A DNA stretch of 64,000 nt from an uncultured Thermus sp. (lineage in GTDB: Bacteria > Deinococcota > Deinococci > Deinococcales > Thermaceae), in contig CAMTVD010000009.1 of NCBI GenBank assembly GCA_947085095.1, positions 32,199 through 96,198 on the forward strand, given 5' to 3'. The position numbers and the translations under genes were made by a program. Shown here piece by piece: positions 1 through 64,000 of this stretch (the stretch's first letter is position 1; each line of letters begins with the position of its first letter). The notes under the pieces are model-generated. The model had not been told where the DNA came from. It saw only the letters and a program-made list of their open reading frames with translations, and did not search any database.

Positions 1-28
1 CGGCGGCGAGGGGAAGTAGGGGCCGCAT
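1..28 (-). CDS. 5' end of a CDS running off the window (MRPLLPLAA...), possibly with a signal peptide
   Basis: ATG at 28 preceded by AGGAGAGG SD that overlaps the miaB stop. Confidence 0.5.
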
Positions 29-37
29 CCTCTCCTC

Positions 38-1360
38 CTAGGCCACGGGCAAGGGAATGAGGCTGGGCTCCCGGGCCCCCACCACCTCGCCAAAGAGGAG
101 GTGGGGCGTGGCCTGCTTGACCTCCACCTGGTAAAGCCCCGGGGTGGGGGCCTGGTGAGCGGGGATCAGGACGGGGTGGTTCCCCCGGTCATGCCCCTGC
201 GCGTACCCCTCCTCCTTGGCCGCCCCCCGCACCAGGACCTCCACCCTCTTCCCCACCCACTCTAGGTTCCGGCGGTAGCTCCACTCCTTCTGCTTCTCAA
301 TAAGTCTCTGCAAGCGCTCCACCTTCACCTCCCGGGGCAGGTCCTGGAAGTGCTTGTAGGCGGGGGTGCCGGGACGGGGGGAGTAGATGAACATGTAGGC
401 CTGGTCGTACCCCACCTCGTCGTAGAGGGAAAGGGTATCCTGGAAGTCCTCCTCCGTCTCCCCGGGAAAGCCCACAATGATGTCAGTGGAAAGAACCACA
501 TCAGGAAGAGCCTCGCGGATCCTGCGGATCCTCTCCAGGTAGTGGGCCCGGCGGTACTCCCGGGCCATGCGCCTCAGGACCCGGTCCGAGCCCGACTGCA
601 CGGGGAGGTGGATGTAGCGGGTGATGGCCGGGGTCTCGGCGATGGCCTCTATGATGTCGTCGGTGAAGTTCACCGGGTGGCTGGTGAGGAAGCGCACCCT
701 GGGGATGCCCATCCCCCCCACCATCCTGAGAAGCTCGGCGAAGGAAGGGAAGCCCGGCTGGTCCTTGCCGTAGGAGTTCACGTTCTGGCCCAGGAGGGTG
801 ATCTCCACCACCCCCGCCTCCCTCAGCATCTCAATCTCCTTCAGGATGAGGTCCGGGTGGCGGGAAACCTCGGGGCCCCGGGTGGTGGGGACGATGCAGT
901 AGGTGCAGTGGTGGTTGCACCCCCGGATGATGGTCACGTGGGCGGAAAGCGCCCCCTTGGGGGGCGGAGGGATGTAGTCCAGGACGTCCTCCCGGAAGGT
1001 GAGGTCAAAGAACCGCTCGTTCCCCTTCAGCGCCTCAGGCAAGGAGGTGAGGGCCCCGGGGCCCAGGAGGATGTCCACCCCAAACTTCCTGGCCATCTGC
1101 TGCCCCTCGTCCAGCTGGGCCAAACAGCCCATCAGGCCGATGAGGAGGCCCCGCCTCTCCTTCTCCTTGCGAAGCTGGCCCAAAAGGGAGCGGACCTTCT
1201 CCACCGGCTTGCCCCGCACGGCGCAGGTGTTCACCAAGACGAAGTCCGCCTCCTCCACGGAGTCCACCAGCTCCCACCCCAGGCTCACCAGCTCGCTGGC
1301 CACCAGGTGGGAGTCGTACTCGTTCATCTGGCATCCGAAGGTGATGATGTGGGCGCGCAT
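38..1360 (-). CDS. miaB: tRNA-2-methylthio-N6-dimethylallyladenosine synthase MiaB
   Basis: [12 protein letters not shown]-terminus, radical-[11 protein letters not shown] motif, C-terminal TRAM domain; ATG at 1360 follows AGGAGG SD. Confidence 0.95.
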
Positions 1361-1411
1361 TCTTCCTCCTGGGCGACCGGGGGGATCCCGGGCCCGTCCC
1401 TTTAGTGTAGC

Positions 1412-1441
1412 AAAAGGGCCTCCCAAAAGCGGGAGACCCTT
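1412..1441 (-). terminator. Intrinsic terminator downstream of the tRNA
   Basis: AAGGGTCTCCC...GGGAGGCCCTTTT on the minus strand. Confidence 0.65.
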
Positions 1442-1446
1442 CAGCC

Positions 1447-1523
1447 TGGTGGCGGCGGTGGGACTCGAACCCACGACACCACGATTATGAGTCGTGTGCT
1501 CTGACCACCTGAGCTACGCCGCC
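1447..1523 (-). tRNA. tRNA with CAT anticodon (elongator Met or Ile2; not initiator because 1:72 is paired)
   Basis: GGCGGCG/CGCCGCC acceptor stem, CTCATAA anticodon loop, GTTCGAGTC T-loop, encoded CCA. Confidence 0.95.
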
Positions 1524-1566
1524 CAGCGCCAGGCAACCCCCATCATAGGGGAGAAGGGCCTAAGGG

Positions 1567-2016
1567 TCAAGGTTCAAACCCGATATGCTCCATGAAGTCG
1601 GGGAGGATTTCTTGGGCAAAGAGCTCCAGGAAAGCCTTCACCGCCCCCAGGCTCACCCCTCCCGTGAGGTCCAGGTCCGACTCTATCCAGACCGCCCCCT
1701 CCCCGTCCAAAAAGGCCCGGCTGAAGCGGCGGTCCCGGTTCCACTGGTTGAGAAGGTCCAGGTCGGGCGGCTCCTCCGGGGTGAAGCCCGCGCTCAGGGT
1801 GAGGACCCCGCAGCGCTCTCCCTGGCAATAGTCCAGGTAGAGCCAGACCCTCTTCAGGCCCGCCATCTCCAGGCGGTACTCGCCCGGGCCGGTGCGCTCG
1901 TAGGCCAGCTGGGCCTCCTGGAATACCCCTTCCAGCTCCTTGGGGGTTATCCCCTTCAAGGAGGCCTGCGCCAAAGCCATGCCCAAAGCCAAAACCACAA
2001 ACAAAAATACCCGCAT
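1567..2016 (-). CDS. Secreted YbjN-domain protein
   Basis: Signal peptide; LNQWNRDRRFSRAFLD...LESDLDL-like YbjN signature. Confidence 0.75.
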   Translation of the reverse strand: MRVFLFVVLALGMALAQASLKGITPKELEGVFQEAQLAYERTGPGEYRLEMAGLKRVWLYLDYCQGERCGVLTLSAGFTPEEPPDLDLLNQWNRDRRFSRAFLDGEGAVWIESDLDLTGGVSLGAVKAFLELFAQEILPDFMEHIGFEP

Positions 2017-2051
2017 GAAATCCCCCTTCCGTCCCCGAGGACCCCCTCAGC

Positions 2052-3164
2052 TTACACGATGCCCCGCTCCCTCACGAGGCTTCCTTTTAGGAAGCGCTCC
2101 AGGCGGAAGGGCCCTATGTCCAGGCTCCGGGCCCGGCCGAAAACCACCTCCTCCGCCATGAGGCGGCCCACCATGGCCGCCTGCTGCACCCCATGCCCAG
2201 AGAAGCCCGCCGCCACCAGAAGCCCCTCGGCCACGAAGCCCAGGATGGGGTTGTGGTCCGGCGTGACCTCGTAGTAGCCCCACCAGCTGGCCCTCCGGTC
2301 CAGGGAGAGCTCCGAGAGGAAGGGGAAGCGGGCGAGGCCCGCCTCGAGGGTGGGCCCAAGCCAGGCCCAGTCCACCCCCTCGCTAAACCCCGGGGGCTCC
2401 TCGGAGTTGGAGCGGCCGAAGAGGAGGCGCTCCCCCTCGGAGCGCAGGTAAAAGCCCGTCCCCAGGTCAATGGTGAGGGGAAAGGCGTGGGGGAAGGGGG
2501 CCGGGGCCGTGGCAAAGACCATGCGCCTGAGGGGCCATATGGGGATCTCCAGCCCCAGCCGCCGCCCCACCTCCCCCGTCCAGGCCCCGGTGCAGAGGAG
2601 GAGGAAGGGAGCCTCGTGCCGCCCCTTGGGGGTCTCTACCCGCCAAAGGCCCCCATGGCGCTCGGCGAAGAGGAGGGGCTCAGCAAAGCGCACCTCGGCC
2701 CCAAGCCGCCTGGCCTCCTTTAGGTAAAAGGCCGTGGCCCCGTGGGGGTCCATCACCCCGTCCATGGGCCCAAAGGTGGCGAAGGCCAAGCCCTCCTCCC
2801 GGAAGGGCACCTTCTCCCTGGCCTCCGCCAGGCCGAGCCGCTCCACGGGCACCCCCAAGGCTCTCTGCGTCCTCAAGGCCTCCTCCTGAGCCTCCGCCAG
2901 AGCCTCGGGAACCAGAAAGAGGTAACCGATGGGCCGGTAGCCCGCCTCGGGGATCCCCCGGTACTCCAGGATGGAGTGGTAGGAAAGGAGGACATTTAGG
3001 GGCTCGGAGAACTGCACCCTGACCCCCGCCGCGCTCCTTCCCGTGGACCCCTGGGCGAAGGTAGCCTCCTTCTCCAGGAGCAAAACCTCCAGTCCCGCCT
3101 CCGCTAGCCGGTAGGCCGAGGCCGCCCCCAGGATCCCCGCCCCCACCACGATGACCCGGGCCAC
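2052..3164 (-). CDS. FAD-dependent oxidoreductase (DAO / sarcosine oxidase beta family)
   Basis: VVGAGILG Rossmann motif, STGRSAAG, TPDHNPILG, GFSGHG. Confidence 0.9.
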   Translation of the reverse strand: MARVIVVGAGILGAASAYRLAEAGLEVLLLEKEATFAQGSTGRSAAGVRVQFSEPLNVLLSYHSILEYRGIPEAGYRPIGYLFLVPEALAEAQEEALRTQRALGVPVERLGLAEAREKVPFREEGLAFATFGPMDGVMDPHGATAFYLKEARRLGAEVRFAEPLLFAERHGGLWRVETPKGRHEAPFLLLCTGAWTGEVGRRLGLEIPIWPLRRMVFATAPAPFPHAFPLTIDLGTGFYLRSEGERLLFGRSNSEEPPGFSEGVDWAWLGPTLEAGLARFPFLSELSLDRRASWWGYYEVTPDHNPILGFVAEGLLVAAGFSGHGVQQAAMVGRLMAEEVVFGRARSLDIGPFRLERFLKGSLVRERGIV

Positions 3165-3236
3165 GCCCTGAGTCTACCAAGGGCTCCCCTGTGGTGTAGT
3201 GTAAAAGAGGGCGTTTCCGCCCCAGGAGGTGAAGCC

Positions 3237-4727
3237 ATGCCCCTGATCACCACGGAAACCGGCAAGAAGGTGCACGTTCTCGAGGACGGGCGCAAACTCA
3301 TCACCGTCATCCCCGGAGACGGGATCGGCCCCGAGTGCGTGGAGGCCACCCTCAAGATCCTCGAGGCCGCCAAAGCTCCCTTAGCCTACGAGGTACGGGA
3401 GGCGGGAGCCAGCGTCTTCAAGAAGGGCATCGCCTCGGGTGTACCCCAGGAGACCATAGAGTCCATCCGCAAGACCCGGGTGGCCCTAAAAGGCCCCCTG
3501 GAGACCCCGGTGGGCTATGGGGAGAAGAGCGCCAACGTCACCCTGAGGAAGCTCTTTGAAACCTACGCCAATGTCCGCCCCGTGCGGGAGTTTCCCAACG
3601 TCCCCACCCCCTACTCGGGCCGGGGCATTGACCTGGTGGTGGTGCGGGAGAACGTGGAGGACCTCTACGCGGGGATTGAGCACATGCAGACCCCCGGCGT
3701 GGCCCAGACCCTCAAGCTCATCTCCTGGAAGGGCTCGGAGAAGATCGCCCGTTTCGCCTTTGAGCTGGCCCGGGCTGAGGGGCGGGGGAAGGTCCACTGC
3801 GCCACCAAGTCCAACATCATGAAGCTCGCCGAGGGGACCCTGAAGCGGGCCTTTGAGAGGGTGGCCCAGGACTACCCCGAGATAGAAGCCCACCACATCA
3901 TCGTGGACAACGCCGCCCACCAGCTGGTGAAAAGGCCCGAGCAGTTTGAGGTCTTAGTCACCAGCAACATGAACGGGGACATCCTCTCCGACCTCACCTC
4001 GGGGCTCATCGGCGGCCTGGGCTTCGCCCCCTCGGCCAACATCGGCAACGAGGTGGCCATCTTTGAGGCCGTCCACGGCTCCGCCCCCAAGTACGCCGGG
4101 AAGAACGTCATCAACCCCACCGCCGTCCTCCTCTCCGCGGTGATGATGCTCCGCTACCTGGAGGAGTTCGCCACGGCGGACCTCATTGAGAACGCCGTCC
4201 TCTACACCCTCGAGGAGGGCCGGGTCCTCACGGGGGACGTGGTGGGCTACGACCGGGGGGCCAAGACCACGGAGTACACCGAGGCCATCATCCAGAACCT
4301 GGGGAAGACCCCCAAGAAGGCCCGGGTGCGGGACTACAAGCCCTTCCGCCTGCCCCAGGTGAAGGAGGCCATCGCCGCCATCGTCCCCAAGAGCCGCAGG
4401 GTGGTGGGGGTGGACATCTTCGTGGAAACCGACCTCCTGCCCGAGCCCCTGGGGAAGGCCCTGGAGGACCTCGCCGCGGGCACCCCCTTCCGGCTCAAGA
4501 TGGTCTCCAACCGCGGCACCCAGGTCTACCCCCCCACCGGAGGGCTCACCGACCTGGTGGACCACTACCGCTGCCGGTTCCTTTACCGGGGGGAGGGGGA
4601 GGCCAAGGACCAAGAGATCCTGGACCTGGTAAGCCGGGTGGCCAGCCGCTTCCGCTGGATGCACCTGGAAAAGCTCCAGGAGTTTGACGGCGAACCCGGT
4701 TTCACCAAGGCCCAAGGAGAGGACTGA
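3237..4727 (+). CDS. icd: NADP-dependent isocitrate dehydrogenase (Thermus type with C-terminal extension)
   Basis: PGDGIGPE, KGPLETP, NMNGDILSD, EAVHGSAPKYAG; AGGAGG SD. Confidence 0.93.
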   Translation: MPLITTETGKKVHVLEDGRKLITVIPGDGIGPECVEATLKILEAAKAPLAYEVREAGASVFKKGIASGVPQETIESIRKTRVALKGPLETPVGYGEKSANVTLRKLFETYANVRPVREFPNVPTPYSGRGIDLVVVRENVEDLYAGIEHMQTPGVAQTLKLISWKGSEKIARFAFELARAEGRGKVHCATKSNIMKLAEGTLKRAFERVAQDYPEIEAHHIIVDNAAHQLVKRPEQFEVLVTSNMNGDILSDLTSGLIGGLGFAPSANIGNEVAIFEAVHGSAPKYAGKNVINPTAVLLSAVMMLRYLEEFATADLIENAVLYTLEEGRVLTGDVVGYDRGAKTTEYTEAIIQNLGKTPKKARVRDYKPFRLPQVKEAIAAIVPKSRRVVGVDIFVETDLLPEPLGKALEDLAAGTPFRLKMVSNRGTQVYPPTGGLTDLVDHYRCRFLYRGEGEAKDQEILDLVSRVASRFRWMHLEKLQEFDGEPGFTKAQGED

Positions 4728-4808
4728 AACCCCAGAAGGACCCACCGTACACCCGGCCTCCGCCATAACGAAGAAGGGTACGAAAGCATCATCGCGTAGA
4801 GGAAAACC

Positions 4809-6089
4809 ATGGCTTACACACACATCAAACTCCCGGAAGAAGGCGAGCGGATCACCATCCAAGACGGCGTGCTCCAGGTCCCGAACCAGCCCATCATCGG
4901 CTTCATTGAGGGGGACGGAACGGGTCCAGATATCTGGAGAGCGGCCAAACCCGTTCTAGACGCGGCGGTAGCCAAGGCCTACGGCGGGCGGCGGCGCATC
5001 GTTTGGGTAGAGCTTTACGCCGGGGAAAAGGCCAACCAGGTCTACGGGGAGCCCATCTGGCTTCCCAAGGAAACCCTGGCGTTCATCCAGGAGTACCTGG
5101 TGGCCATCAAGGGCCCCCTGACCACGCCGGTGGGCGGGGGCATCCGCAGCATCAACGTGGCCCTCAGGCAGGAGCTGGACCTCTACGCCTGCGTGCGCCC
5201 CGTGCGCTGGTTCCAGGGGGTGCCGAGCCCGGTGAAGCACCCGGAGCTGGTGAACATGGTCATCTTCCGGGAGAACACCGAGGACATCTACGCCGGGGTT
5301 GAGTGGCCGGCGGGGAGCGAAGGGGTGCAGAAGGTCCTGGACTTCCTCAAAAGGGAGTTCCCCCAGGCCTACGCCAAGGTCCGCTTCCCCGAGACCCCGG
5401 GCCTGGGCCTGAAGCCCATTTCCCAGGAGGGGACGGAGCGCCTGGTGGAGGCGGCCATTGAGTACGCCATCAAGGAGGACCTCCCCAGCGTGACCCTGGT
5501 GCACAAGGGGAACATCATGAAGTTCACCGAAGGGGCCTTCCGGGAGTGGGGCTACGCCCTGGCCCGGGAGAAGTACGGGGCCAAACCTTTGGACGGCGGG
5601 CCCTGGCACGTGCTCAAGAACCCCCGCACCGGCCGGGAGATCGTCATCAAGGACATGATCGCCGACAACTTCCTGCAGCAGATCCTCCTCCGCCCCGACG
5701 AGTACTCGGTGATCGCCACCATGAACCTCAACGGGGACTACCTCTCCGACGCCCTGGCCGCCCAGGTGGGAGGGATCGGCATCGCTCCCGGGGCCAACAT
5801 CAACTACAAGACGGGGCACGCCGTCTTTGAGGCCACCCACGGCACCGCTCCCAAGTACGCGGGCCAGGACAAGGTGAACCCCAGTAGCGTCATCCTCTCC
5901 GGGGAGATGATGCTCCGCTACCTGGGCTGGAACGAGGCGGCGGACCTGATCCTCAGGGCCATGGAGAGAACCATCGGCAAAGGCCTCGTCACCTACGACT
6001 TCCACCGCCTCCTGGTGGCCGAGGGCAAGCCCGCCACCCTCCTTAAGACCAGCGAGTTCGGCCAGGCCCTGATCCAGCACATGGACTAG
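4809..6089 (+). CDS. icd: Second NADP-dependent isocitrate dehydrogenase (E. coli/Bacillus homodimeric type)
   Basis: [52 protein letters not shown]. Confidence 0.93.
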
Positions 6090-7873
6090 GCCAGGGCGAA
6101 GCGGGCCTCGAGGGCCCCTAGGTCCGCCTCCAGGAAGTGGAGGCGGGCCTCGGTGTTTAGGGGAAGGGGGTGGGAGAGCGCCACCTGGGTGGTGAGGCCC
6201 AGCTCGGGAAGGAGGAAGACCCCCTGGCCCCCCCGCCGTTCCACCAGAACCCCGGGGCCCTCGTAGCCCTTTTCCATCAGGTAAAGAAGGGTCCAGTGGA
6301 GCTTGCTCCGCCTCTCCGCCTCCCGCACCAGGTCGGCCACGGCCTCCGCCGCCCCCACCCTCTCCAGGATCTCCCTCTGGGAAAGGGGCTTCTCCCCTCT
6401 GAGCCAGGCCCTAAGCTGCTGGTGGGCCACCAGGTCCAGGTAGCGCCTTAGAGGGCTCGTCACCTGGGCGTAAAGGGGAAGGCCCAGGCCCTTGTGAGGG
6501 GCGGGCACCGCCTTGAGCTGGGCCCGTTTCAGGGTGCGCCGCTGGGCGAAAAGGGCCGCCAGCCCTTCCCCTTCCACCCGATGGGAAGGAGCCTCCTGGG
6601 TGGCAAAGGGGAAGGGAAGGCCCTCCTTAAGGGCCAGGTGGGCGGCGGCGTAGCCCGCGAGGAGCATGGCCTCCCGCACCCAGACCCGGCTCTCGTAGGG
6701 GGGGAGAGGGGTGATCCTGATCTCCTCCCCCTCCACCCGCACCTTCACCTCGGGGAGGGCGATGTCCAGGGCCCCCTGGGCCAAGCGCTTGTCCAGAAAG
6801 GCCTCCGCCAGCTCCTTCAGGGGGCCCAAGGCCTCCACCCCCAGGGCCTCCCGGTAGGTGAGGCGCCTCACCCGCACCCAGGAGAGGTAAAGGGCCTCTT
6901 CCAGAAGCTCCCCTTCTGGGGAGACCAGGAGGTCAAAGGTGAGGGCGGGGGAAACCTCCTTTAGCCCCAGGCCCAGGGCCTCGGTGACGGCCAAGGGGAG
7001 CATGGGCACCGTGCCCTCGGGGAGGTAGAGGTTGGCCCCCCGGCGGAGGGCCTCCCCGTCCAAGGGGCTTCCCGGGGCCACCAGGGCCGCCACGTCGGCC
7101 ACGTGCACCAGGAGGCGGAAGCCCTCCTCCACCCTTTCGGCGTAGACCGCGTCGTCCGGGTCCTGGCTTCCCTCGTCGTCAATGGCGAAGGCAAGGAGGT
7201 GGGTGAGGTCCACCCGCTCCTCCTCGGGGAGGGGGGGTACGGGAAGGTCTGGCGGGGCCAGGGGAAGGCCAAGCCGCCTGGGGTGGGGGTTTTCCCGCCG
7301 CCAAAGCCCAAGGCGCAGGAGGAGGCCGTGGGCGGCCTCGGGGGTTTCGGGAAGGCCCAGGGCCTTCAGGACCCGGCTTTCCTTCCGCTCCCCGTAGGCC
7401 AGGGCCTCCACTTCGGCCAGAAGGGGGCGGTCCTCGGGGGAGGGCCGTCCCTGGCGGATCCGCTCCAGGGCCTCCTGAAAGGCCCGCTCCCTCTCCTCCC
7501 TGCGCCTTTTCATCTCCTCCAGGGAGGCCAGCTCCTCCCGGGTGCGGGCCCGGACCTCGCCACCCTCCAGGACGAACCTCTCCCCCTTCTGGGCCAGGAG
7601 GTAGGCCCCGTAGGCGGCCTCGGGGGTGTACTGGCCGTAGACCAGCTCGGCCAGCTCCTTCAGGCTCACCCTCTGGCCCTGGAGGAGTTCCCAGGCCTCT
7701 TCCTCCTCCCCCTCGGGTACCCTCAGGTCCAGGCTGGCGGGGCCGGGGTGGAGGAAAAGCACATCCTTGGGGCGAACCTTGAGCTTTTCCCCGCCTTCAA
7801 GGGTGATCTCCAAGCGGTCCCCCTTCTCCTCCGCCAGGGCGGGCTTGCCTTTGTAGATGACGAGCGCGGCCAC
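6086..7873 (-). CDS. RNB-domain exoribonuclease (RNase II/R family)
   Basis: [35 protein letters not shown]. Confidence 0.92.
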
Positions 7874-7908
7874 GCCCCCTAGGATAGCGGACAGGTATAG
7901 TGAGGCCC

Positions 7909-9621
7909 ATGGAGTGGGACCTTTCGGACCTCTACGCCTCCCCTGAGGACCCCAGGCTTTTCCAGGACCTCGAGGCCGCCCTGGCCGTGGCCCAGGGCCT
8001 AGACCCCAAGGACCTCCTAAAGCCGGATAGGACAGCGGACCTCCTCGCCCGCTACGAGAAGGCCTTGGAGCTCGCCTACAAGCCCCTGAACTACGCCAGC
8101 CTCTACTTCGCCACCCGCACCCAGGACCCCGGGGCCAAGGCCCTCTTGGACCGGGTCAGGAACCGCTACACCGAGGTGAAAAACCACCTCGTCCCCCTGG
8201 AGGTGGCCCTGAGGAAGCTCCCCGAGGAGGCCTTCCAGGCCCTTTTGGCCCACCCGGGCCTCACGGACCTCCGCCACTTCCTGGAAAGGCAGCGGGCCTA
8301 CGCCCCCTACACCCTTTCTGAGCGGGAAGAGGAGCTCCTGAACCTCAAGGGCCTGGTGGGTAAAAGCGCCTGGAGCCAGTTCTACACGGAGTACACGGGC
8401 CGCTTCCGCTTTCTGGTGCGGGGCCAGGAGCTCACGGAGATGGAGGTGCGGGCCCTGAGGCGGGACCCCGACCCCGAGGTGCGCCGGGAAGCCCACCAGG
8501 TCCTCTATGCCAGGCTTCTGGAGGAAGCGCCCACCCTGAGCGCCGTCTTTAACGCGGTTTATCTGGACTATCTCCAGGACCTCCGCCTGCGGAACTACGG
8601 GAACCCCCTGGAGCCCGTGGCCCTAAGGGATGAGGTGGAGGTGCGGGACATTGAGGCCCTCCTTTCGGCCACGGAAAGCTTCTACCCCCTGGTGGAGCGC
8701 TACTACCTCTGGAAGGCGAAAAGGCTCGGCCTGGAGAAGACCCCAAGCCAGGACCTCCTCGCCCCCTTAGGGGAGAAGCCCAAGGTGCCCTTTGAAGAGG
8801 CCAAGGAGATGGTCCTCGAGGCCTTCCGCCGCTTCTCCCCCGAGGTGGAGGGCATCGCCCGGGAGTTCTTTGAAAAGCGCTGGATAGACGTTTACCCCAG
8901 GCCCGGCAAGCGGGGCGGAGCCTTCTGTAGCGGGGGGCTTCCCTCCACCCACCCCTACGTCCTCCTCAACCACACCGACGACCTGGACAGCGCCCACACC
9001 CTGGCCCACGAGCTGGGGCACGGGGTGCATTTCTACTTGGCGAGGAAGCAGCGCCTCCTCAACTTCGGGGCCTCCACCCCCCTGGCGGAGACCGCCAGCG
9101 TCTTCGCGGAGATCCTCCTGGACGACCTCCTTTTGGAGAGACTTTCCGGCGAGGAGAAAACCCTCCTCCTGGCGGAGCGGGTGGAGGACGCCATCAACAC
9201 CCTCTTCCGCCAGGTGATGTACACCTTCTTTGAGAAGCGGAGCCTCCTGGCCCGGCAAGAAGCCGCCCTCTCCCCCGAGGCCTTCCACCAGATCTGGCAG
9301 GAGGAGCAGAGGAGGCTTTACGGGGAGGGCGTGGCCTGGACCGAGCTGGACCAGTCCGCTTGGGCGGGCATCCCCCACTTCGTCCACTACCGCTTCTACA
9401 CCTATAGCTACGCCTTAGGCTACCTGGTGGTCCTGGCCCTCTACGGCCGTTACCGGGAGGAGGGGAAGGCCTTCGTGCCCAAGTACCTGGAGGTGCTGAA
9501 GGCGGGGGAAAAGGCGAGCCCCAAGGAGATCCTGGCCCAAGCCGGGGTGGAGCTCGCCTCCGAGGCCTTCTTCCGCTACGGCTTCGGGGTCTTGGAGGAC
9601 TGGATCAAGGCCCTTCCCTAG
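7909..9621 (+). CDS. M3 family oligoendopeptidase F
   Basis: WDLSDLY N-terminus, GKRGGAFC, HELGH zinc motif, HF..YTYSY; ATG 7909 lies 7 nt after TATAGT. Confidence 0.92.
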   Translation: MEWDLSDLYASPEDPRLFQDLEAALAVAQGLDPKDLLKPDRTADLLARYEKALELAYKPLNYASLYFATRTQDPGAKALLDRVRNRYTEVKNHLVPLEVALRKLPEEAFQALLAHPGLTDLRHFLERQRAYAPYTLSEREEELLNLKGLVGKSAWSQFYTEYTGRFRFLVRGQELTEMEVRALRRDPDPEVRREAHQVLYARLLEEAPTLSAVFNAVYLDYLQDLRLRNYGNPLEPVALRDEVEVRDIEALLSATESFYPLVERYYLWKAKRLGLEKTPSQDLLAPLGEKPKVPFEEAKEMVLEAFRRFSPEVEGIAREFFEKRWIDVYPRPGKRGGAFCSGGLPSTHPYVLLNHTDDLDSAHTLAHELGHGVHFYLARKQRLLNFGASTPLAETASVFAEILLDDLLLERLSGEEKTLLLAERVEDAINTLFRQVMYTFFEKRSLLARQEAALSPEAFHQIWQEEQRRLYGEGVAWTELDQSAWAGIPHFVHYRFYTYSYALGYLVVLALYGRYREEGKAFVPKYLEVLKAGEKASPKEILAQAGVELASEAFFRYGFGVLEDWIKALP

Positions 9622-9635
9622 GCGAAAATAAAGGG

Positions 9636-10679
9636 ATGGACCTGGTCTACCGCCCCGAGCGCTACCCCTTCCTCACCCAGGACCTCCCCGGGATAGGGGG
9701 GGTGATCCGCCTCCTCCCTCAGGACTTCCAGGTGGAGGAGGTGCCCGCCTACCTGCCCAGCGGGGAAGGGGAGCACCTCTACCTCCTCCTGGAGAAGGAG
9801 GGCCTCACCACCCGGGAGGTCTTTGAGTTCCTGCGGGACCAGGTGGGCGTCCCGGAAAAAGAGATCGGGGTGGCGGGCCTCAAGGACAAGCACGCCCTCA
9901 CCCGGCAGTGGTTTTCCATCCCCAGGAAGCACGAGGATGCCCTCTGCCTTTTGGAAAACCTAAGGGGGGTACGGCTCCTCCACGCTGACCTCCACACCAA
10001 CAAGCTGAGGATCGGCCACCTCAGGGGAAACCGCTTCCGGATCCTCATCCGGGAGCCCCAGGGAGGAAGGGAGCGGGCGGAGGCCATCCTTCGGGTCCTT
10101 CAGGAGAAGGGGGTGCCCAACTACTACGGCCCCCAGCGCTTCGGCCTTAAGGGCCTGAACCCGGTGCGGGGGTACGAGCTTTTGCAGAAAGGGAAGGGCC
10201 GGGGAACCCCCTGGCTCAAGCGCTTCCTCATGGGAAGCCTCCAGAGCCTCCTCTTCAACGACTGGGTGGCCCTCAGGATGGAAAAGGGCCTTTACGACCG
10301 GGTGATCCCCGGGGACTGGGCCAAGAAGCACGCCACGGGGGGGGAGTTCCTGGTGGAAAGCGCATCCGAGACGGAACGGGCCCTGCGCCTGGAGATCAGC
10401 GCCACCGGGCCCCTCTTCGGCAAGAAGTACCCGGAGGCCCAGGGAGAGGCCCGGGCCCTCGAGGACGAGGTCCTGGAGCGCTACGCCTTGAAGCGGGAGG
10501 ACTTTAAGGCCCGCCGGGGAGCCAGGCGGCCCATCCGGGTACCCCTGGCCGAGTGGGAGGTGCGGGAAACCCCGGAAGGGCTGTGGCTCTCCTTCTTCCT
10601 CCCCAAGGGGAGCTACGCCACGAGCCTCCTCCGGGAGGTGATGAAGCGGGAGGTGGACGCCCCGGACGAGGAAGAATAA
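9636..10679 (+). CDS. truD: tRNA pseudouridine(13) synthase TruD
   Basis: DFQVEE, AGLKDKHALTRQW, GNRFRI, NYYGPQRFG, FFLPKGSYAT. Confidence 0.95.
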   Translation: MDLVYRPERYPFLTQDLPGIGGVIRLLPQDFQVEEVPAYLPSGEGEHLYLLLEKEGLTTREVFEFLRDQVGVPEKEIGVAGLKDKHALTRQWFSIPRKHEDALCLLENLRGVRLLHADLHTNKLRIGHLRGNRFRILIREPQGGRERAEAILRVLQEKGVPNYYGPQRFGLKGLNPVRGYELLQKGKGRGTPWLKRFLMGSLQSLLFNDWVALRMEKGLYDRVIPGDWAKKHATGGEFLVESASETERALRLEISATGPLFGKKYPEAQGEARALEDEVLERYALKREDFKARRGARRPIRVPLAEWEVRETPEGLWLSFFLPKGSYATSLLREVMKREVDAPDEEE

Positions 10680-10680
10680 C

Positions 10681-10704
10681 CCCCCCACCCCATGGGGTGG
10701 GGGG
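10681..10704. terminator. Perfect 24-bp palindrome between convergent genes (bidirectional terminator or REP-like element)
   Basis: CCCCCCACCCCA/TGGGGTGGGGGG. Confidence 0.6.
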
Positions 10705-10718
10705 CTCCGCCTCCTGGC

Positions 10719-11159
10719 CTAGAAGCGGTAGCCCAGCTTGAGCTGGGCCGCCAGCGCATTCCCCGCAAGGCCGATGTCCCCGCCCAGGAAGAAGGGGCTA
10801 CCCAGGACTGCTTTCAGGTCGTACTCCGCATCCGCCCGGAAGTAGAGCCTGGTGTTGCCGAAGTCAAACCCCGGGACGCTCACCCCCAGGCCCACCCCCA
10901 CCTTCAGCCCCTCGGGGAAGGGGTAGAGGTAGCGGAGGAGGAAAGCGCCGTTGACCTTGCCGCCCTCGTCATAGGCCAGGTCCAGGGCTGGGCGCACCTC
11001 CCCCACCGGGGGCTGGAAGAGGAGGCAGTGCCAGGAAACCTCCACCCCAAACCCCTGGGTTCCGCCAATAGCCGCCAGGGAGGGCCTTAGGTTCTCCACG
11101 GAAAACTGGGCCGAGGCCACGCCAAGGGCCAAAACCAACGCCGCCAAAAGTTTCCTCAT
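10719..11159 (-). CDS. Hypothetical outer-membrane beta-barrel protein
   Basis: Signal peptide, alternating beta-strand pattern, C-terminal LKLGYRF. Confidence 0.7.
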   Translation of the reverse strand: MRKLLAALVLALGVASAQFSVENLRPSLAAIGGTQGFGVEVSWHCLLFQPPVGEVRPALDLAYDEGGKVNGAFLLRYLYPFPEGLKVGVGLGVSVPGFDFGNTRLYFRADAEYDLKAVLGSPFFLGGDIGLAGNALAAQLKLGYRF

Positions 11160-11162
11160 AGT

Positions 11163-11549
11163 TCACCTCCCGCTTTCTAGGGTATCTTTGCGCAACAGAT
11201 CTGACAAGACCGCTGACACCTCTCCCTCGGCGGGGAACGCCCTCAGGCCCATGGCCTCGAGGTGGGGCCTTAGGCTCAGGCCCACCCCCCTGAGGAGGAC
11301 CAGGGGCTCCCCCAGGTTCAGCATGACCACGAAGGCGGCCACGTACTCCGCCATCTCCTCCGGGGCCATGGGGGGGCCTCCCGTGCGGCCAAAGCCGGGA
11401 AGGTCCAGAAGGTAGAAGGTGTACCCCTCGGGAAGCCCTTCCCGCCAAAGGGAGGCCTCCTCGGCCAGGAGGAGGATGGGAGGGCCCTGCCCCACCCGCT
11501 GGAAGACCAGGTTCAGGCCGTAAAGGTGGATGAAGCCCCACCGCCTCAT
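11163..11549 (-). CDS. Truncated/degenerate alpha/beta-hydrolase-fold protein
   Basis: GQGPPILLL and LDLPGFGRT motifs; no GxSxG. Confidence 0.7.
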   Translation of the reverse strand: MRRWGFIHLYGLNLVFQRVGQGPPILLLAEEASLWREGLPEGYTFYLLDLPGFGRTGGPPMAPEEMAEYVAAFVVMLNLGEPLVLLRGVGLSLRPHLEAMGLRAFPAEGEVSAVLSDLLRKDTLESGR

Positions 11550-12178
11550 AGGGCAAGCCCTCCGGGGAGAGGCCTAAACCCCTCCCCCAGAAGGAAGTCC
11601 GCCACCAGGTCCCGCACCTCCAGCGGGGCCTCCCAGGGGACCAGGTGCCCCGCCCCCTCGAGGGCGAAGCGGAGGGCTTCCCCCTTGGCGAAGTCCGCCA
11701 CCTCCTTCCCGTAAAGGGGCGGGGTGAAAGCGTCCAGGGCCCCCTGCACCACCAGGACCCGGGCCTCCGTGCCCCTGAGCCAGCGCCGCTCGTCGGAAAG
11801 CCCCTCCAGAAGGCCCAGCCACGTCCGAAGGCTCTCCTCGGTAAGCCCCTCCTTCCAGGCGGCGAAAACCTCCTCGTCCCCCACGCTTAGGGGTCCGAAG
11901 AAGAGGGCCCGCCCCACCCGGGCGAACCCCTCCACCCCGCCCCGCTCCAGGCCAAAGCGGAGGGCGGAAAGCTTGGCGGCGAGGAGGGCGTCCTTGCGCA
12001 GGACGGGGGAAAGGAGGATGAGGCTTCTCGCCCCCTCCCGGAACCCGATCCTAAGGGCCTCCAGGGCCCCTTCCCCGAAGGCAATGAGGTGCAGCCCCTC
12101 CTCGGCGGGAAGGCCTTCAAAGAAGCCAAGCCCGGCAGGGGGAGCCAGCAGGCCCGGAAAGACGCGCACCTCGCCCAC
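11546..12178 (-). CDS. Alpha/beta-hydrolase-fold protein (degenerate nucleophile elbow)
   Basis: LVVQGALDAFTP and EGAGHLVPWE motifs; GTG start at 12178 inferred. Confidence 0.7.
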   Translation of the reverse strand: MGEVRVFPGLLAPPAGLGFFEGLPAEEGLHLIAFGEGALEALRIGFREGARSLILLSPVLRKDALLAAKLSALRFGLERGGVEGFARVGRALFFGPLSVGDEEVFAAWKEGLTEESLRTWLGLLEGLSDERRWLRGTEARVLVVQGALDAFTPPLYGKEVADFAKGEALRFALEGAGHLVPWEAPLEVRDLVADFLLGEGFRPLPGGLAL

Positions 12179-12199
12179 ACCCCCTTTATACTCCAGGAC

Positions 12200-12604
12200 A
12201 TGGACGCCAAGGCGATCCTGGAGCGGGACACCCTGGACAAGACCCTGGGGGTGCGCTACCTGAAGGTGGAAAAGGAGGAAGTGGTGGCGGAGCTTACGGT
12301 CTCCCCCAGGGTCCACCAGCCCTTTGGCTTCCTCCACGGCGGGGCCACGGTGGCCCTGGCGGAGAGCGTGGCCAGCGTGGGGGGATTTCTGAACTGTCCC
12401 CCGGGGCACGCCGCCTTTGGCCTGGAGATCAACTGCAACCACATCAAGAGGAAGCAGGCGGGCACCATCCGGGCCGTGGGCAGGCCCTTGCATGTGGGCC
12501 GCACCACCCAGGTCTGGGAGGTGAAGGTCTACGACGAGGAGGGGAAGCTCCTGGCGGCGAGCCGCTGCACCCTGGCCGTGGTTCCCCTAGAACCAGGAAA
12601 GTAG
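12200..12604 (+). CDS. PaaI/hotdog-fold thioesterase
   Basis: HQPFGFLHGGATVALAES, GLEINCNH, GRTTQVW. Confidence 0.92.
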   Translation: MDAKAILERDTLDKTLGVRYLKVEKEEVVAELTVSPRVHQPFGFLHGGATVALAESVASVGGFLNCPPGHAAFGLEINCNHIKRKQAGTIRAVGRPLHVGRTTQVWEVKVYDEEGKLLAASRCTLAVVPLEPGK

Positions 12605-13549
12605 CCAGGAAACCCAGTTCCTCCCCAAAAAGCCCTCGTCCCCCAGGGCCCAGAGGTCCCGGTGGCGGTCCAGGCCTTGGGGGAGGGCCTCGAGGCCAAA
12701 CCCCCCGTCCCAGTCCGTGCCCAGGCCCACCCCCTTGGGGCCCAGGATGGCCTCGGCGTGGGCCTTGTGCCTTAGGAAGGCGGCGAGGGGGAGCCTCTCC
12801 ATCCCCCGCTTCCAGGCGGGGTCCAGAAAGGCGTTGAAGGGGACCAGGCCCAAGACCCCGCCTCTTTGGGCCAGGGCCAAAAGGGCCTCGTCGGAAAGGT
12901 GGCGGGGCGTGGGGGTGAGGGCCCGGGCGTTGGCGTGGGTGGCGCAGACAGGCCCCCCGTAGGCCTCGAGGGCGGGAAAGAGGGCCTCCTCGGCCAGGTG
13001 GGAGAGGTCCAGGGCCACGCCCAAGGCCTCCATCTCCCCAAGGAGGGCCCGCCCCTCCTCCCTGAGGGGGCCCGGCTCCGCGTTCCCCCCGGCGTAGGCG
13101 TTCCCCGTGGCCCAGGTGAGGGAGAGGAGCCTCAGGCCCCTTTCCCGCAAAGGGCGGAGGTCCTCGGGGGACCGCAAGGGGTGGGCCCCCTCCAGGAGGA
13201 GGACCAGGCCGGGGACCCCGTCCTCGGGAAAGCGCTCCAGGTGGCGGAGGAGGTCCTCCCGCTCCCTGAGAATCCGCACCAGGCCCCTCCTTTCCCAGGC
13301 CTCGTAGAGGGCGAGCTGGGCGTGAAGGGCCTCCTCCCAGGCCTCTAGATGCCCCTCCCGGGGGTCTATGAAGAGGGTGGCGAAGGCGATGCCCACCCGG
13401 GCCTCCCCAAGGGAGGGGAGGGTCACCAGGGGGGTGTCGGGGTGGGGGTCGTGCTGGCGGAGGACCTCGAGGGGGAGGGTCAGGTCCCGCCCCAGGACCA
13501 GGGCGTTGTAGGCCAGGTCCAGGTGGGCGTCCACCAGGAAGGCGGGCAT
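12587..13549 (-). CDS. Membrane dipeptidase (peptidase M19)
   Basis: DAHLD, LEGA, DLSHL, ATHAN, GLGTDWDG. Confidence 0.9.
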   Translation of the reverse strand: MPAFLVDAHLDLAYNALVLGRDLTLPLEVLRQHDPHPDTPLVTLPSLGEARVGIAFATLFIDPREGHLEAWEEALHAQLALYEAWERRGLVRILREREDLLRHLERFPEDGVPGLVLLLEGAHPLRSPEDLRPLRERGLRLLSLTWATGNAYAGGNAEPGPLREEGRALLGEMEALGVALDLSHLAEEALFPALEAYGGPVCATHANARALTPTPRHLSDEALLALAQRGGVLGLVPFNAFLDPAWKRGMERLPLAAFLRHKAHAEAILGPKGVGLGTDWDGGFGLEALPQGLDRHRDLWALGDEGFLGRNWVSWLLSWF

Positions 13550-13572
13550 GGGAGGAGTCTACAATGGGAGGC

Positions 13573-15351
13573 GTGCGGCCCGAGGACCTTCCCCCCCTCC
13601 CCGAGGCCCCCGGGGTCTACCTGTGGAAGCGGGGGGAGGAGGTGCTCTACGTGGGCAAGGCCAAGAGCCTCAGAGCCCGGGTGCGGAGCTACTTCCACGG
13701 GGAGGGAAAGGCCCTGAGGATCGCCGAGGAGGCCACGGGGCTTGACTTCATCGCCACCCGGGACGAGGTGGAGGCCCTGCTTTTGGAGGCCAACCTCATC
13801 AAGGCCCACCACCCCCCCTACAACGTCCTCCTCAAGGACGACAAGCACTACCCCTTCCTCAAGCTCACCAACGAGCCCTTCCCCACCCTTTTGGTGGTGC
13901 GGCGGGTGGAGGAGGACGGGGCCAAGTACTTTGGGCCCTTTCCTGAGGCCGGGGCCTTGAGGCGCATCAAGACCCTCGTGGACCGCCTCTTTCCCTTGCG
14001 CAAGAACTCGGGCTACCCCATGAAAAGGCGGCGCTTCCCCTGCCTCAACCACAGCATGGGGCGGTGCCTGGCCCCTTGCGTGGGCCTGGCGGACCCCAAG
14101 GCCTACGGGGAGGTGGTGCGGCAGGTGGAAGCGGTCCTGGAGGGCCGGGTGGACGGGCTTCTTTCGGAGCTAGAGGCCAAGATGCGGGAGGCCGCCAAGA
14201 AGCTTGAGTTTGAGCGGGCGGCGGAGATCCGCGACCAGATGGAGGCCCTGAAGGCCTTCTTCTCCACGGCCCAGCAGGCCTTTGACCCAGAGCTTGGCGA
14301 TTTGGACTTCCTGGGGATGGCCCGGGCCGGGGCCCTCGCCGTGGTCCAGCTCTACCAGGTGCGCTCCGGGCGCATCCTGGGCCGGATCAGCCGGGCGGTG
14401 GAGAAGGAGGAGGCTTCAGACGAGGAGGTCCTCTGGGCCTTCCTAAGGGACCACTACCTGGAGGCCTCCCCCCTTCCCCCCCTGGTCCTCCTCCCCTTCC
14501 CCCTGGAGGACCTGGAGGGCCTGGCGGAGCTCTTGAGGCGCCGGGCGGGAAGGCGGGTGGAACTCAGGGTCCCCAAGCGGGGGGAAAAGCACCGGCTTTT
14601 GGAGCTGGCGGAGAAGAACGCCAGGCTGGCCCTGGAAAGCGAGCTCAAGCTTCTGGAAAGGCGGGGGGACCACCCGGGGCTCAAGGCCCTGCAGGAGCTT
14701 CTGGGGCTTTCCCAAAGACCTTTCCGCATAGAGGGCTACGACGTGAGCCACCTCCAGGGCCAGGCCCGGGTCTTTTCCATGGCGGTCATGGAGGGGGGAA
14801 GGCCCAAGAAGGCGGAGTACCGCAGGATGCGGCTTAAAGCGGGCAACGACGACTACGCCGCCATGGAGGAGGGGATCTTCCGCCGCTTCACGGGAAGCCT
14901 CAAGGAGATGCCCCTCCCCGACCTCCTCCTCATTGACGGGGGCCTGGGCCAGGTGCGGGCGGCCTTAAAGGCCCTGGAGCGGGCGGGCCTCAGCCTGCCC
15001 CTGGTGGGCCTGGCCAAGAAGGAGGAGGTCCTCACCACCCCGGAAGGGCGGGAGATCCGCCTCCCCCTCACCCACCCCGCCCTGAGGCTCCTCATCCACC
15101 TCCGGGACGAGGCCCACCGGAACGGCCTCCGCTACCACCAAAAGAAGCGGGAAGAGGGAGCCCTTCGGGTCCTGGAGGGGATTCCCGGGATCGGGGAAGG
15201 GCGGAAGAGGCTCCTTCTGGAGCGCTACGGGGGGCTCAAAGCCCTCGAGGAGGCCCCCCTGGAGGAGCTGGCCCGGCTTCCCGGGATGAACCTAAGGGCG
15301 GCCCGGGCCCTCAAAGAGGCCCTCCAGAAAGGCGCGCCTGAACCGGGGTGA
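13573..15351 (+). CDS. uvrC: Excinuclease ABC subunit C
   Basis: GIY-YIG (PGVY..YVGKAKSLR), UVR domain, DGGLGQ, HhH; GTG 13573 chosen because TACAAT -10 lies 7 nt upstream. Confidence 0.95.
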   Translation: MRPEDLPPLPEAPGVYLWKRGEEVLYVGKAKSLRARVRSYFHGEGKALRIAEEATGLDFIATRDEVEALLLEANLIKAHHPPYNVLLKDDKHYPFLKLTNEPFPTLLVVRRVEEDGAKYFGPFPEAGALRRIKTLVDRLFPLRKNSGYPMKRRRFPCLNHSMGRCLAPCVGLADPKAYGEVVRQVEAVLEGRVDGLLSELEAKMREAAKKLEFERAAEIRDQMEALKAFFSTAQQAFDPELGDLDFLGMARAGALAVVQLYQVRSGRILGRISRAVEKEEASDEEVLWAFLRDHYLEASPLPPLVLLPFPLEDLEGLAELLRRRAGRRVELRVPKRGEKHRLLELAEKNARLALESELKLLERRGDHPGLKALQELLGLSQRPFRIEGYDVSHLQGQARVFSMAVMEGGRPKKAEYRRMRLKAGNDDYAAMEEGIFRRFTGSLKEMPLPDLLLIDGGLGQVRAALKALERAGLSLPLVGLAKKEEVLTTPEGREIRLPLTHPALRLLIHLRDEAHRNGLRYHQKKREEGALRVLEGIPGIGEGRKRLLLERYGGLKALEEAPLEELARLPGMNLRAARALKEALQKGAPEPG

Positions 15352-15449
15352 GCTGGTTGCCCTGGCTTTGATGGAAGACCGGGCCACGCCCCCGTCCACT
15401 GCGGGGGCTACCACCAAAACCCTTCAAGGCCTTGTATGATGGCCCCCTG

Positions 15450-17228
15450 ATGGTGCGCCGCGCCCTGGAAGAGGCCATTCACACCGCCCTCAAGGAGATG
15501 GGCCTGGACCTCCGGCTCAAGGTGGCCAAGGCCCCCAAGGACAAGCCCGGGGACTACGGGGTCCCCCTCTTCGCCCTGGCCAAGGAGCTGAGGAGACCCC
15601 CCCAGGCCATCGCCGAGGAGCTCAAGGCCCGCCTTGAGCTTCCCCCCTTCGTGGAGGAGGCCATTCCCGTGGGAGGATATTTGAACTTCCGCCTCCGCAC
15701 GGAGGACCTCCTCAAAGAAGCCCTGCGCACCAAAGGGCCCTTTCCCAAGCGGGAAGGCCTGGTCCTCATTGAGCACACCTCGGTGAACCCCAACAAGGAG
15801 CTCCACGTGGGCCACCTCAGGAACATCGTCTTAGGGGACAGCCTGGCCCGCATCCTGGCCTACGCGGGGCGCGAGGTCCTGGTCCTCAACTACATTGACG
15901 ACACCGGCCGCCAGGCGGCGGAGACCCTCTTCGCCCTGAGGCACTACGGCCTCACCTGGAACGGGGAGGAGAAGTACGACCACTTCGCCGGCAGGGCCTA
16001 CGTGCGCCTCCACCAGGACCCGGACTACGAGCGGCTGGCCCCGAGGATTGAGGAGGTCCTCCACGCCCTAGAGCGGGGGGAGCTGAGGGAGGAGGTCAAC
16101 CAAATCCTCCTGGCCCAGCTCGCCACCATGCACGCCCTCGCCGCCCACTATGACCTTTTGGTCTGGGAGTCGGACATCGTGCGGGCGGGGCTCTTGCACA
16201 AGGCCTTGGCCATCCTGGAGCGAAGCCCCCACGTCTTCCGCCCCACGGAGGGGAAGTACGCCGGGGCCCTGGTGATGGACGCTAGCCCCTTCATCCCGGG
16301 CCTCGAGGACCCCCTCTTCGTCCTGGTGCGCTCCGGAGGGGCCGCCACCTACTACGCCAAGGACATCGCCTTCCAGTTCTGGAAGATGGGGCTCCTGGAG
16401 GGCCTGACCTTCCGCCCCTACGAAAACCCCTACTACCCCTCCCTAAGGACCAGCGCCCCCGAGGGGGAGCCCTATACCCCCAGGGCCAAGGAAACCGTGA
16501 ACGTGATTGACGTGCGCCAAAGCCACCCCCAGGTCCTGGTGCGGGCCGCCTTAGCCCTGGCGGGCCGCCCGGACCTGGCCGAGAGTGCCTTCCACCTGGC
16601 CTACGAGACCGTCCTCCTGGAGGGAAAGCAGATGTCGGGGCGCAAGGGCCTCTCGGTGAGCGTGGACGAGGTCTTGGAAGAGGCCAGGAGGCGGGCCCTA
16701 GGGGTCATAGAGGAGAAGAACCCCAACCACCCCGACAAGGAGGAAGCGGCCCGCATGGTGGCCCTGGGGGCCATCCGCTTCGCCATGAGCAAGACCGAGC
16801 CCAAAAAGCAGATTGACTTCCGCTACGAGGAGGCTCTCTCCTTTGAGGGGGACACGGGGCCCTACGTGCAGTACGCCCACGCCCGGGCCCACGCCATTCT
16901 GCGCAAGGCGGGGACCTGGGGCCTCCCGGACTTCGCCCAGGCCACCCCCTACGAGAGGGAACTGGCCTTGGCTCTTCTGGACTTTGAGGAAGCCGTCCTG
17001 GAAAGCGCGGAGGAAAAGACCCCCCACGTCCTGGCCCAGTACCTCCTGAACCTTTCCGCAGCGTGGAACGCCTACTACAACGCCAAGGAGGAGGGCCGCC
17101 CCGCCACCCCCGTCCTCACCGCTCAGGGGGGCCTAAGGGAGCTCCGCCTGGAACTGGTCCGAAGCCTCCAGGAGACCCTGAGGACCGGCCTTGGCCTTCT
17201 GGGCATTCCCGCCCCTGAGGTAATGTAA
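15450..17228 (+). CDS. argS: Arginine--tRNA ligase
   Basis: EHTSVNPNKELHVGHLRN, MSGRKG, GPYVQYAHAR. Confidence 0.95.
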   Translation: MVRRALEEAIHTALKEMGLDLRLKVAKAPKDKPGDYGVPLFALAKELRRPPQAIAEELKARLELPPFVEEAIPVGGYLNFRLRTEDLLKEALRTKGPFPKREGLVLIEHTSVNPNKELHVGHLRNIVLGDSLARILAYAGREVLVLNYIDDTGRQAAETLFALRHYGLTWNGEEKYDHFAGRAYVRLHQDPDYERLAPRIEEVLHALERGELREEVNQILLAQLATMHALAAHYDLLVWESDIVRAGLLHKALAILERSPHVFRPTEGKYAGALVMDASPFIPGLEDPLFVLVRSGGAATYYAKDIAFQFWKMGLLEGLTFRPYENPYYPSLRTSAPEGEPYTPRAKETVNVIDVRQSHPQVLVRAALALAGRPDLAESAFHLAYETVLLEGKQMSGRKGLSVSVDEVLEEARRRALGVIEEKNPNHPDKEEAARMVALGAIRFAMSKTEPKKQIDFRYEEALSFEGDTGPYVQYAHARAHAILRKAGTWGLPDFAQATPYERELALALLDFEEAVLESAEEKTPHVLAQYLLNLSAAWNAYYNAKEEGRPATPVLTAQGGLRELRLELVRSLQETLRTGLGLLGIPAPEVM

Positions 17229-17232
17229 GGGC

Positions 17233-18282
17233 ATGGGCCGTCCCCTTTTTCTTGGCCTCCTCCTTCTCCTGGCCCTGGCCCTGGGCCAGCGCCTCACCTC
17301 CCCCGAGGAGGTGGCGCGGAGCCAGGTCATCAAAAAAGCCCTCCCCGCCGTGGTGCGCATCCAGGGCACCGCCCCCGCCAGCGAAGGGGGATCCGTGGGC
17401 ACAGGCTTCTTCGTGAGCCCCTTGCGGGTGGTGACCAACTACCACGTGGTCCAGGACCTCGCCGACCTCACCGTGCGCCTTTCTGATGGCCGCACCTTCC
17501 CCGCGGAGCGCTTCGCCGTGGACCCGGGGATTGACCTGGCCCTCCTCACGGTGAAGGGGGTGCAGGCCCCGGGGGTCTTGAGCTTCAGCCGGGTCCCCAC
17601 GCAAAACCTCCCCCTGGGCATGGGGGTGGTCCTGGTGGGCTTTCCCTACGGCCAGGGTCCCCTGGCCTCCTACGGCATCCTGGCAGGCATCGGACCGCTT
17701 GAGGTCCCCACTCCCGACCCCAGCATCGGGGCCGAGGTGGGGGAGTACCTCTTCACCGACGCCCCCCTCACCGTGGGCAACTCGGGTAGCCCCCTCATGA
17801 ACCTCCAAGGAGAGGTGATCGGGGTGGTGGCGGACGTGGTGGGGGGGCCCTCGGGGGTGGGGGGGATCGGGGTGGCCATCCCGGCGGAGCTGGCGGCCCA
17901 GAGCGTGGAGGACCTGGAACGCTTCGGCATCCCCCAACGGGGGTGGCTGGGGGCGAGCCTGGTTTCCCTGGAGGAGCTTCCCCCCGTCCTCCTCCGGGCC
18001 CTGGGCCTCACCACCACCCAAGGGGCCATGGTGGACCGGGTGGAGCCGGGTAGCCCCGCCGCCCGGGCGGGCCTGAGGGGGGCGCAGCGGGACCCCCAGG
18101 GCCGCCTGGTCACCCTAGGGGACGTGATCCTGGCGGTAAACGGCAAGCCGGTGAAGGACAAGGCCGAGGTGGTGCGGCAGATCGCCCGCTTCCGCCCCGG
18201 GGACCGGGTGCGCCTCACCCTCTGGCGGGAGGGGCGGAGGCTGGAGGCCACCCTGGTCATGATGGCCCGTCCCCGGAGGTGA
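17233..18282 (+). CDS. HtrA/DegP-family serine protease with PDZ domain
   Basis: GTGF, TNYHVV, DLALL, GNSGSPL, C-terminal PDZ. Confidence 0.92.
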   Translation: MGRPLFLGLLLLLALALGQRLTSPEEVARSQVIKKALPAVVRIQGTAPASEGGSVGTGFFVSPLRVVTNYHVVQDLADLTVRLSDGRTFPAERFAVDPGIDLALLTVKGVQAPGVLSFSRVPTQNLPLGMGVVLVGFPYGQGPLASYGILAGIGPLEVPTPDPSIGAEVGEYLFTDAPLTVGNSGSPLMNLQGEVIGVVADVVGGPSGVGGIGVAIPAELAAQSVEDLERFGIPQRGWLGASLVSLEELPPVLLRALGLTTTQGAMVDRVEPGSPAARAGLRGAQRDPQGRLVTLGDVILAVNGKPVKDKAEVVRQIARFRPGDRVRLTLWREGRRLEATLVMMARPRR

Positions 18283-18285
18283 GGG

Positions 18286-18891
18286 GTGTACATCGCCGTG
18301 GAGGGACCCATTGGGGTGGGCAAGACCACCCTGGCCTGCCTCCTGGCGGAGGCCTTGGGGGCTGAGCCCCTTTTGGAAGTGGTGGAGGAAAACCCCTTCC
18401 TCCCCCTCTTCTACCAGGACCGGGGGCGCTACGCCTTCAAGGCCCAGGTCTTCTTCCTCCTCTCCCGCTTCCGCCAGCTCGCCCGTCTGCGGGAGAGGCC
18501 CCTCTTCGGGGGGGTGGTGGCGGACTACCTCCTGGACAAGGACCCCATTTTCGCCAGCCTGAACCTCGAGGGCCCCGAGTGGGACCTCTACCTGGAGCTT
18601 TACCGGGAGCTGGCCCCCAAGGTCCCGCCCCCCGACCTCACCCTCTACCTCCGGGCCCCGGTCCCCGTCCTCTTGGAGCGCATAAGGAAGCGGGGGCGGC
18701 CCTTTGAGGCGGGCATGGACCCCGCCTACCTGGAAGCCCTCTCGGAGGCCTACGAGCGCCACTTCGCCCGCTACCCCCATCCCCTTTTGCTCCTGGAGGC
18801 CCAGGAGCTGGACTTTAGCCCAGGGGGCCCCCACCGGGAGGAGGTGGTGGCCCTGGTGCGGGCCCACCTGGCCAAGGAGGGGAGGCCCTGA
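18286..18891 (+). CDS. Deoxynucleoside kinase
   Basis: EGPIGVGKTT P-loop, ENPFL, RIRKRGRPFE. Confidence 0.9.
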   Translation: MYIAVEGPIGVGKTTLACLLAEALGAEPLLEVVEENPFLPLFYQDRGRYAFKAQVFFLLSRFRQLARLRERPLFGGVVADYLLDKDPIFASLNLEGPEWDLYLELYRELAPKVPPPDLTLYLRAPVPVLLERIRKRGRPFEAGMDPAYLEALSEAYERHFARYPHPLLLLEAQELDFSPGGPHREEVVALVRAHLAKEGRP

Positions 18892-19499
18892 TGTACATCG
18901 CCATCGCCGGCAACATCGGCAGCGGCAAAAGCACCCTCACCGCCCTGCTGGCGGAGACCTTTGGGCTAAAACCGGTTTATGAAGCGGTGAGCGAGAACCC
19001 CTACCTGGAGGACTTTTACCGGGACATGGGGGCCTACGCCTTCCACTCCCAGGTCTTCTTCCTGGCGAGAAGGGTGCGCCAGCACCTCCTGGAGGTGAAC
19101 GGCAAGGAGGGGGTGGTCCAGGACCGCACCGTCTACGAGGATGCCTTCGTCTTCGCCCAAAACCTCTACCAGCAAGGCCACCTCTCCCAGCGGGACTGGC
19201 GGACTTATATGGATCTCTTCCATAGCGTCTCCCCCGCCCTCCGAAAGCCCGATCTCCTCATCTACCTCAGGGCGAGCCTGCCCACCCTAAGGGCCCGAAT
19301 CCAAAAAAGGGGCCGTCCCTTTGAAAGGGACCTCCCCGACCGCTATCTCCTGTCCCTAAACACCCTCTACGAAGAGCTGATCGCCTCCTGGAACCTATCC
19401 CCGGTAGAGGTGGTGGAGGCCGACCGGGTAGACTTCGTGGAGCGGGAGGAGGACCGGATGGCCCTCTTAGAGGCCCTGAGCCGGAGGATTGGTCCATGA
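18891..19499 (+). CDS. Deoxynucleoside kinase (second paralog)
   Basis: AGNIGSGKST, QDRTVYED, RIQKRGRPFE. Confidence 0.9.
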   Translation: MYIAIAGNIGSGKSTLTALLAETFGLKPVYEAVSENPYLEDFYRDMGAYAFHSQVFFLARRVRQHLLEVNGKEGVVQDRTVYEDAFVFAQNLYQQGHLSQRDWRTYMDLFHSVSPALRKPDLLIYLRASLPTLRARIQKRGRPFERDLPDRYLLSLNTLYEELIASWNLSPVEVVEADRVDFVEREEDRMALLEALSRRIGP

Positions 19500-20959
19500 C
19501 CCTCAAGGAGCTCTTCGCCCCCTTTGGGAAGGAGGCCCCGCCCCTTCCCGTGCGGGGCCTCACCCAGGACTCGAGGCGGGTGGAGCCGGGCTTCGTCTTC
19601 GTGGCCATCCCCGGTGTCCCCCTCCCCCACCGCAAGCCCCTGGACGGGCACGACTTCGTCCTCGAGGCCCTCAGGCGGGGGGCCATCGCCGTGGTGGGGG
19701 AACGGGACCTCGCCCTTCCCGTCCCCTACCTGAGGGTGGAGGATAGCCGCCAGGCCCTCGCCCTCCTCGCCCGGCGCTTCCACGGGGAGCCCGACAGGGC
19801 CCTCACCCTCTTCGGGGTCACGGGCTCCAAGGGGAAGAGCACCACCAGCTTCCTCCTCCACCACCTCCTGGGGGAGGCGGCCCTCCTCTCCACCGTGGGC
19901 CTCCGCCTGGGGAAGGAGAAAAGGGCCCCCATCGGCCACTTCACCACCCCCGAGGCCCCCGAGGTCTACGCCTTTCTAAGGGAGGCCACGGAGCTAGGCC
20001 TGAAGGCGGCGGTGCTGGAGGTCTCCAGCCACGCCCTGGCCCTGAAGCGGGTGGAGGGGCTCACCTTCCAGGTGGGGGTGTTTGTGAGCTTCTACCCCGA
20101 CGACCACCTGGACCTCCACGGCACCCCCGAGGCCTACTTCAGCGCCAAGGCCCTCTTAGTGGAGCGGTCGGAACTCGCGGTCCTAAGCACCCAGCTTCCC
20201 CACCTGGACCGCCTCCGCAAGAGGCCCCACCTCCTCTTCGGCCCCGGGGGGGAGGTCTGGGCGGAAGGGGTGCGGGAGGAAGCGGGTGGCCTTCGCTTCA
20301 CCCTCCACACCCCCTGGGGAAAGGGAGAAGCCTTCTTGCCCATGCTGGGGGCCTACAACGTGAAAAACGCCCTGGCCGCCTCCGCCGCCGCCCTGGCCCA
20401 TGGGGTGCCCCTGGAAAGGGCCCTGGAAAGGCTAGCGGGCTTCCCGGGGGTTCCGGGGCGGATGGAGGTCATCCAGGCAAAGCCCTTCCGGGTGGTCATA
20501 GACTTCGCCCACACCGGGAAGAGCCTCGAGGCCGCCCTAGAAACCCTGAGGCCCACCACCCAAGGGCGGCTCCTCCTGGTGGTGGGGGCCGCGGGGGAAA
20601 GGGACCCAAGGAGAAGGGAGGACATCGGCCGGGTGGCGGCCCGCCTGGCCGACAAGACCTTCTTCACCGAGGAGGACCACCGCACCGAGGACCTCGGGGC
20701 CATCCTGGAGGCCATGGCCCGGGCGGCCGAGGAGGAGGGAGGGCTTTTTGAGCTGGTCCCCAACCGGGAGGAGGCCATCCTGCGGGCCATCCTGGAGGCC
20801 GAGGAGGGGGACACGGTGCTCCTGGCGGGCAAGGGGCACGAAACCACCCTGGAAAGGGGAAGGGAGGCCCTCCCCTGGAACGAAAGGGAGGTGGCCTTAA
20901 AGGCCCTGAAGCTCAGGGCGCAGGCTGAAAGCTCCTCGCCCCGGGAAGGGGAGGCCTGA
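19496..20959 (+). CDS. murE: UDP-N-acetylmuramoyl-dipeptide--amino acid ligase MurE
   Basis: DSRRV, GVTGSKGKST, TTPE, LEVSSH, DHLDLH, VPGRME, DFAHT, AGKGHE. Confidence 0.9.
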   Translation: MTLKELFAPFGKEAPPLPVRGLTQDSRRVEPGFVFVAIPGVPLPHRKPLDGHDFVLEALRRGAIAVVGERDLALPVPYLRVEDSRQALALLARRFHGEPDRALTLFGVTGSKGKSTTSFLLHHLLGEAALLSTVGLRLGKEKRAPIGHFTTPEAPEVYAFLREATELGLKAAVLEVSSHALALKRVEGLTFQVGVFVSFYPDDHLDLHGTPEAYFSAKALLVERSELAVLSTQLPHLDRLRKRPHLLFGPGGEVWAEGVREEAGGLRFTLHTPWGKGEAFLPMLGAYNVKNALAASAAALAHGVPLERALERLAGFPGVPGRMEVIQAKPFRVVIDFAHTGKSLEAALETLRPTTQGRLLLVVGAAGERDPRRREDIGRVAARLADKTFFTEEDHRTEDLGAILEAMARAAEEEGGLFELVPNREEAILRAILEAEEGDTVLLAGKGHETTLERGREALPWNEREVALKALKLRAQAESSSPREGEA

Positions 20960-22250
20960 GGGCGGAAAGCCACCCGGAAAAGGCCGCAAGGCCCCTCCGG
21001 TACATGGCCTGGCGCTTCTCCCTCTTCCCCATCCTCCCCTCCACGGGGGGCACCAGGCCCCAGTTGGCGTTCATGGGCTGGAAGTTCTCCGGGTTCGCCG
21101 TGGCCAGGAAGCGGACCAGCCCCCCCAGCATGCTCGCCTCAGGGGGAGCGGTGGGCTCCAGGCCTAAGGCGCGCCGGGCGGCGTTCAGCCCCGCCAAAAA
21201 GCCGGTGGCGGCGCTTTCCAGGTACCCCTCCACCCCCGCCAGGACCCCGGCGGCGAAGAGACCCTCCGCCTCCCGGAACTCCAGGGTCTCCCTTAGGAGC
21301 CTCGGGGCGTTCAGGTAGGTGTTGCGGTGCATCACCCCGTAGCGGACGATCTCGGCGTTTTCCAGGCCGGGGATCATCTGGATGAGGCGCTTCTGCTCGG
21401 GCCACTTGAGCCCGGTCTGGAAGCCCACCAGGCTCCACATCCGCCCCTCCTTGTCCTCCTGGCGAAGCTGCACCACGGCGAAGGGCTCCTTTCCGGTCCT
21501 GGGGTCCACCAGCCCCACGGGCTTCATGGGGCCGAAGAGGAGGGTCTGGTACCCCCTCCGCCCCAGCTCCTCCACGGGCACGCAGGCCTCAAAGTACTGC
21601 AGGTTCTCCCAGTCGTGGGGGGTGTGCCGCTCCGCCGCCACCAGGGCCTCGTAAAAGCGGCGGTACTCCTCCTCGGTCATGGGGCAGTTGAGGTAGTCGG
21701 CGCTCTGGCCGTAGCGGCCCGCGCGAAAGCACTTCTCCAGGTTGATGCTCTCGTGGAGGACGATGGGGCTGGCGGCGTCGTAGTAGGCGAGGAAGTGGTC
21801 GCCGAAGCGCCGCTTCAGGGCCTCCGCCAGGGCCTCCGCGGTGAGGGGCCCCGTGGCCAGGATGGCGATCCCCTGGGGAATCTCCTTGACCTCCTCCCGC
21901 ACCACCTCCAGGAGGGGATGGGCCAGGAGCCTTTCCGTGATGCGCTGGGAGAACAGCTCCCGGTCCACCGCCAAGGCCCCCCCGGCGGGGACCCGGGCCG
22001 CCTCCGCCGCCTCCATGACCAGGCTCCCCGAAAGGCGCATCTCCGCCTGCAGGAGGCCCTTGGCCTGGGTCTCCCCTTCCCCGCCCAAGGAGTTGGAGCA
22101 GACGATCTCGGCGAGGCGGTCCGTGGCGTGGGCCGGGGTCATGCGCTGGGGACGCATCTCAAAAAGGCGCACGGGCACGCCCATGCGCAAAAGGGTCCAG
22201 GCGGCCTCGCTTCCCGCAAGCCCCCCTCCCACCACGTTCACCCGTTCCAT
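20913..22250 (-). CDS. trmFO: Methylenetetrahydrofolate--tRNA-(uracil-54)-methyltransferase TrmFO
   Basis: [40 protein letters not shown]. Confidence 0.95.
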
Positions 22251-22304
22251 CCTTCAGATGGTAGCACCGGAAGGCCTTTGGGGAAAGTGGCCTATAATGG
22301 CGCC

Positions 22305-23063
22305 GTGAGCCTGGCCAAGCGCATCATCCCCTGCCTGGACGTCCACGGGGGCCGCGTGGTCAAGGGGGTGAACTTCGTGAACCTCAAGGACGCGGGGGAC
22401 CCCGTGGAGGCGGCCCAGGCCTACGACGAAGCCGGGGCCGACGAGCTGGTCTTTTTGGACATCTCCGCCACCCACGAGGAGCGGGCCATCCTCCTGGAGG
22501 TGGTGGCCCAGGTGGCCGAGACGGTCTTCATCCCCCTCACCGTGGGCGGGGGAGTGCGCTCCCTAGAAGACGCAAGGCGGCTCCTCCTGGCGGGAGCGGA
22601 CAAGGTGAGCGTGAACTCGGCGGCGGTGCGGCGCCCCGAGCTCATCGCCGAGCTTGCCCACCACTTCGGCGCCCAGGCGGTGGTCCTGGCCATAGACGCC
22701 AAGTGGCGGGGGGATTTCCCGGAGGTGTACGTGGCGGGGGGGCGGATCCCCACGGGCCTCCACGCCGTGGAGTGGGCGGTGAGGGGAGCGGAGCTTGGGG
22801 CCGGGGAGATCCTCCTCACCAGCATGGACCAAGACGGCACCAAGGAGGGGTACGATCTGAGGCTCACGGCGATGGTGGCCCAGGCGGTGAACGTCCCCGT
22901 CATCGCCAGCGGGGGGGCGGGGAGGATGGAGCACTTCCTAAAGGCCTTCCAGGCGGGGGCCGAGGCCGCCCTGGCCGCCAGCGTCTTCCACTTCGGGGAG
23001 ATCCCCATCCCCGAGCTCAAGGCCTTCTTGGCGGAAAGGGGCCTCCACGTGCGGCTAGACTAG
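22305..23063 (+). CDS. hisF: Imidazole glycerol phosphate synthase cyclase subunit
   Basis: [35 protein letters not shown] start 6 nt after TATAAT. Confidence 0.95.
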
Positions 23064-23067
23064 GGGC

Positions 23068-23691
23068 ATGAATCTGGAGGCGGTGCGCTTTGACGAAGGG
23101 GGCCTGGTCCCGGTGGTGGTCCAGGACGCCCGCACGGGGGAGGTCCTGACCCTGGCCTACGCCAACCGGGAGGCCCTGGAGGAGACCCTGAGGAGTGGGC
23201 GGAGCGTCTTCTATAGCCGAAGCCGCCAGGCCCTCTGGCGCAAGGGGGAGACCTCCGGAAACGTCCAGGAGGTGGTGGAGGTCCTCCTGGACTGCGATGG
23301 GGACGCCGTGGTCTACCGGGTCCTCCCAAAGGGCCCCGCCTGCCACACGGGGGAGAGGACCTGCTTCCACCGCCCCCTCCTAGAGGGTAGGAAGGACCTG
23401 GGCTTCGTGGTGGGCCAGGTCTACGCCACCATCGGGGAGAGGCTCAAGACCCTTCCTGAGCACAGCTACGTGGCCCGCCTGCACCGGGCGGGCCTGGACC
23501 GCATCCTGAAAAAGATCGGGGAGGAGGCGGGGGAGGTCATCCTCGCCGCCAAAAACGGGGATCCCAAGGAGGTCCGCCACGAGGCCGCCGACCTCCTCTT
23601 CCACCTCCTCCTGGTCCTGGCGGAGCTGGGCCTCACCCCTGAGGACCTGGCCGAGACCCTCTGGGCGCGGCACCGGCCCGAGGAAGGCTAA
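23068..23691 (+). CDS. hisIE: Bifunctional phosphoribosyl-AMP cyclohydrolase / phosphoribosyl-ATP diphosphatase
   Basis: [35 protein letters not shown]. Confidence 0.95.
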
Positions 23692-23749
23692 GGGGTTCTC
23701 ATCCTTCAAAGAATCCGCTCTCCCAACCACACCTAGGCCAGGAGGCAAA

Positions 23750-23775
23750 GGGGCCTAGGGCCCGCCCTAGGCCCC
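23750..23775. terminator. Inverted repeat between convergent genes
   Basis: GGGGCCTAGGGC..GCCCTAGGCCCC. Confidence 0.6.
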
Positions 23776-23791
23776 CGAATCCTCCCTCCGT

Positions 23792-25084
23792 TTAGCGGAT
23801 CGCCTGCCCTACCCCTGGGGCCAGGCGCAGGGACGTGGGGAGCTTGATCCAGATGAACTCGTTGGCGTCCTTAACATCCGGACCCCTGCCCCCCGTGGCG
23901 GGGTAGTTGTTGTCGTTGGTGACCAGCAGGGTGCTGGGGTCCAGGACCAGGACCGCCTCAATGGTGAGGTAAGGGAAGCGGAAGACACCGCCCCGGGTGC
24001 TGGGGGCAAGCCCTCGAGGATCGGCGATGTTGAGCAGATCGGCCACCAGCTCCTTGGCGAAGACCCCGTTGGCGTCCTTGCGCGTGAGGTCAATCTTGTA
24101 GATGCGCTTGAAGCGGGCCTCATCCCCTTGCCGGCCATCCCTTTCGATGACCAGGAGTTCCCGCTCGTTCACCACCGCCAGCTCCCCGATGGCGTGGGCG
24201 GGGTCATCCATGGGGTAGCGGCCCAAGAGGCCCAGCCAGCGCTTGGCGATGGGGTCAAACTCCATAAGGCGGAGGGTCCCCGGCGGGTCTCCGGCCACCG
24301 TTCCCTCCAGCATGGCGTAGATGCGGGTGCGCTCGGGGTTGGTGGTCATCCCCTCAAAGCCCCGGGAGGTGGCCAGGTTGGCGGGCCAGGGCTGCCCGGG
24401 GCCCACGGGGTTGAGGAGGAGGGCCGGATTCTGGGGAGCCCGTACCTGGTCCTTGGCGGGGTCCTTGCCGGGCCCGTAGTCCGGGGTGGGGAAGGGGGGG
24501 TCCAAGAGAACCCCGTTCGGGTCAAAGTGAAGGAGGAAGGGCCCGAACTCGTCCCCGATCCAGAGGGTCCCATCGGCGGCGAAGACGAACGACTCGGGGT
24601 CAAAGTCGTACCCCGTGAGGAGGCGGCCCGTGGTGTTCTCGTTGAGGATGGGGAAGGGGACGAAGCGGTTGGGGTCTCGGAGCTGGAGGTAGCGCACCAC
24701 TTGGACGTCCCCGGGGCCCCCTTGGGGGGTACGGGGCCGAGGCTGGACTAGGTAGAGCCTCAGGAGGTAGTCCGGGCTATTCGCCTTGGACCCAAAGCCG
24801 TTGTCGGCGAGGACCCAGTAACTCCCGAGCCTGGGGCCGAACTGGATGGCGCTAAACCCCTGGACGGGCTGGCTACCGTAGGGGGCGGGGAGGGTGCGGA
24901 ACCCAGGGGTGGCCCGGTAGGCCCCGCTCGGGGGGCCCTCGGCGAAGGTGTCCGCGGGCAGTACCGCAAAGCCCACCAGCTCTACCCCGGGGGCCTGGGG
25001 GGCCTGGGAGAGGGCGGAGAGGATACTCCCCGCAACCAGGACCAGCGAGGCTACGGCCAAAAGGGGCAGAATGCGCTTCCTCAT
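23792..25084 (-). CDS. Secreted esterase-like activity of phytase family protein
   Basis: Signal peptide, LPADTF, QPVQGFS, DNGFG, FDPES, GDEFGP, SRGFEG, NDNNYP; ATG at 25084 follows AGGAGG. Confidence 0.85.
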   Translation of the reverse strand: MRKRILPLLAVASLVLVAGSILSALSQAPQAPGVELVGFAVLPADTFAEGPPSGAYRATPGFRTLPAPYGSQPVQGFSAIQFGPRLGSYWVLADNGFGSKANSPDYLLRLYLVQPRPRTPQGGPGDVQVVRYLQLRDPNRFVPFPILNENTTGRLLTGYDFDPESFVFAADGTLWIGDEFGPFLLHFDPNGVLLDPPFPTPDYGPGKDPAKDQVRAPQNPALLLNPVGPGQPWPANLATSRGFEGMTTNPERTRIYAMLEGTVAGDPPGTLRLMEFDPIAKRWLGLLGRYPMDDPAHAIGELAVVNERELLVIERDGRQGDEARFKRIYKIDLTRKDANGVFAKELVADLLNIADPRGLAPSTRGGVFRFPYLTIEAVLVLDPSTLLVTNDNNYPATGGRGPDVKDANEFIWIKLPTSLRLAPGVGQAIR

Positions 25085-25125
25085 ACTCAACCTCCTCGTG
25101 GAGGGGTTTTCCCCTCCCACCGCCA

Positions 25126-25157
25126 AGGCTAGCCCAGGCATGTCAGGGGAGGTTCAA
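25126..25157 (-). promoter_or_regulatory. Putative Pho-box-like activator site plus -10 (TTGAAC-N5-CTGACA-N9-TAGCCT)
   Basis: Same layout as the element upstream of the alkaline phosphatase gene. Confidence 0.6.
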
Positions 25158-25183
25158 GCCGTTAGGGGGGTAGAGCCATAGAG

Positions 25184-25210
25184 AAAAGGGTGCCCCGCCA
25201 GGGGGCACCC
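25184..25210 (-). terminator. Intrinsic terminator of the alkaline phosphatase gene
   Basis: GGGTGCCCC-loop-GGGGCACCC followed by TTTT on the minus strand. Confidence 0.7.
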
Positions 25211-25224
25211 CTCTCCTTCCCAGC

Positions 25225-26922
25225 TCAGCGCGTGGGCGCCAGGGTGGTGGGGTAGTCCAGGAGGCGGCCGAAGAGGGTGGCGTGCATGAGGCGGTAAACG
25301 TCTATGTTGTCAAATCGGCTGTAGAACAGGCTGTTGAGCGTGCTGGCGTTCAGGCCCGCGGCCCGGCTCAGGATGCCCCCGTGGAAGTCAGGGGAGCCCG
25401 CCCAGGCGACCCCGAACTGCATCCGCTTGCCGAAGGCGTCGGGGGCCGAGAGGAAGAGGGGGGTACCCCGGCCTTCCACCCCGTCCACCGGGGCGCTCAC
25501 GCTGGCGGCGCCGGCCGCGGGGTTCACGCCCACGCTACCCGCCTTGTCCGTCTCTTGGCCTGCGGGCACCACGGTGGTGGGGGGGGTGACCCCGGAGCGG
25601 TTGGGGGCCACCACCTGGAAGCCCCCGGCGTCGCTGTCCGCCGCGGTGAGGATCAGGGTGTTGGGGTTGCGGGCCAGGTAGGCCAGGGCAGTGCCTATGG
25701 CGTCGTCGGTGTCCTTGAGGGCGTGGAGCACGCCCACAGCGTTGTCGTTGTTGCCGAAGTTGTCCACCGCCTCCTGCTCCGCCACCAGGAAGAAGCGCCG
25801 GTTCTCGGGGCGGGGCTGCTGGCGGGCGGCCCGGTCCAGGATGGTGATGGCCACCTCCACCATCTCCGCGAAGGTGGGAGGGTTGTAGCCGGGCTGGGCG
25901 GGGTCGTAGTCCCCCCAGAGGACGATGCGGCTCTGGTTGTTGGGGCCCACCTGGCCGGGCTGGAGGCCGGGGCGCACGAAGCCCCGCTGGATCAGGTCCT
26001 CCTCGTTGCGGTCGTTGAAGAGGTCCTGGTAGGCGAAGATGCCCAGGACCCGGGGGGCGTAGTTGGGGTTCTGGCGCAGGGCCTGGCGCAGGCGCTCAAA
26101 CTCCGCCCGGGTCTTGACCACGATCCAGTCGTCCCCCTGCAGGGGGTCGTTGCTGGGGTTGCCGCTTCCCTGGCGGTTCCAGTAGTCCTCCAGGTCCAGG
26201 TCGTCGGCCCGCAGGCTGGTGCGGCTGTTGACGGGCTGGCCCCGCTCCTGGTTGACGTTGCGGTGGAGGAGGGTGGCCACCTTGGGCCGGGTGTCCGCCT
26301 CCCCGCCCCCCATGACCACCCAGGGGGCGGTGTCCTTCATGCCGGGGCGGCCCATGATGATCTGCCGGGTGATCTCCTGCCAGTTGTCCCGGTTGCCCAC
26401 CTCGGCCAGGAAGGCCCCCGTGCCCGGCTCGGCGATGTGTCCGTCGTTCACGATGCCCACGGGGATGCCCGCGTTGGCCGCCTCCCGCATGATGGAGCCC
26501 GGGTAGCCAGAGAGGGAGCGGATGGCGCGATCGGTGGGCGGGTTCAGGTTGCCGTCCCCGTCCTTGCCGAAGGAGCCCAGCCCGTCCACCTTGTAGCCGA
26601 AGGCGTGGGTGGTGGCCCCGCCGTTGGAGGTCCCCGTCAGGATGTTGTTCATGTGCCCACGGTAGACGGCCATGTAGCGGAGCCGGTCCCAGTTGAGGAG
26701 GCCGTCGGGCCCTTTGAAGTAGAGCCGGGCCGCCGCCCAGTGGTTCAGGCCGCTCCCGTCGGGGTGGAAGAAGATCACGTTGCCCGTGGGAAAGACGCGC
26801 GTAGAGGGAACCCTACCCGGGTCGGTCGCGTCCATCCTGGCGCTTCCCAGGCCCAGGATGGCTAGGAAAAGGGCCGCGGCCCCCATCGCAAGACCTGCCT
26901 TGGCCAAGCCCAAACGTTTCAT
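25225..26922 (-). CDS. Secreted alkaline phosphatase-family protein (atypical ligand set)
   Basis: [49 protein letters not shown]. Confidence 0.85.
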
Positions 26923-26942
26923 CCCTCATCACCTCCGCCCGC

Positions 26943-26974
26943 AGGCTAAGGGGGAAACGTCAGAGAAGCGTCAA
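26943..26974 (-). promoter_or_regulatory. Putative Pho-box-like activator site plus -10 (TTGACG-N5-CTGACG-N9-TAGCCT)
   Basis: 11-bp direct repeat 9 nt upstream of TAGCCT; GGAGG SD-like sequence downstream. Confidence 0.6.
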
Positions 26975-27043
26975 GAGAAGGGCTGGCAAACGCAGCAAGG
27001 ATCTCCTGGCCCCCGCCGCCCCCGGTCTCGGTATAGTGGAAGC

Positions 27044-28012
27044 ATGGAAATTGAGCGCCGCTTGGTCCTGGAGGTGGTGCGGGTCACGGAGCAGGCCGCC
27101 CTGGCGGCGAGCCGCCTGGCGGGCAAGGGGGACAAGGAGGCCGTGGACGAGGCGGGCACCGAGGCCATGCGCCGGGTGCTCAAGGGGCTTCCCATAAGGG
27201 GCACCGTGGTCATCGGCGAGGGGGAGATGGACGAGGCCCCCATGCTCTATATCGGGGAGGTGCTGGGCCAGGGAGGCCTCGAGGTGGACATCGCCGTGGA
27301 CCCGGTGGAGGGGACCACCACCGCCGCCAAGGGCCTGCCCAACGCCGTCACCGTGATCGCCATCAGCGAGAAGGGGGGGCTCTTCCACGCCCCGGACATG
27401 TACATGGAAAAGCTCATCGTCCCCCCACCCGCCGCCGGGCTGGTGGACCTCACCTGGCCGGTCTCCGCCAACCTCAAGGCCCTGGCCCTGGCCCTGCAGC
27501 GGGCGGTGGAGGACCTGGTGATCGTGGTCCTGGACCGCCCCCGGCACGAGAGGCTCATCCGGGAGATCCGGGAGGCGGGGGCCCGGGTCAAGCTCATCTC
27601 TGACGGGGACGTGATCGCCGCCCTGGCCGCCGCCATCCGGGGCACGGGGGTCCACGCGGTCATGGGCATCGGCGGGGCCCCGGAAGGGGTTTTGGCGGCG
27701 GCGGCCCTCAAGTGCCTGGGGGGGGAGATCCAGGCCCGCTTCACCCCGCAAAACGAGGAGGAAAGGGCGCGGCTTCGGGCCATGGGCGGGGATGAGAACC
27801 GCATCTACCGCACCGAGGACCTGGCCCCGGGGAAGGAGATCGTCTTCGCCGCCACCGGGATCACCGACGGGGACATCCTCCAGGGGGTGCGCTTCTTCGG
27901 CGGAGGGGCCCGGACCCACTCCATCGTCATGGGCCACGCCACCCGCACCGTGCGCTTTATAGACTCCATTCACCTTTTTGAAACGGGCGCCCGGGTCACC
28001 ATCCGGGTATAG
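27044..28012 (+). CDS. glpX: Class II fructose-1,6-bisphosphatase
   Basis: [40 protein letters not shown]; leaderless-type start after TATAGT. Confidence 0.95.
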
Positions 28013-28019
28013 TAAGGGC

Positions 28020-29780
28020 GTGCCCCGGCGCACCTACCTCGAGGCCGAGGGGGAAAGGCTGGCCCTGGACTTCCTGGGGGACGAGCTCAGGGCCTCCGTC
28101 TTCCTCAAGCGTTACGCCCTGAGGGATGAGGAGGGAAGGCTTTTAGAGGCCACCCCGGAGGAAACGTGGCAGAGGCTCGCCCGCCAGGTGGCCCGGGTGG
28201 AGAAGGGGGCCCTTAGGGAGATCCTCTGGCTCCTCTCCGAGTTCCGCTTCGTCCCCGGGGGGCGGATCCTCTTCGGCCTCGGCAACTGGCGGAGGAGCAC
28301 CCTCTTCAACTGCTACTTCCTCCCCATCCGGGAGGACTCGGTAAGGGGCATCGCCCGCTTCCTGGAGGAGGCCATGCGCACCTTCGCCTTTGGGGGCGGG
28401 GTGGGCACCAACGCCGACGTCCTCAGGCCCAAGGGGGCCAGGGTGGGGAACGCCGGGGTGGAGAGCTCGGGGGCAGTGAGCTTCATGGAGCTCTTCTCCA
28501 CCCTGGCGGGGGTCATGGGGAGTAGCGGGGGGAGGCGGGGGGCCCTGATGCTCACCTTCTCCGACACCCACCCCGAGCTTTTGGACTTCCTCCGGGCCAA
28601 GACCGACCCCGCCCGGAGCAAAGTCCGCCACGCCAACATCTCCCTAAGGGCCACGAATGCCTTCCTGGAGGCGGCCCTGGCCGACGAGCCCTGGGAGCTC
28701 CGCTTCACCACCCCCAGGGAGGAGATCCGGACCACCCTCCGGGCCAAGGAGGCCTGGGAGGCGTTGGTGGAGGCCGCCTGGGCGAGCGCCGAGCCCGGCC
28801 TCCTTTTCTGGGACCGCATCCGCACCTGGACCACCGCCCAGTACGGGGGGATGGAGGTGGTGGGGGTGAACGTCTGCGGGGAGGTGCCCATGGAGCCCTA
28901 CGGGGCCTGCAACCTGGGAAGCCTGAACCTCTCCGCCTTCGTCCGGGCCCCCTTCAGCCAGGAGGCCCGGCTGGACTGGGCCGCCCTCGAGGAGGCCACC
29001 CGCCTGGCGGTGCGCTTTTTGGACGCCACCCTTGACCTGGGGAAAAACCGCCACCCCCTTAGGGCCCAGCGGGAGGCCTCCCTGAGAAGCCGCCGCATCG
29101 GCCTTGGGGTCATGGGCCTGGCGGACATGCTGGCCATGCTGGGCCTCCCCTACGGCTCCGAGGCCTCCATCCGCTTCGCCGAGGAGGCCATGCGGCGCAT
29201 CAAGGAGGCCGCCTACCGGGAAAGCGCCCGCCTGGCCCGAACCCGGGGCCCCTTCCCCGCCTTTGATCCCAGGCGGCACCTGGAAAGCCCCTTCATCCAG
29301 GCCCTGCCGGAGGACCTGATCCGGGAGGTGGAAAAGGGCCTCCGGAACGCCGCCCTCCTCTCCATCGCCCCCACGGGCTCCATCTCCATCCTGGCGGGGG
29401 TCACGAGCGGGATTGAGCCCATCTTCGCCCTCACCTACCTGCGCCACGCAGGGGGAAGCGTCTTCCTGGCGGAACACCCCCTCCTCCGGCGCTACCGGGA
29501 GGCCACCAAGGGGGGCCTCCCCGACTGGCCCACCGCCCATCAGGTGGACCCCTTCCAGCGGGTCCGCCTCCAGGCCGCCCTCCAGCGCCACGTGGACCAG
29601 AGCATCTCCTCCACGGTGAACCTGCCCCGGGACACCCCCAAGGAGGTGGTGGAGCGGCTTTTCCTCGAGGCCTGGCGGGAGGGGTGCAAGGGCCTCACCG
29701 TCTTCCGGGAGGGAAGCCGGGAGGAGGTCATTGAGCCCCTGCCCCCCGTGGGGGTCTGCACCTTCTGCCAGACGGCGTGA
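28020..29780 (+). CDS. nrdJ: Adenosylcobalamin-dependent (class II) ribonucleotide reductase
   Basis: FVPGGR, LFNCY, RRGALM, NVCGE active-site loop, ACNLGS, IAPTGSIS, C-terminal CTFC; no adjacent beta subunit. Confidence 0.88.
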   Translation: MPRRTYLEAEGERLALDFLGDELRASVFLKRYALRDEEGRLLEATPEETWQRLARQVARVEKGALREILWLLSEFRFVPGGRILFGLGNWRRSTLFNCYFLPIREDSVRGIARFLEEAMRTFAFGGGVGTNADVLRPKGARVGNAGVESSGAVSFMELFSTLAGVMGSSGGRRGALMLTFSDTHPELLDFLRAKTDPARSKVRHANISLRATNAFLEAALADEPWELRFTTPREEIRTTLRAKEAWEALVEAAWASAEPGLLFWDRIRTWTTAQYGGMEVVGVNVCGEVPMEPYGACNLGSLNLSAFVRAPFSQEARLDWAALEEATRLAVRFLDATLDLGKNRHPLRAQREASLRSRRIGLGVMGLADMLAMLGLPYGSEASIRFAEEAMRRIKEAAYRESARLARTRGPFPAFDPRRHLESPFIQALPEDLIREVEKGLRNAALLSIAPTGSISILAGVTSGIEPIFALTYLRHAGGSVFLAEHPLLRRYREATKGGLPDWPTAHQVDPFQRVRLQAALQRHVDQSISSTVNLPRDTPKEVVERLFLEAWREGCKGLTVFREGSREEVIEPLPPVGVCTFCQTA

Positions 29781-29798
29781 GCCCACCCCAGAAGAGAG

Positions 29799-30473
29799 AT
29801 GACCCGTTACCGCATCGCCGCCAAGCCCTACCTCCCCTACCCCGGGGAGCGCCTGGCCCGCAGGAAGGGCCTTGGAGGGGAGTTTTACGAGCTCAGGCCC
29901 TATGCGGAAGGGGACGAGGTGCGCCGGGTCCACTGGCGGGCCTACGCCAAGACGGGAAGGCTCTACACCCGCCTGGAGACCGCACCGGAAAGGAGCCGCT
30001 TCCGCCTCTTTCTGGACGAGAGCGAGAGCATGCGCCTCCACGGGAAGCTCCTTTATGCGGAAAGGGTGGCGGCCCTCCTCCTCAGGATCGCCCGGCAGGA
30101 GGACCCCAGGGCCCGCCTGGAGCGGGGCCGACCCCAGGACCTCCGCCTGGGAGGAGGGGTCCTGGTCCTCCTCACCGACGGCCTGGACCCCCTCCCCTGG
30201 CCCAGGCTCCTCCCCAGAAGGGTGGTCCTGGTCCAGGTCCTCTCCCCCCTGGAGCTGGACCCGCCCCTAGAGGAGGCTCTCCTCAAGGACGTGGAATCCG
30301 GGGAGACCCTGCCTGTGGGGAAGGAGGAGGTCTTGGGCTACAAGAGGGCCCTGGCGGAGCACCTAAAAGGCCTACGCCTTCTCGCCCTCCTCCGGGGGCG
30401 GTACGCCCTCCTCAAGGTGGGGGAAGCCCCCCTGCCAAGCCTCCTACGCCAGGGCGTTCTGGAACTCCTCTAG
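29799..30473 (+). CDS. DUF58-domain protein
   Basis: EFYELRPY..GDEVRRVHWRAYAKTG, LDESESM, LTDG. Confidence 0.88.
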   Translation: MTRYRIAAKPYLPYPGERLARRKGLGGEFYELRPYAEGDEVRRVHWRAYAKTGRLYTRLETAPERSRFRLFLDESESMRLHGKLLYAERVAALLLRIARQEDPRARLERGRPQDLRLGGGVLVLLTDGLDPLPWPRLLPRRVVLVQVLSPLELDPPLEEALLKDVESGETLPVGKEEVLGYKRALAEHLKGLRLLALLRGRYALLKVGEAPLPSLLRQGVLELL

Positions 30474-32306
30474 CCCCAGCGCCTGAAGCCGCCTGGGGTC
30501 CACCCCCCCCTCCCATCCCGCCAGGCGATGGTAGGCCTTGAGCGCCCCCTGGAAGGCCTCCCTGTCCAGGCGGGCCTCGGCGTTCCCCCGGCGGAAGGGC
30601 TGGAAGAGGCGCTCCGGCAGGCGGTCCTCCTCGGGAGGGATCCCCTCCCGCAGGTTGAAAAGCCGGGTGAGCTGCAGCGTCCTCTCCCCCACCAAAAGCA
30701 TCTCCTCCGGGGCCAAGCGCCAGCCCGTGGCGGCGTAGAGGGCCTCCCGCCACTCCTCGGGGGTCCAGGGGACGAAGTCGCACATCACCAGGCTGTTCAC
30801 GAAGCCCCGCTCCCGGGTCTTGGTCCAGAGCATCCGCACCTTGGCCTCGGAGAGGTCCTCTACGGGCAGGGGGGCGAAGGCCTCCCCGTAGAAGCGAAGC
30901 TCCTCCAGGGCCTTCCCCTCCTTGGTGTAGGCGGTGTCGTGGAGGTTGTGGTTGTGGTCGGCCCCCGTGGGGCTCACCGCATACCCCACCCCCAGGGCCC
31001 GCTTGTACCGGGGGTCGTGCATGGGCACCTCCTGCCCCTTCACGTGCACAGCGAGTTCCGGGTGGCCGAGGGCCTCGGCCAGGCGCCTGGCCCCCAGGGC
31101 CAGAAGGGCCCCAAGCCGCCCCTCCTTCCGGGCCAGGCGCTCAATGGCGGCGATGAGGGCGTCCCCGTTGCCGAAGCGAAGGCCCAGCCCCTCGTCGTCC
31201 AGATACCCCTTTTCCACCGCCTCCATGGCGCAGGCGATGGTGACCCCCACCCCGATCACGTCCAGGCCGTACTGGTTGCAGAGGGTGTTGGCCTTGGTGA
31301 CGGCGTAGGGGTCGGTGACCCCGCACGTGGAGCCCAAGGCCCCCAGCCCCTCGTACTCCGGCCCCCCGTACTCGGGGCGGACATCGTACTTGCCGGTCCC
31401 CTCAATCTTCACCACCTGCTTGCAGCGGATGACGCAGGCGTAGCAGGTGTCGCGGCCGGTGCGGATGCCAAGAGCGTCCAGGCTGGTGCCGTCCAGGGCC
31501 TCCGCCCCCTCCAGGAAGCCGTCCAGGAAGTTGTGGCTGGGGAGGACCCCCCGGAGGTTGAAGGGGCGCACCGCGCCCACGGTCCCCATGGTGATGAGGC
31601 CCGCCGCCCGGTCCATCCGCTCCTTGGCCATGCGCCGGGCCAGCTCCTTGAGGAGGGCGGGGTCGTGGTAGGCGGGAAGGGTCTTCCTGTCGGCCCGGGC
31701 GGAGACCGCCTTGAGCCCCTTGGCCCCCATGACCGCCCCCAAGCCCCCCCGCCCGGCGAAGTGGGCCAGGTCGTGGATCACGTTGGCGGTGAGGACCTGG
31801 TTCTCCCCGGCCAAACCGATCTGGGCGATGCGGGTTTGGGGCCCGTGGACCTCCTTGATGAGGGCCTCCACCTCCAGGGGGTCCTTCCCCCACAGGTGGG
31901 AAGCGGGGTGGATGGCCACCTCCCCCCCCTCCACGTGGAGGTAGACGGGGCCCTCCGCCTTCCCCAGGACCACCAGGGCGTCCACCCCGGCGTTCTTCAG
32001 CTCGGCCCCGAAGAACCCCCCGCCCTCGGCGTCCCCGTACCCCCCGGTGAGGGGGCTCTTGGCGGCCACGGTGTTGCGGCCCGAGCCGGAGACGGGGGTG
32101 CCGGTCAGGACCCCGGGGGCGAAGACCAGGAGGTTCTCCGGGCCCAGGGGATCCGCCCCTTTGGGCACGTGCTTGAGGAGGAGGTAGGCCGCTAAAGCCC
32201 GCCCCCCTAGGTACCTGCGCCAAAAGGCTTCCCCGTAGCTCTCGTACCATACCTCGCCTTGGGAAAGGTCCACGAAGGCCACCCGGTCGTGATATCCCTT
32301 GGGCAT
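30444..32306 (-). CDS. Aldehyde:ferredoxin oxidoreductase family protein (tungstopterin/molybdopterin, 4Fe-4S)
   Basis: KSPLTG, AGRGGLGAVMGAKGLKA, CYACVIRC, GPEYE, FNLREG; ATG at 32306. Confidence 0.92.
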   Translation of the reverse strand: MPKGYHDRVAFVDLSQGEVWYESYGEAFWRRYLGGRALAAYLLLKHVPKGADPLGPENLLVFAPGVLTGTPVSGSGRNTVAAKSPLTGGYGDAEGGGFFGAELKNAGVDALVVLGKAEGPVYLHVEGGEVAIHPASHLWGKDPLEVEALIKEVHGPQTRIAQIGLAGENQVLTANVIHDLAHFAGRGGLGAVMGAKGLKAVSARADRKTLPAYHDPALLKELARRMAKERMDRAAGLITMGTVGAVRPFNLRGVLPSHNFLDGFLEGAEALDGTSLDALGIRTGRDTCYACVIRCKQVVKIEGTGKYDVRPEYGGPEYEGLGALGSTCGVTDPYAVTKANTLCNQYGLDVIGVGVTIACAMEAVEKGYLDDEGLGLRFGNGDALIAAIERLARKEGRLGALLALGARRLAEALGHPELAVHVKGQEVPMHDPRYKRALGVGYAVSPTGADHNHNLHDTAYTKEGKALEELRFYGEAFAPLPVEDLSEAKVRMLWTKTRERGFVNSLVMCDFVPWTPEEWREALYAATGWRLAPEEMLLVGERTLQLTRLFNLREGIPPEEDRLPERLFQPFRRGNAEARLDREAFQGALKAYHRLAGWEGGVDPRRLQALGLEEFQNALA

Positions 32307-32339
32307 AGGCCGAGTATACCTCCCCCTAAAATGGGGGGC

Positions 32340-32876
32340 GTGTGGACCCTCACCCTGGACACCGCCACCCCCTACCTCTCCTTGGGCCTCTTCCGCGGGG
32401 AAGAGGGCCTGGGGAGGGTGGTGCGGGTGGAGAGGCGGCATGAGGAGGTGCTCTTTGACCTCCTGGAGGAGGCCCTGCGGGAGGTGGGAGCCAGGCGGGA
32501 GGAGATCGGCGCCCTGGTCCTGGGGGAAGGCCCAGGCTCCTACACCGGCCTGCGCATCGCCTTGGCGGCGGGGCAGGGCATCGGCCTGGCCTTGGGGGCC
32601 AGGGTCTACGGGATAAGCTCCCTCCTGGCCGCCGCCTGGCCCCACCTGGAGGAGGGGAAGCCCCTCACCCCCCTCTTCACCGCCAAAAACCGGCTCTATT
32701 ACGGGGCCACCTACGTCAAGGAAGGGGGAAGGCCCAAGGTCCTCCTTCCCCCCAAGAAGATGCGGGCGGAGGAGATTCCTTCGGGGTCCCACCTCCTGGA
32801 CGCCCCTCCGGACCCCAGGGGCCTATATGAGCTCCTTCCCTTCGCCCGGGAGGGGGTAGAGCCCCTCTACCTCTAA
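32340..32876 (+). CDS. tsaB: tRNA threonylcarbamoyladenosine biosynthesis protein TsaB
   Basis: LTLDTAT, GEGPGSYTGLRI, C-terminal EPLYL. Confidence 0.9.
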   Translation: MWTLTLDTATPYLSLGLFRGEEGLGRVVRVERRHEEVLFDLLEEALREVGARREEIGALVLGEGPGSYTGLRIALAAGQGIGLALGARVYGISSLLAAAWPHLEEGKPLTPLFTAKNRLYYGATYVKEGGRPKVLLPPKKMRAEEIPSGSHLLDAPPDPRGLYELLPFAREGVEPLYL

Positions 32877-32916
32877 GGGTCCTCAGCCCTTCCCGGCGAA
32901 AGCCAGGGCGGGGTCC

Positions 32917-33570
32917 TTAGTCGGTGGCCACCCCCGGCCATCTGGGCAGGCGGTACTGGTAGCTGGGGAGGGGTTCCTGGAAGGGCACCCCCTTCAGCCT
33001 CTCCGCCATGAGGACCAGGTTCTCCCCGGCGATGCGGGCATCCTCCACAAGCTCATGGTTGTCCCCAGGAGCGGCAAGGCCCCGCCGGTGGGCGTAAACC
33101 AGGCCCAGGGGGGCGAGGACGAAGCCCATGTAGCTGAGGGGCAGGAGCATCTGGGCGAGGGCCTGGGATGCCCCTTCCTCCTCGGCCACGGCCAGGAGGG
33201 CCATGGGCTTGCCCAGGTTGAGGAGGCCCTGGTTCTCCATGGAGGTCATCCGCTCCAGGAGGGCCTTCATCCGGGCGGAGACGCTGAACCAGTAGACCGG
33301 GGTGGCGAAGACCACGGCGTTGGCGTTGAGGATCCGCTCCGCCACCTTGCCAAACCCGTCCCAGGGCCCCTGAACGCAGGTCTCGGGGCCGCAGGAAGCG
33401 GGGTCTAAGGAATAGTTCCCTGCGCACAGGGGGAAGGGGTGCTTCACCAGGTCCAGGCGCTCGGTCTCTGCCCCCTTGCGCCTGGCCGCCCCCAGAACCT
33501 CGTCTAAAAGCTCTGCCGTAAACCCATCCGTCCGCGCCGATGCGTTGACGCCGAGCACGCGTAAGCCCAT
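32917..33570 (-). CDS. Flavodoxin / NADPH-dependent FMN reductase (iron-sulfur flavoprotein-like)
   Basis: VLGVNASARTDGFT, ATPVYWFSVSARMK. Confidence 0.85.
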   Translation of the reverse strand: MGLRVLGVNASARTDGFTAELLDEVLGAARRKGAETERLDLVKHPFPLCAGNYSLDPASCGPETCVQGPWDGFGKVAERILNANAVVFATPVYWFSVSARMKALLERMTSMENQGLLNLGKPMALLAVAEEEGASQALAQMLLPLSYMGFVLAPLGLVYAHRRGLAAPGDNHELVEDARIAGENLVLMAERLKGVPFQEPLPSYQYRLPRWPGVATD

Positions 33571-33597
33571 AGATATCACCCAGGCGCTAAACCGCCT

Positions 33598-33870
33598 TTA
33601 GTTTAGCACGCGCACTTTGGGGGCGGAAGAGCCCGGCCACGAACTCCCCCATGCCCCGGGCCCGCACGGGGTAGCCCCCATAGACTCCCTCCCCCGCCAC
33701 CGACCGCCACCCGGGTGGTGCGGGAGAGGATCTCCCCCTCCTTGAAGAGGGGCCTGAGCACCCGGCTTGGGGTCCCAGTCCCCGGGATCGGGAAGCCGCC
33801 TGGGGTCCACCCCAAGAAGGGCCGGGGCGCAGGCAGTGAAAAGAAAGAGTGGGGGTAAGAGGCGCTTCAC
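33598..33870 (-). pseudogene. Internally deleted, frameshifted remnant of a lipoprotein, probably CrtC/AttH lipocalin-like
   Basis: Lipobox FTAC N-terminus; then VLRPLFKEGEILSRTTRVA in a second frame; then VAGEGVYGGYPVRARGMGEFVAG in a third frame. Confidence 0.6.
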
Positions 33871-33932
33871 ATTGCTATCATTCTACCCATAGAACCTATC
33901 CCCACCCTGCGGCCTGGGTTACAGTAAGGCCC

Positions 33933-34688
33933 GTGACCGACACCCACGCTCACCTGGACTACCTGGAGCCCGAGGAGCTTTCGGAGGTCAGGGCCCACCT
34001 CCCCGAGCTCAAGGCCGTCCTCAGCCTGGGGGTGGACCCCTCCCGCTGGGAAAGGACCCTGGAGCTAGCCCAAGGGAATGTCTATGCGGCCCTGGGCCTC
34101 CACCCCACCTCCGCCCACCTCCTCTCCCCCGAAACAGAGGCGGCCCTACGGCACTACGCCCAAGAAGCAAGCGTCTTGGCCATCGGGGAAACGGGGCTTG
34201 ACTACTACTGGACCCCGGAAACCAAGCCCGCCCAGCTCAGGGCCCTGGACTTCCAGGCCGCCCTGGCCGAGGAGCTGGGGCTTCCCCTCATCCTCCACGT
34301 GCGGAGCAAGGACGGGAAGGCGGAGGAGGACCTGGCCTCCTGGCTCCTCCTCTACAGGCCCAGGAAAGCGGTCCTCCACGCCTACGGCGGCCACCCCGCC
34401 CTGGAGGAGGCGGGGCTAGAGGTGGGGGCCTACTTCAGCTTCGCCGGGCCCCTCACCTACAAAAAGAACGAGGCCTTAAGGGAGGCGGCCCGGAGGCTTC
34501 CCCGAAAGAGGCTTCTGGTGGAAACCGACACCCCCTTCCTCCCCCCCGAGCCCCATAGGGGCAGGCGGAACCGCCCCCACTACGTGCGCTACACCCTAGA
34601 AAAGCTAGCGGAAGTTTTGGGCCTTGCCTTTTCGGAAGCGGAAGCCCTTACCGACGAAAACGCCAGGGCATGCTTTGGCTGGACATGA
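33933..34688 (+). CDS. TatD family hydrolase
   Basis: DTHAHL, GLHP, IGETGLDY, LHVR, VETDTP; GTG start 7 nt after TACAGT. Confidence 0.92.
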   Translation: MTDTHAHLDYLEPEELSEVRAHLPELKAVLSLGVDPSRWERTLELAQGNVYAALGLHPTSAHLLSPETEAALRHYAQEASVLAIGETGLDYYWTPETKPAQLRALDFQAALAEELGLPLILHVRSKDGKAEEDLASWLLLYRPRKAVLHAYGGHPALEEAGLEVGAYFSFAGPLTYKKNEALREAARRLPRKRLLVETDTPFLPPEPHRGRRNRPHYVRYTLEKLAEVLGLAFSEAEALTDENARACFGWT

Positions 34689-34724
34689 AGCCCCTTTCCC
34701 TCGCCGGGGGGCCACCGGCTCGGC

Positions 34725-34753
34725 TTGACCCCAGGGGGGGAAGCCCCTAAACT
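34725..34753 (+). promoter_or_regulatory. sigma70 promoter (TTGACC-17-TAAACT) for the aspS leader
   Basis: Near-consensus hexamers with exactly 17-nt spacing. Confidence 0.75.
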
Positions 34754-34763
34754 GAGGGCCAAC

Positions 34764-34793
34764 ATGTGCCCGCGTTCCCGTAATAACACCTAG
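34764..34793 (+). CDS. Putative 9-aa leader peptide MCPRSRNNT (tandem Asn codons)
   Basis: ATG TGC CCG CGT TCC CGT AAT AAC ACC TAG just after the predicted transcription start. Confidence 0.6.
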   Translation: MCPRSRNNT

Positions 34794-34795
34794 CA

Positions 34796-34842
34796 GGGGG
34801 GCCAGGGTCTAGCCCCCCCGGCGCCCTATGGCCGGGGGGGTT
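34796..34842 (+). promoter_or_regulatory. Mutually exclusive antiterminator/terminator-like hairpins (attenuator)
   Basis: GGGGGGC(34796-802):GCCCCCC(34812-818) competes with CCCCCCCGGC(34813-822):GCCGGGGGGG(34831-840). Confidence 0.6.
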
Positions 34843-34859
34843 CCGCTTAGGGAGGGAAG

Positions 34860-36128
34860 ATGCGCATCTTGGTCAAGGACTTGCAAGCTCACGTGGGCGA
34901 GGAGGTGGAGCTTTTGGGGTTTCTGCACTGGCGCAGGGACCTGGGCAAGGTGCAGTTCCTCCTCCTCAGGGACCGAAGCGGGGTGGTCCAGGTGGTCACG
35001 GGGGGGATGAGGCTTCCCCTGCCCGAGTCCTCCCTGAGGGTCAAGGGGGTGGTGGTGGCGAGCCCCAAGGCCCCGGGGGGCCTCGAGGTCCACGCCAAGG
35101 AGATAGAGGTCCTCTCCCCCGCCCTGGAGCCCACCCCGGTGGAGATCCCCAAGGAGGAGTGGCGGGCCCACCCCGACACCCTCCTGGAGTACCGCTACGT
35201 CACCTTAAGGGGGGAGAAGGCCCGGGCCCCCCTCAGGGTGCAGGCCGCCTTGGTGCGGGGCTTCCGCCGCTACCTGGACCGGCAGGACTTCACGGAGATC
35301 TTCACCCCCAAGGTGGTGCGGGCCGGGGCGGAGGGGGGCTCGGGCCTCTTCGGGGTGGACTACTTTGAGAAGCGGGCCTACCTGGCCCAGTCCCCCCAGC
35401 TCTACAAGCAGATCATGGTGGGGGTCTTTGAGCGGGTCTACGAGGTGGCCCCGGTGTGGCGCATGGAGGAGCACAACACCAGCCGCCACCTGAACGAGTA
35501 CCTCTCCCTGGACGTGGAGATGGGCTTCATTGGGAGCGAGGAGGACCTCATGCGCCTGGAGGAGGAGCTCCTCCAGGAGATGCTGGAGGAAGCCTTGTCC
35601 TCGGCGGGCCGGGAGATCGCCCTTTTAGAAGCGGAGTGGCCCTCCATCCCCAAGGAGATCCCCCGCCTGACCCACAAGGAGGCCCGCAGGCTCCTCAAGG
35701 AGGAGCTGGGCTACCCCGTGGGCCAGGACCTCTCGGAAGAGGCGGAAAGGCTCCTGGGGCAGTACGCCAAGGAACGCTGGGGCACGGACTGGCTCTTCCT
35801 CACCCGCTACCCTCGGGCCATCCGCCCCTTCTACACCTACCCTGAGCCAGACGGCACCACCCGGGGCTTTGACCTCCTCTTCCGGGGCCTGGAGATCACC
35901 TCCGGGGGACAACGCATCCACCGCTACGAGGACCTGTTGGCAAGCCTGGAAGCCAAGGGCATGGACCCGGAGGGCTTTAGGGGCTACCTGGAGGTCTTCA
36001 AGTACGGCATGCCCCCCCACGGGGGCTTCGCCATCGGGGCGGAGCGGCTGACCCAGAAGCTTCTAGGCCTGCCCAACGTGCGCTACGCCCGGGCCTTTCC
36101 CCGGGACCGGCACCGGCTCACCCCCTAA
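34860..36128 (+). CDS. aspS: Non-discriminating aspartate--tRNA(Asp/Asn) ligase (short archaeal-type AspRS2)
   Basis: 422 aa with no GAD insert; YLAQSPQLYKQ, EEHNTSRHLNEY, GMPPHGG, PKAPGG anticodon-domain loop with Pro. Confidence 0.92.
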   Translation: MRILVKDLQAHVGEEVELLGFLHWRRDLGKVQFLLLRDRSGVVQVVTGGMRLPLPESSLRVKGVVVASPKAPGGLEVHAKEIEVLSPALEPTPVEIPKEEWRAHPDTLLEYRYVTLRGEKARAPLRVQAALVRGFRRYLDRQDFTEIFTPKVVRAGAEGGSGLFGVDYFEKRAYLAQSPQLYKQIMVGVFERVYEVAPVWRMEEHNTSRHLNEYLSLDVEMGFIGSEEDLMRLEEELLQEMLEEALSSAGREIALLEAEWPSIPKEIPRLTHKEARRLLKEELGYPVGQDLSEEAERLLGQYAKERWGTDWLFLTRYPRAIRPFYTYPEPDGTTRGFDLLFRGLEITSGGQRIHRYEDLLASLEAKGMDPEGFRGYLEVFKYGMPPHGGFAIGAERLTQKLLGLPNVRYARAFPRDRHRLTP

Positions 36129-36131
36129 AAG

Positions 36132-36159
36132 CCCCGTCCTGGCCTAGGCCAGGACGGGG
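36132..36159. terminator. Perfect 28-bp palindrome between convergent aspS and sdhB
   Basis: CCCCGTCCTGGCCT/AGGCCAGGACGGGG. Confidence 0.65.
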
Positions 36160-36171
36160 ACCCCGAAATCC

Positions 36172-36870
36172 TTAGAAGCGGTCAAAGAGGATGGCCCGCT
36201 TCACCTCCTCAATGAGCTGGGTCACGGGGATCTCCCGGGGACAGGCCTCGGTGCAGTTGTAGGCGGTGCGGCACCGCCAGACCCCGCTCCCCGAGCCCAG
36301 GGCCTGGAAGCGCTCCCTCTTCCCCCGGTCCCGGGAATCAAAGATGAAGCGGTGGGCCTGGACGATGGCCGCGGGGCCCAGATACGCCCCGTTCACCCAG
36401 AAAACGGGACAGCTGGTGGTGCAGGAGGCGCAGAGGATGCACTTGGTGCCGTGGTCAAACCGCTCCCTTTCCTCCGGGGACTGGAGCCTCTCCCGCTGGG
36501 GCGGGGGCTCCTCGTTGATGAGGTAGGGCTTCACCGCCCGGTAGGCGGCGAAAAAGGGCTCCATGTCCACCACCAGGTCCTTCTCCACGGGAAGGCCCCG
36601 GATGGGCTCCACGGTGATCACGCTCCCCAGGTCCTTGACCAGGGTTTTGCAGGCCAGGCGGTTCCTGCCGTTGATGAGCATGGCGTCGGAGCCGCAGATG
36701 CCGTGGCCACAGCTCCGCCGGAAGGCCAGGGTGCCGTCCTGGTCCCCCTTGACCTTGTGCAGGAGGTCCAGAACCCGGTCCCAAGGCTCAGCCTCCACTT
36801 GGTAGGTGCGCCACTGGGGCTTGCCCTCCTTGTTGGGATCAAAACGGAGCACCTTGAGGGTTACCTGCAT
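36172..36870 (-). CDS. sdhB: Succinate dehydrogenase iron-sulfur subunit
   Basis: RRSCGHGICGSD, CILCASCTTSCP, CRTAYNCTEACP. Confidence 0.96.
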   Translation of the reverse strand: MQVTLKVLRFDPNKEGKPQWRTYQVEAEPWDRVLDLLHKVKGDQDGTLAFRRSCGHGICGSDAMLINGRNRLACKTLVKDLGSVITVEPIRGLPVEKDLVVDMEPFFAAYRAVKPYLINEEPPPQRERLQSPEERERFDHGTKCILCASCTTSCPVFWVNGAYLGPAAIVQAHRFIFDSRDRGKRERFQALGSGSGVWRCRTAYNCTEACPREIPVTQLIEEVKRAILFDRF

Positions 36871-36887
36871 GCCGCCTCCTCTACCTC

Positions 36888-38621
<1,734 letters not shown>

Positions 38622-38622
38622 A

Positions 38623-39018
38623 TCACTTCACCTCAAAATCGTGGTTGAAAAGGCTGAGGCTCCCCAGGATGAAGAGGAAGGCGATGAGGCTGTAGACCAC
38701 CACCTTGGTCCAAAACCGCTTAGCGGGATCCCGGATCCAGTCGTCCATCACATAGCGGAGCCCGTTAGCCCCGTGCAGAAGGCCCAGGGCCAGCATGAGC
38801 CAGTCGTAGATTTTCCAGGTGGTCTGGGAAAGTCTCTGGGCCACGTAGTCGTAATCTATCTTGTTCAGGTCCATCACGATGGCGTTCATCCACATGTGGC
38901 CGATGACGAGGAAGACGAGGACCACCCCGGAGATGCGCATGAAGACCCACCAGTAAAGCTCCAGGTTGGAGCTGGCCTCGAGCCGCGCCTCCTGGTACCG
39001 CTTGGACTTAATCGCCAT
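38623..39018 (-). CDS. sdhD: Succinate dehydrogenase hydrophobic anchor subunit
   Basis: MRISG, HGANGLR, three TM segments; ATG at 39018. Confidence 0.9.
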
Positions 39019-39373
39019 GGCCGCCTCCCAGAATCCCGCCCCCGATCTTGAGCAAAAAGGGCAGGTAGAAGACCACAAAGAGGACCCAGACCCCGTACCA
39101 GAGCTGGCGCTGGTAGCGCACCCCCCACGGGGTGAAGTCCATGAGGATGATCCTCAGGCCGTTGAACCCGTGGTAGAGGACTCCAGCGATAAGGAGAAGG
39201 AGCCCGATCTGAAACACGGGCTGGTGGTAGAACTTCATGAGGGCATTGGAGACCTCCGGTCCCCACATGGCGCTACTGATGTTGGCCACGTGGAGCATCA
39301 GGAAGACCACGATGCCCAGGCCTGAGATCCGGTGCAGGTAAAACGCCCACTGCCCTTCTCTTCCCCTGTACAT
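39008..39373 (-). CDS. sdhC: Succinate dehydrogenase cytochrome b556 subunit
   Basis: LHRISG, YHGFNGLRIIL. Confidence 0.92.
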   Translation of the reverse strand: MYRGREGQWAFYLHRISGLGIVVFLMLHVANISSAMWGPEVSNALMKFYHQPVFQIGLLLLIAGVLYHGFNGLRIILMDFTPWGVRYQRQLWYGVWVLFVVFYLPFLLKIGGGILGGGHGD

Positions 39374-39572
39374 GGCACCTCCTTGCCGGAGGCCATCATA
39401 CCACCCTCACCGCGGCCCCAAAGGTTCCCCAGGGCAAAAAGGCCACCATATACCCCCTCCCTGTATCTAGAGTCCACCAGGACGAGAAAACCCCCCAAAG
39501 CCCCCCACCCCCCCGCACCCCGGGGGTGCCCCCCTGAAGGAAGAAGGGGGATTCCCGCGCCAGGACAAGGTA

Positions 39573-39601
39573 TTGACAGGGGGGGGGAGGGGGGGCATAA
39601 T
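39573..39601 (+). promoter_or_regulatory. sigma70 promoter TTGACA-17-CATAAT with G9-A-G7 spacer
   Basis: Consensus -35, near-consensus -10, 17-nt spacing. Confidence 0.8.
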
Positions 39602-39651
39602 GGGGGGCGTGCCGTGGGGAATACCCCGGGGGGCACGGGAAGGAGGTGGTC

Positions 39652-40089
39652 ATGGTGGAACTCTTTGGATTCGGTCCTCACTTGATGGTGGACGGCTACG
39701 ACGCCAATCCCGAGAAGCTCCGGGACGCTGAGCTGGTGCGGCGGGTTCTGGACGAGCTCCCCGAGGAGATGGAGATGACCAAGGTGCTTCCCCCCTTCGT
39801 CTACAGCTATGGCCCCGGGGGGGAGGACGGGGTCACCGGGGTGGTGATCATCGCCGAAAGCCACATCGCCATCCACACCTTCCCCAAGAAGCGCTTCCTT
39901 TCTATAGACATCTTCTCCTGCAAGGCCTTTGACATGGCCAAGGCCTTACGCAGGCTGGCCGAGACCTTTGAGATCGGCCGCTACGAGACCCACATGATCC
40001 ACCGAGGCAAGGAGTTCCCCAAGGACCCCGAGCTGGCCCGCAAGATCGTCCTGGGGGAGCGGGAGTACCTGGAAGCCCGCGTAAGCTGA
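39652..40089 (+). CDS. speD: Pyruvoyl-dependent S-adenosylmethionine decarboxylase family proenzyme (substrate could be SAM or arginine)
   Basis: FGPHL, GVTGVVIIAESHIAIHTFP autocleavage motif, DIFSC; AGGAGG SD. Confidence 0.88.
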   Translation: MVELFGFGPHLMVDGYDANPEKLRDAELVRRVLDELPEEMEMTKVLPPFVYSYGPGGEDGVTGVVIIAESHIAIHTFPKKRFLSIDIFSCKAFDMAKALRRLAETFEIGRYETHMIHRGKEFPKDPELARKIVLGEREYLEARVS

Positions 40090-40104
40090 ACCCACCCCTT
40101 CCAG

Positions 40105-40128
40105 CCCCGGGTCCGCCCGGGGTCTTTT
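40105..40128 (+). terminator. Intrinsic terminator
   Basis: CCCCGGG-TCCG-CCCGGGG-TCTTTT. Confidence 0.75.
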
Positions 40129-40177
40129 CATGATAGGCTCATCCTTGCTCCCTAGCCTTGATGGAGGAGGCTAAGGT

Positions 40178-41323
40178 ATGGTGCGAAAACTCCTCGCGGT
40201 AGCGCTTCTCGCTCTCGGTGTGGCACTGGCCCAAGGCTTCAGGGGCCTCTCCCTGGGCACCCCCTATCCCGAGATGGGGGTCCAGCCCGGGGAGAGCGTG
40301 AGCCTGACCCTCGTGGTGAAGAACCACGGGCTTCCCCCCGGGGTGGTCCGCCTCACCCTGGCCGAGGTTCCCCCGGGCTGGCAGGCCAGCCTCATGGGAG
40401 GTGGCCGGCTGGTGCGGGCGGTCCACCTAGCCCCCGACGGGGAGGCCACCCTCACCCTGAAGCTCCAACCCCCTAAGGAGGTGAGGCCCGGCACCTACCG
40501 CTTCCTGGTACGGGCCGAGGGCCTGGGGCAAACCGCGAACCTCCCCATAAGCCTGGTGGTGGGCCAGGGCCTGCCCCAGCGCCTCACCCTGGAGGCCGAG
40601 CTCCCCATCCTCAAAGGCCCCCCCACCAGCTCCTTCCGCTACCGGGTCACCCTGAGGAACGAGTCTGACCGGGACCTCCTGGTTTCCCTGGAATACGAGG
40701 CCCCCAAGGGATTCCAGGTCACCTTCACCCCCGCCTTCGGCGCGCAACAGGTGACGAGCCTGCCCATCAAGGCCGGGGAGAGCAAGGACCTGGACGTGGA
40801 GGTCTCCCTGCCCAAGGAAACCAAGGCGGACACCTACGCCCTCACCCTGAGGGCCCTGGCTGGGGAGGCGAAGGCGGAGCTGCCCCTGACCCTCGAGGTC
40901 ACTGGACGCCCCGAGGTCCGCTTCGCCACCAAGGAGGGGCGGCTTTCCGGCCAGGTCACGGCGGGGCGGGAGAACCCGGTGAAGCTTTTGGTGAAGAACG
41001 AGGGGAGCGCCCCCGCCAAGAACCTCTCCTTCAGCGCCATGGAGCCCTCGGGCTGGGAGGTGAAGTTTGAGCCGGAGAAGATAGACCTCCTGGAGCCCGG
41101 CAAGGAGGAGGAGGTCACCGCCCGCATCAAGCCCTCCCCCAAGGCGGTCACCGGGGACTACATGGTGACCCTCTCCCTGCGGGGGGATGAGGGCATCTCC
41201 GAGAGCCTGGACTTTAGGGCCACGGTGGTGCGCTCCACCCTCTGGGGCCTGGTAGGCGTGGGGCTCATGGCCGCGGCCCTCCTGGTCCTGGGCTTCGCCG
41301 TGAACCGCTTCGGCCGGAGGTAG
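40178..41323 (+). CDS. Membrane-anchored protein with repeated Ig-like (NEW3-like) domains, ABC-associated
   Basis: Signal peptide, three Ig-like repeats (V.N.G...P.GW...L.PGE...GDY), C-terminal TM helix. Confidence 0.78.
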   Translation: MVRKLLAVALLALGVALAQGFRGLSLGTPYPEMGVQPGESVSLTLVVKNHGLPPGVVRLTLAEVPPGWQASLMGGGRLVRAVHLAPDGEATLTLKLQPPKEVRPGTYRFLVRAEGLGQTANLPISLVVGQGLPQRLTLEAELPILKGPPTSSFRYRVTLRNESDRDLLVSLEYEAPKGFQVTFTPAFGAQQVTSLPIKAGESKDLDVEVSLPKETKADTYALTLRALAGEAKAELPLTLEVTGRPEVRFATKEGRLSGQVTAGRENPVKLLVKNEGSAPAKNLSFSAMEPSGWEVKFEPEKIDLLEPGKEEEVTARIKPSPKAVTGDYMVTLSLRGDEGISESLDFRATVVRSTLWGLVGVGLMAAALLVLGFAVNRFGRR

Positions 41324-41326
41324 CCC

Positions 41327-42250
41327 ATGGCGGTCATCGTGACCCGGGGCCTCACCAAGCGCTACGGGCGCGTGGTGGCGGTGGAGGACCTCAACCTGGA
41401 GGTGGCGGAAGGGGAGGTCTTCGGCCTCCTGGGCCCCAACGGCTCCGGCAAAACCACCACCATCCTCATGCTCCTGGGCCTCACCGAGCCCACCTCCGGG
41501 GAGGCCCGGGTGCTGGGCCTGGACCCCATGCGGGAACCCCTGAAGGTGAAGGCCAAGGTGGGCTACCTCCCCGACCAGGTGGGTTTTTATGGCGAACTCA
41601 CCGCTTGGGAGAACCTGCGCTACACCACCAGGCTTTTGGGCCTTCCCGAGGCCGAGGCCAAGGCCCGTATGGAGGAGGTCCTTAGGCGCATGGGGCTCTG
41701 GGAGGTGAAAGACCGCCGGGTTTCCGCCTTCAGCCGGGGGATGCGCCAGCGCCTGGGCCTGGCGGAGGTGCTCCTCAAGAGGCCCAAGGTGGCCATCCTG
41801 GACGAGCCCACCCTGGGCCTGGACCCGGAGGCCGCCCGGGAGTTCTTGGGGCTCATCAAGGGCCTAAAAGCGGAGGGGATCACCGTCCTCCTCTCCAGCC
41901 ACCTCCTCCACCAGGTGCAGGAGATCTGCGACCGGGTGGGGCTCTTCCACAAGGGGCGCCTGGCCCTTTTGGGCACGGTGGAGGAGCTTTCCGCCCGGGT
42001 TTTGGGCGGGGGGTACGAGGTCCTGGTGGAGGCGAGCCCGGGCCTAAAGGATGCCTTCCAGGCCGTGGAAGGGGTGAGCCGGGTAGAGGGGGAGGGGGGC
42101 CGTTACCGGGTGTTCGCCACCCGGGACGTGCGCCAGGAACTCGCCCGCGTGGCGGTGGAACACGGGGGGCTTTGGGGCCTAGCCCTGCGGCGGCCCAGCC
42201 TGGACGAGGTTTACGCCCACTACTTCAAGGAGGTGGCCCATGCGGCGTGA
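41327..42250 (+). CDS. ABC-2 type transporter ATP-binding protein
   Basis: [26 protein letters not shown]. Confidence 0.93.
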
Positions 42251-43196
42251 GGGTTCTCCCTGGACCGGGCTCTGGGCGGTCTTCTTCAAGGAGATGGCCG
42301 ACCACCTCTCGGGGCTCAGGATGCGGATCCTCGAGGGCCTCATCCTCCTTTCCGCCCTGGCCGCCGTCTACACCGGCACCCAGACCCTGCGCCAGACCGT
42401 GGGGGAGGACCCTTACCTCTACCTCAAGCTCCTCACCACCGCCCAGGACCCCCTCCCCTCCTTCGTGGGCTTCCTCTCCTTCTTTGTACCCTTGGCGGCC
42501 ATCGCCCTGGCCTTTGATGCGGTGAACGGGGAGTACGCCCGGGGCACCCTCTCCCGGGTCCTCTCCCAGCCCATTTACCGGGACGCCCTCCTTTTCGGCA
42601 AGTTCCTGGCGGGGCTTGGCACCATGAGCGTTCTCCTCCTGGCCCTGCTGCTCCTGGTGCTGGGCCTGGGCCTCTTCACCCTGGGCGTGCCCCCTGGGGG
42701 GGAGGAGGTGGCCCGCATCCTCTTCTTCCTCCTGGCCACCCTGGCCTACGCCGGGGTCTGGCTGGCCCTGGGCCTCCTCTTCTCCGTCCTCTTCCGTCAG
42801 CCCGCCACCGCCGCCTTGGCGTCCATCGGGGTCTGGCTCTTCTTCGCCGTCTTCTTCCCCATCCTCACCGACCTGGCCGCCACTGCCCTCCTCCTCCAGG
42901 CCGACCCCTTAGACCCGGAAAGCCAGCTCCGCCAGGCCAACCTGGCCCTATGGTTTTCCCGCCTCTCCCCCAACACCCTCTTTGCCGAGGCCCTCACCGC
43001 CATCCTGAACCCGGCGGTGCGCTCCCTGGGCCCCATCCTCATCACCCAGCTGGAGGGGGCGGTCCTGGGCACGCCCCTGCCCCTAGGCCAGAGCCTCCTC
43101 CTCATCTGGCCCCAGCTCACGGGCCTCTTCGCCCTGGCGGTCCTCCTCTTCACCCTGGCCTATGTGGCCTTCCAGCGCCAAGAGGTGAGGGCCTAG
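42240..43196 (+). CDS. ABC-2 type transporter permease
   Basis: [23 protein letters not shown], multiple TM helices. Confidence 0.9.
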
Positions 43197-43208
43197 GTCC
43201 TGGTCCTC

Positions 43209-43235
43209 AAGGCCCCCGCTGCGGCGGGGGCCTTT
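43209..43235 (+). terminator. Intrinsic terminator
   Basis: AAGGCCCCCGC-TGCG-GCGGGGGCCTTT. Confidence 0.7.
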
Positions 43236-43353
43236 CCTGGCTAAACCTGGGCTTGGCCAGCCTTCCTCGGAAACAGGGTAAAGCCCCCCTCCACCCCCCA
43301 CCAGCGGGGGAAGGGAAAACACACCCAGATCAGGCGCCTTGGGGCACGGATGC

Positions 43354-43722
43354 TTAGTCCAGCCACTCCGTGGCGTAGGCGCTGGTCTTGGGGATGATGC
43401 AGAGGAACTCCACCGGCTCCTCGCCCTCGTTCACGTAGGCGTGGGGGGTTTCCGGGGGAATGAACACCGACTGCCCCGCGGCAACCTCCCGCACCTCGTC
43501 GCCCAAAAGGACCTTCATGCGCCCGGAGAGCACGTACTGCTCGTGCTCAATGGTGGGGTGCTTGTGCTTGGGGATCCGCCCCCCGGGCAGGAGGGTGAAC
43601 TTGCGGAGGATGAAGTGGGGGGCCCCGTCCTCGGGACCGATGAGCACCTGGATGAAGGCCTTCTCCCCCCGTTCCACGGGGCGGGCCTCGAGGCTCGCCA
43701 CCTGCTTGACCACGGGCTTCAT
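43354..43722 (-). CDS. Cupin-domain protein
   Basis: HKHPTIEHEQYVLSG, FIP..TPHAYVN; ATGA overlap with the upstream gene. Confidence 0.88.
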   Translation of the reverse strand: MKPVVKQVASLEARPVERGEKAFIQVLIGPEDGAPHFILRKFTLLPGGRIPKHKHPTIEHEQYVLSGRMKVLLGDEVREVAAGQSVFIPPETPHAYVNEGEEPVEFLCIIPKTSAYATEWLD

Positions 43723-44345
43723 GCCGCCCATTGTAGCAGAAGGGCCTCCACGTCCTCGTCCGTCACCTCGCCGAAGTCCATGTAGTAGGCTCCCACCGCG
43801 GCAAAGTCGGGAGGGGTAGAAAGGGCCAGAGCCTCCGCCCTCTCCTTTAGCCTCTCCATCGCCTCGGGGCTGGCCACGGGCACGGCCACCACCACCCTCC
43901 TGGGCTCCTCGGCAAGGACCACGCTTAGAGCCGCCTCCACCGTGGCCCCGGTGGCGATGCCATCGTCCACCAGGACCACGTCCCGGCCCTTCAGTGAAAC
44001 CTTGGGCCGGACCTTCCGGTAGCGCTCCGCCCGCTTGCGGATCACCTCCCTCTGCCGGGCCGCCTCCCGCTCCAGGTAGCTTTGGTCCGCATACTGTAAG
44101 GCGTAGGGCTTGAGGACCAGCTCCCCCCTTTCCCCCACCGCCCCCAGGGCGAACTCCGGGTTGCCGGGGGCCCCCACCTTGCGCACCAGGACCACGTCCA
44201 GCTCCCCCCCCAGCCTCCTGGCCACCTCGTCCGCCACCACCACCCCACCCCGGGGAATCCCCAGGACCACGGGACGCTCCAAGCCCAGGGGCTTTAGGGC
44301 CTCGGAAAGAAGGGCACCGGCATGCCGACGATCGCGGAAGCGCAT
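43719..44345 (-). CDS. Phosphoribosyltransferase family protein
   Basis: FRDRRHAG, PRGGV, VLVDDGIATGAT PRPP motif. Confidence 0.9.
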   Translation of the reverse strand: MRFRDRRHAGALLSEALKPLGLERPVVLGIPRGGVVVADEVARRLGGELDVVLVRKVGAPGNPEFALGAVGERGELVLKPYALQYADQSYLEREAARQREVIRKRAERYRKVRPKVSLKGRDVVLVDDGIATGATVEAALSVVLAEEPRRVVVAVPVASPEAMERLKERAEALALSTPPDFAAVGAYYMDFGEVTDEDVEALLLQWAA

Positions 44346-44424
44346 GGAAAACCTCCTCCTCCATGCTACACCCTGGAGGTCTTGAACTCGGTATAAGGCT
44401 TTGGTAGCGTGAGGAGGAAGGAGG

Positions 44425-46104
44425 ATGTCTATGACAAGCCCTAAACCCTGGCTGGCCCACTACGATCCCGGCGTGCCCCACGAGGTGGAGGTCCCCCCCA
44501 TTCCCCTATGGCGCTTCCTGGAGGACAGCGCCCGCCGCTTCCCCAACCAAGTGGCCCTCGAGTTCCTGGGGAAGACCCTGACCTACCAGGAACTCTGGGA
44601 CAAGTCCCGACGCTTTGCCCAAGGGCTTAGAGAGCTGGGGGTAAAGCCCGGGGACCGGGTGGCCATCATGCTCCCCAACACCCCCCAGTTCGTCATCGCC
44701 TTCTTCGGCACCCTGATGGCGGGGGGCGTGGGGGTGAACGTCAACCCCCTTTACACCCCCCGGGAGCTAAGGCACCAGCTCCAGGACGCCGGGGCCGAAA
44801 CCCTCGTCATCCTGGACCACCTCCTGCCCCGCTTCCTGGAAGTGGAACGGGAGACCCCGGTGAAACGGGTGGTGGTCACGGGGATCAAGGACTTCCTCCC
44901 CTTCCCCAAGAACCTCCTCTACCCCCTGAAGGCCAAGAAGGACAAGCTCCCCCTGGGCTTCCCCAAGCGGGAGGGCTTTTACGCCTTCCAAAGCCTCCTC
45001 CAGCATCCCCCCGCCACCCCCCACGCCTCGGACCCGGAGGACCTGGCCCTCCTCCAGTACACCGGGGGCACCACGGGCATCTCCAAGGGGGCCATGCTGA
45101 CCCACAGGAACCTGGTGGCCAACGTCCTGCAGATCGACGCCTGGGACTCCACCGCCAAGGACCTTTTGGGCAAGGGGGTCATGCTGGGGGCCCTCCCCTT
45201 CTTCCACGTCTACGGCATGACCGTGGCCATGAACTACGGCATCTTCGCGGGCTACAAGATCGTCCTCCTGCCCAGGCCCGAGATCGGCCCCATCGTGGAG
45301 GCCATTGAGAAGCACGGGGTGACCCACTTCCCCGGGGTTCCCACCCTCTACGTGGCCTTCAACAACTTCCCCGGGATTGAGAAGCGGAACGTGAAGAGCA
45401 TCCGCATCTGCCTCTCGGGGGCCGCGCCCCTGCCCGTGGAGGTGGCCAAGCGCTTTGAGGAGATCACCGGGGCCAGGCTCCTCGAGGGCTACGGCCTCTC
45501 CGAGGCCAGCCCCGTGACCCACTCCAACCCCGTGCTGGGGCCCATCAAGAAGGGCTCCATTGGCATGCCCCTGCCCAGCGTGGAGGCCAAGGTGGTGGAC
45601 GAGGAGGGCAAGGAGGTGCCCCTGGGCGAGGTGGGCGAGCTCATCGTCAAGGGCCCCAACATCATGAAGGGCTACTGGAACCGCCCGGAGGAAACCCAAA
45701 AGGCCCTCAAGGACGGCTGGCTCTTCACCGGCGACCTGGCCCGCATGGACGAGGACGGCTACTTCTACATCGTGGACCGCAAAAAGGACATGATCATCGC
45801 CGGCGGGTACAACATCTACCCCCGCGAGGTGGAAGAGGTCCTCTACCAGCACGAGGCCGTCCAGGAGGCCGCCGTGGTGGGCGTCCCCGACCCCTACCGT
45901 GGGGAAACGGTGGCCGCTTTCATCGTCCTCAAAGGGGACTACCGGGGCAAGGTCACGGAAAAGGACATAGAGGCCTTCTGCCGGGAAAACCTCGCCGCCT
46001 ACAAGGTGCCCCGCATCATCCAGTTCCGGGATAGCCTCCCCAAGTCCAGCGTGGGCAAGATCCTGAGGCGGGAGCTCAGGGACGAGTTCACCAAGAAGGC
46101 CTAG
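44425..46104 (+). CDS. Long-chain-fatty-acid--CoA ligase
   Basis: YTGGTTGISKG, EGYGLSE, TGD, DRKKDMI, YKVP. Confidence 0.93.
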   Translation: MSMTSPKPWLAHYDPGVPHEVEVPPIPLWRFLEDSARRFPNQVALEFLGKTLTYQELWDKSRRFAQGLRELGVKPGDRVAIMLPNTPQFVIAFFGTLMAGGVGVNVNPLYTPRELRHQLQDAGAETLVILDHLLPRFLEVERETPVKRVVVTGIKDFLPFPKNLLYPLKAKKDKLPLGFPKREGFYAFQSLLQHPPATPHASDPEDLALLQYTGGTTGISKGAMLTHRNLVANVLQIDAWDSTAKDLLGKGVMLGALPFFHVYGMTVAMNYGIFAGYKIVLLPRPEIGPIVEAIEKHGVTHFPGVPTLYVAFNNFPGIEKRNVKSIRICLSGAAPLPVEVAKRFEEITGARLLEGYGLSEASPVTHSNPVLGPIKKGSIGMPLPSVEAKVVDEEGKEVPLGEVGELIVKGPNIMKGYWNRPEETQKALKDGWLFTGDLARMDEDGYFYIVDRKKDMIIAGGYNIYPREVEEVLYQHEAVQEAAVVGVPDPYRGETVAAFIVLKGDYRGKVTEKDIEAFCRENLAAYKVPRIIQFRDSLPKSSVGKILRRELRDEFTKKA

Positions 46105-47219
46105 GCCCGGGCACGGCGCACCGCTTCCCGGAAGACCTGGATGGCCCGGTCCACCTCCTCCTCCCGGGTAAACCGCCCCAGGGAGAAGCGCAAGGAGGCC
46201 CGGGCCTCCTCCCGGGAGCGGCCGAGGGCCAGGAGGACGTGGGAGGGCTCGAGGCTCCCCGCGGAACAGGCGGACCCCGAGGAGACCGCCACCCCCAGGA
46301 GGTCCATGGCGAGGAGCAACGCCTCCCCGTCCGCCCCCTTCACCGTCACGTTCACCAGCTTGGGCAGGCGCTTCTCCGGGTGGCCGTTCAGCTCCACTCC
46401 TTCCACGGAGAGAAGCCCCGCCTCCAGGCGCCTCCTCAAGGCGAGGAGCCTTTCGCTCTCCTCGGGGAGGAGCCTCAAGGCCTTCTCCAGGGCCACCGCC
46501 AAGCCGTGGGCCAGGAGGGGGCTTGGCGTCCCTCCCCGCCTCCCCCCTTCCTGCTTCCCCGGGACCAGGGGGAAAAGCTCCACCCCCTGGCGCACCAGAA
46601 GGGCCCCGATCCCCTTGGGCCCGTAGAACTTGTGGGCGCTTAAGGAGACCAGGTCCGCCCCCACCTCCTCCACGCGGAAGGGCACCTGGCCTATGGCCTG
46701 CACCGCGTCCGTGTGGAAGAGGGCCCCATGGGCGTGGGCCACCTCCGCCATGGCCCGGATGGGGTAGAGGTTCCCGAGCTCGTTGTTGGCGGCCATGACG
46801 CTCACCAGGAAGGTGTCGGGGCGGAGGGCCTCCGCCAGCTGCTCCGGGTAGACCATGCCCAGGGGGTCAGGCTTGAGGTAGGTCACGGCGAAACCCAGCC
46901 CCTCCAAAAGCCTCAAGGCCCCCATAAGGGCGGCGTGCTCCACCGTCGTGCTCACCACGTGGCCCCTACCCCGGGCCAGGGCCACCCCCAGGAGGGCCAG
47001 GGCGTCCGCCTCCGAGCCCGAGGCGGTGAAGACCACCTCCCGGGGGCGCACCCCCAGGAGGTAGGCCACCCTTTCCCGGGCCCCCTCCAGGACCCTCCTC
47101 GCTTCCTGGCCGAAGCGGTGGATGCTAGAGGGGTTACCGAAGACCCCCTCCACCTGGCGCATGGCCTCCAGGACCTCGGGGTCCAGGGGGGTGGTGGCGG
47201 CGTAGTCCAGGTAGACCAT
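46101..47219 (-). CDS. iscS: Cysteine desulfurase (IscS/NifS family)
   Basis: YLDYAATTP, HTDAVQ, SAHKFYGPKG, SSGSAC. Confidence 0.92.
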   Translation of the reverse strand: MVYLDYAATTPLDPEVLEAMRQVEGVFGNPSSIHRFGQEARRVLEGARERVAYLLGVRPREVVFTASGSEADALALLGVALARGRGHVVSTTVEHAALMGALRLLEGLGFAVTYLKPDPLGMVYPEQLAEALRPDTFLVSVMAANNELGNLYPIRAMAEVAHAHGALFHTDAVQAIGQVPFRVEEVGADLVSLSAHKFYGPKGIGALLVRQGVELFPLVPGKQEGGRRGGTPSPLLAHGLAVALEKALRLLPEESERLLALRRRLEAGLLSVEGVELNGHPEKRLPKLVNVTVKGADGEALLLAMDLLGVAVSSGSACSAGSLEPSHVLLALGRSREEARASLRFSLGRFTREEEVDRAIQVFREAVRRARA

Positions 47220-47665
47220 CAGCTTGCGGCCTCTAGCTGGATGAGGCGCTTGGCCTCAATGAGCTTCCGCTCCTCAATGAGGTCCTGCAAGGTGGTCCCC
47301 CCCAGGACCTGGCGCATGGCCAGGTCCACCCGCTTCCAGAGGAGCTCCGTGGAGCACTGGCCCACCTTGGCGCAGGACTCCGGGTCCTCAATGCAGGACA
47401 CGGGGGCCAGACTCCCCTCCAGGGCCTCCACCACCTCGAGGGCCGTCACCCTCTCCGGGAGCCGGGCCAGGCGGTACCCCCCCTTGGCCCCCCGCACGGA
47501 GCGGATGAACCCGGCCCGGCGCAGCTGGGCGGCGATCTGCTCCAGGTAGTGCTGGCTGATGCCCTGGGCCTCGGCCACCTCCTTAAGGGGAACGGCCTCG
47601 GGAGCGCGGAGGCCGATCTCCACCAGGGCCCTCAGGCCGTACTGGGCCTTCGTGGAAACCCACAT
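47219..47665 (-). CDS. Rrf2 family transcriptional regulator (IscR-like, three Cys)
   Basis: YLEQI, SVRGAKGGYRL, C-x6-C-x5-C. Confidence 0.9.
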   Translation of the reverse strand: MWVSTKAQYGLRALVEIGLRAPEAVPLKEVAEAQGISQHYLEQIAAQLRRAGFIRSVRGAKGGYRLARLPERVTALEVVEALEGSLAPVSCIEDPESCAKVGQCSTELLWKRVDLAMRQVLGGTTLQDLIEERKLIEAKRLIQLEAAS

Positions 47666-47680
47666 GCCCCCAGTATACTC

Positions 47681-48487
47681 CTATTTCCCGCCCGAGAATC
47701 CGGCTTTTACCAGGGCCAGGCCAAAGAGGAAGGCCTGAAAGAGGACCACGCTAGCCCCGCTGGGCCAGTCCAGAAGGAAGGAGAGGAAGAGCCCCCCCAG
47801 GGTGGAAAGGACGGCGAGGAAGAGGGAAAGCAGGGTCATCCCGGCGAAGGTGCGGGCCATGAGCCTCGCCGCCGCCCCCGGGATGACCAGGAAGGCCGCC
47901 ACCAGGAGGAGGCCCACCACCTTGACCGCCAGGACCAGGCTCACCGCCAAAAAGCCCGAGAGCAGGTAGTCGTGGAGGACCACGGGCACCCGGTCCGCCA
48001 GGGCCAGCTCCCGGTCCAGGGTGGCGTAGGCCACAGGGCCCCAAAGGGGGAGGAAAATAAAGGCCATCAAGGTCAGGAAGCCCACCGCCAGGAGGTCCAA
48101 AGGCCCCACCGCCAAGAGGGAGCCGAAGAGGTAGCCCATGGCGTCCCCCACATACCCCCTGGCCTTGGCCAAGAAGATGGCCCCCAGGGCCACGGAGAGG
48201 GCGAAGAAGACCCCGATGGCGGTGTCCTCGGAAAGCTGGGTGCGCTCCTTCACGAAGGTGATGGCCATGGCCACCAGAAAGGTGAAGGGGAGGGCGAACC
48301 ACAAGGGCTCCCCCCGGAGGAATAGCCCCAGGGCCACCCCAGCGAAAGCGGCGTGGGCCAGCCCGTCCCCCAGGAAGGAGAGCCGCCTCTGCACCACCAA
48401 GGGAGAAAGGAATCCGGAAAGGAGGGCCACCAAGAGCCCCGCCAAAAGGGCCCGCTGGAAGAAGGGGTAGCTCAGGGCCTCAGCCAC
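47681..48487 (-). CDS. Zn/Mn ABC transporter permease
   Basis: FLGDGLAHAAFAG, YLFGS, VGLLLV; GTG 48487 follows GGAGG. Confidence 0.9.
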   Translation of the reverse strand: MAEALSYPFFQRALLAGLLVALLSGFLSPLVVQRRLSFLGDGLAHAAFAGVALGLFLRGEPLWFALPFTFLVAMAITFVKERTQLSEDTAIGVFFALSVALGAIFLAKARGYVGDAMGYLFGSLLAVGPLDLLAVGFLTLMAFIFLPLWGPVAYATLDRELALADRVPVVLHDYLLSGFLAVSLVLAVKVVGLLLVAAFLVIPGAAARLMARTFAGMTLLSLFLAVLSTLGGLFLSFLLDWPSGASVVLFQAFLFGLALVKAGFSGGK

Positions 48488-49220
48488 GGCTTCCCTCCAC
48501 AAAGAGGCCGTGGGCGTGGCCCACGTGGCCGAAGGCCTGGCGCAGGCAGGCCTCGGAGAGGGCCCTTTCGGGGGGGCCGAAGCCCACCACCTTGCGGTTC
48601 AAGACCAGGACGTGGGTGGCGTGGTGGGCCGCCTCCCAGTCGTGGGTGATCATGAGCACCGCGGCCCCCGAAGCCTTCTGGTAATCTTCCAGATAGTGGT
48701 AGAGGTCCGCCTCCCCCACCCGGTCCACCCCGGTGGCGGGCTCGTCCAGGAGGAGGAGGCGGGGCCTACGGATCAGGGCCCGGGCCAAATAGACCCGCTG
48801 GAGCTGGCCCCCGGATAGCCGCCCTAAGGGTCTTTCCGCCAGGTCCTCCGCCCCCACCCGCTTTAGGACCTTTCGGGCCTCCTCCCGCTCGGCGGGGCTA
48901 ATCCGGAAGGGCCAGCGCCGCCTGAGCCCCGTGAGGACCAGCTCCAGGGCCAAGGCGGGAAAGGAGCGGTCAAAGGTCTTGATCTGGGGCACGTAGCCGA
49001 ACCACATGGGGTCCGCCTGGGCCAGAGGAAGACCAAAGGCCCGCACCTCACCGAGAAAAGGGATGAGGCCCAGCACCGCCTTTAAAAGGGTGCTCTTCCC
49101 CGCCCCGTTGGGCCCCACGATGGCCACGAAGGCCCCCTCGGGCACGGAAAGGCTCACCCCCTCGAGGGCCCAAAACTCCCCAAAGCGCACCGAGAGGTCC
49201 TGGATCTCCAGGGCGGACAC
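48480..49220 (-). CDS. Zn/Mn ABC transporter ATP-binding protein
   Basis: [26 protein letters not shown], His-rich tail. Confidence 0.92.
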
Positions 49221-49307
49221 GCCCCTGATGGTACTGCGTTCTCAATATCCCGTCAAGGCAGGGGATGTTCGGGAGAAGGCGTGATAAAATCCCCCCGGGA
49301 GGTTCGC

Positions 49308-49550
49308 ATGAGCGAGCAGGAAATCTTTGAAAAGGTGAGGGCGGTTATCGCGGACAAGCTCCAGGTGGAACCGGAGAAGGTGACCCTCGAGGCCCGCTTC
49401 ATTGAGGACCTGGGGGCGGACAGTCTGGACACCGTGGAGCTCATCATGGGCCTGGAGGACGAGTTCGGCCTGGAGATCTCCGACGAGGAGGCGGAGAAGA
49501 TCCGCACCGTGAAGGACGCCGTGGCCTACATCAAGGCCAAGCTGGGCTAA
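49308..49550 (+). CDS. acpP: Acyl carrier protein
   Basis: [19 protein letters not shown]. Confidence 0.96.
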
Positions 49551-49615
49551 ACGGGGTCCATTCCGGCCGGGCGGGCTTCCCGTCCGGCCTTTCGCCTTCG
49601 GGGTATACTACCCCC

Positions 49616-50842
49616 ATGCGACGCGTGGTCATCACCGGCCTTGGGGCCCTCACCCCCATCGGGGTGGGGCAGGAGGCCTTTCACCAGGCCCAGCTTGCGG
49701 GGAAGAGCGGGGTTCGCCCCGTCACCCGCTTTGACGCCTCCTCCCTTCCGGTGCGCATCGCCGCCGAGGTGGAGGTGAACCCCGAGGAGTACTTGGACAA
49801 AAAGGAGCTCCGCCGCCTGGACCGCTTCGTCCAGTACGCCTTGATCGCCGCCGAGCTGGCCCTGAAGGATTCCGGGCTGGAGCTGGAGGCGGTGGACCCC
49901 AGGCGGGTGGGCACCCTGGTGGGCACGGGCATCGGGGGGATGGAGACCTGGGAGGCCCAGAGCAAGGTCTTCCTGGAAAGGGGGCCGGGCCGCATCAGCC
50001 CCTTCTTCATCCCCATGATGATCGCCAACATGGCCTCGGCCCACATCGCCATGCGCTACGGCTTCCAGGGGCCCTCCTCCACCGCCGTCACCGCCTGCGC
50101 CACGGGCTCGGATGCCCTGGGGAGCGCCATGCGCATGATCCAGCTGGGGGAGGCGGACCTGGTCCTGGCCGGGGGGACGGAGGCCGCCATCACCCCCATG
50201 GCCATGGGGGCCTTCGCGGTGATGCGGGCCCTCTCCACCAGGAACGAGGAGCCCGAGAAGGCCAGCCGCCCCTTCACCCGCTCCCGGGACGGGTTCGTCA
50301 TGGGGGAGGGGGCGGGGGTGCTGGTCCTGGAGGACTACGAGCACGCGAGGAGGCGGGGGGCGAGGATCTACGCGGAACTCCTGGGCTTTGGCCGGAGCGC
50401 CGACGCCCACCACATCACCGAGCCCCACCCTGAGGGCCTGGGGGCGGCCTTGGCCATGGAGAGGGCCCTAAAGGATGCCCGGGTGGCGCCGGAAGAGGTG
50501 GGCTACATCAACGCCCATGGCACCTCCACCCCCGTGGGGGACCGGGCGGAGGTCCTGGCCATCAAGCGGGTCTTCGGGGAGCAGGCCAAGCGGCTCATGG
50601 TCTCCAGCACCAAGAGCATGGTCGGCCACCTCCTGGGGGCCGCGGGGGCGGTGGAGGCCATCGCCACCGTCCAGGCCCTCTACCACGGGGTCATCCCCCC
50701 CACCATCAACCTCGAGGACCCTGACCCCGAGCTGGACCTGGACTTCGTCCCCGAGCCCCGGGAGGCCCGGGTGGACTACGCCCTCTCCAACTCCTTCGCC
50801 TTCGGGGGGCAGAACGCCGTTTTGCTCTTCAAGCGGGTCTAG
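49616..50842 (+). CDS. fabF: 3-oxoacyl-ACP synthase II
   Basis: [33 protein letters not shown]. Confidence 0.95.
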
Positions 50843-51970
50843 ATGCTCTTCGGCCGGGAAAGGCTTCTTGAGCTGGAGGAAAGCCGCCTGGCCCCCTACG
50901 CGCAAAAGGCCAGGGACACCCGGGGGCGGGCCCACCCGGAGCCCGAGCCCCGCTACCGCACCCCCTACCAGAAGGACCGGGACCGGATCCTCCACACCAC
51001 CGCCTTCCGCCGCCTGGAGTACAAGACCCAGGTCTTCCCCAACTGGGCGGGGGACTATTACCGGACCCGGCTGACGCACACCCTGGAGGTGGTCCAGGTG
51101 GCCCGCTCCATCGCCCGGGCCCTGGGCCTCAACGAGGACCTCACCGAGGCCATCGCCCTCTCCCACGACCTGGGCCACCCCCCCTTCGGCCACACCGGGG
51201 AGAGGGTCCTGGACGAGCTCATGCGGGAGGAGGGGGGCTTTGAGCACAACGCCCAGGCCCTGAGGATCCTCACCCACCTGGAGGAGCGCTACCCGGGCTT
51301 TAGGGGCCTCAACCTGACCCACGAGGTCCTGGAGGGGATCGCCACCCACGAGACCACCTACGCCCCCAGTTTCAAGCCCCTCTACCCGGGGCAGGGGACC
51401 CTCGAGGCCCAGGTGGTGGACCTGGCGGACGCCATCGCCTACGCCGCCCACGACCTGGACGATGGCCTCCGCTCTGGCCTCCTCGCCCCCGAGGAGCTTT
51501 CCCAGGTTCCCCTCCTCAAGGCCCTGGCCCAGGAGGAGGGGCTCGCCCTCTTCCCCCTCACCGAGCTGGGAAGGCGGGTTTTGGTCCGCCAGCTTTTGGG
51601 TTACCTGATCACCGAGGCCACGGAGGCCACCCATAAGAAGGTGGAAGCGGCGGGAGTGAAAAGCGCCGAAGCCGTGCGCCGCCACCCCGAGCGCCTGGCG
51701 GGCCTCTCCCCCGAGGGGGAAAAGGCCCTGAGGGAGCTCAAGGCCTTCCTCAGGGAAAGGCTCTACCGCCACCCCAGGGTCCTGGAGGAGAGGCGGAAGG
51801 CGGAGATCGTCCTAAGGGAACTCTTCCACACCTACACCCGCTACCCGGAGCTTCTCCCCAGGGAGGTCCAGGGGCGGATGGAGGCGGAAGGCTTGAGGGC
51901 GGTGTGCGACTACCTGGCGGGGATGACGGACCGCTACGCCCTGGAGGCCTACCGCCGCCTCTACCCTTAG
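50843..51970 (+). CDS. dgt: Deoxyguanosinetriphosphate triphosphohydrolase-like HD protein
   Basis: FRRLEYKTQV, RTRLTHTLEV, HDLGHPPFGH, DYLAGMTD. Confidence 0.92.
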   Translation: MLFGRERLLELEESRLAPYAQKARDTRGRAHPEPEPRYRTPYQKDRDRILHTTAFRRLEYKTQVFPNWAGDYYRTRLTHTLEVVQVARSIARALGLNEDLTEAIALSHDLGHPPFGHTGERVLDELMREEGGFEHNAQALRILTHLEERYPGFRGLNLTHEVLEGIATHETTYAPSFKPLYPGQGTLEAQVVDLADAIAYAAHDLDDGLRSGLLAPEELSQVPLLKALAQEEGLALFPLTELGRRVLVRQLLGYLITEATEATHKKVEAAGVKSAEAVRRHPERLAGLSPEGEKALRELKAFLRERLYRHPRVLEERRKAEIVLRELFHTYTRYPELLPREVQGRMEAEGLRAVCDYLAGMTDRYALEAYRRLYP

Positions 51971-51985
51971 GCGTAGACTGGTAGG

Positions 51986-53179
51986 GTGAAAACCCTAGAG
52001 TGGAATACGCTTTTTGGCCAAGGCGCCGAGCGGATCCAGGCCTCCACCATCCGGGAGCTCCTCAAGCTCACCCAGCGCCCGGGGGTGATCAGCTTCGCCG
52101 GGGGGCTTCCCGCCCCCGAGCTTTTCCCCAAGGAGGAGGCGGCGGAAAAGGCGGCGAAGATCCTTAAGGAGAAGGGCGAGGTGGCCCTGCAGTACGGGCC
52201 CACCGAGGGCTACCCCCCCTTGCGGGCCTTTGTGGCGGAGTGGCTGGGAGTGGGGGTGGAGGAGGTCCTCATCACCACGGGAAGCCAGCAGGCCCTGGAC
52301 CTTTTGGGCAAGGTCTTCCTGGAGGAGGGGGCCCCGGTCCTCCTCGAGGCCCCCAGCTACCTGGGGGCCATCCAGGCCTTCCGCGCCTACGGTCCCCGCT
52401 TCCTCACCGTGCCCGCGGGGGAGGAGGGCCCGGACCTAAAGGCCCTGGCCGAGGTCCTGCAGAGGGAGCGCCCCCGCTTCCTCTACCTCATCCCCTCCTT
52501 CCAGAACCCCGCGGGGGGCCTGATGCCCCTAAGGGCGCGGGAGAGGCTTCTGGAAATGGCCATGGAAAAGGGCCTGGTGGTGGTGGAGGACGACGCCTAC
52601 CGGGAGCTTTACTTCGGAGAAAGTCGCCTTCCGAGCCTCTTTGAGCTCTCCCGCGAGGCGGGGTATCCTGGGGTCATCTACCTGTCCAGCTTCTCCAAGG
52701 TCCTGGCCCCAGGCCTGAGGGTGGCCTTCGCCCTGGCCCACCCCGAGGTCCTCCTCAAGCTCACCCAGGCCAAGCAGGGGGTGGACCTCCACACCCCCGC
52801 CCTCAACCAGATCCTGGTCCACGAGCTCCTGAAGGAGGGCCTCCTGGAGCGCCTTTCCCGGGTCCGCCAGGTCTACCGGGAAAAGGCCAGGGCCATGCTG
52901 GAGGCCCTGGAACGGGAGATGCCCAAGGAGGTGGCCTACACCCGGCCCAAAGGCGGCATGTTCGTCTGGATGGAGCTTCCAAAAGGGCTTTCCGCGGAGG
53001 CGCTTTTGTCCAAGGCCCTGGAGGAGAACGTGGCCTTCGTGCCGGGGGGACCCTTCTTCGCCTTAGGGGGCGGGGAGAACACCCTAAGGCTTTCCTACGC
53101 CACCATGGACCAGGCCCGCATCGCCGAAGGGGTGCGCCGCCTGGGGAAGGCCCTCAGGGGCCTCCTCACCCCCGCCTAA
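51986..53179 (+). CDS. lysN: PLP-dependent aminotransferase, likely 2-aminoadipate transaminase
   Basis: ISFAGGLP, TGSQQALD, FQNP, EDDAY, SFSKVLAPGLR. Confidence 0.82.
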   Translation: MKTLEWNTLFGQGAERIQASTIRELLKLTQRPGVISFAGGLPAPELFPKEEAAEKAAKILKEKGEVALQYGPTEGYPPLRAFVAEWLGVGVEEVLITTGSQQALDLLGKVFLEEGAPVLLEAPSYLGAIQAFRAYGPRFLTVPAGEEGPDLKALAEVLQRERPRFLYLIPSFQNPAGGLMPLRARERLLEMAMEKGLVVVEDDAYRELYFGESRLPSLFELSREAGYPGVIYLSSFSKVLAPGLRVAFALAHPEVLLKLTQAKQGVDLHTPALNQILVHELLKEGLLERLSRVRQVYREKARAMLEALEREMPKEVAYTRPKGGMFVWMELPKGLSAEALLSKALEENVAFVPGGPFFALGGGENTLRLSYATMDQARIAEGVRRLGKALRGLLTPA

Positions 53180-53208
53180 GGGTATAATCCCTGCCAAAGG
53201 AGGCGAGG

Positions 53209-54345
53209 ATGGAAAGGCTATCCCGGCTGAGGACGGTGCTATACGCGGCCAAGGACCACCCGGTCTACCGGGAGAAGTTCAAGGACCTGGACCCGGAGAA
53301 GGTGACCCTGGAGGACCTCAAGGACCTCCCCCTCACCACTCGGGAGGAGTGGGTGGCCTTCCTCAAGGAAAACCCCAGGCCCCCCGAGGGGGCGAGCCTC
53401 ATGCACCTCACCCCAAGCCCCCACCTGGGCTGGATGCCCGAGTACCTCTCCCAAGAAGACCTCCGCTACCAGGCGGAGGCCCTGGCGGCCCACTACCGCC
53501 GCCTGGGCCTCGTGGGCAGGAAGGTCCTGGTGGCCTTCAGCTACCACGTCTTCGCCGGGGGCTGGCTCTTCCACCAGGCCCTGTGGCGGGCGGGGAACCT
53601 GGTCTTCCCCCATGGCCCCGGAGAAGCGGCCCGCATCGCCGAGATCGGGCAGGCCTACGGGTTTGACGTCCTGGTCACCAACCCCTCCTTCGCCCTCAAG
53701 GTGGGGCAGGCAGGGGGGCGCTTCCCCCTCCTCCTGGCCGGGGGGGAGCCCTTCACCTCCGTCCCCGGCTTCCGGGAGGGGGTGGAGGCCGCCCTAGGGG
53801 GGGTGGCCCTGGACGCCTACGGCACCAGCGAGCTGGGGATCGTGGCCGGGGAGCGCCCGGAGAAGGACGGGCTTTGGGAGATCCCGGAGATGGCGGTCCT
53901 CGAGGTCCTGGACCCCGAGACCCTGAGGCCGGTGAGTGACGGGGAGAAGGGGGAGCTGGTGGTCACCGCCCTAAGCCGCACCCTGATGCCCATGGTGCGC
54001 TTCCGCACCGGGGACCTGGCCATCGCCGAGAAGCGGGAGGGGCTTGTGGTGCTTCCCCGGGGCGTCTTCGGCCGCACGGATGCCATGGTAAAGGTCAAGG
54101 GGGTGAAGCTCTACCCCACGGAGCTCGCCCCCATCCTGGCGGGCTTCGGCCTGGACCCCAGGGGCTTCCAGGTGGTGGTGGAGAGGAAGCTGGAGGGCAC
54201 GGACAAGCTCATCCTCCGCCTCAAGGCGGAGAAAGTGCCCCCGGGCCTCCTGGAGGCCATCGGCAAGGCCACCGGCCTCAGGGTGGACGAGGTGGAGCTG
54301 GCGGGGGAACTCGAGGGAGGCCTGGTCCAAGACCGACGGTTCTAA
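53209..54345 (+). CDS. Phenylacetate--CoA ligase family protein
   Basis: GGEP, AYGTSE, GELVVT, RFRTGD, GRTD..VKVKG. Confidence 0.82.
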   Translation: MERLSRLRTVLYAAKDHPVYREKFKDLDPEKVTLEDLKDLPLTTREEWVAFLKENPRPPEGASLMHLTPSPHLGWMPEYLSQEDLRYQAEALAAHYRRLGLVGRKVLVAFSYHVFAGGWLFHQALWRAGNLVFPHGPGEAARIAEIGQAYGFDVLVTNPSFALKVGQAGGRFPLLLAGGEPFTSVPGFREGVEAALGGVALDAYGTSELGIVAGERPEKDGLWEIPEMAVLEVLDPETLRPVSDGEKGELVVTALSRTLMPMVRFRTGDLAIAEKREGLVVLPRGVFGRTDAMVKVKGVKLYPTELAPILAGFGLDPRGFQVVVERKLEGTDKLILRLKAEKVPPGLLEAIGKATGLRVDEVELAGELEGGLVQDRRF

Positions 54346-54353
54346 GCGCCCCG

Positions 54354-54389
54354 ACAAGCCCCCAACCCCGCTCCCGGGTGGGGGCTTGT
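54354..54389. terminator. Inverted repeat / terminator
   Basis: ACAAGCCCCCA...TGGGGGCTTGT. Confidence 0.65.
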
Positions 54390-54486
54390 TAATCTTCTCT
54401 CATAAGAGGACGGTATACTCTTGGCTAAAGCAAAGGGGCCCTTGCGGTATAGTGAGGGCAAACCCTGTCCTTGGGCAGAAGGAGGC

Positions 54487-55410
54487 ATGATGCGGTTTTT
54501 TGTGGTGGGCGACGTTTCTGTGGACCTACTCTTCTTCGTGGAGCGCATCCCTGAACCCGGGGAGGAACTCCCCTCCCGCCGGGCCCTCATGAAGCCGGGG
54601 GGGGCCGGGGGGACCCTGGCGGCCCAGCTCGCCAGCCTGGGCCACCGCGTCTTTTTGGTGGGCCGGGTGGGCCAAGACCCCTTCGCCGAGCTGGCCCTGA
54701 GCCGGGTGCGGGAGGTGGGGGTGGACCTCCGCCACCTCCAAGAAGACCCCGAGCACACCACGAGCTCGGTCCTCATCCTGGTGGTCCCGGGAGGGGAAAG
54801 GGCCATGGTGAGCGCGGAAGGGGCGAGCCGCTATCTGGACCCCTCCCTCTTCAAGCCCCGCTTCCTGGACCAGGCGGACGCCGTGGTCCTCTCCGCCTAC
54901 GCCCTGGTGGGGGGGCCTTCCCGCAGCTACGCGGTGGAGGTCCTCGAGGCCGCCAGAAAGCGGGAGATGCCCATCTTCGCCGACCTGGGCACGGGAGCGG
55001 TGCGGGCGGCGGGGAAGGAACTCTTAAAGCACCTAAGGGGGGTGAGCTGGCTCCTCATGAACCAGACGGAGCTCCTGGCCCTCACCGGGGCCTCCTCCCT
55101 CTCCGAGGGGGTGGCGAGGCTTCGGGAAGAGGGCTTCCGGCACCTGGCCATCAAGGTGGGGGCCATGGGCTCCATCGTGGTCACCCCGGAAGGGGAGGAG
55201 CTCCTCGAGCCCTACCCGGTGGAGGACATCGTGGACTCCACGGGGGCGGGGGACGCCTACACCGCCGCTTTCGCCCACACCATCCTCTCGGGGAAAAATC
55301 CCGTGGAGGCCGCCCGCCTGGCCAACCTGGCGGGGGCCCTGGCGGCCACGGGCCTGGGAGCCCAAGGGAGGCTCCTCCGCCTAGAGGACCTGGAAGTGGC
55401 CGCGGGCTAG
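54487..55410 (+). CDS. PfkB family carbohydrate kinase
   Basis: PGGAG, GRVGQD, DSTGAGDAY; AGGAGG SD. Confidence 0.92.
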   Translation: MMRFFVVGDVSVDLLFFVERIPEPGEELPSRRALMKPGGAGGTLAAQLASLGHRVFLVGRVGQDPFAELALSRVREVGVDLRHLQEDPEHTTSSVLILVVPGGERAMVSAEGASRYLDPSLFKPRFLDQADAVVLSAYALVGGPSRSYAVEVLEAARKREMPIFADLGTGAVRAAGKELLKHLRGVSWLLMNQTELLALTGASSLSEGVARLREEGFRHLAIKVGAMGSIVVTPEGEELLEPYPVEDIVDSTGAGDAYTAAFAHTILSGKNPVEAARLANLAGALAATGLGAQGRLLRLEDLEVAAG

Positions 55411-55977
55411 GGCCAAAAAGGCCAGGCCCGCCCGCCCGCTCTTCTCCGGGTGGAACTGGGGAGCGAGGAGGTTTTCCCTGGCCAAGAGGGCGGTGAAGGG
55501 GGTACCCTCGTACTCCCCCACCCCCAGGGAGTGGGGGGTCAGGGGGCCATAGTAGGAGTTGGCGAAGTAGAAGTGGCGGCCGGAGAGGCCAGAAAAAGCC
55601 CCCTCCAGCCTGACCCGGTTCCAGCCCATCTGGGGTACCCTTCCCCGGGGGAAGCGGCGCACCACCCCGGGAAAGAGGCCCAGGCCCTTCACCCCGGGGG
55701 CCTCCTCGCTCTCCTCGTAGAGGACCTGCATGCCCACGCAGATGCCCAAAAAGGGCAAGCCCTTTTGGATGTGGGCCAGAACCCTTTCCGCGAAGCCCGA
55801 GGCCTGGAAGGCGGCCATCACCTGGCCGAAGTGCCCCTGGCCCGGCAGGACCAGAAGGTCCGCCTCCGGATGGGCCCGGGGGTCCGAGGAGACCATGACG
55901 GCGAAGCCCGCGGCCTCCAGGGCCTTGGCGGCGCTCCTCAGGTTCCCCGAGCCGTAGTCAATGAGGAGAGCCTTCAT
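55381..55977 (-). CDS. hisH: Imidazole glycerol phosphate synthase glutaminase subunit
   Basis: DYGSGNLRS, GICVGMQ, QFHPEKS. Confidence 0.95.
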   Translation of the reverse strand: MKALLIDYGSGNLRSAAKALEAAGFAVMVSSDPRAHPEADLLVLPGQGHFGQVMAAFQASGFAERVLAHIQKGLPFLGICVGMQVLYEESEEAPGVKGLGLFPGVVRRFPRGRVPQMGWNRVRLEGAFSGLSGRHFYFANSYYGPLTPHSLGVGEYEGTPFTALLARENLLAPQFHPEKSGRAGLAFLALARGHFQVL

Positions 55978-56558
55978 AGGATGCCCTTGGTGCTGGGAAG
56001 CCCCTCCCCGGTAATCCGGGTGGCCCGGTGGAGGGCCCGGGCCAGGGCCTTGAAGCTGGCCTCCACCACGTGGTGGGCCTCGCGCCCGGAGAGGAGCCTG
56101 AGGTGGAGGGTGAGCCTTCCGTGGTTCACCAGGCCCCTCAGGAACTCCCTAAGGTGGTAGTGGTTCACCCCGCCCGCCTCCCCCACCACGGGCCACTCCT
56201 CGGGGCGGTACTCCAGGTGGGGCCTCCCCGAGAGGTCCAAGGCGCAGAGGACTAAGGTCTCGTCCATGGGGGCGAAGGCCTCGGCGTAGCGCTCCAGGCC
56301 CCTCCCCTCCCCCAGGGCCTCCTTCAGGGCCATGCCCAGGGCGATGCCCACGTCCTCCACCAGGTGGTGCACGTCCACCTCGAGGTCCCCCTTGGCCTCC
56401 ACCTCCAGGAGGAAGCGCCCGTGCCGCTGGAGCTGAAGGAGCATGTGGTCCAGAAAGGGAAGCCCCGTGGCCACCTCTCCCCCCACGGGGCCGTCCAGGC
56501 CCAGCCTCAGGCGGACCCAGGTCTCCGCCGTGGCCCTTTCCACCAGGGCCTCACGCAT
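55974..56558 (-). CDS. hisB: Imidazoleglycerol-phosphate dehydratase
   Basis: FLDHML, DVHHLVED, PMDE, HHVVEASFK, PSTKG. Confidence 0.95.
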   Translation of the reverse strand: MREALVERATAETWVRLRLGLDGPVGGEVATGLPFLDHMLLQLQRHGRFLLEVEAKGDLEVDVHHLVEDVGIALGMALKEALGEGRGLERYAEAFAPMDETLVLCALDLSGRPHLEYRPEEWPVVGEAGGVNHYHLREFLRGLVNHGRLTLHLRLLSGREAHHVVEASFKALARALHRATRITGEGLPSTKGIL

Positions 56559-57594
56559 AGGCCACCTCAAAGGCCGCTCTTAAAAAGGCCTCCATCTCCT
56601 CCCTAAGGCCCACGGTCACCCGGATGCACCCCTCAAGCCCCGGGTAGCGGTCCTGCCTTCGCACCAAGATGCCCTGCTGGAGGAGGTGGTGGTAGGCCCC
56701 CTCGGCATCGGGGGTGCGCACCAGGAGGAAGTTGGTGTGGCTCGGGTAGGGGCGCCAAAGGGGGTGCTGGCTAAGCCTCTCGTAGACCCTATCCCGCTCC
56801 TTTCGCACATAGTCCGCCACCTCCTCCGCATAGCCCGGATTTTCCAGGACCACCTCCAGAATGGCCCCGGTGTGGGCGGGGAGGACAAAGGGGGGAAGCA
56901 CCTCCCGCACCACCTCCGCCACCTCCGGGCTCGCCAGGAGGTACCCCGCCCGGATGCCTCCCAGGGAGAAGGCCTTGGAGAAGGTGCGCAGGAGGGCCAC
57001 GTGGGGGTTATCCCGCCCCAAGGGGGAGAAGTCCGTCCCGGAAAACTCCCGGTAGGCCTCGTCCACCACGAGAAGCCCCCCCACCTCCCTGGCCCTTTCC
57101 GCCAGGGCCTTCAGGGACTCCTCGGGGAAAAGGGCCCCCGTGGGGGCGTGGGGGTTGGGGAGGAAGAAGACCCCCCCGGTGAAGGCGGCGAGGAGGGCCT
57201 TTAGGTCCAGGGAGAAGCCCTCGGCCAGGGGCACCACCCGGTAAGGGGTCCCCGCCACCCTGGCGGCGTGGGCGTAGTGGGGGAAGGAGGGGCTTAGGTC
57301 CAGGACCTCCTCCGCCGCCACCGCCAGGGCCAGGATGAGGAGGTTGGACCCCGGGGAGAGGACCACCCCCTCCTCTGGCCAGCCCCAAAGGGCAGCTAGC
57401 CGCCTTCTCAGGCCTTCGGCGTGGATCTCCGGGTAGCGGTTCCAGGGGAGGCGGGCCATACGCCTCAGGGCCTCCTCCTTAAGGGCCTCCGGCAGGTCAA
57501 AGGGGCTCTCGTTCTGGTCCAGCTTGATGGGGGCCTCCACCTTAGCGTAGGGGTAAGGGGAAAGACCCCGGAGGTGCGCCTTGAAGGCCCGCAT
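56551..57594 (-). CDS. hisC: Histidinol-phosphate aminotransferase
   Basis: LDQNESP, PNPHAPTG, DEAY, RTFSKAFSLGGIR. Confidence 0.93.
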   Translation of the reverse strand: MRAFKAHLRGLSPYPYAKVEAPIKLDQNESPFDLPEALKEEALRRMARLPWNRYPEIHAEGLRRRLAALWGWPEEGVVLSPGSNLLILALAVAAEEVLDLSPSFPHYAHAARVAGTPYRVVPLAEGFSLDLKALLAAFTGGVFFLPNPHAPTGALFPEESLKALAERAREVGGLLVVDEAYREFSGTDFSPLGRDNPHVALLRTFSKAFSLGGIRAGYLLASPEVAEVVREVLPPFVLPAHTGAILEVVLENPGYAEEVADYVRKERDRVYERLSQHPLWRPYPSHTNFLLVRTPDAEGAYHHLLQQGILVRRQDRYPGLEGCIRVTVGLREEMEAFLRAAFEVAYA

Positions 57595-57623
57595 AGGGGC
57601 AGTATACCGGGTAGACTTAAGGG

Positions 57624-58004
57624 GTGAACCGGGCGAGGGATTGGCTTTCCCAAGCGGAAAAGGACCTGGAGATGGCCGAGATCGCCCGGGGTGCGGGAAG
57701 GCACGAGTGGGCCTGCTTCGCCGCCCAGCAAGGGGCAGAGAAGGCGGTCAAGGCCCTCCACCTGCACCTGGGCCAGGAGGCCTGGGGGCACCTCATCGCC
57801 CGCCTTCTCCGGGAGCTTCCCCTGGAGGTGCCCCAGGACCTGGTGGAAAAGGCCCGCTACCTGGACAGCCTCTACATCCCCACCCGCTATCCCGACGCCT
57901 TCCCCGAAGGCCCTTCCGCGGAGCACTACGGCCCCCTTCAGAGCCAGCAGGCCCTGGACTATGCCCGCGAGATCCTTGCGTTCGCCCGTGCTCAGATGGC
58001 CTAG
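57624..58004 (+). CDS. HEPN-domain protein
   Basis: W..QA..DL..A, ACFAAQQGAEKAVKA, GHL, YIPTRYP. Confidence 0.9.
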   Translation: MNRARDWLSQAEKDLEMAEIARGAGRHEWACFAAQQGAEKAVKALHLHLGQEAWGHLIARLLRELPLEVPQDLVEKARYLDSLYIPTRYPDAFPEGPSAEHYGPLQSQQALDYAREILAFARAQMA

Positions 58005-58356
58005 CCGGGAGGAGGTGGAGGAGGCCCTCAAGGCCTGGCTCGCCCGCCACCCCATCCCGGGTCTTCTGGCCCTGGGCTACTTCGGCTCCTACGCCCGGGG
58101 GGACCACGGGGTGGGGAGCGACCTGGACCTGGTCCTGGTGGTAGGCCACTCCGACCTCCCTCCCTGGCAGCGGGCCATGGGGCTCCCCCTCGAGGAGCTC
58201 CCCGTGCCCACGGAGGCCCTGGTCTACACCCTCCCCGAGTGGCGGGGCCTGGCAGAGAGGAGTCCCCGCTTCGCCCGGGTCCTCCGGGAGGAGGCCCGCT
58301 GGCTCCTAGGGCCGGAAGTGGTCGTAGCCCTTTCTAAGGACCAGATCACCCCGTAG
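57961..58356 (+). CDS. Minimal nucleotidyltransferase (MNT) protein
   Basis: FGSYARGD...SDLDLVLV; start position uncertain. Confidence 0.85.
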   Translation: MPARSLRSPVLRWPSREEVEEALKAWLARHPIPGLLALGYFGSYARGDHGVGSDLDLVLVVGHSDLPPWQRAMGLPLEELPVPTEALVYTLPEWRGLAERSPRFARVLREEARWLLGPEVVVALSKDQITP

Positions 58357-59247
58357 GTAGACTCCCTCCCCCTCCCCCACCCGCCCGGCGCGGAAGAGGG
58401 GCAGGCCCGCCCCCCGCGCCTTGGCCAAAACCGCCCCCTCCCTCTCCGGCGGCACCAGCAAGACCGCCTCAAACTCCTCCCCCCCGTAGAGGACCAGCTC
58501 CAAGGCCTCCTCCTCGCTCCCCGCGAAGGCCAGGACGTCGGGGTAGAGGGGGAGGGCCTCGAGGTCCACCCGCACCCCGAGCTCAGAGACTTGCCAGAGG
58601 GTTTCCGCCAGGCCGTCGGAGGAGTCCAGGCTCCCTCGGGGAAGGCCAGCGAGGGCCAAGAGCTCAAGGCGCGGAAGGGGATAGAAGACAGCCTCCCGGA
58701 TCTCCGCGAAGCTCTCCAGGGAAATCCCCTGGTAGTGGGCCCGGATGCCGGCCCCCGTCCGCCCCCAGCGGTCCCCGGCCAGGTAGAGGAGGTCCCCAGG
58801 CAGGGCCTTCCGGGGCAGGGGGGCCTCGCTCAGGGCAAAGCCGGACACGGTGAGGGCCACCTCCTCCCCGGCGTTGGTGTCCCCCCCGAGGAGCGGGGCC
58901 CCAAGCCGCCTCGCCGCCTCCACCGCCCCTCTCACCAGCTCCAGGGCGAAAGCCTCCTCGAGGTCCCAGGGCAGGAAAAGCCCCAGGGTGAAGCCCAGGG
59001 GACGCCCCATCTTGGAGAGGAGATCGGAAGCCGTGGCCGCCACCCCCCTAAAGCCCACCTCAAAGGGTCCCATGCCCAGGAGGGCCACCTCCCGGTAGAG
59101 GAAGCCGTCCGTCTTCAGCAGCCAGGCCGCCTCCCCCACCCACACCCCCCCGGCGTCGTCCCCCGGGGGAAGGGGGGCCCCCTCGGGGTAGCCCAAGGGG
59201 GCAAGCCTCTTCAGGAGAGCCCGCTCGCCCAGGTCTCTAAGCCGCAT
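58306..59247 (-). CDS. thiL: Thiamine-monophosphate kinase
   Basis: GDDA, KTD, SDL..MG, GGDT, DSSDGL, GGEEFE. Confidence 0.9.
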   Translation of the reverse strand: MRLRDLGERALLKRLAPLGYPEGAPLPPGDDAGGVWVGEAAWLLKTDGFLYREVALLGMGPFEVGFRGVAATASDLLSKMGRPLGFTLGLFLPWDLEEAFALELVRGAVEAARRLGAPLLGGDTNAGEEVALTVSGFALSEAPLPRKALPGDLLYLAGDRWGRTGAGIRAHYQGISLESFAEIREAVFYPLPRLELLALAGLPRGSLDSSDGLAETLWQVSELGVRVDLEALPLYPDVLAFAGSEEEALELVLYGGEEFEAVLLVPPEREGAVLAKARGAGLPLFRAGRVGEGEGVYLRGDLVLRKGYDHFRP

Positions 59248-59274
59248 AGGCCCAGGCTAAGGTATCATGGCGGG

Positions 59275-59991
59275 GTGTGCCGGCTTGACCTGTGCCTGAG
59301 GCCCGTCTCCGGGCCCCTTTTCCTGGTGGAGGTCCTCCCCGCAGGAAGCCTCCTCACCCTCCTCCTCGCCCAGGGGGCGGAAGAGGTCTGGGTGGCCCCA
59401 GGCCCCAAGGTGGCCCGCCTCTTAGGGGAGGAGCTAGGGAAGGAGGCCCTCCTCCTGGGAGAGGTGGAAGGGTTCCCTCCTGAGGGCTTCCACGGGCGGC
59501 TCTCTTTGGTGGACCTGGAAAGGGCCGAGGTGAGGGGGAAAAAGGCCATCCTGGTGGCCCCCATCCTGAACGGAAGCCTCCTCCCGGGGGAAAGGGAGGT
59601 CTACCTGGCGAACCTGAGAAACGCCAAGGTCGCCCTGGACCTAGCCCGAACCCTAAACCCCCTCACCTTCCGCCCCGCCGGGGCCCCGGAGCCTCTCCTC
59701 TCGGCGGTGGTGGTGGCGGGGTTTTTCCAAAAGCGGCTCTCGCCGGAACGCCCCGCCACCCTGGCCACCGCCCTCCTCAAGGCCTTCCCCGACCCCCAGG
59801 AGGCCCTCTTCCAAAGCCCGGAGGGCCAGACCCTCCACAGGGAAGGGCGCACCGAGGAGCTGGCCCGGGCGAGCCTGATCGGGGTGGACCCCGTGGTGCC
59901 CAGGCTGGCCGAAACCCGTCTCTTCCCCAAGGAAGCCTTCGGCCTCACCCAGGACCGCTACGCCCAGAGGTTCGTGGCATGGAGCGCCTAG
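59275..59991 (+). CDS. 2-phosphosulfolactate phosphatase (ComB)-like protein, divergent
   Basis: LLGE..G.PPEGF, ANLRNA, SPEGQ.L...G...L; GTG start 6 nt after TATCAT. Confidence 0.65.
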   Translation: MCRLDLCLRPVSGPLFLVEVLPAGSLLTLLLAQGAEEVWVAPGPKVARLLGEELGKEALLLGEVEGFPPEGFHGRLSLVDLERAEVRGKKAILVAPILNGSLLPGEREVYLANLRNAKVALDLARTLNPLTFRPAGAPEPLLSAVVVAGFFQKRLSPERPATLATALLKAFPDPQEALFQSPEGQTLHREGRTEELARASLIGVDPVVPRLAETRLFPKEAFGLTQDRYAQRFVAWSA

Positions 59992-60683
59992 AGATCCTGG
60001 GTCTTCCCCTGGACCCCGTGGACATGGAGGAGGCCCTAGACCGCATCGGGGCCTTCCTGGAGGAGGCCAGGACCCACCAGGTGGTGACCCTGAACCCGGA
60101 GATGGTGGTGCGGGCCAGGGAGGACGAGGCCTTGAGGCGGGCGGTCCTGGAGGCCGAACTCATCACCCCGGACGGGGTGGGGATCCTCTGGGCGGCCAAG
60201 AAGCTCCATGGGGCGGCGCTGAAGGAGCGGGTCACGGGGGTGGACCTCACCCTGGCCCTCTTCGGGCGCTTCCCCGGGCTCAGGGTCTACCTCCTGGGGG
60301 GGAGGCCCGGGGTGGCGGAGCGGGCCGCCAAGGAGGTGGAAAGGCATGGGGCCAGGGTGGTGGGCCTCCACCACGGCTACTTCCGGGAGGAAGGCCCCGT
60401 GGTGGAGGAGATAGGGAGAAAGGCCCCAGACCTCCTCCTGGTGGGCATGGGGGAGAGGCAGGAGGCCTTCATCCACCGCCACAAGCCCCACCTGGGGGCC
60501 CGGGTGGCCATGGGGGTGGGGGGCACCCTGGACGTCCTGGCGGGGGAGGCCCGGCGCCCCCCCTTCTGGGCCCAGAGGCTGGGGCTGGAGTGGCTTTTAC
60601 GGGTGGGCCTGGACCCCAGGCGCTGGCGGCGGGCCCCCAGGCTTTGGCGCTTCGCTTACCTGGTCCTCAGGGAAAGGCGCTAG
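59979..60683 (+). CDS. WecB/TagA/CpsF family glycosyltransferase
   Basis: VTLNPE, PDGVG, ERVTGVDL, HHGYF, GVGG, LGLEWL.R. Confidence 0.92.
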   Translation: MERLEILGLPLDPVDMEEALDRIGAFLEEARTHQVVTLNPEMVVRAREDEALRRAVLEAELITPDGVGILWAAKKLHGAALKERVTGVDLTLALFGRFPGLRVYLLGGRPGVAERAAKEVERHGARVVGLHHGYFREEGPVVEEIGRKAPDLLLVGMGERQEAFIHRHKPHLGARVAMGVGGTLDVLAGEARRPPFWAQRLGLEWLLRVGLDPRRWRRAPRLWRFAYLVLRERR

Positions 60684-60692
60684 AATGCCTCC

Positions 60693-62576
60693 ATGCGCCC
60701 GCTAGCCCTTTCCCTCTTCCTGGGCCTCGCCCTGGCCCAGGGCCTGGTCCTGCCCTTTGAGGGGCCCAGGGGGTACAGCCTGGCCCAGGCCTTCGCCCAA
60801 GGGCTTGGGGCCCCGCCCCCCACCCTCCTCGCCCTCCTCCTCCCCGAGCCCCCCTGGCGGGACGGGTACGAGCTCACGGGGGGGCTTTACTCCCGGGCCG
60901 GGGCCCGCCTGGCCCAGGCCATAACGGGAGCGGACTGGGTCCTCCTGGGTCGGGAGGAGAAAGGGAGCCTGAGGCTCTTCCTGGCCCGGAAGGAAGGGGC
61001 TAAAGAGGGACTTTTCGCCCACCCGGGGGTGGCCTGGCTCTGGCTGGTGCGGGAGGGCCTGGCCCCCAAGTTTAGCACCCTCCCCACGCCCACCGAGGAC
61101 GAAGCCCGCCTCCAGGCCCTAGCCCAGGGGAAGGACCCCGACCCCCTCCACCAGTCGGCCCTGGACCTGCGGGCGGGGCGGGGAGCGGGGCTTTTGCAGG
61201 GGCTTCTCCCCCAGAGGCTTCTCCTCCTTTGGCAGGGGCGGCTTCCCCGGGCCTACGCCTTGATGCGTTTGGTGGCCGAAGGAAAGCGGGAGGAAGCCCT
61301 GAAGCAGACGGAAGCCCTCCTCTCTGGGGACATCCTGGAGCGCACCGCCGCCCACCTGGTGCTCAGGGCCCTCGAGGACCCCCGCTGGCCCACCTCAGCC
61401 CGGGCCCTGAAGGAGGCCTTCCCCGAGCTCCCCCTGGCCTGGGAGGAGGTGAGCTTCGCCGCCTTCCAGGAAGGAAAGGGAGAAGAGGCCAAGGAGGCCC
61501 TCCTCCAGGCCCTGAGGCTCCGCCCCGACTCCTGGCTCTACTGGACCAACCTGGGCTGGGCCCTCTACCTCACGGGGGACCTCCCCCGGGCCATTCTGGC
61601 CTCGGAGCGGGCGGTGCGGCTTTCTCCCAACGCCACCGCCTACTACAACCTGGGCCTCTTCCGCGCCATCTATGGGGACTACCTGGGGGCCAAGGCCGCT
61701 TACGACCGGGCCCTCCGGCTGGACGAGGGGGAGGACTTTGGAGAGGCCCTAAAGGACCTGGAAGCCCGGGGCGAACCCCTCACCCTCTTCTTCCGGGCCT
61801 ATGTGGCCGAGCGGGCGGGGCTTCCCGCCAAGGCGCTCTACCAAGAGTTCCTCAAGGCCCACCCCCAGCACCCCGCCGCCCTCGCCGCCCGAAGGGCCCT
61901 GAACCGCCTGGAAAGGGTTGGACTGGAGCTTTCCGTGGAGAAGCTCACCCTGATCCCCAGCGACCTCGAGGCCCGCCCCTTCCGCGCCGGGGAAGCGGTC
62001 TTTCCCGAGGTGCGCCTACTGGGGAGCCCCTACCTTCCCCGACACGCCCTGGAAACCCTCCTCTTCCAGGAGGGGGTAGCGGTGGACCGGGCGGAAAAAC
62101 CCCTGGGCTTCCCCCCCCTCACCGCGGGCCTAAAGGAGGTGGCCCCCGCCCTCACCCTGCCCAAGCCTGGGCGGTACACCCTGGAGGTCCGCTACGGCGA
62201 GGCCAAGGCCCGGATCCCCCTGGAGGTGGGCCCGCCCAGCCTGGCCCGGGGGCTTTACGCCCTGGGCCTCATTCCCCGGGACCTCTCGGAAAAGCCCCTC
62301 CTCACCCCCAAGGAGGCCCTGGGAGCGGACGGGGAAAGGCTCCTTCTAGAGAGGACCTTACAGGCCCTGAAGGAGGCCGCCCCTCTGGCCACCGCCCCCC
62401 GCCTGACCACCCCCTTGGAAAAGGGCCCCTACAAGGGGCAGAGCGTCCAAGAGCTCCTCAAGGACCCTAGCCCTGACCTGGTGCGCACCTTCTACGAGCA
62501 CGTCCTGGAAAACCCCGAGCTTTTGGCCGAAAACGATGTGGTCAACGCTTTCGTGGCCTGGCTCCTTGGGCTGTAA
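60693..62576 (+). CDS. Secreted tetratricopeptide-repeat protein
   Basis: Signal peptide; TPR motifs (YWTNLGWALY, AYYNLG). Confidence 0.82.
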   Translation: MRPLALSLFLGLALAQGLVLPFEGPRGYSLAQAFAQGLGAPPPTLLALLLPEPPWRDGYELTGGLYSRAGARLAQAITGADWVLLGREEKGSLRLFLARKEGAKEGLFAHPGVAWLWLVREGLAPKFSTLPTPTEDEARLQALAQGKDPDPLHQSALDLRAGRGAGLLQGLLPQRLLLLWQGRLPRAYALMRLVAEGKREEALKQTEALLSGDILERTAAHLVLRALEDPRWPTSARALKEAFPELPLAWEEVSFAAFQEGKGEEAKEALLQALRLRPDSWLYWTNLGWALYLTGDLPRAILASERAVRLSPNATAYYNLGLFRAIYGDYLGAKAAYDRALRLDEGEDFGEALKDLEARGEPLTLFFRAYVAERAGLPAKALYQEFLKAHPQHPAALAARRALNRLERVGLELSVEKLTLIPSDLEARPFRAGEAVFPEVRLLGSPYLPRHALETLLFQEGVAVDRAEKPLGFPPLTAGLKEVAPALTLPKPGRYTLEVRYGEAKARIPLEVGPPSLARGLYALGLIPRDLSEKPLLTPKEALGADGERLLLERTLQALKEAAPLATAPRLTTPLEKGPYKGQSVQELLKDPSPDLVRTFYEHVLENPELLAENDVVNAFVAWLLGL

Positions 62577-62615
62577 CGCTGTAACGAAGGTGTAACGGGC
62601 CCGTCCGCCTACACT
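62572..62615 (+). promoter_or_regulatory. Three TGTAACG direct repeats upstream of a TACACT -10 element
   Basis: TGTAACG at 62572, 62580 and 62591; TACACT at 62610. Confidence 0.5.
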
Positions 62616-62654
62616 AACCTTGGTCTCACGAGACCAGATTGGAGGCGGATTCGG

Positions 62655-63914
62655 ATGGGTATTCCCAGGTATTGGCGTTTAGGTGCTTTGGCGTTGGTGG
62701 CGGCGCTCGGGGCCTGTTCCAGCCCCCAAGGCGTCACGCCCAACATGGTGGCCCCAGGCCCCCGGGACGATGCCGGCGGCGATCCGGTCCAGGCCTGCGG
62801 CGAGGTGGCCCAGGCCCCCATGGGCAAAAACGGCGGGCTCTTGGTTTGGAACACCGCCGACACCCTCTTCGTGCGGCTTTCCGGTGTCCCCCCATACCAG
62901 CTCACGGAAAGCCGCGCCTACGCGGGCACTTCAGCCCCCGGGGGCTGGTGGACCTACCCCCAGAAGGCCGTGCACGACCCCTACGTGAACAGCTTCACCT
63001 ACGCCTTCGCCCTGGCCAGTCTGGGCGTAAACCCCGGAGACACCCTCTACGTGGCGGGCCACGCCTTCCTCCTCACCCCCAGCTACAACTTCGCCCAAGG
63101 CCAAGGCCAGTTGACGTATAAGGTCCAGGCCTGCAAGACTACCCCACCACCACCGGGCAAGGACATCGTGGTCTTCAACGATATCAACCCCTTTGACAAC
63201 ACCGGTATGGGCAACCCCAACAACCAGCTCATGGTGAAGAACCTGGTGAACTACACCACCTCGGGGCCCAGGGGAACGGGCACCAAGGTGCTCCTTGACC
63301 GGGGCCGGAACTCCGTGTGCGGGGGCACCGGCGAGTGCTCCGATGCCAGCCTCTCCACCTTCCGCAGCGTCATCCAGGGCCAGGGCTTCACGATTGAGGA
63401 GCTGAACTCCACCCAGGGCTCCATCACCGCCCTGGCCCCCGAGGTCAAGGTGGTCTTCCTCTGGAACCCCACGGAGACCTTCACCAACGCCGAGATCAAC
63501 GTGCTGAAGCAGTTCGCCAGCGAAGGTGGGCGCGTGGTCTTCGTGGGCGAATGGCAGGGCTACTACGATGCCATCACCCTGGAAAACGATTTCCTAAGCA
63601 AGATGGGCGCCGTGATGACCAACACCGGTCAGGCCGTGGACTGCGGCTACAACACCCTGCCCCAGGCCTCCCTACGCCCCCATCAGATCACCCAGGGCAT
63701 GACCGACGTGACCATCGCCTGCTCCTCGGTGCTGGTCCCGGGGCCCAACGACTACCCCCTCTACTACGACTCCACCAACACCAAGGTGCTCTCCGCCGTG
63801 GCCACCATTGACACCACCCCTCTGCCCCTGGGCTTGGTGGTTCCCCAGCGCACCAGGATCGCCCCCCAGAGCCTAGCCCCCCTCCTGAACCCCCGCTCGT
63901 CCACGGGTTACTAG
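62655..63914 (+). CDS. Hypothetical two-domain lipoprotein
   Basis: Lipobox LGAC, GGAGG SD, Pro-rich linker, C-terminal domain resembling class I GATase-like/DUF4350 fold. Confidence 0.75.
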   Translation: MGIPRYWRLGALALVAALGACSSPQGVTPNMVAPGPRDDAGGDPVQACGEVAQAPMGKNGGLLVWNTADTLFVRLSGVPPYQLTESRAYAGTSAPGGWWTYPQKAVHDPYVNSFTYAFALASLGVNPGDTLYVAGHAFLLTPSYNFAQGQGQLTYKVQACKTTPPPPGKDIVVFNDINPFDNTGMGNPNNQLMVKNLVNYTTSGPRGTGTKVLLDRGRNSVCGGTGECSDASLSTFRSVIQGQGFTIEELNSTQGSITALAPEVKVVFLWNPTETFTNAEINVLKQFASEGGRVVFVGEWQGYYDAITLENDFLSKMGAVMTNTGQAVDCGYNTLPQASLRPHQITQGMTDVTIACSSVLVPGPNDYPLYYDSTNTKVLSAVATIDTTPLPLGLVVPQRTRIAPQSLAPLLNPRSSTGY

Positions 63915-63927
63915 GCCAAAACACCTA

Positions 63928-63956
63928 ACCCCCCGCCCTTGGGCGGGGGGTCTTTT
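63928..63956 (+). terminator. Intrinsic terminator
   Basis: ACCCCCCGCCC..GGGCGGGGGGT-CTTTT. Confidence 0.75.
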
Positions 63957-64000
63957 GGTGGAGCCGACGGGACTCGAACCCGTGACCTCCTGAGTGCGAT
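63956..64000 (-). tRNA. tRNA-Ala(CGC), 3' part; 5' end lies outside the window
   Basis: Minus strand reads T-CGC-AC loop, TCAGG, GGTTCGAGTCC T-arm, CGGCTCC-A-CCA with U70. Confidence 0.88.

Follow-up and report, generated by a model that had tools for sequence, protein, structure and literature searches.

The E. coli pheST attenuator (pheM leader peptide; Rfam Phe_leader) controls a synthetase through codons for the cognate amino acid. It has a Shine-Dalgarno (SD) sequence and a canonical terminator, senses one amino acid on behalf of a synthetase with one tRNA substrate, and no sequence or Rfam relation between it and the Thermus leader described here was found. The classical trp, his, leu, thr and ilv attenuators, together with the ilvB and lysJ leaders of the genome studied here, have the same layout as our leader (promoter, ATG, hairpin and SD), with a mini-ORF of regulatory codons and mutually exclusive hairpins; the classical attenuators, however, control biosynthetic operons, whereas the Thermus leader precedes a synthetase feeding tRNA-dependent asparagine synthesis and has a U-poor tail. 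Leader-peptide attenuation of the T. thermophilus lysine cluster was reportedly described by Tsubouchi and colleagues in 2005 (J Biol Chem). In mycobacterial attenuators, translation of leaderless polycysteine short ORFs signals to the genes downstream how well one amino acid is supplied; the sections of that source used here describe no terminator/antiterminator pair (bioRxiv 10.1101/834739).

The closest described system is from Deinococcus deserti: Deide_10019, tabulated as a putative leader peptide for attenuation of the non-discriminating AspRS and encoded on a leaderless transcript (de Groot et al. 2014, Genome Biol Evol 6:932, PMC4007540, Table S9). In dRNA-seq data this transcript begins with the A of the leader's ATG, and attenuation was proposed by those authors; the sections of the paper used here give the peptide and its target only for this leader, with no structure, comparative analysis or experiment. 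A first-pass annotation of our locus knew of no description of attenuation for this gene, a claim that the Table S9 entry overturns for the D. deserti orthologue. For Thermus itself we found no description of the leader in the literature searched, a body that leaves most subscription journals outside.

We propose that aspS2 of Thermus is preceded by a leader-peptide attenuator that works through the ribosome and is the orthologue of the N/D-rich Deinococcus leader, a reading to which we give a probability of about 70%. On the best reading of the sequence it would sense Asn-tRNA, and Asn plus Asp in relatives. In the window (the whole 64-kb stretch of DNA that was analysed), we re-read the sequence and found all of the elements named by the first-pass annotation, namely promoter, mini-ORF, Asn codons, hairpin arms and SD, in their places (Table 1).

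Table 1. Parts of the leader and the adjoining gene in the window
Feature	Position	Strand	Remarks
−35 hexamer TTGACC	34725..34730	+	Flagged by promoter scan; TTGAC-type hexamer kept in 81/83 loci (regular expression)
−10 hexamer TAAACT	34748..34753	+	17-nt spacer after −35; promoter scan
Leader mini-ORF MCPRSRNNT	34764..34793	+	9 codons, ATG at 34764, TAG at 34791-34793
Possible segment A, TGCCC (codons 2-3)	34767..34771	+	Could pair with the G-run; weak in the window
Putative regulatory codons AAT AAC (Asn-Asn)	34782..34787	+	AAT 34782-34784, AAC 34785-34787
Segment B, GGGGGGC	34796..34802	+	Proposed 5′ antiterminator arm; pairs with 34812-34818, B:C hairpin ΔG −16.2
Segment C, GCCCCCCCGGC	34812..34822	+	Shared: proposed 3′ antiterminator arm and 5′ arm of terminator-like hairpin
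Segment D, GCCGGGGGGG	34831..34840	+	3′ arm of terminator-like hairpin, core ΔG −25.8 at 37 °C
Tail TTCCGCTT	34841..34848	+	4 T in 8, 2 adjoining the stem; not a canonical U-tract
aspS2 Shine-Dalgarno GGGAGGG	34850..34856	+	Predicted mostly unpaired in all modelled states
aspS2	34860..36128	+	Archaeal-type non-discriminating aspartyl-tRNA synthetase, 422 aa, ATG at 34860; putatively regulated gene

The promoter is one of two promoter-like sites in 20 kb (shuffles gave 1.0 ± 1.1), and the G6C..C7GG..CCG7 pattern is unique in the 2.08-Mb assembly, with one forward match, none in reverse and none in a backwards control. AAT is as rare as the first-pass annotation had it, accounting for 32 of 24,014 codons, with AAC at 335 of 24,014 (counted over 58 mechanical ORFs in the window, each 250 aa or longer). 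Taken as a whole, the leader has an unexceptional folding energy for DNA of 68% GC (z = −1.31; 18 of 200 shuffled sequences are as stable or more so), and the minus-strand or overlapping ORFs at 34589-34789, 34809-35171 and 34828-35010 have no Pfam match. Contigs from four hot-spring metatranscriptomes cover leader and gene; contigs cannot give starts, ends or levels, and their breaks at the hairpin borders (34811/34812 and 34840/34841) are expected for an inverted repeat and mixed strains.

In profile searches the aspS2 product matched the aspartate--tRNA(Asn) ligase model NF003483 with 558.9 bits against a cut-off of 353 (7.4e-168), and also TIGR00458 with 394.4 bits against a cut-off of 368.4; an orthologue is present in 112 of the 121 genomes of the order. 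AspRS2 is described as charging tRNA(Asp) and tRNA(Asn) alike (PMC6523644). The Thermus assembly has no match to asnA and only sub-cut-off matches to the asnB family. An AsnRS is encoded in 30 of the 31 other genomes of the genus, and asnS was detected in 112 of the 121 genomes of the order. To our knowledge, the regulation of tRNA-dependent asparagine synthesis has not been worked out.

The comparison drew on five families of the order and covered 83 aspS2 loci, of which the Thermus genus supplied 30; a second, named set of 34 loci (Thermus species, Thermaceae and Trueperaceae) overlaps the first. The leader, with its promoter-proximal mini-ORF, in-frame Asn/Asp codons and subsequent alternative, co-varying hairpins, was found in 82 of the 83 loci, including all 30 from the Thermus genus, and the same layout was found in 34/34 loci of the named set. 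The sole exception among the 83 is locus L061, from an AT-rich genus. A regular expression (promoter plus first ATG) finds the mini-ORF in 81 of the 83; locus L052, which is cut at the −35, has one that can be recognized by eye. The cross-species alignment that the first-pass annotation had proposed thus comes out in its favor, the mini-ORF, the Asn codons and both hairpins with their co-varying arms being kept in the genus and far beyond it.

At least one Asn codon occurs in 80 of the 81 mini-ORFs found by the regular expression (30/30 in the genus), and at least two Asn/Asp codons in 77. The fraction of N+D codons is 0.18–0.46 depending on family (0.24 in the genus mini-ORFs), versus 0.045 in AspRS2 and 0.013 off-frame. 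As expected of an attenuator, the codons enriched and conserved in frame are those of the amino acid linked to the gene that follows. The asparagine sensing originally suggested agrees with the conserved Asn codons and needs one correction: the N+D counts suggest that the sensor of relatives reads Asp codons too. Mini-ORFs of the genus have 7–10 codons and vary in length by whole codons only. Of the 24 distinct genus leaders, 8 use AAT and 16 use AAC as their first Asn codon, the codon after it is AAC in 15, GAC in 5, GAT in 1, GAA in 1 and another in 2, and the distance from Asn to stop is three codons in 19. The genus pattern is AAY followed by [A/G]AY, with T/C wobble, in an otherwise variable peptide (21 distinct peptides); the conserved signal sits at the codon level. 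Upstream flanks fall into seven unrelated classes among the 30 genus loci, with the break at the −35, and the leader travels with aspS2.

The leader lies directly upstream of the orthologous non-discriminating aspS in all five families, and peptides of family f3 resemble the published one from D. deserti (MFAALANNNDNDPH, compared with MFAALNNDNDDSR at locus L076). The Deinococcus and Thermus leaders have in common the gene, a promoter-proximal ATG, an N/D-rich peptide and the proposed mechanism. The Deinococcus form has 13–17 codons, 4–7 of them N/D, a CCC:GGGG hairpin over the stop (a clear fourth segment) and a T-rich tail, whereas the Thermus form has 9 codons, two regulatory codons and no T-tract, and its −10 to ATG distance is 10 nt (in 30/30 genus loci; 7 nt in the Deinococcus-like family). 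A series of loci joins the Deinococcus leader stepwise to the Thermus form.

The B:C and C:D hairpins are mutually exclusive, having arm C in common, and both co-vary across genera, again as expected of an attenuator. We aligned the stems from the base by our own scripts; the MAFFT realignment made for the covariance model kept a register error between genera. Terminator arms change in concert between genera (C7GGC/GCCG7, C5GATAC/GTATCG5, C5GGTTC/GAACCG5, CCCGGTT/AACCGGG). Arms swapped between species fit at only 52 ± 7 of 111 positions, with the observed value reached in 0 of 5000 shuffles (the shuffle controls here and below ignore relatedness); the observed pairs are canonical by construction of the hairpin finder, and the test is the misfit of the swapped arms. 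Antiterminator arms also change together across genera (GGGGGT:ACCCCC, GGGGGAAGG:CCTTCCCCC, GGGAAG:CTTCCC), and cognate duplexes have a ΔG of −15.68 versus −13.95 ± 0.31 for swapped partners (0 of 3000 shuffles), a test inflated by G-run and C-run lengths that differ by clade. In every genus examined the terminator is the stronger of the two structures, as it is in classical attenuators.

Applied to the 30 Thermus leaders, RNAalifold recovered C:D and an A:B helix (columns 8–13 with 36–41). Both sides of pair 13:36 in the A:B helix are changed in 8 sequences, and in the window this pair is broken (G:A); pairs 54:85 and 55:84 show compensatory changes in 6 and 3 sequences, respectively. The core stems are invariant within the genus, so that co-variation there is limited to two stem-base pairs and the weak A:B helix. 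A long-range pairing between the mini-ORF and the aspS2 start region, seen in a single-sequence fold, was discarded when the consensus fold of the 30 leaders did not contain it.

The leader is restricted to aspS2. A covariance model used to scan the genome gave a strong match at the aspS2 leader alone (91 bits), the next being the ilvB and lysJ leaders at ~24 bits, and no such leader was found at gatB, asnS or aspS1 of relatives. A cmscan of 33500-36500 against Rfam (T-box and amino-acid leaders included) at E up to 10 returned ten weak matches, none of them in 34700-34860 and none at gathering score. We also considered a link between the presence of AsnRS and loss of the leader or of its T-tract, and dropped it: asnS is found in 112 of the 121 genomes of the order and there was no pattern. 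Genus g27, the one in which the leader is absent, has no asnS match in 2/2 genomes, yet another genome without asnS (G119) keeps the leader.

The mechanism that we propose begins with transcription starting at about 34760-34762 in Thermus, which would leave a near-leaderless 5′ UTR of 2–4 nt before the mini-ORF ATG. The mini-ORF has no SD of its own, and its translation would need to be of the leaderless type. Counted from the first base of the codon in the A site, a ribosome footprint extends about 12–13 nt downstream. The distance from that base to segment B is 14 nt for AAT, 11 nt for AAC and 5 nt for TAG, so that B would be free with AAT in the A site, nearly free with AAC and fully covered with TAG. 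During a shortage of Asn-tRNA(Asn), the ribosome would wait with AAT or AAC in its A site and its front edge at about 34794-34797; the free B would pair with the GCCCCCC of segment C once this is made, C:D would be blocked, and the polymerase would continue into aspS2. When Asn-tRNA is plentiful, a ribosome at TAG would cover B and leave C to pair with D, and the C:D hairpin would lower expression, either by ending transcription early or by holding the polymerase in a long pause shortly ahead of the aspS2 ribosome-binding site. More AspRS2 would mean more Asp-tRNA(Asn) for GatCAB and hence more Asn. The geometry of the first-pass annotation, with GGGGGGC free at the Asn codons and covered at the stop, thus holds on footprint arithmetic. 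With two regulatory codons, and the first Asn only three codons from the stop, the discrimination window would be very tight.

The output step is the weakest link of this model, because the U-tract is poor in the genus. A T-rich tail (at least 5 T in 8) was found in 0/30 Thermus-genus leaders (mean 1.9) and in 23/24 loci of other (sister) genera in families f1 and f4. The same threshold is reached in 5/5 loci of f5, 7/10 of f2 and, by script, 10/12 of f3, where a loop limit caused three hairpins to be mis-picked, two of them scoring under 5 T; by eye these loci prove T-rich as well. Outside the Thermus genus the C:D hairpin is a canonical terminator. Neither the window nor any of the 30 genus loci has the U-tract directly after the hairpin that defines an intrinsic terminator, and a scan for terminator-like elements (at least 5 T in 8 required) does not flag the window hairpin. 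One of the 13 Thermus-named records does have a U-tract: L105, a MAG, combines a shorter C5/G5 hairpin with the tail CTTTTCCT. The genus hairpin is longer (C7GG/CCG7), and L105 suggests that the longer stem and the loss of the tract go together. The window tail (TT..CTT) resembles the ilvB leader tail, TTTGGCTTT, of the same genome.

The first-pass annotation had cautioned that the U-tract of the window is weak; the caution was justified, and it extends to the whole genus. The termination half of its model is not supported in Thermus, where the T-rich tail is missing from all 30 genus loci and Taq polymerase needs polyU in vitro: deleting the polyU of a T. aquaticus terminator is reported to lower termination from 37% to 4% (preprint 10.64898/2025.12.25.696493). 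According to the same preprint, of 131 3′ ends linked to hairpins in T. aquaticus in vivo only 49 have polyU, and hairpin-linked ends lacking polyU are thus common in that species. We tentatively suggest, as a possibility that we regard as doubtful, that the Thermus attenuator works without a U-tract, its hairpin having been lengthened from C5/G5 to C7GG/CCG7 and its T-run lost with regulation retained.

An alternative is that the same sensor (B:C versus C:D) acts in Thermus through an output other than intrinsic termination, such as hindered 30S access beside the SD, termination dependent on factors (Rho/NusA) or a change in mRNA stability. Access of the 30S subunit is where modelling speaks against this: the probability that the SD is unpaired at 70 °C is 0.73 with the ribosome at Asn and 0.72 with it at the stop (mean of 30 leaders, equilibrium model), SD occlusion modelled at 37 and 70 °C did not differ between states, the consensus fold of the 30 leaders has no SD pairing, and segment C is the only C/U-rich anti-SD partner. 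The alternative would account for an ORF and hairpins kept in all genus loci beside a T-rich tail kept in none, for the polyU requirement of Taq polymerase in vitro, and for the short hairpin and tail joined in L105. It would also fit the longer genus hairpin, the tail of which in many cases base-pairs with the spacer ahead of C7 and brings the end of the helix to 0–9 nt from the SD; the signal for this lower-stem extension is modest (cognate ΔΔG −9.45 versus −8.26 for swapped tails; 4 of 2000 permutations). Given also the likeness of the window tail to that of ilvB, we consider such an output unlikely. An attenuator of the erm/cat translational type, with SD or start sequestered and freed by a stall, was a separate candidate that we rejected, the equilibrium model showing nothing of the kind.

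The genus-wide loss of the T-tract could instead mean that the Thermus leader is a relic of an ancestral working attenuator, aspS2 being read through constitutively, and with AsnRS in 30 of the 31 other genus genomes the charging of tRNA(Asn) does not depend wholly on AspRS2. A dead element should decay, however, and 30/30 species retain the ATG, Asn codons, G6C, C7GG and CCG7 against a background of change in the remaining peptide, spacers, loops and upstream gene, which makes a relic very unlikely. Many synthetase genes in other bacteria are controlled by leader RNA bound by a protein or a tRNA. An RNA of this sort (AspRS2 feedback or a T-box-like contact), with the ORF incidental, would suit the C-rich, moderately conserved loops of the genus hairpins, but these loops lack a conserved GUU or GUC, the Rfam search that included T-box gave no match at E up to 10, and the conserved letters behave like codons, showing wobble at the third position, indels that preserve the frame and a stop that invariably falls at the G-run; we rate this idea as more improbable still. 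Since a TatD-like gene ends at 34688 on the same strand, the hairpin might also be its terminator or insulator, with the ORF there by chance. That is scarcely credible with a conserved promoter between gene and hairpin, an ORF conserved in 82/83 loci, and a leader that stays with aspS2 through seven upstream flank classes.

If it is the ribosome-mediated attenuator that we favor, the leader makes the first committed enzyme of tRNA-dependent Asn synthesis answer to the charging of tRNA(Asn), and in relatives of tRNA(Asp) too, and would constitute a feedback loop. Its distribution points to a device that was ancestral in the Deinococcus-Thermus group as a whole, not a one-species curiosity, and mini-ORFs of this kind escape gene callers and Rfam. 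The Thermus form offers a compact, genetically tractable test of whether a hairpin without a U-tract can stop the polymerase of a thermophile. Were it to work in this way, a strongly conserved natural leader would report hairpin-only or factor-assisted termination or pausing at 70 °C, could account for part of the many polyU-less hairpin-linked 3′ ends in T. aquaticus and, with its two sensing codons and a decision window of three codons, would be shorter than any other amino-acid attenuator known.

The first-pass annotation had proposed that a short leader peptide with tandem Asn codons controls aspS2, the gene for the archaeal-type non-discriminating AspRS, and every sequence element it described, from the promoter to the aspS2 ATG, is borne out by direct reading of the window. 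In the nomenclature used here, segment B is the 5' arm of an antiterminator, C is the arm shared by both helices, and D is the 3' arm of a terminator-like hairpin. The gene product scores above the cut-offs of both NF003483 and TIGR00458, as expected for this enzyme. Asn codons are scarce in the window, and AAT is as rare as had been noted: among 24,014 codons from 58 mechanical ORFs of 250 aa or longer, AAT occurs 32 times and AAC 335 times. The 2.08-Mb assembly contains a single copy of the three-run pattern (G-run, C-run, G-run) and its backwards control none, and besides the leader promoter there is just one other promoter-like site within 20 kb. An Rfam search up to E 10 gave no match to the leader, and the whole-leader folding energy is unexceptional (z = -1.31).

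Positions of the aspS2 leader elements and neighboring features in the window, and of two further leaders in the same genome
Feature	Position	Strand	Remarks
TatD-family hydrolase gene	33849-34688	same strand	upstream neighbor of the leader
-35 TTGACC	34725-34730	+	17 nt before -10
-10 TAAACT	34748-34753	+	10 nt before ATG
Mini-ORF ATG TGC CCG CGT TCC CGT AAT AAC ACC TAG (MCPRSRNNT)	34764-34793	+	2 nt before B
Segment B GGGGGGC	34796-34802	+	9-nt spacer to C
Segment C GCCCCCCCGGC	34812-34822	+	8-nt loop to D
Segment D GCCGGGGGGG, then tail TTCCGCTT	D 34831-34840	+	sequence reading
Shine-Dalgarno GGGAGGG	34850-34856	+	before aspS2 ATG
aspS2, 422 aa	ATG at 34860	+	NF003483 558.9 bits (cut-off 353); TIGR00458 394.4 (cut-off 368.4)
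Other promoter-like site of 25001-45000, TTGACA-17-CATAAT	39573-39601	+	11/12 positions matching
ilvB leader	L086:1511-1640, own genome contig C4	-	promoter, near-leaderless mini-ORF MRSVLALSLALVLIVGPAGGRV, hairpin CCCCCCGG/CCCGGGGGG, tail TTTGGCTTT
lysJ leader	L087:1499-1600, own genome contig C20	-	promoter, mini-ORF MRAWGKT, hairpin, CTTTTCTTT

We found aspS2 in all 32 genomes of the genus, and compared 30 leaders from 30 of these. All 30 share one layout: TTGAC[CG]-17-TA[AG]A[CG]T, an ATG exactly 10 nt past the -10 element, a mini-ORF of 7-10 codons, and the runs G5-6C, C7GG and CCG7. The mini-ORFs comprise 24 distinct sequences encoding 21 distinct peptides, in which Asn, present at every locus, is the only constant feature apart from M-(R/C/G)-P near the start. 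Of these 24, 8 encode the first Asn by AAT and 16 by AAC; after it comes AAC (15), GAC (5), GAT, GAA, GCC or CGT (1 each), and the stop lies three codons past the first Asn in 19. Length varies by whole codons, and in the one-codon-longer ORFs the stop abuts the G-run, so that the distance from Asn to G-run remains 8-9 nt. Because the 120 nt 5' of the -35 element fall into seven unrelated classes (20, 5, 1, 1, 1, 1 and 1 loci), the leader goes with aspS2 rather than with a neighbor. Named records bear out both the genus assignment and the pattern; they include T. igniterrae, caliditerrae, altitudinis, scotoductus, tenuipuniceus, thalpophilus, composti, parvatiensis, arciformis and others; a regular expression finds 33 of 34 loci in this named set, which overlaps the main genome set and is not independent of it, and the remaining one, recognized by eye, has a GTG start (MNTHLNNNDY). 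A hot-spring metatranscriptome contig (run X1), with a loose end at window position 34811, carries a variant leader ending Leu-Asn-Asp-Ala-stop before the same G-run, which places a related strain of N-D type in that sample.

Across the order, aspS2 is present in 112 of 121 sampled genomes, in all 28 genera and five families. Of 53 upstream regions read outside Thermus, 52 have a promoter-proximal mini-ORF in which Asn and Asp codons cluster, with peptides such as MLRADNNL, MFWTDNNY, MLRRMDDNS, MRGLLNNDR, MALAASRNNDT, MIAANNNVNDDPC, MFAALNNDNDDSR, MVTVLTRNNRNDDDN and ...ANDDNLEGLGA; the sole exception among all 83 loci is L061 (family f2, genus g27), whose AT-rich region is without an N/D leader. 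Both g27 genomes are also without an asnS match. In 81 ORFs chosen by position alone, 80 have at least one Asn codon and 77 at least two Asn or Asp codons; the combined fraction is 0.18-0.46 by family, versus 0.045 for AspRS2 and 0.013 when the same DNA is read in its other two frames. According to PMC6523644, AspRS2 charges both tRNA(Asp) and tRNA(Asn), so the sensor in these relatives would read both amino acids whose tRNAs the enzyme charges. Four loci of family f5 (L048, L049, L050 and L052) carry a second small ORF between the N/D attenuator and aspS2, led by a Shine-Dalgarno sequence, ending (S/P)-R-D-stop and bordered by CTCGAG repeats; another hairpin and its T-run come after this ORF, and the arrangement may be a tandem second switch.

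Across the genome, a model built from the leader scores strongly at the aspS2 site alone (91 bits). Its next matches, near 24 bits, are putative leader-peptide attenuators of other genes. One mini-ORF, rich in Leu, Val and Ile, lies directly 5' of the acetolactate synthase large subunit gene (TIGR00118, 1.6e-227) and looks from its sequence like a branched-chain amino-acid attenuator; the other precedes lysJ (NF042418, 2.7e-224) and is possibly lysine-related. Such a leader is absent from gatB, asnS and aspS1, the bacterial-type aspS, of relatives. None of these three genes has a match in the window's own assembly (93% complete); since 30-31 of the genus's 31 other genomes contain them, this is probably a gap, and a single gap may explain both missing aspS1 and asnS, which lie 2-3 kb apart in relatives. 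The assembly has no asnA match and only below-cut-off matches to the asnB family, consistent with tRNA-dependent Asn synthesis.

The arms of both hairpins covary between genera, the comparison that the first-pass annotation had suggested. The base of C:D is a constant C-run/G-run and its inner pairs vary on both arms (C7GGC/GCCG7, C5GATAC/GTATCG5, C5GGTTC/GAACCG5, C5GGTC/GACCG5, CCCGGTT/AACCGGG), with CG, GC, AT and TA all occurring at positions 6-10 from the base. The 111 of 111 canonical pairs observed arise by construction, as the finder takes canonical stems only; the weight rests on the swap test, in which arms exchanged between species fit at only 52 +/- 7 positions (0 of 5000 shuffles reach the observed value). 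The B:C helix likewise varies on both arms (GGGGGGC:GCCCCCC, GGGGGT:ACCCCC, GGGGGTA:TGCCCCC, GGGGGAAGG:CCTTCCCCC, GGGAAG:CTTCCC), and cognate duplexes are stabler than swapped ones (-15.68 vs -13.95 +/- 0.31; 0/3000), a test inflated by shared ancestry and by run lengths that differ between clades. The antiterminator is the weaker of the two helices in all genera, at -16.4 kcal/mol in Thermus against -24.6 for the terminator (37 C parameters). RNAalifold on the 30 genus leaders recovers C:D, with compensatory changes at two basal pairs, and also a weak helix of mini-ORF codons 2-3 with the G-run, one of whose five pairs is broken in the window. This helix would supply a fourth segment of the trp kind; its counterpart in the Deinococcus-like family would be a CCC(C)...GGGG hairpin that spans the stop codon.

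A ribosome extends roughly 12-13 nt past the first base of its A-site codon. Held at AAT, its edge would lie near 34794-34795, leaving segment B free; at AAC it would cover one or two G of B, and at TAG the whole segment. B:C would then form only with the ribosome held at the Asn codons, and C:D otherwise, the switch originally proposed and one that the comparative data support. Outside Thermus, C:D leads into a T-run (at least five T in eight) at 23 of 24 loci of the other f1 and f4 genera, 5/5 in f5, 7/10 in f2 and 10/12 in f3, where the script mis-picked three hairpins through its loop limit, two of them scoring below five T while T-rich by eye. The ancestral device would therefore be a standard transcription attenuator.

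The weak U-tract flagged in the first-pass annotation proves to be genus-wide: none of the 30 leaders ends in a T-rich tail (on average 1.9 T in 8; commonest tails CCAAACCT and CCAACGCT), and the tail in the window, among the more T-rich, resembles that of the ilvB leader from the same genome. We give about one chance in six to an output step other than attenuation by termination or pausing at C:D. In a recent T. aquaticus preprint (10.64898/2025.12.25.696493), removing polyU brought in vitro termination down from 37% to 4%, and in vivo polyU accompanied only 49 of 131 sharp 3' ends linked to hairpins. Pairing of the tail with the spacer before C7 is frequent and lengthens the helix toward the Shine-Dalgarno sequence, a modest signal. 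Occlusion of that sequence gained no support, its predicted openness being the same with the ribosome at Asn (0.73) or at the stop (0.72; 70 C). The reading adopted here is attenuation by the C:D hairpin, whether through pausing or through termination that is weak or assisted. L105, a Thermus-named MAG, has the leader MRCGNLNP, a hairpin with a shorter stem (C5GGTC/GACCG5) and the T-rich tail CTTTTCCT; from its sequence it is an ancestral-looking form, and its short stem with a T-tail suggests that tract loss and stem lengthening coincide.

The first-pass annotation knew of no description for this gene, which does not hold: De Groot et al. 2014 (PMC4007540, Table S9) lists a putative leader peptide for the Deinococcus deserti enzyme, with the transcript starting at the A of the ATG (Table S10). 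There the main text shows cysS only, and the aspS leader appears without structure, comparison or experiment. The literature searched yielded no description in Thermus. The aspS2 leader is real and well conserved and belongs to an already known kind of system; the one unusual trait of its Thermus form is the loss of the U-tract across the genus.
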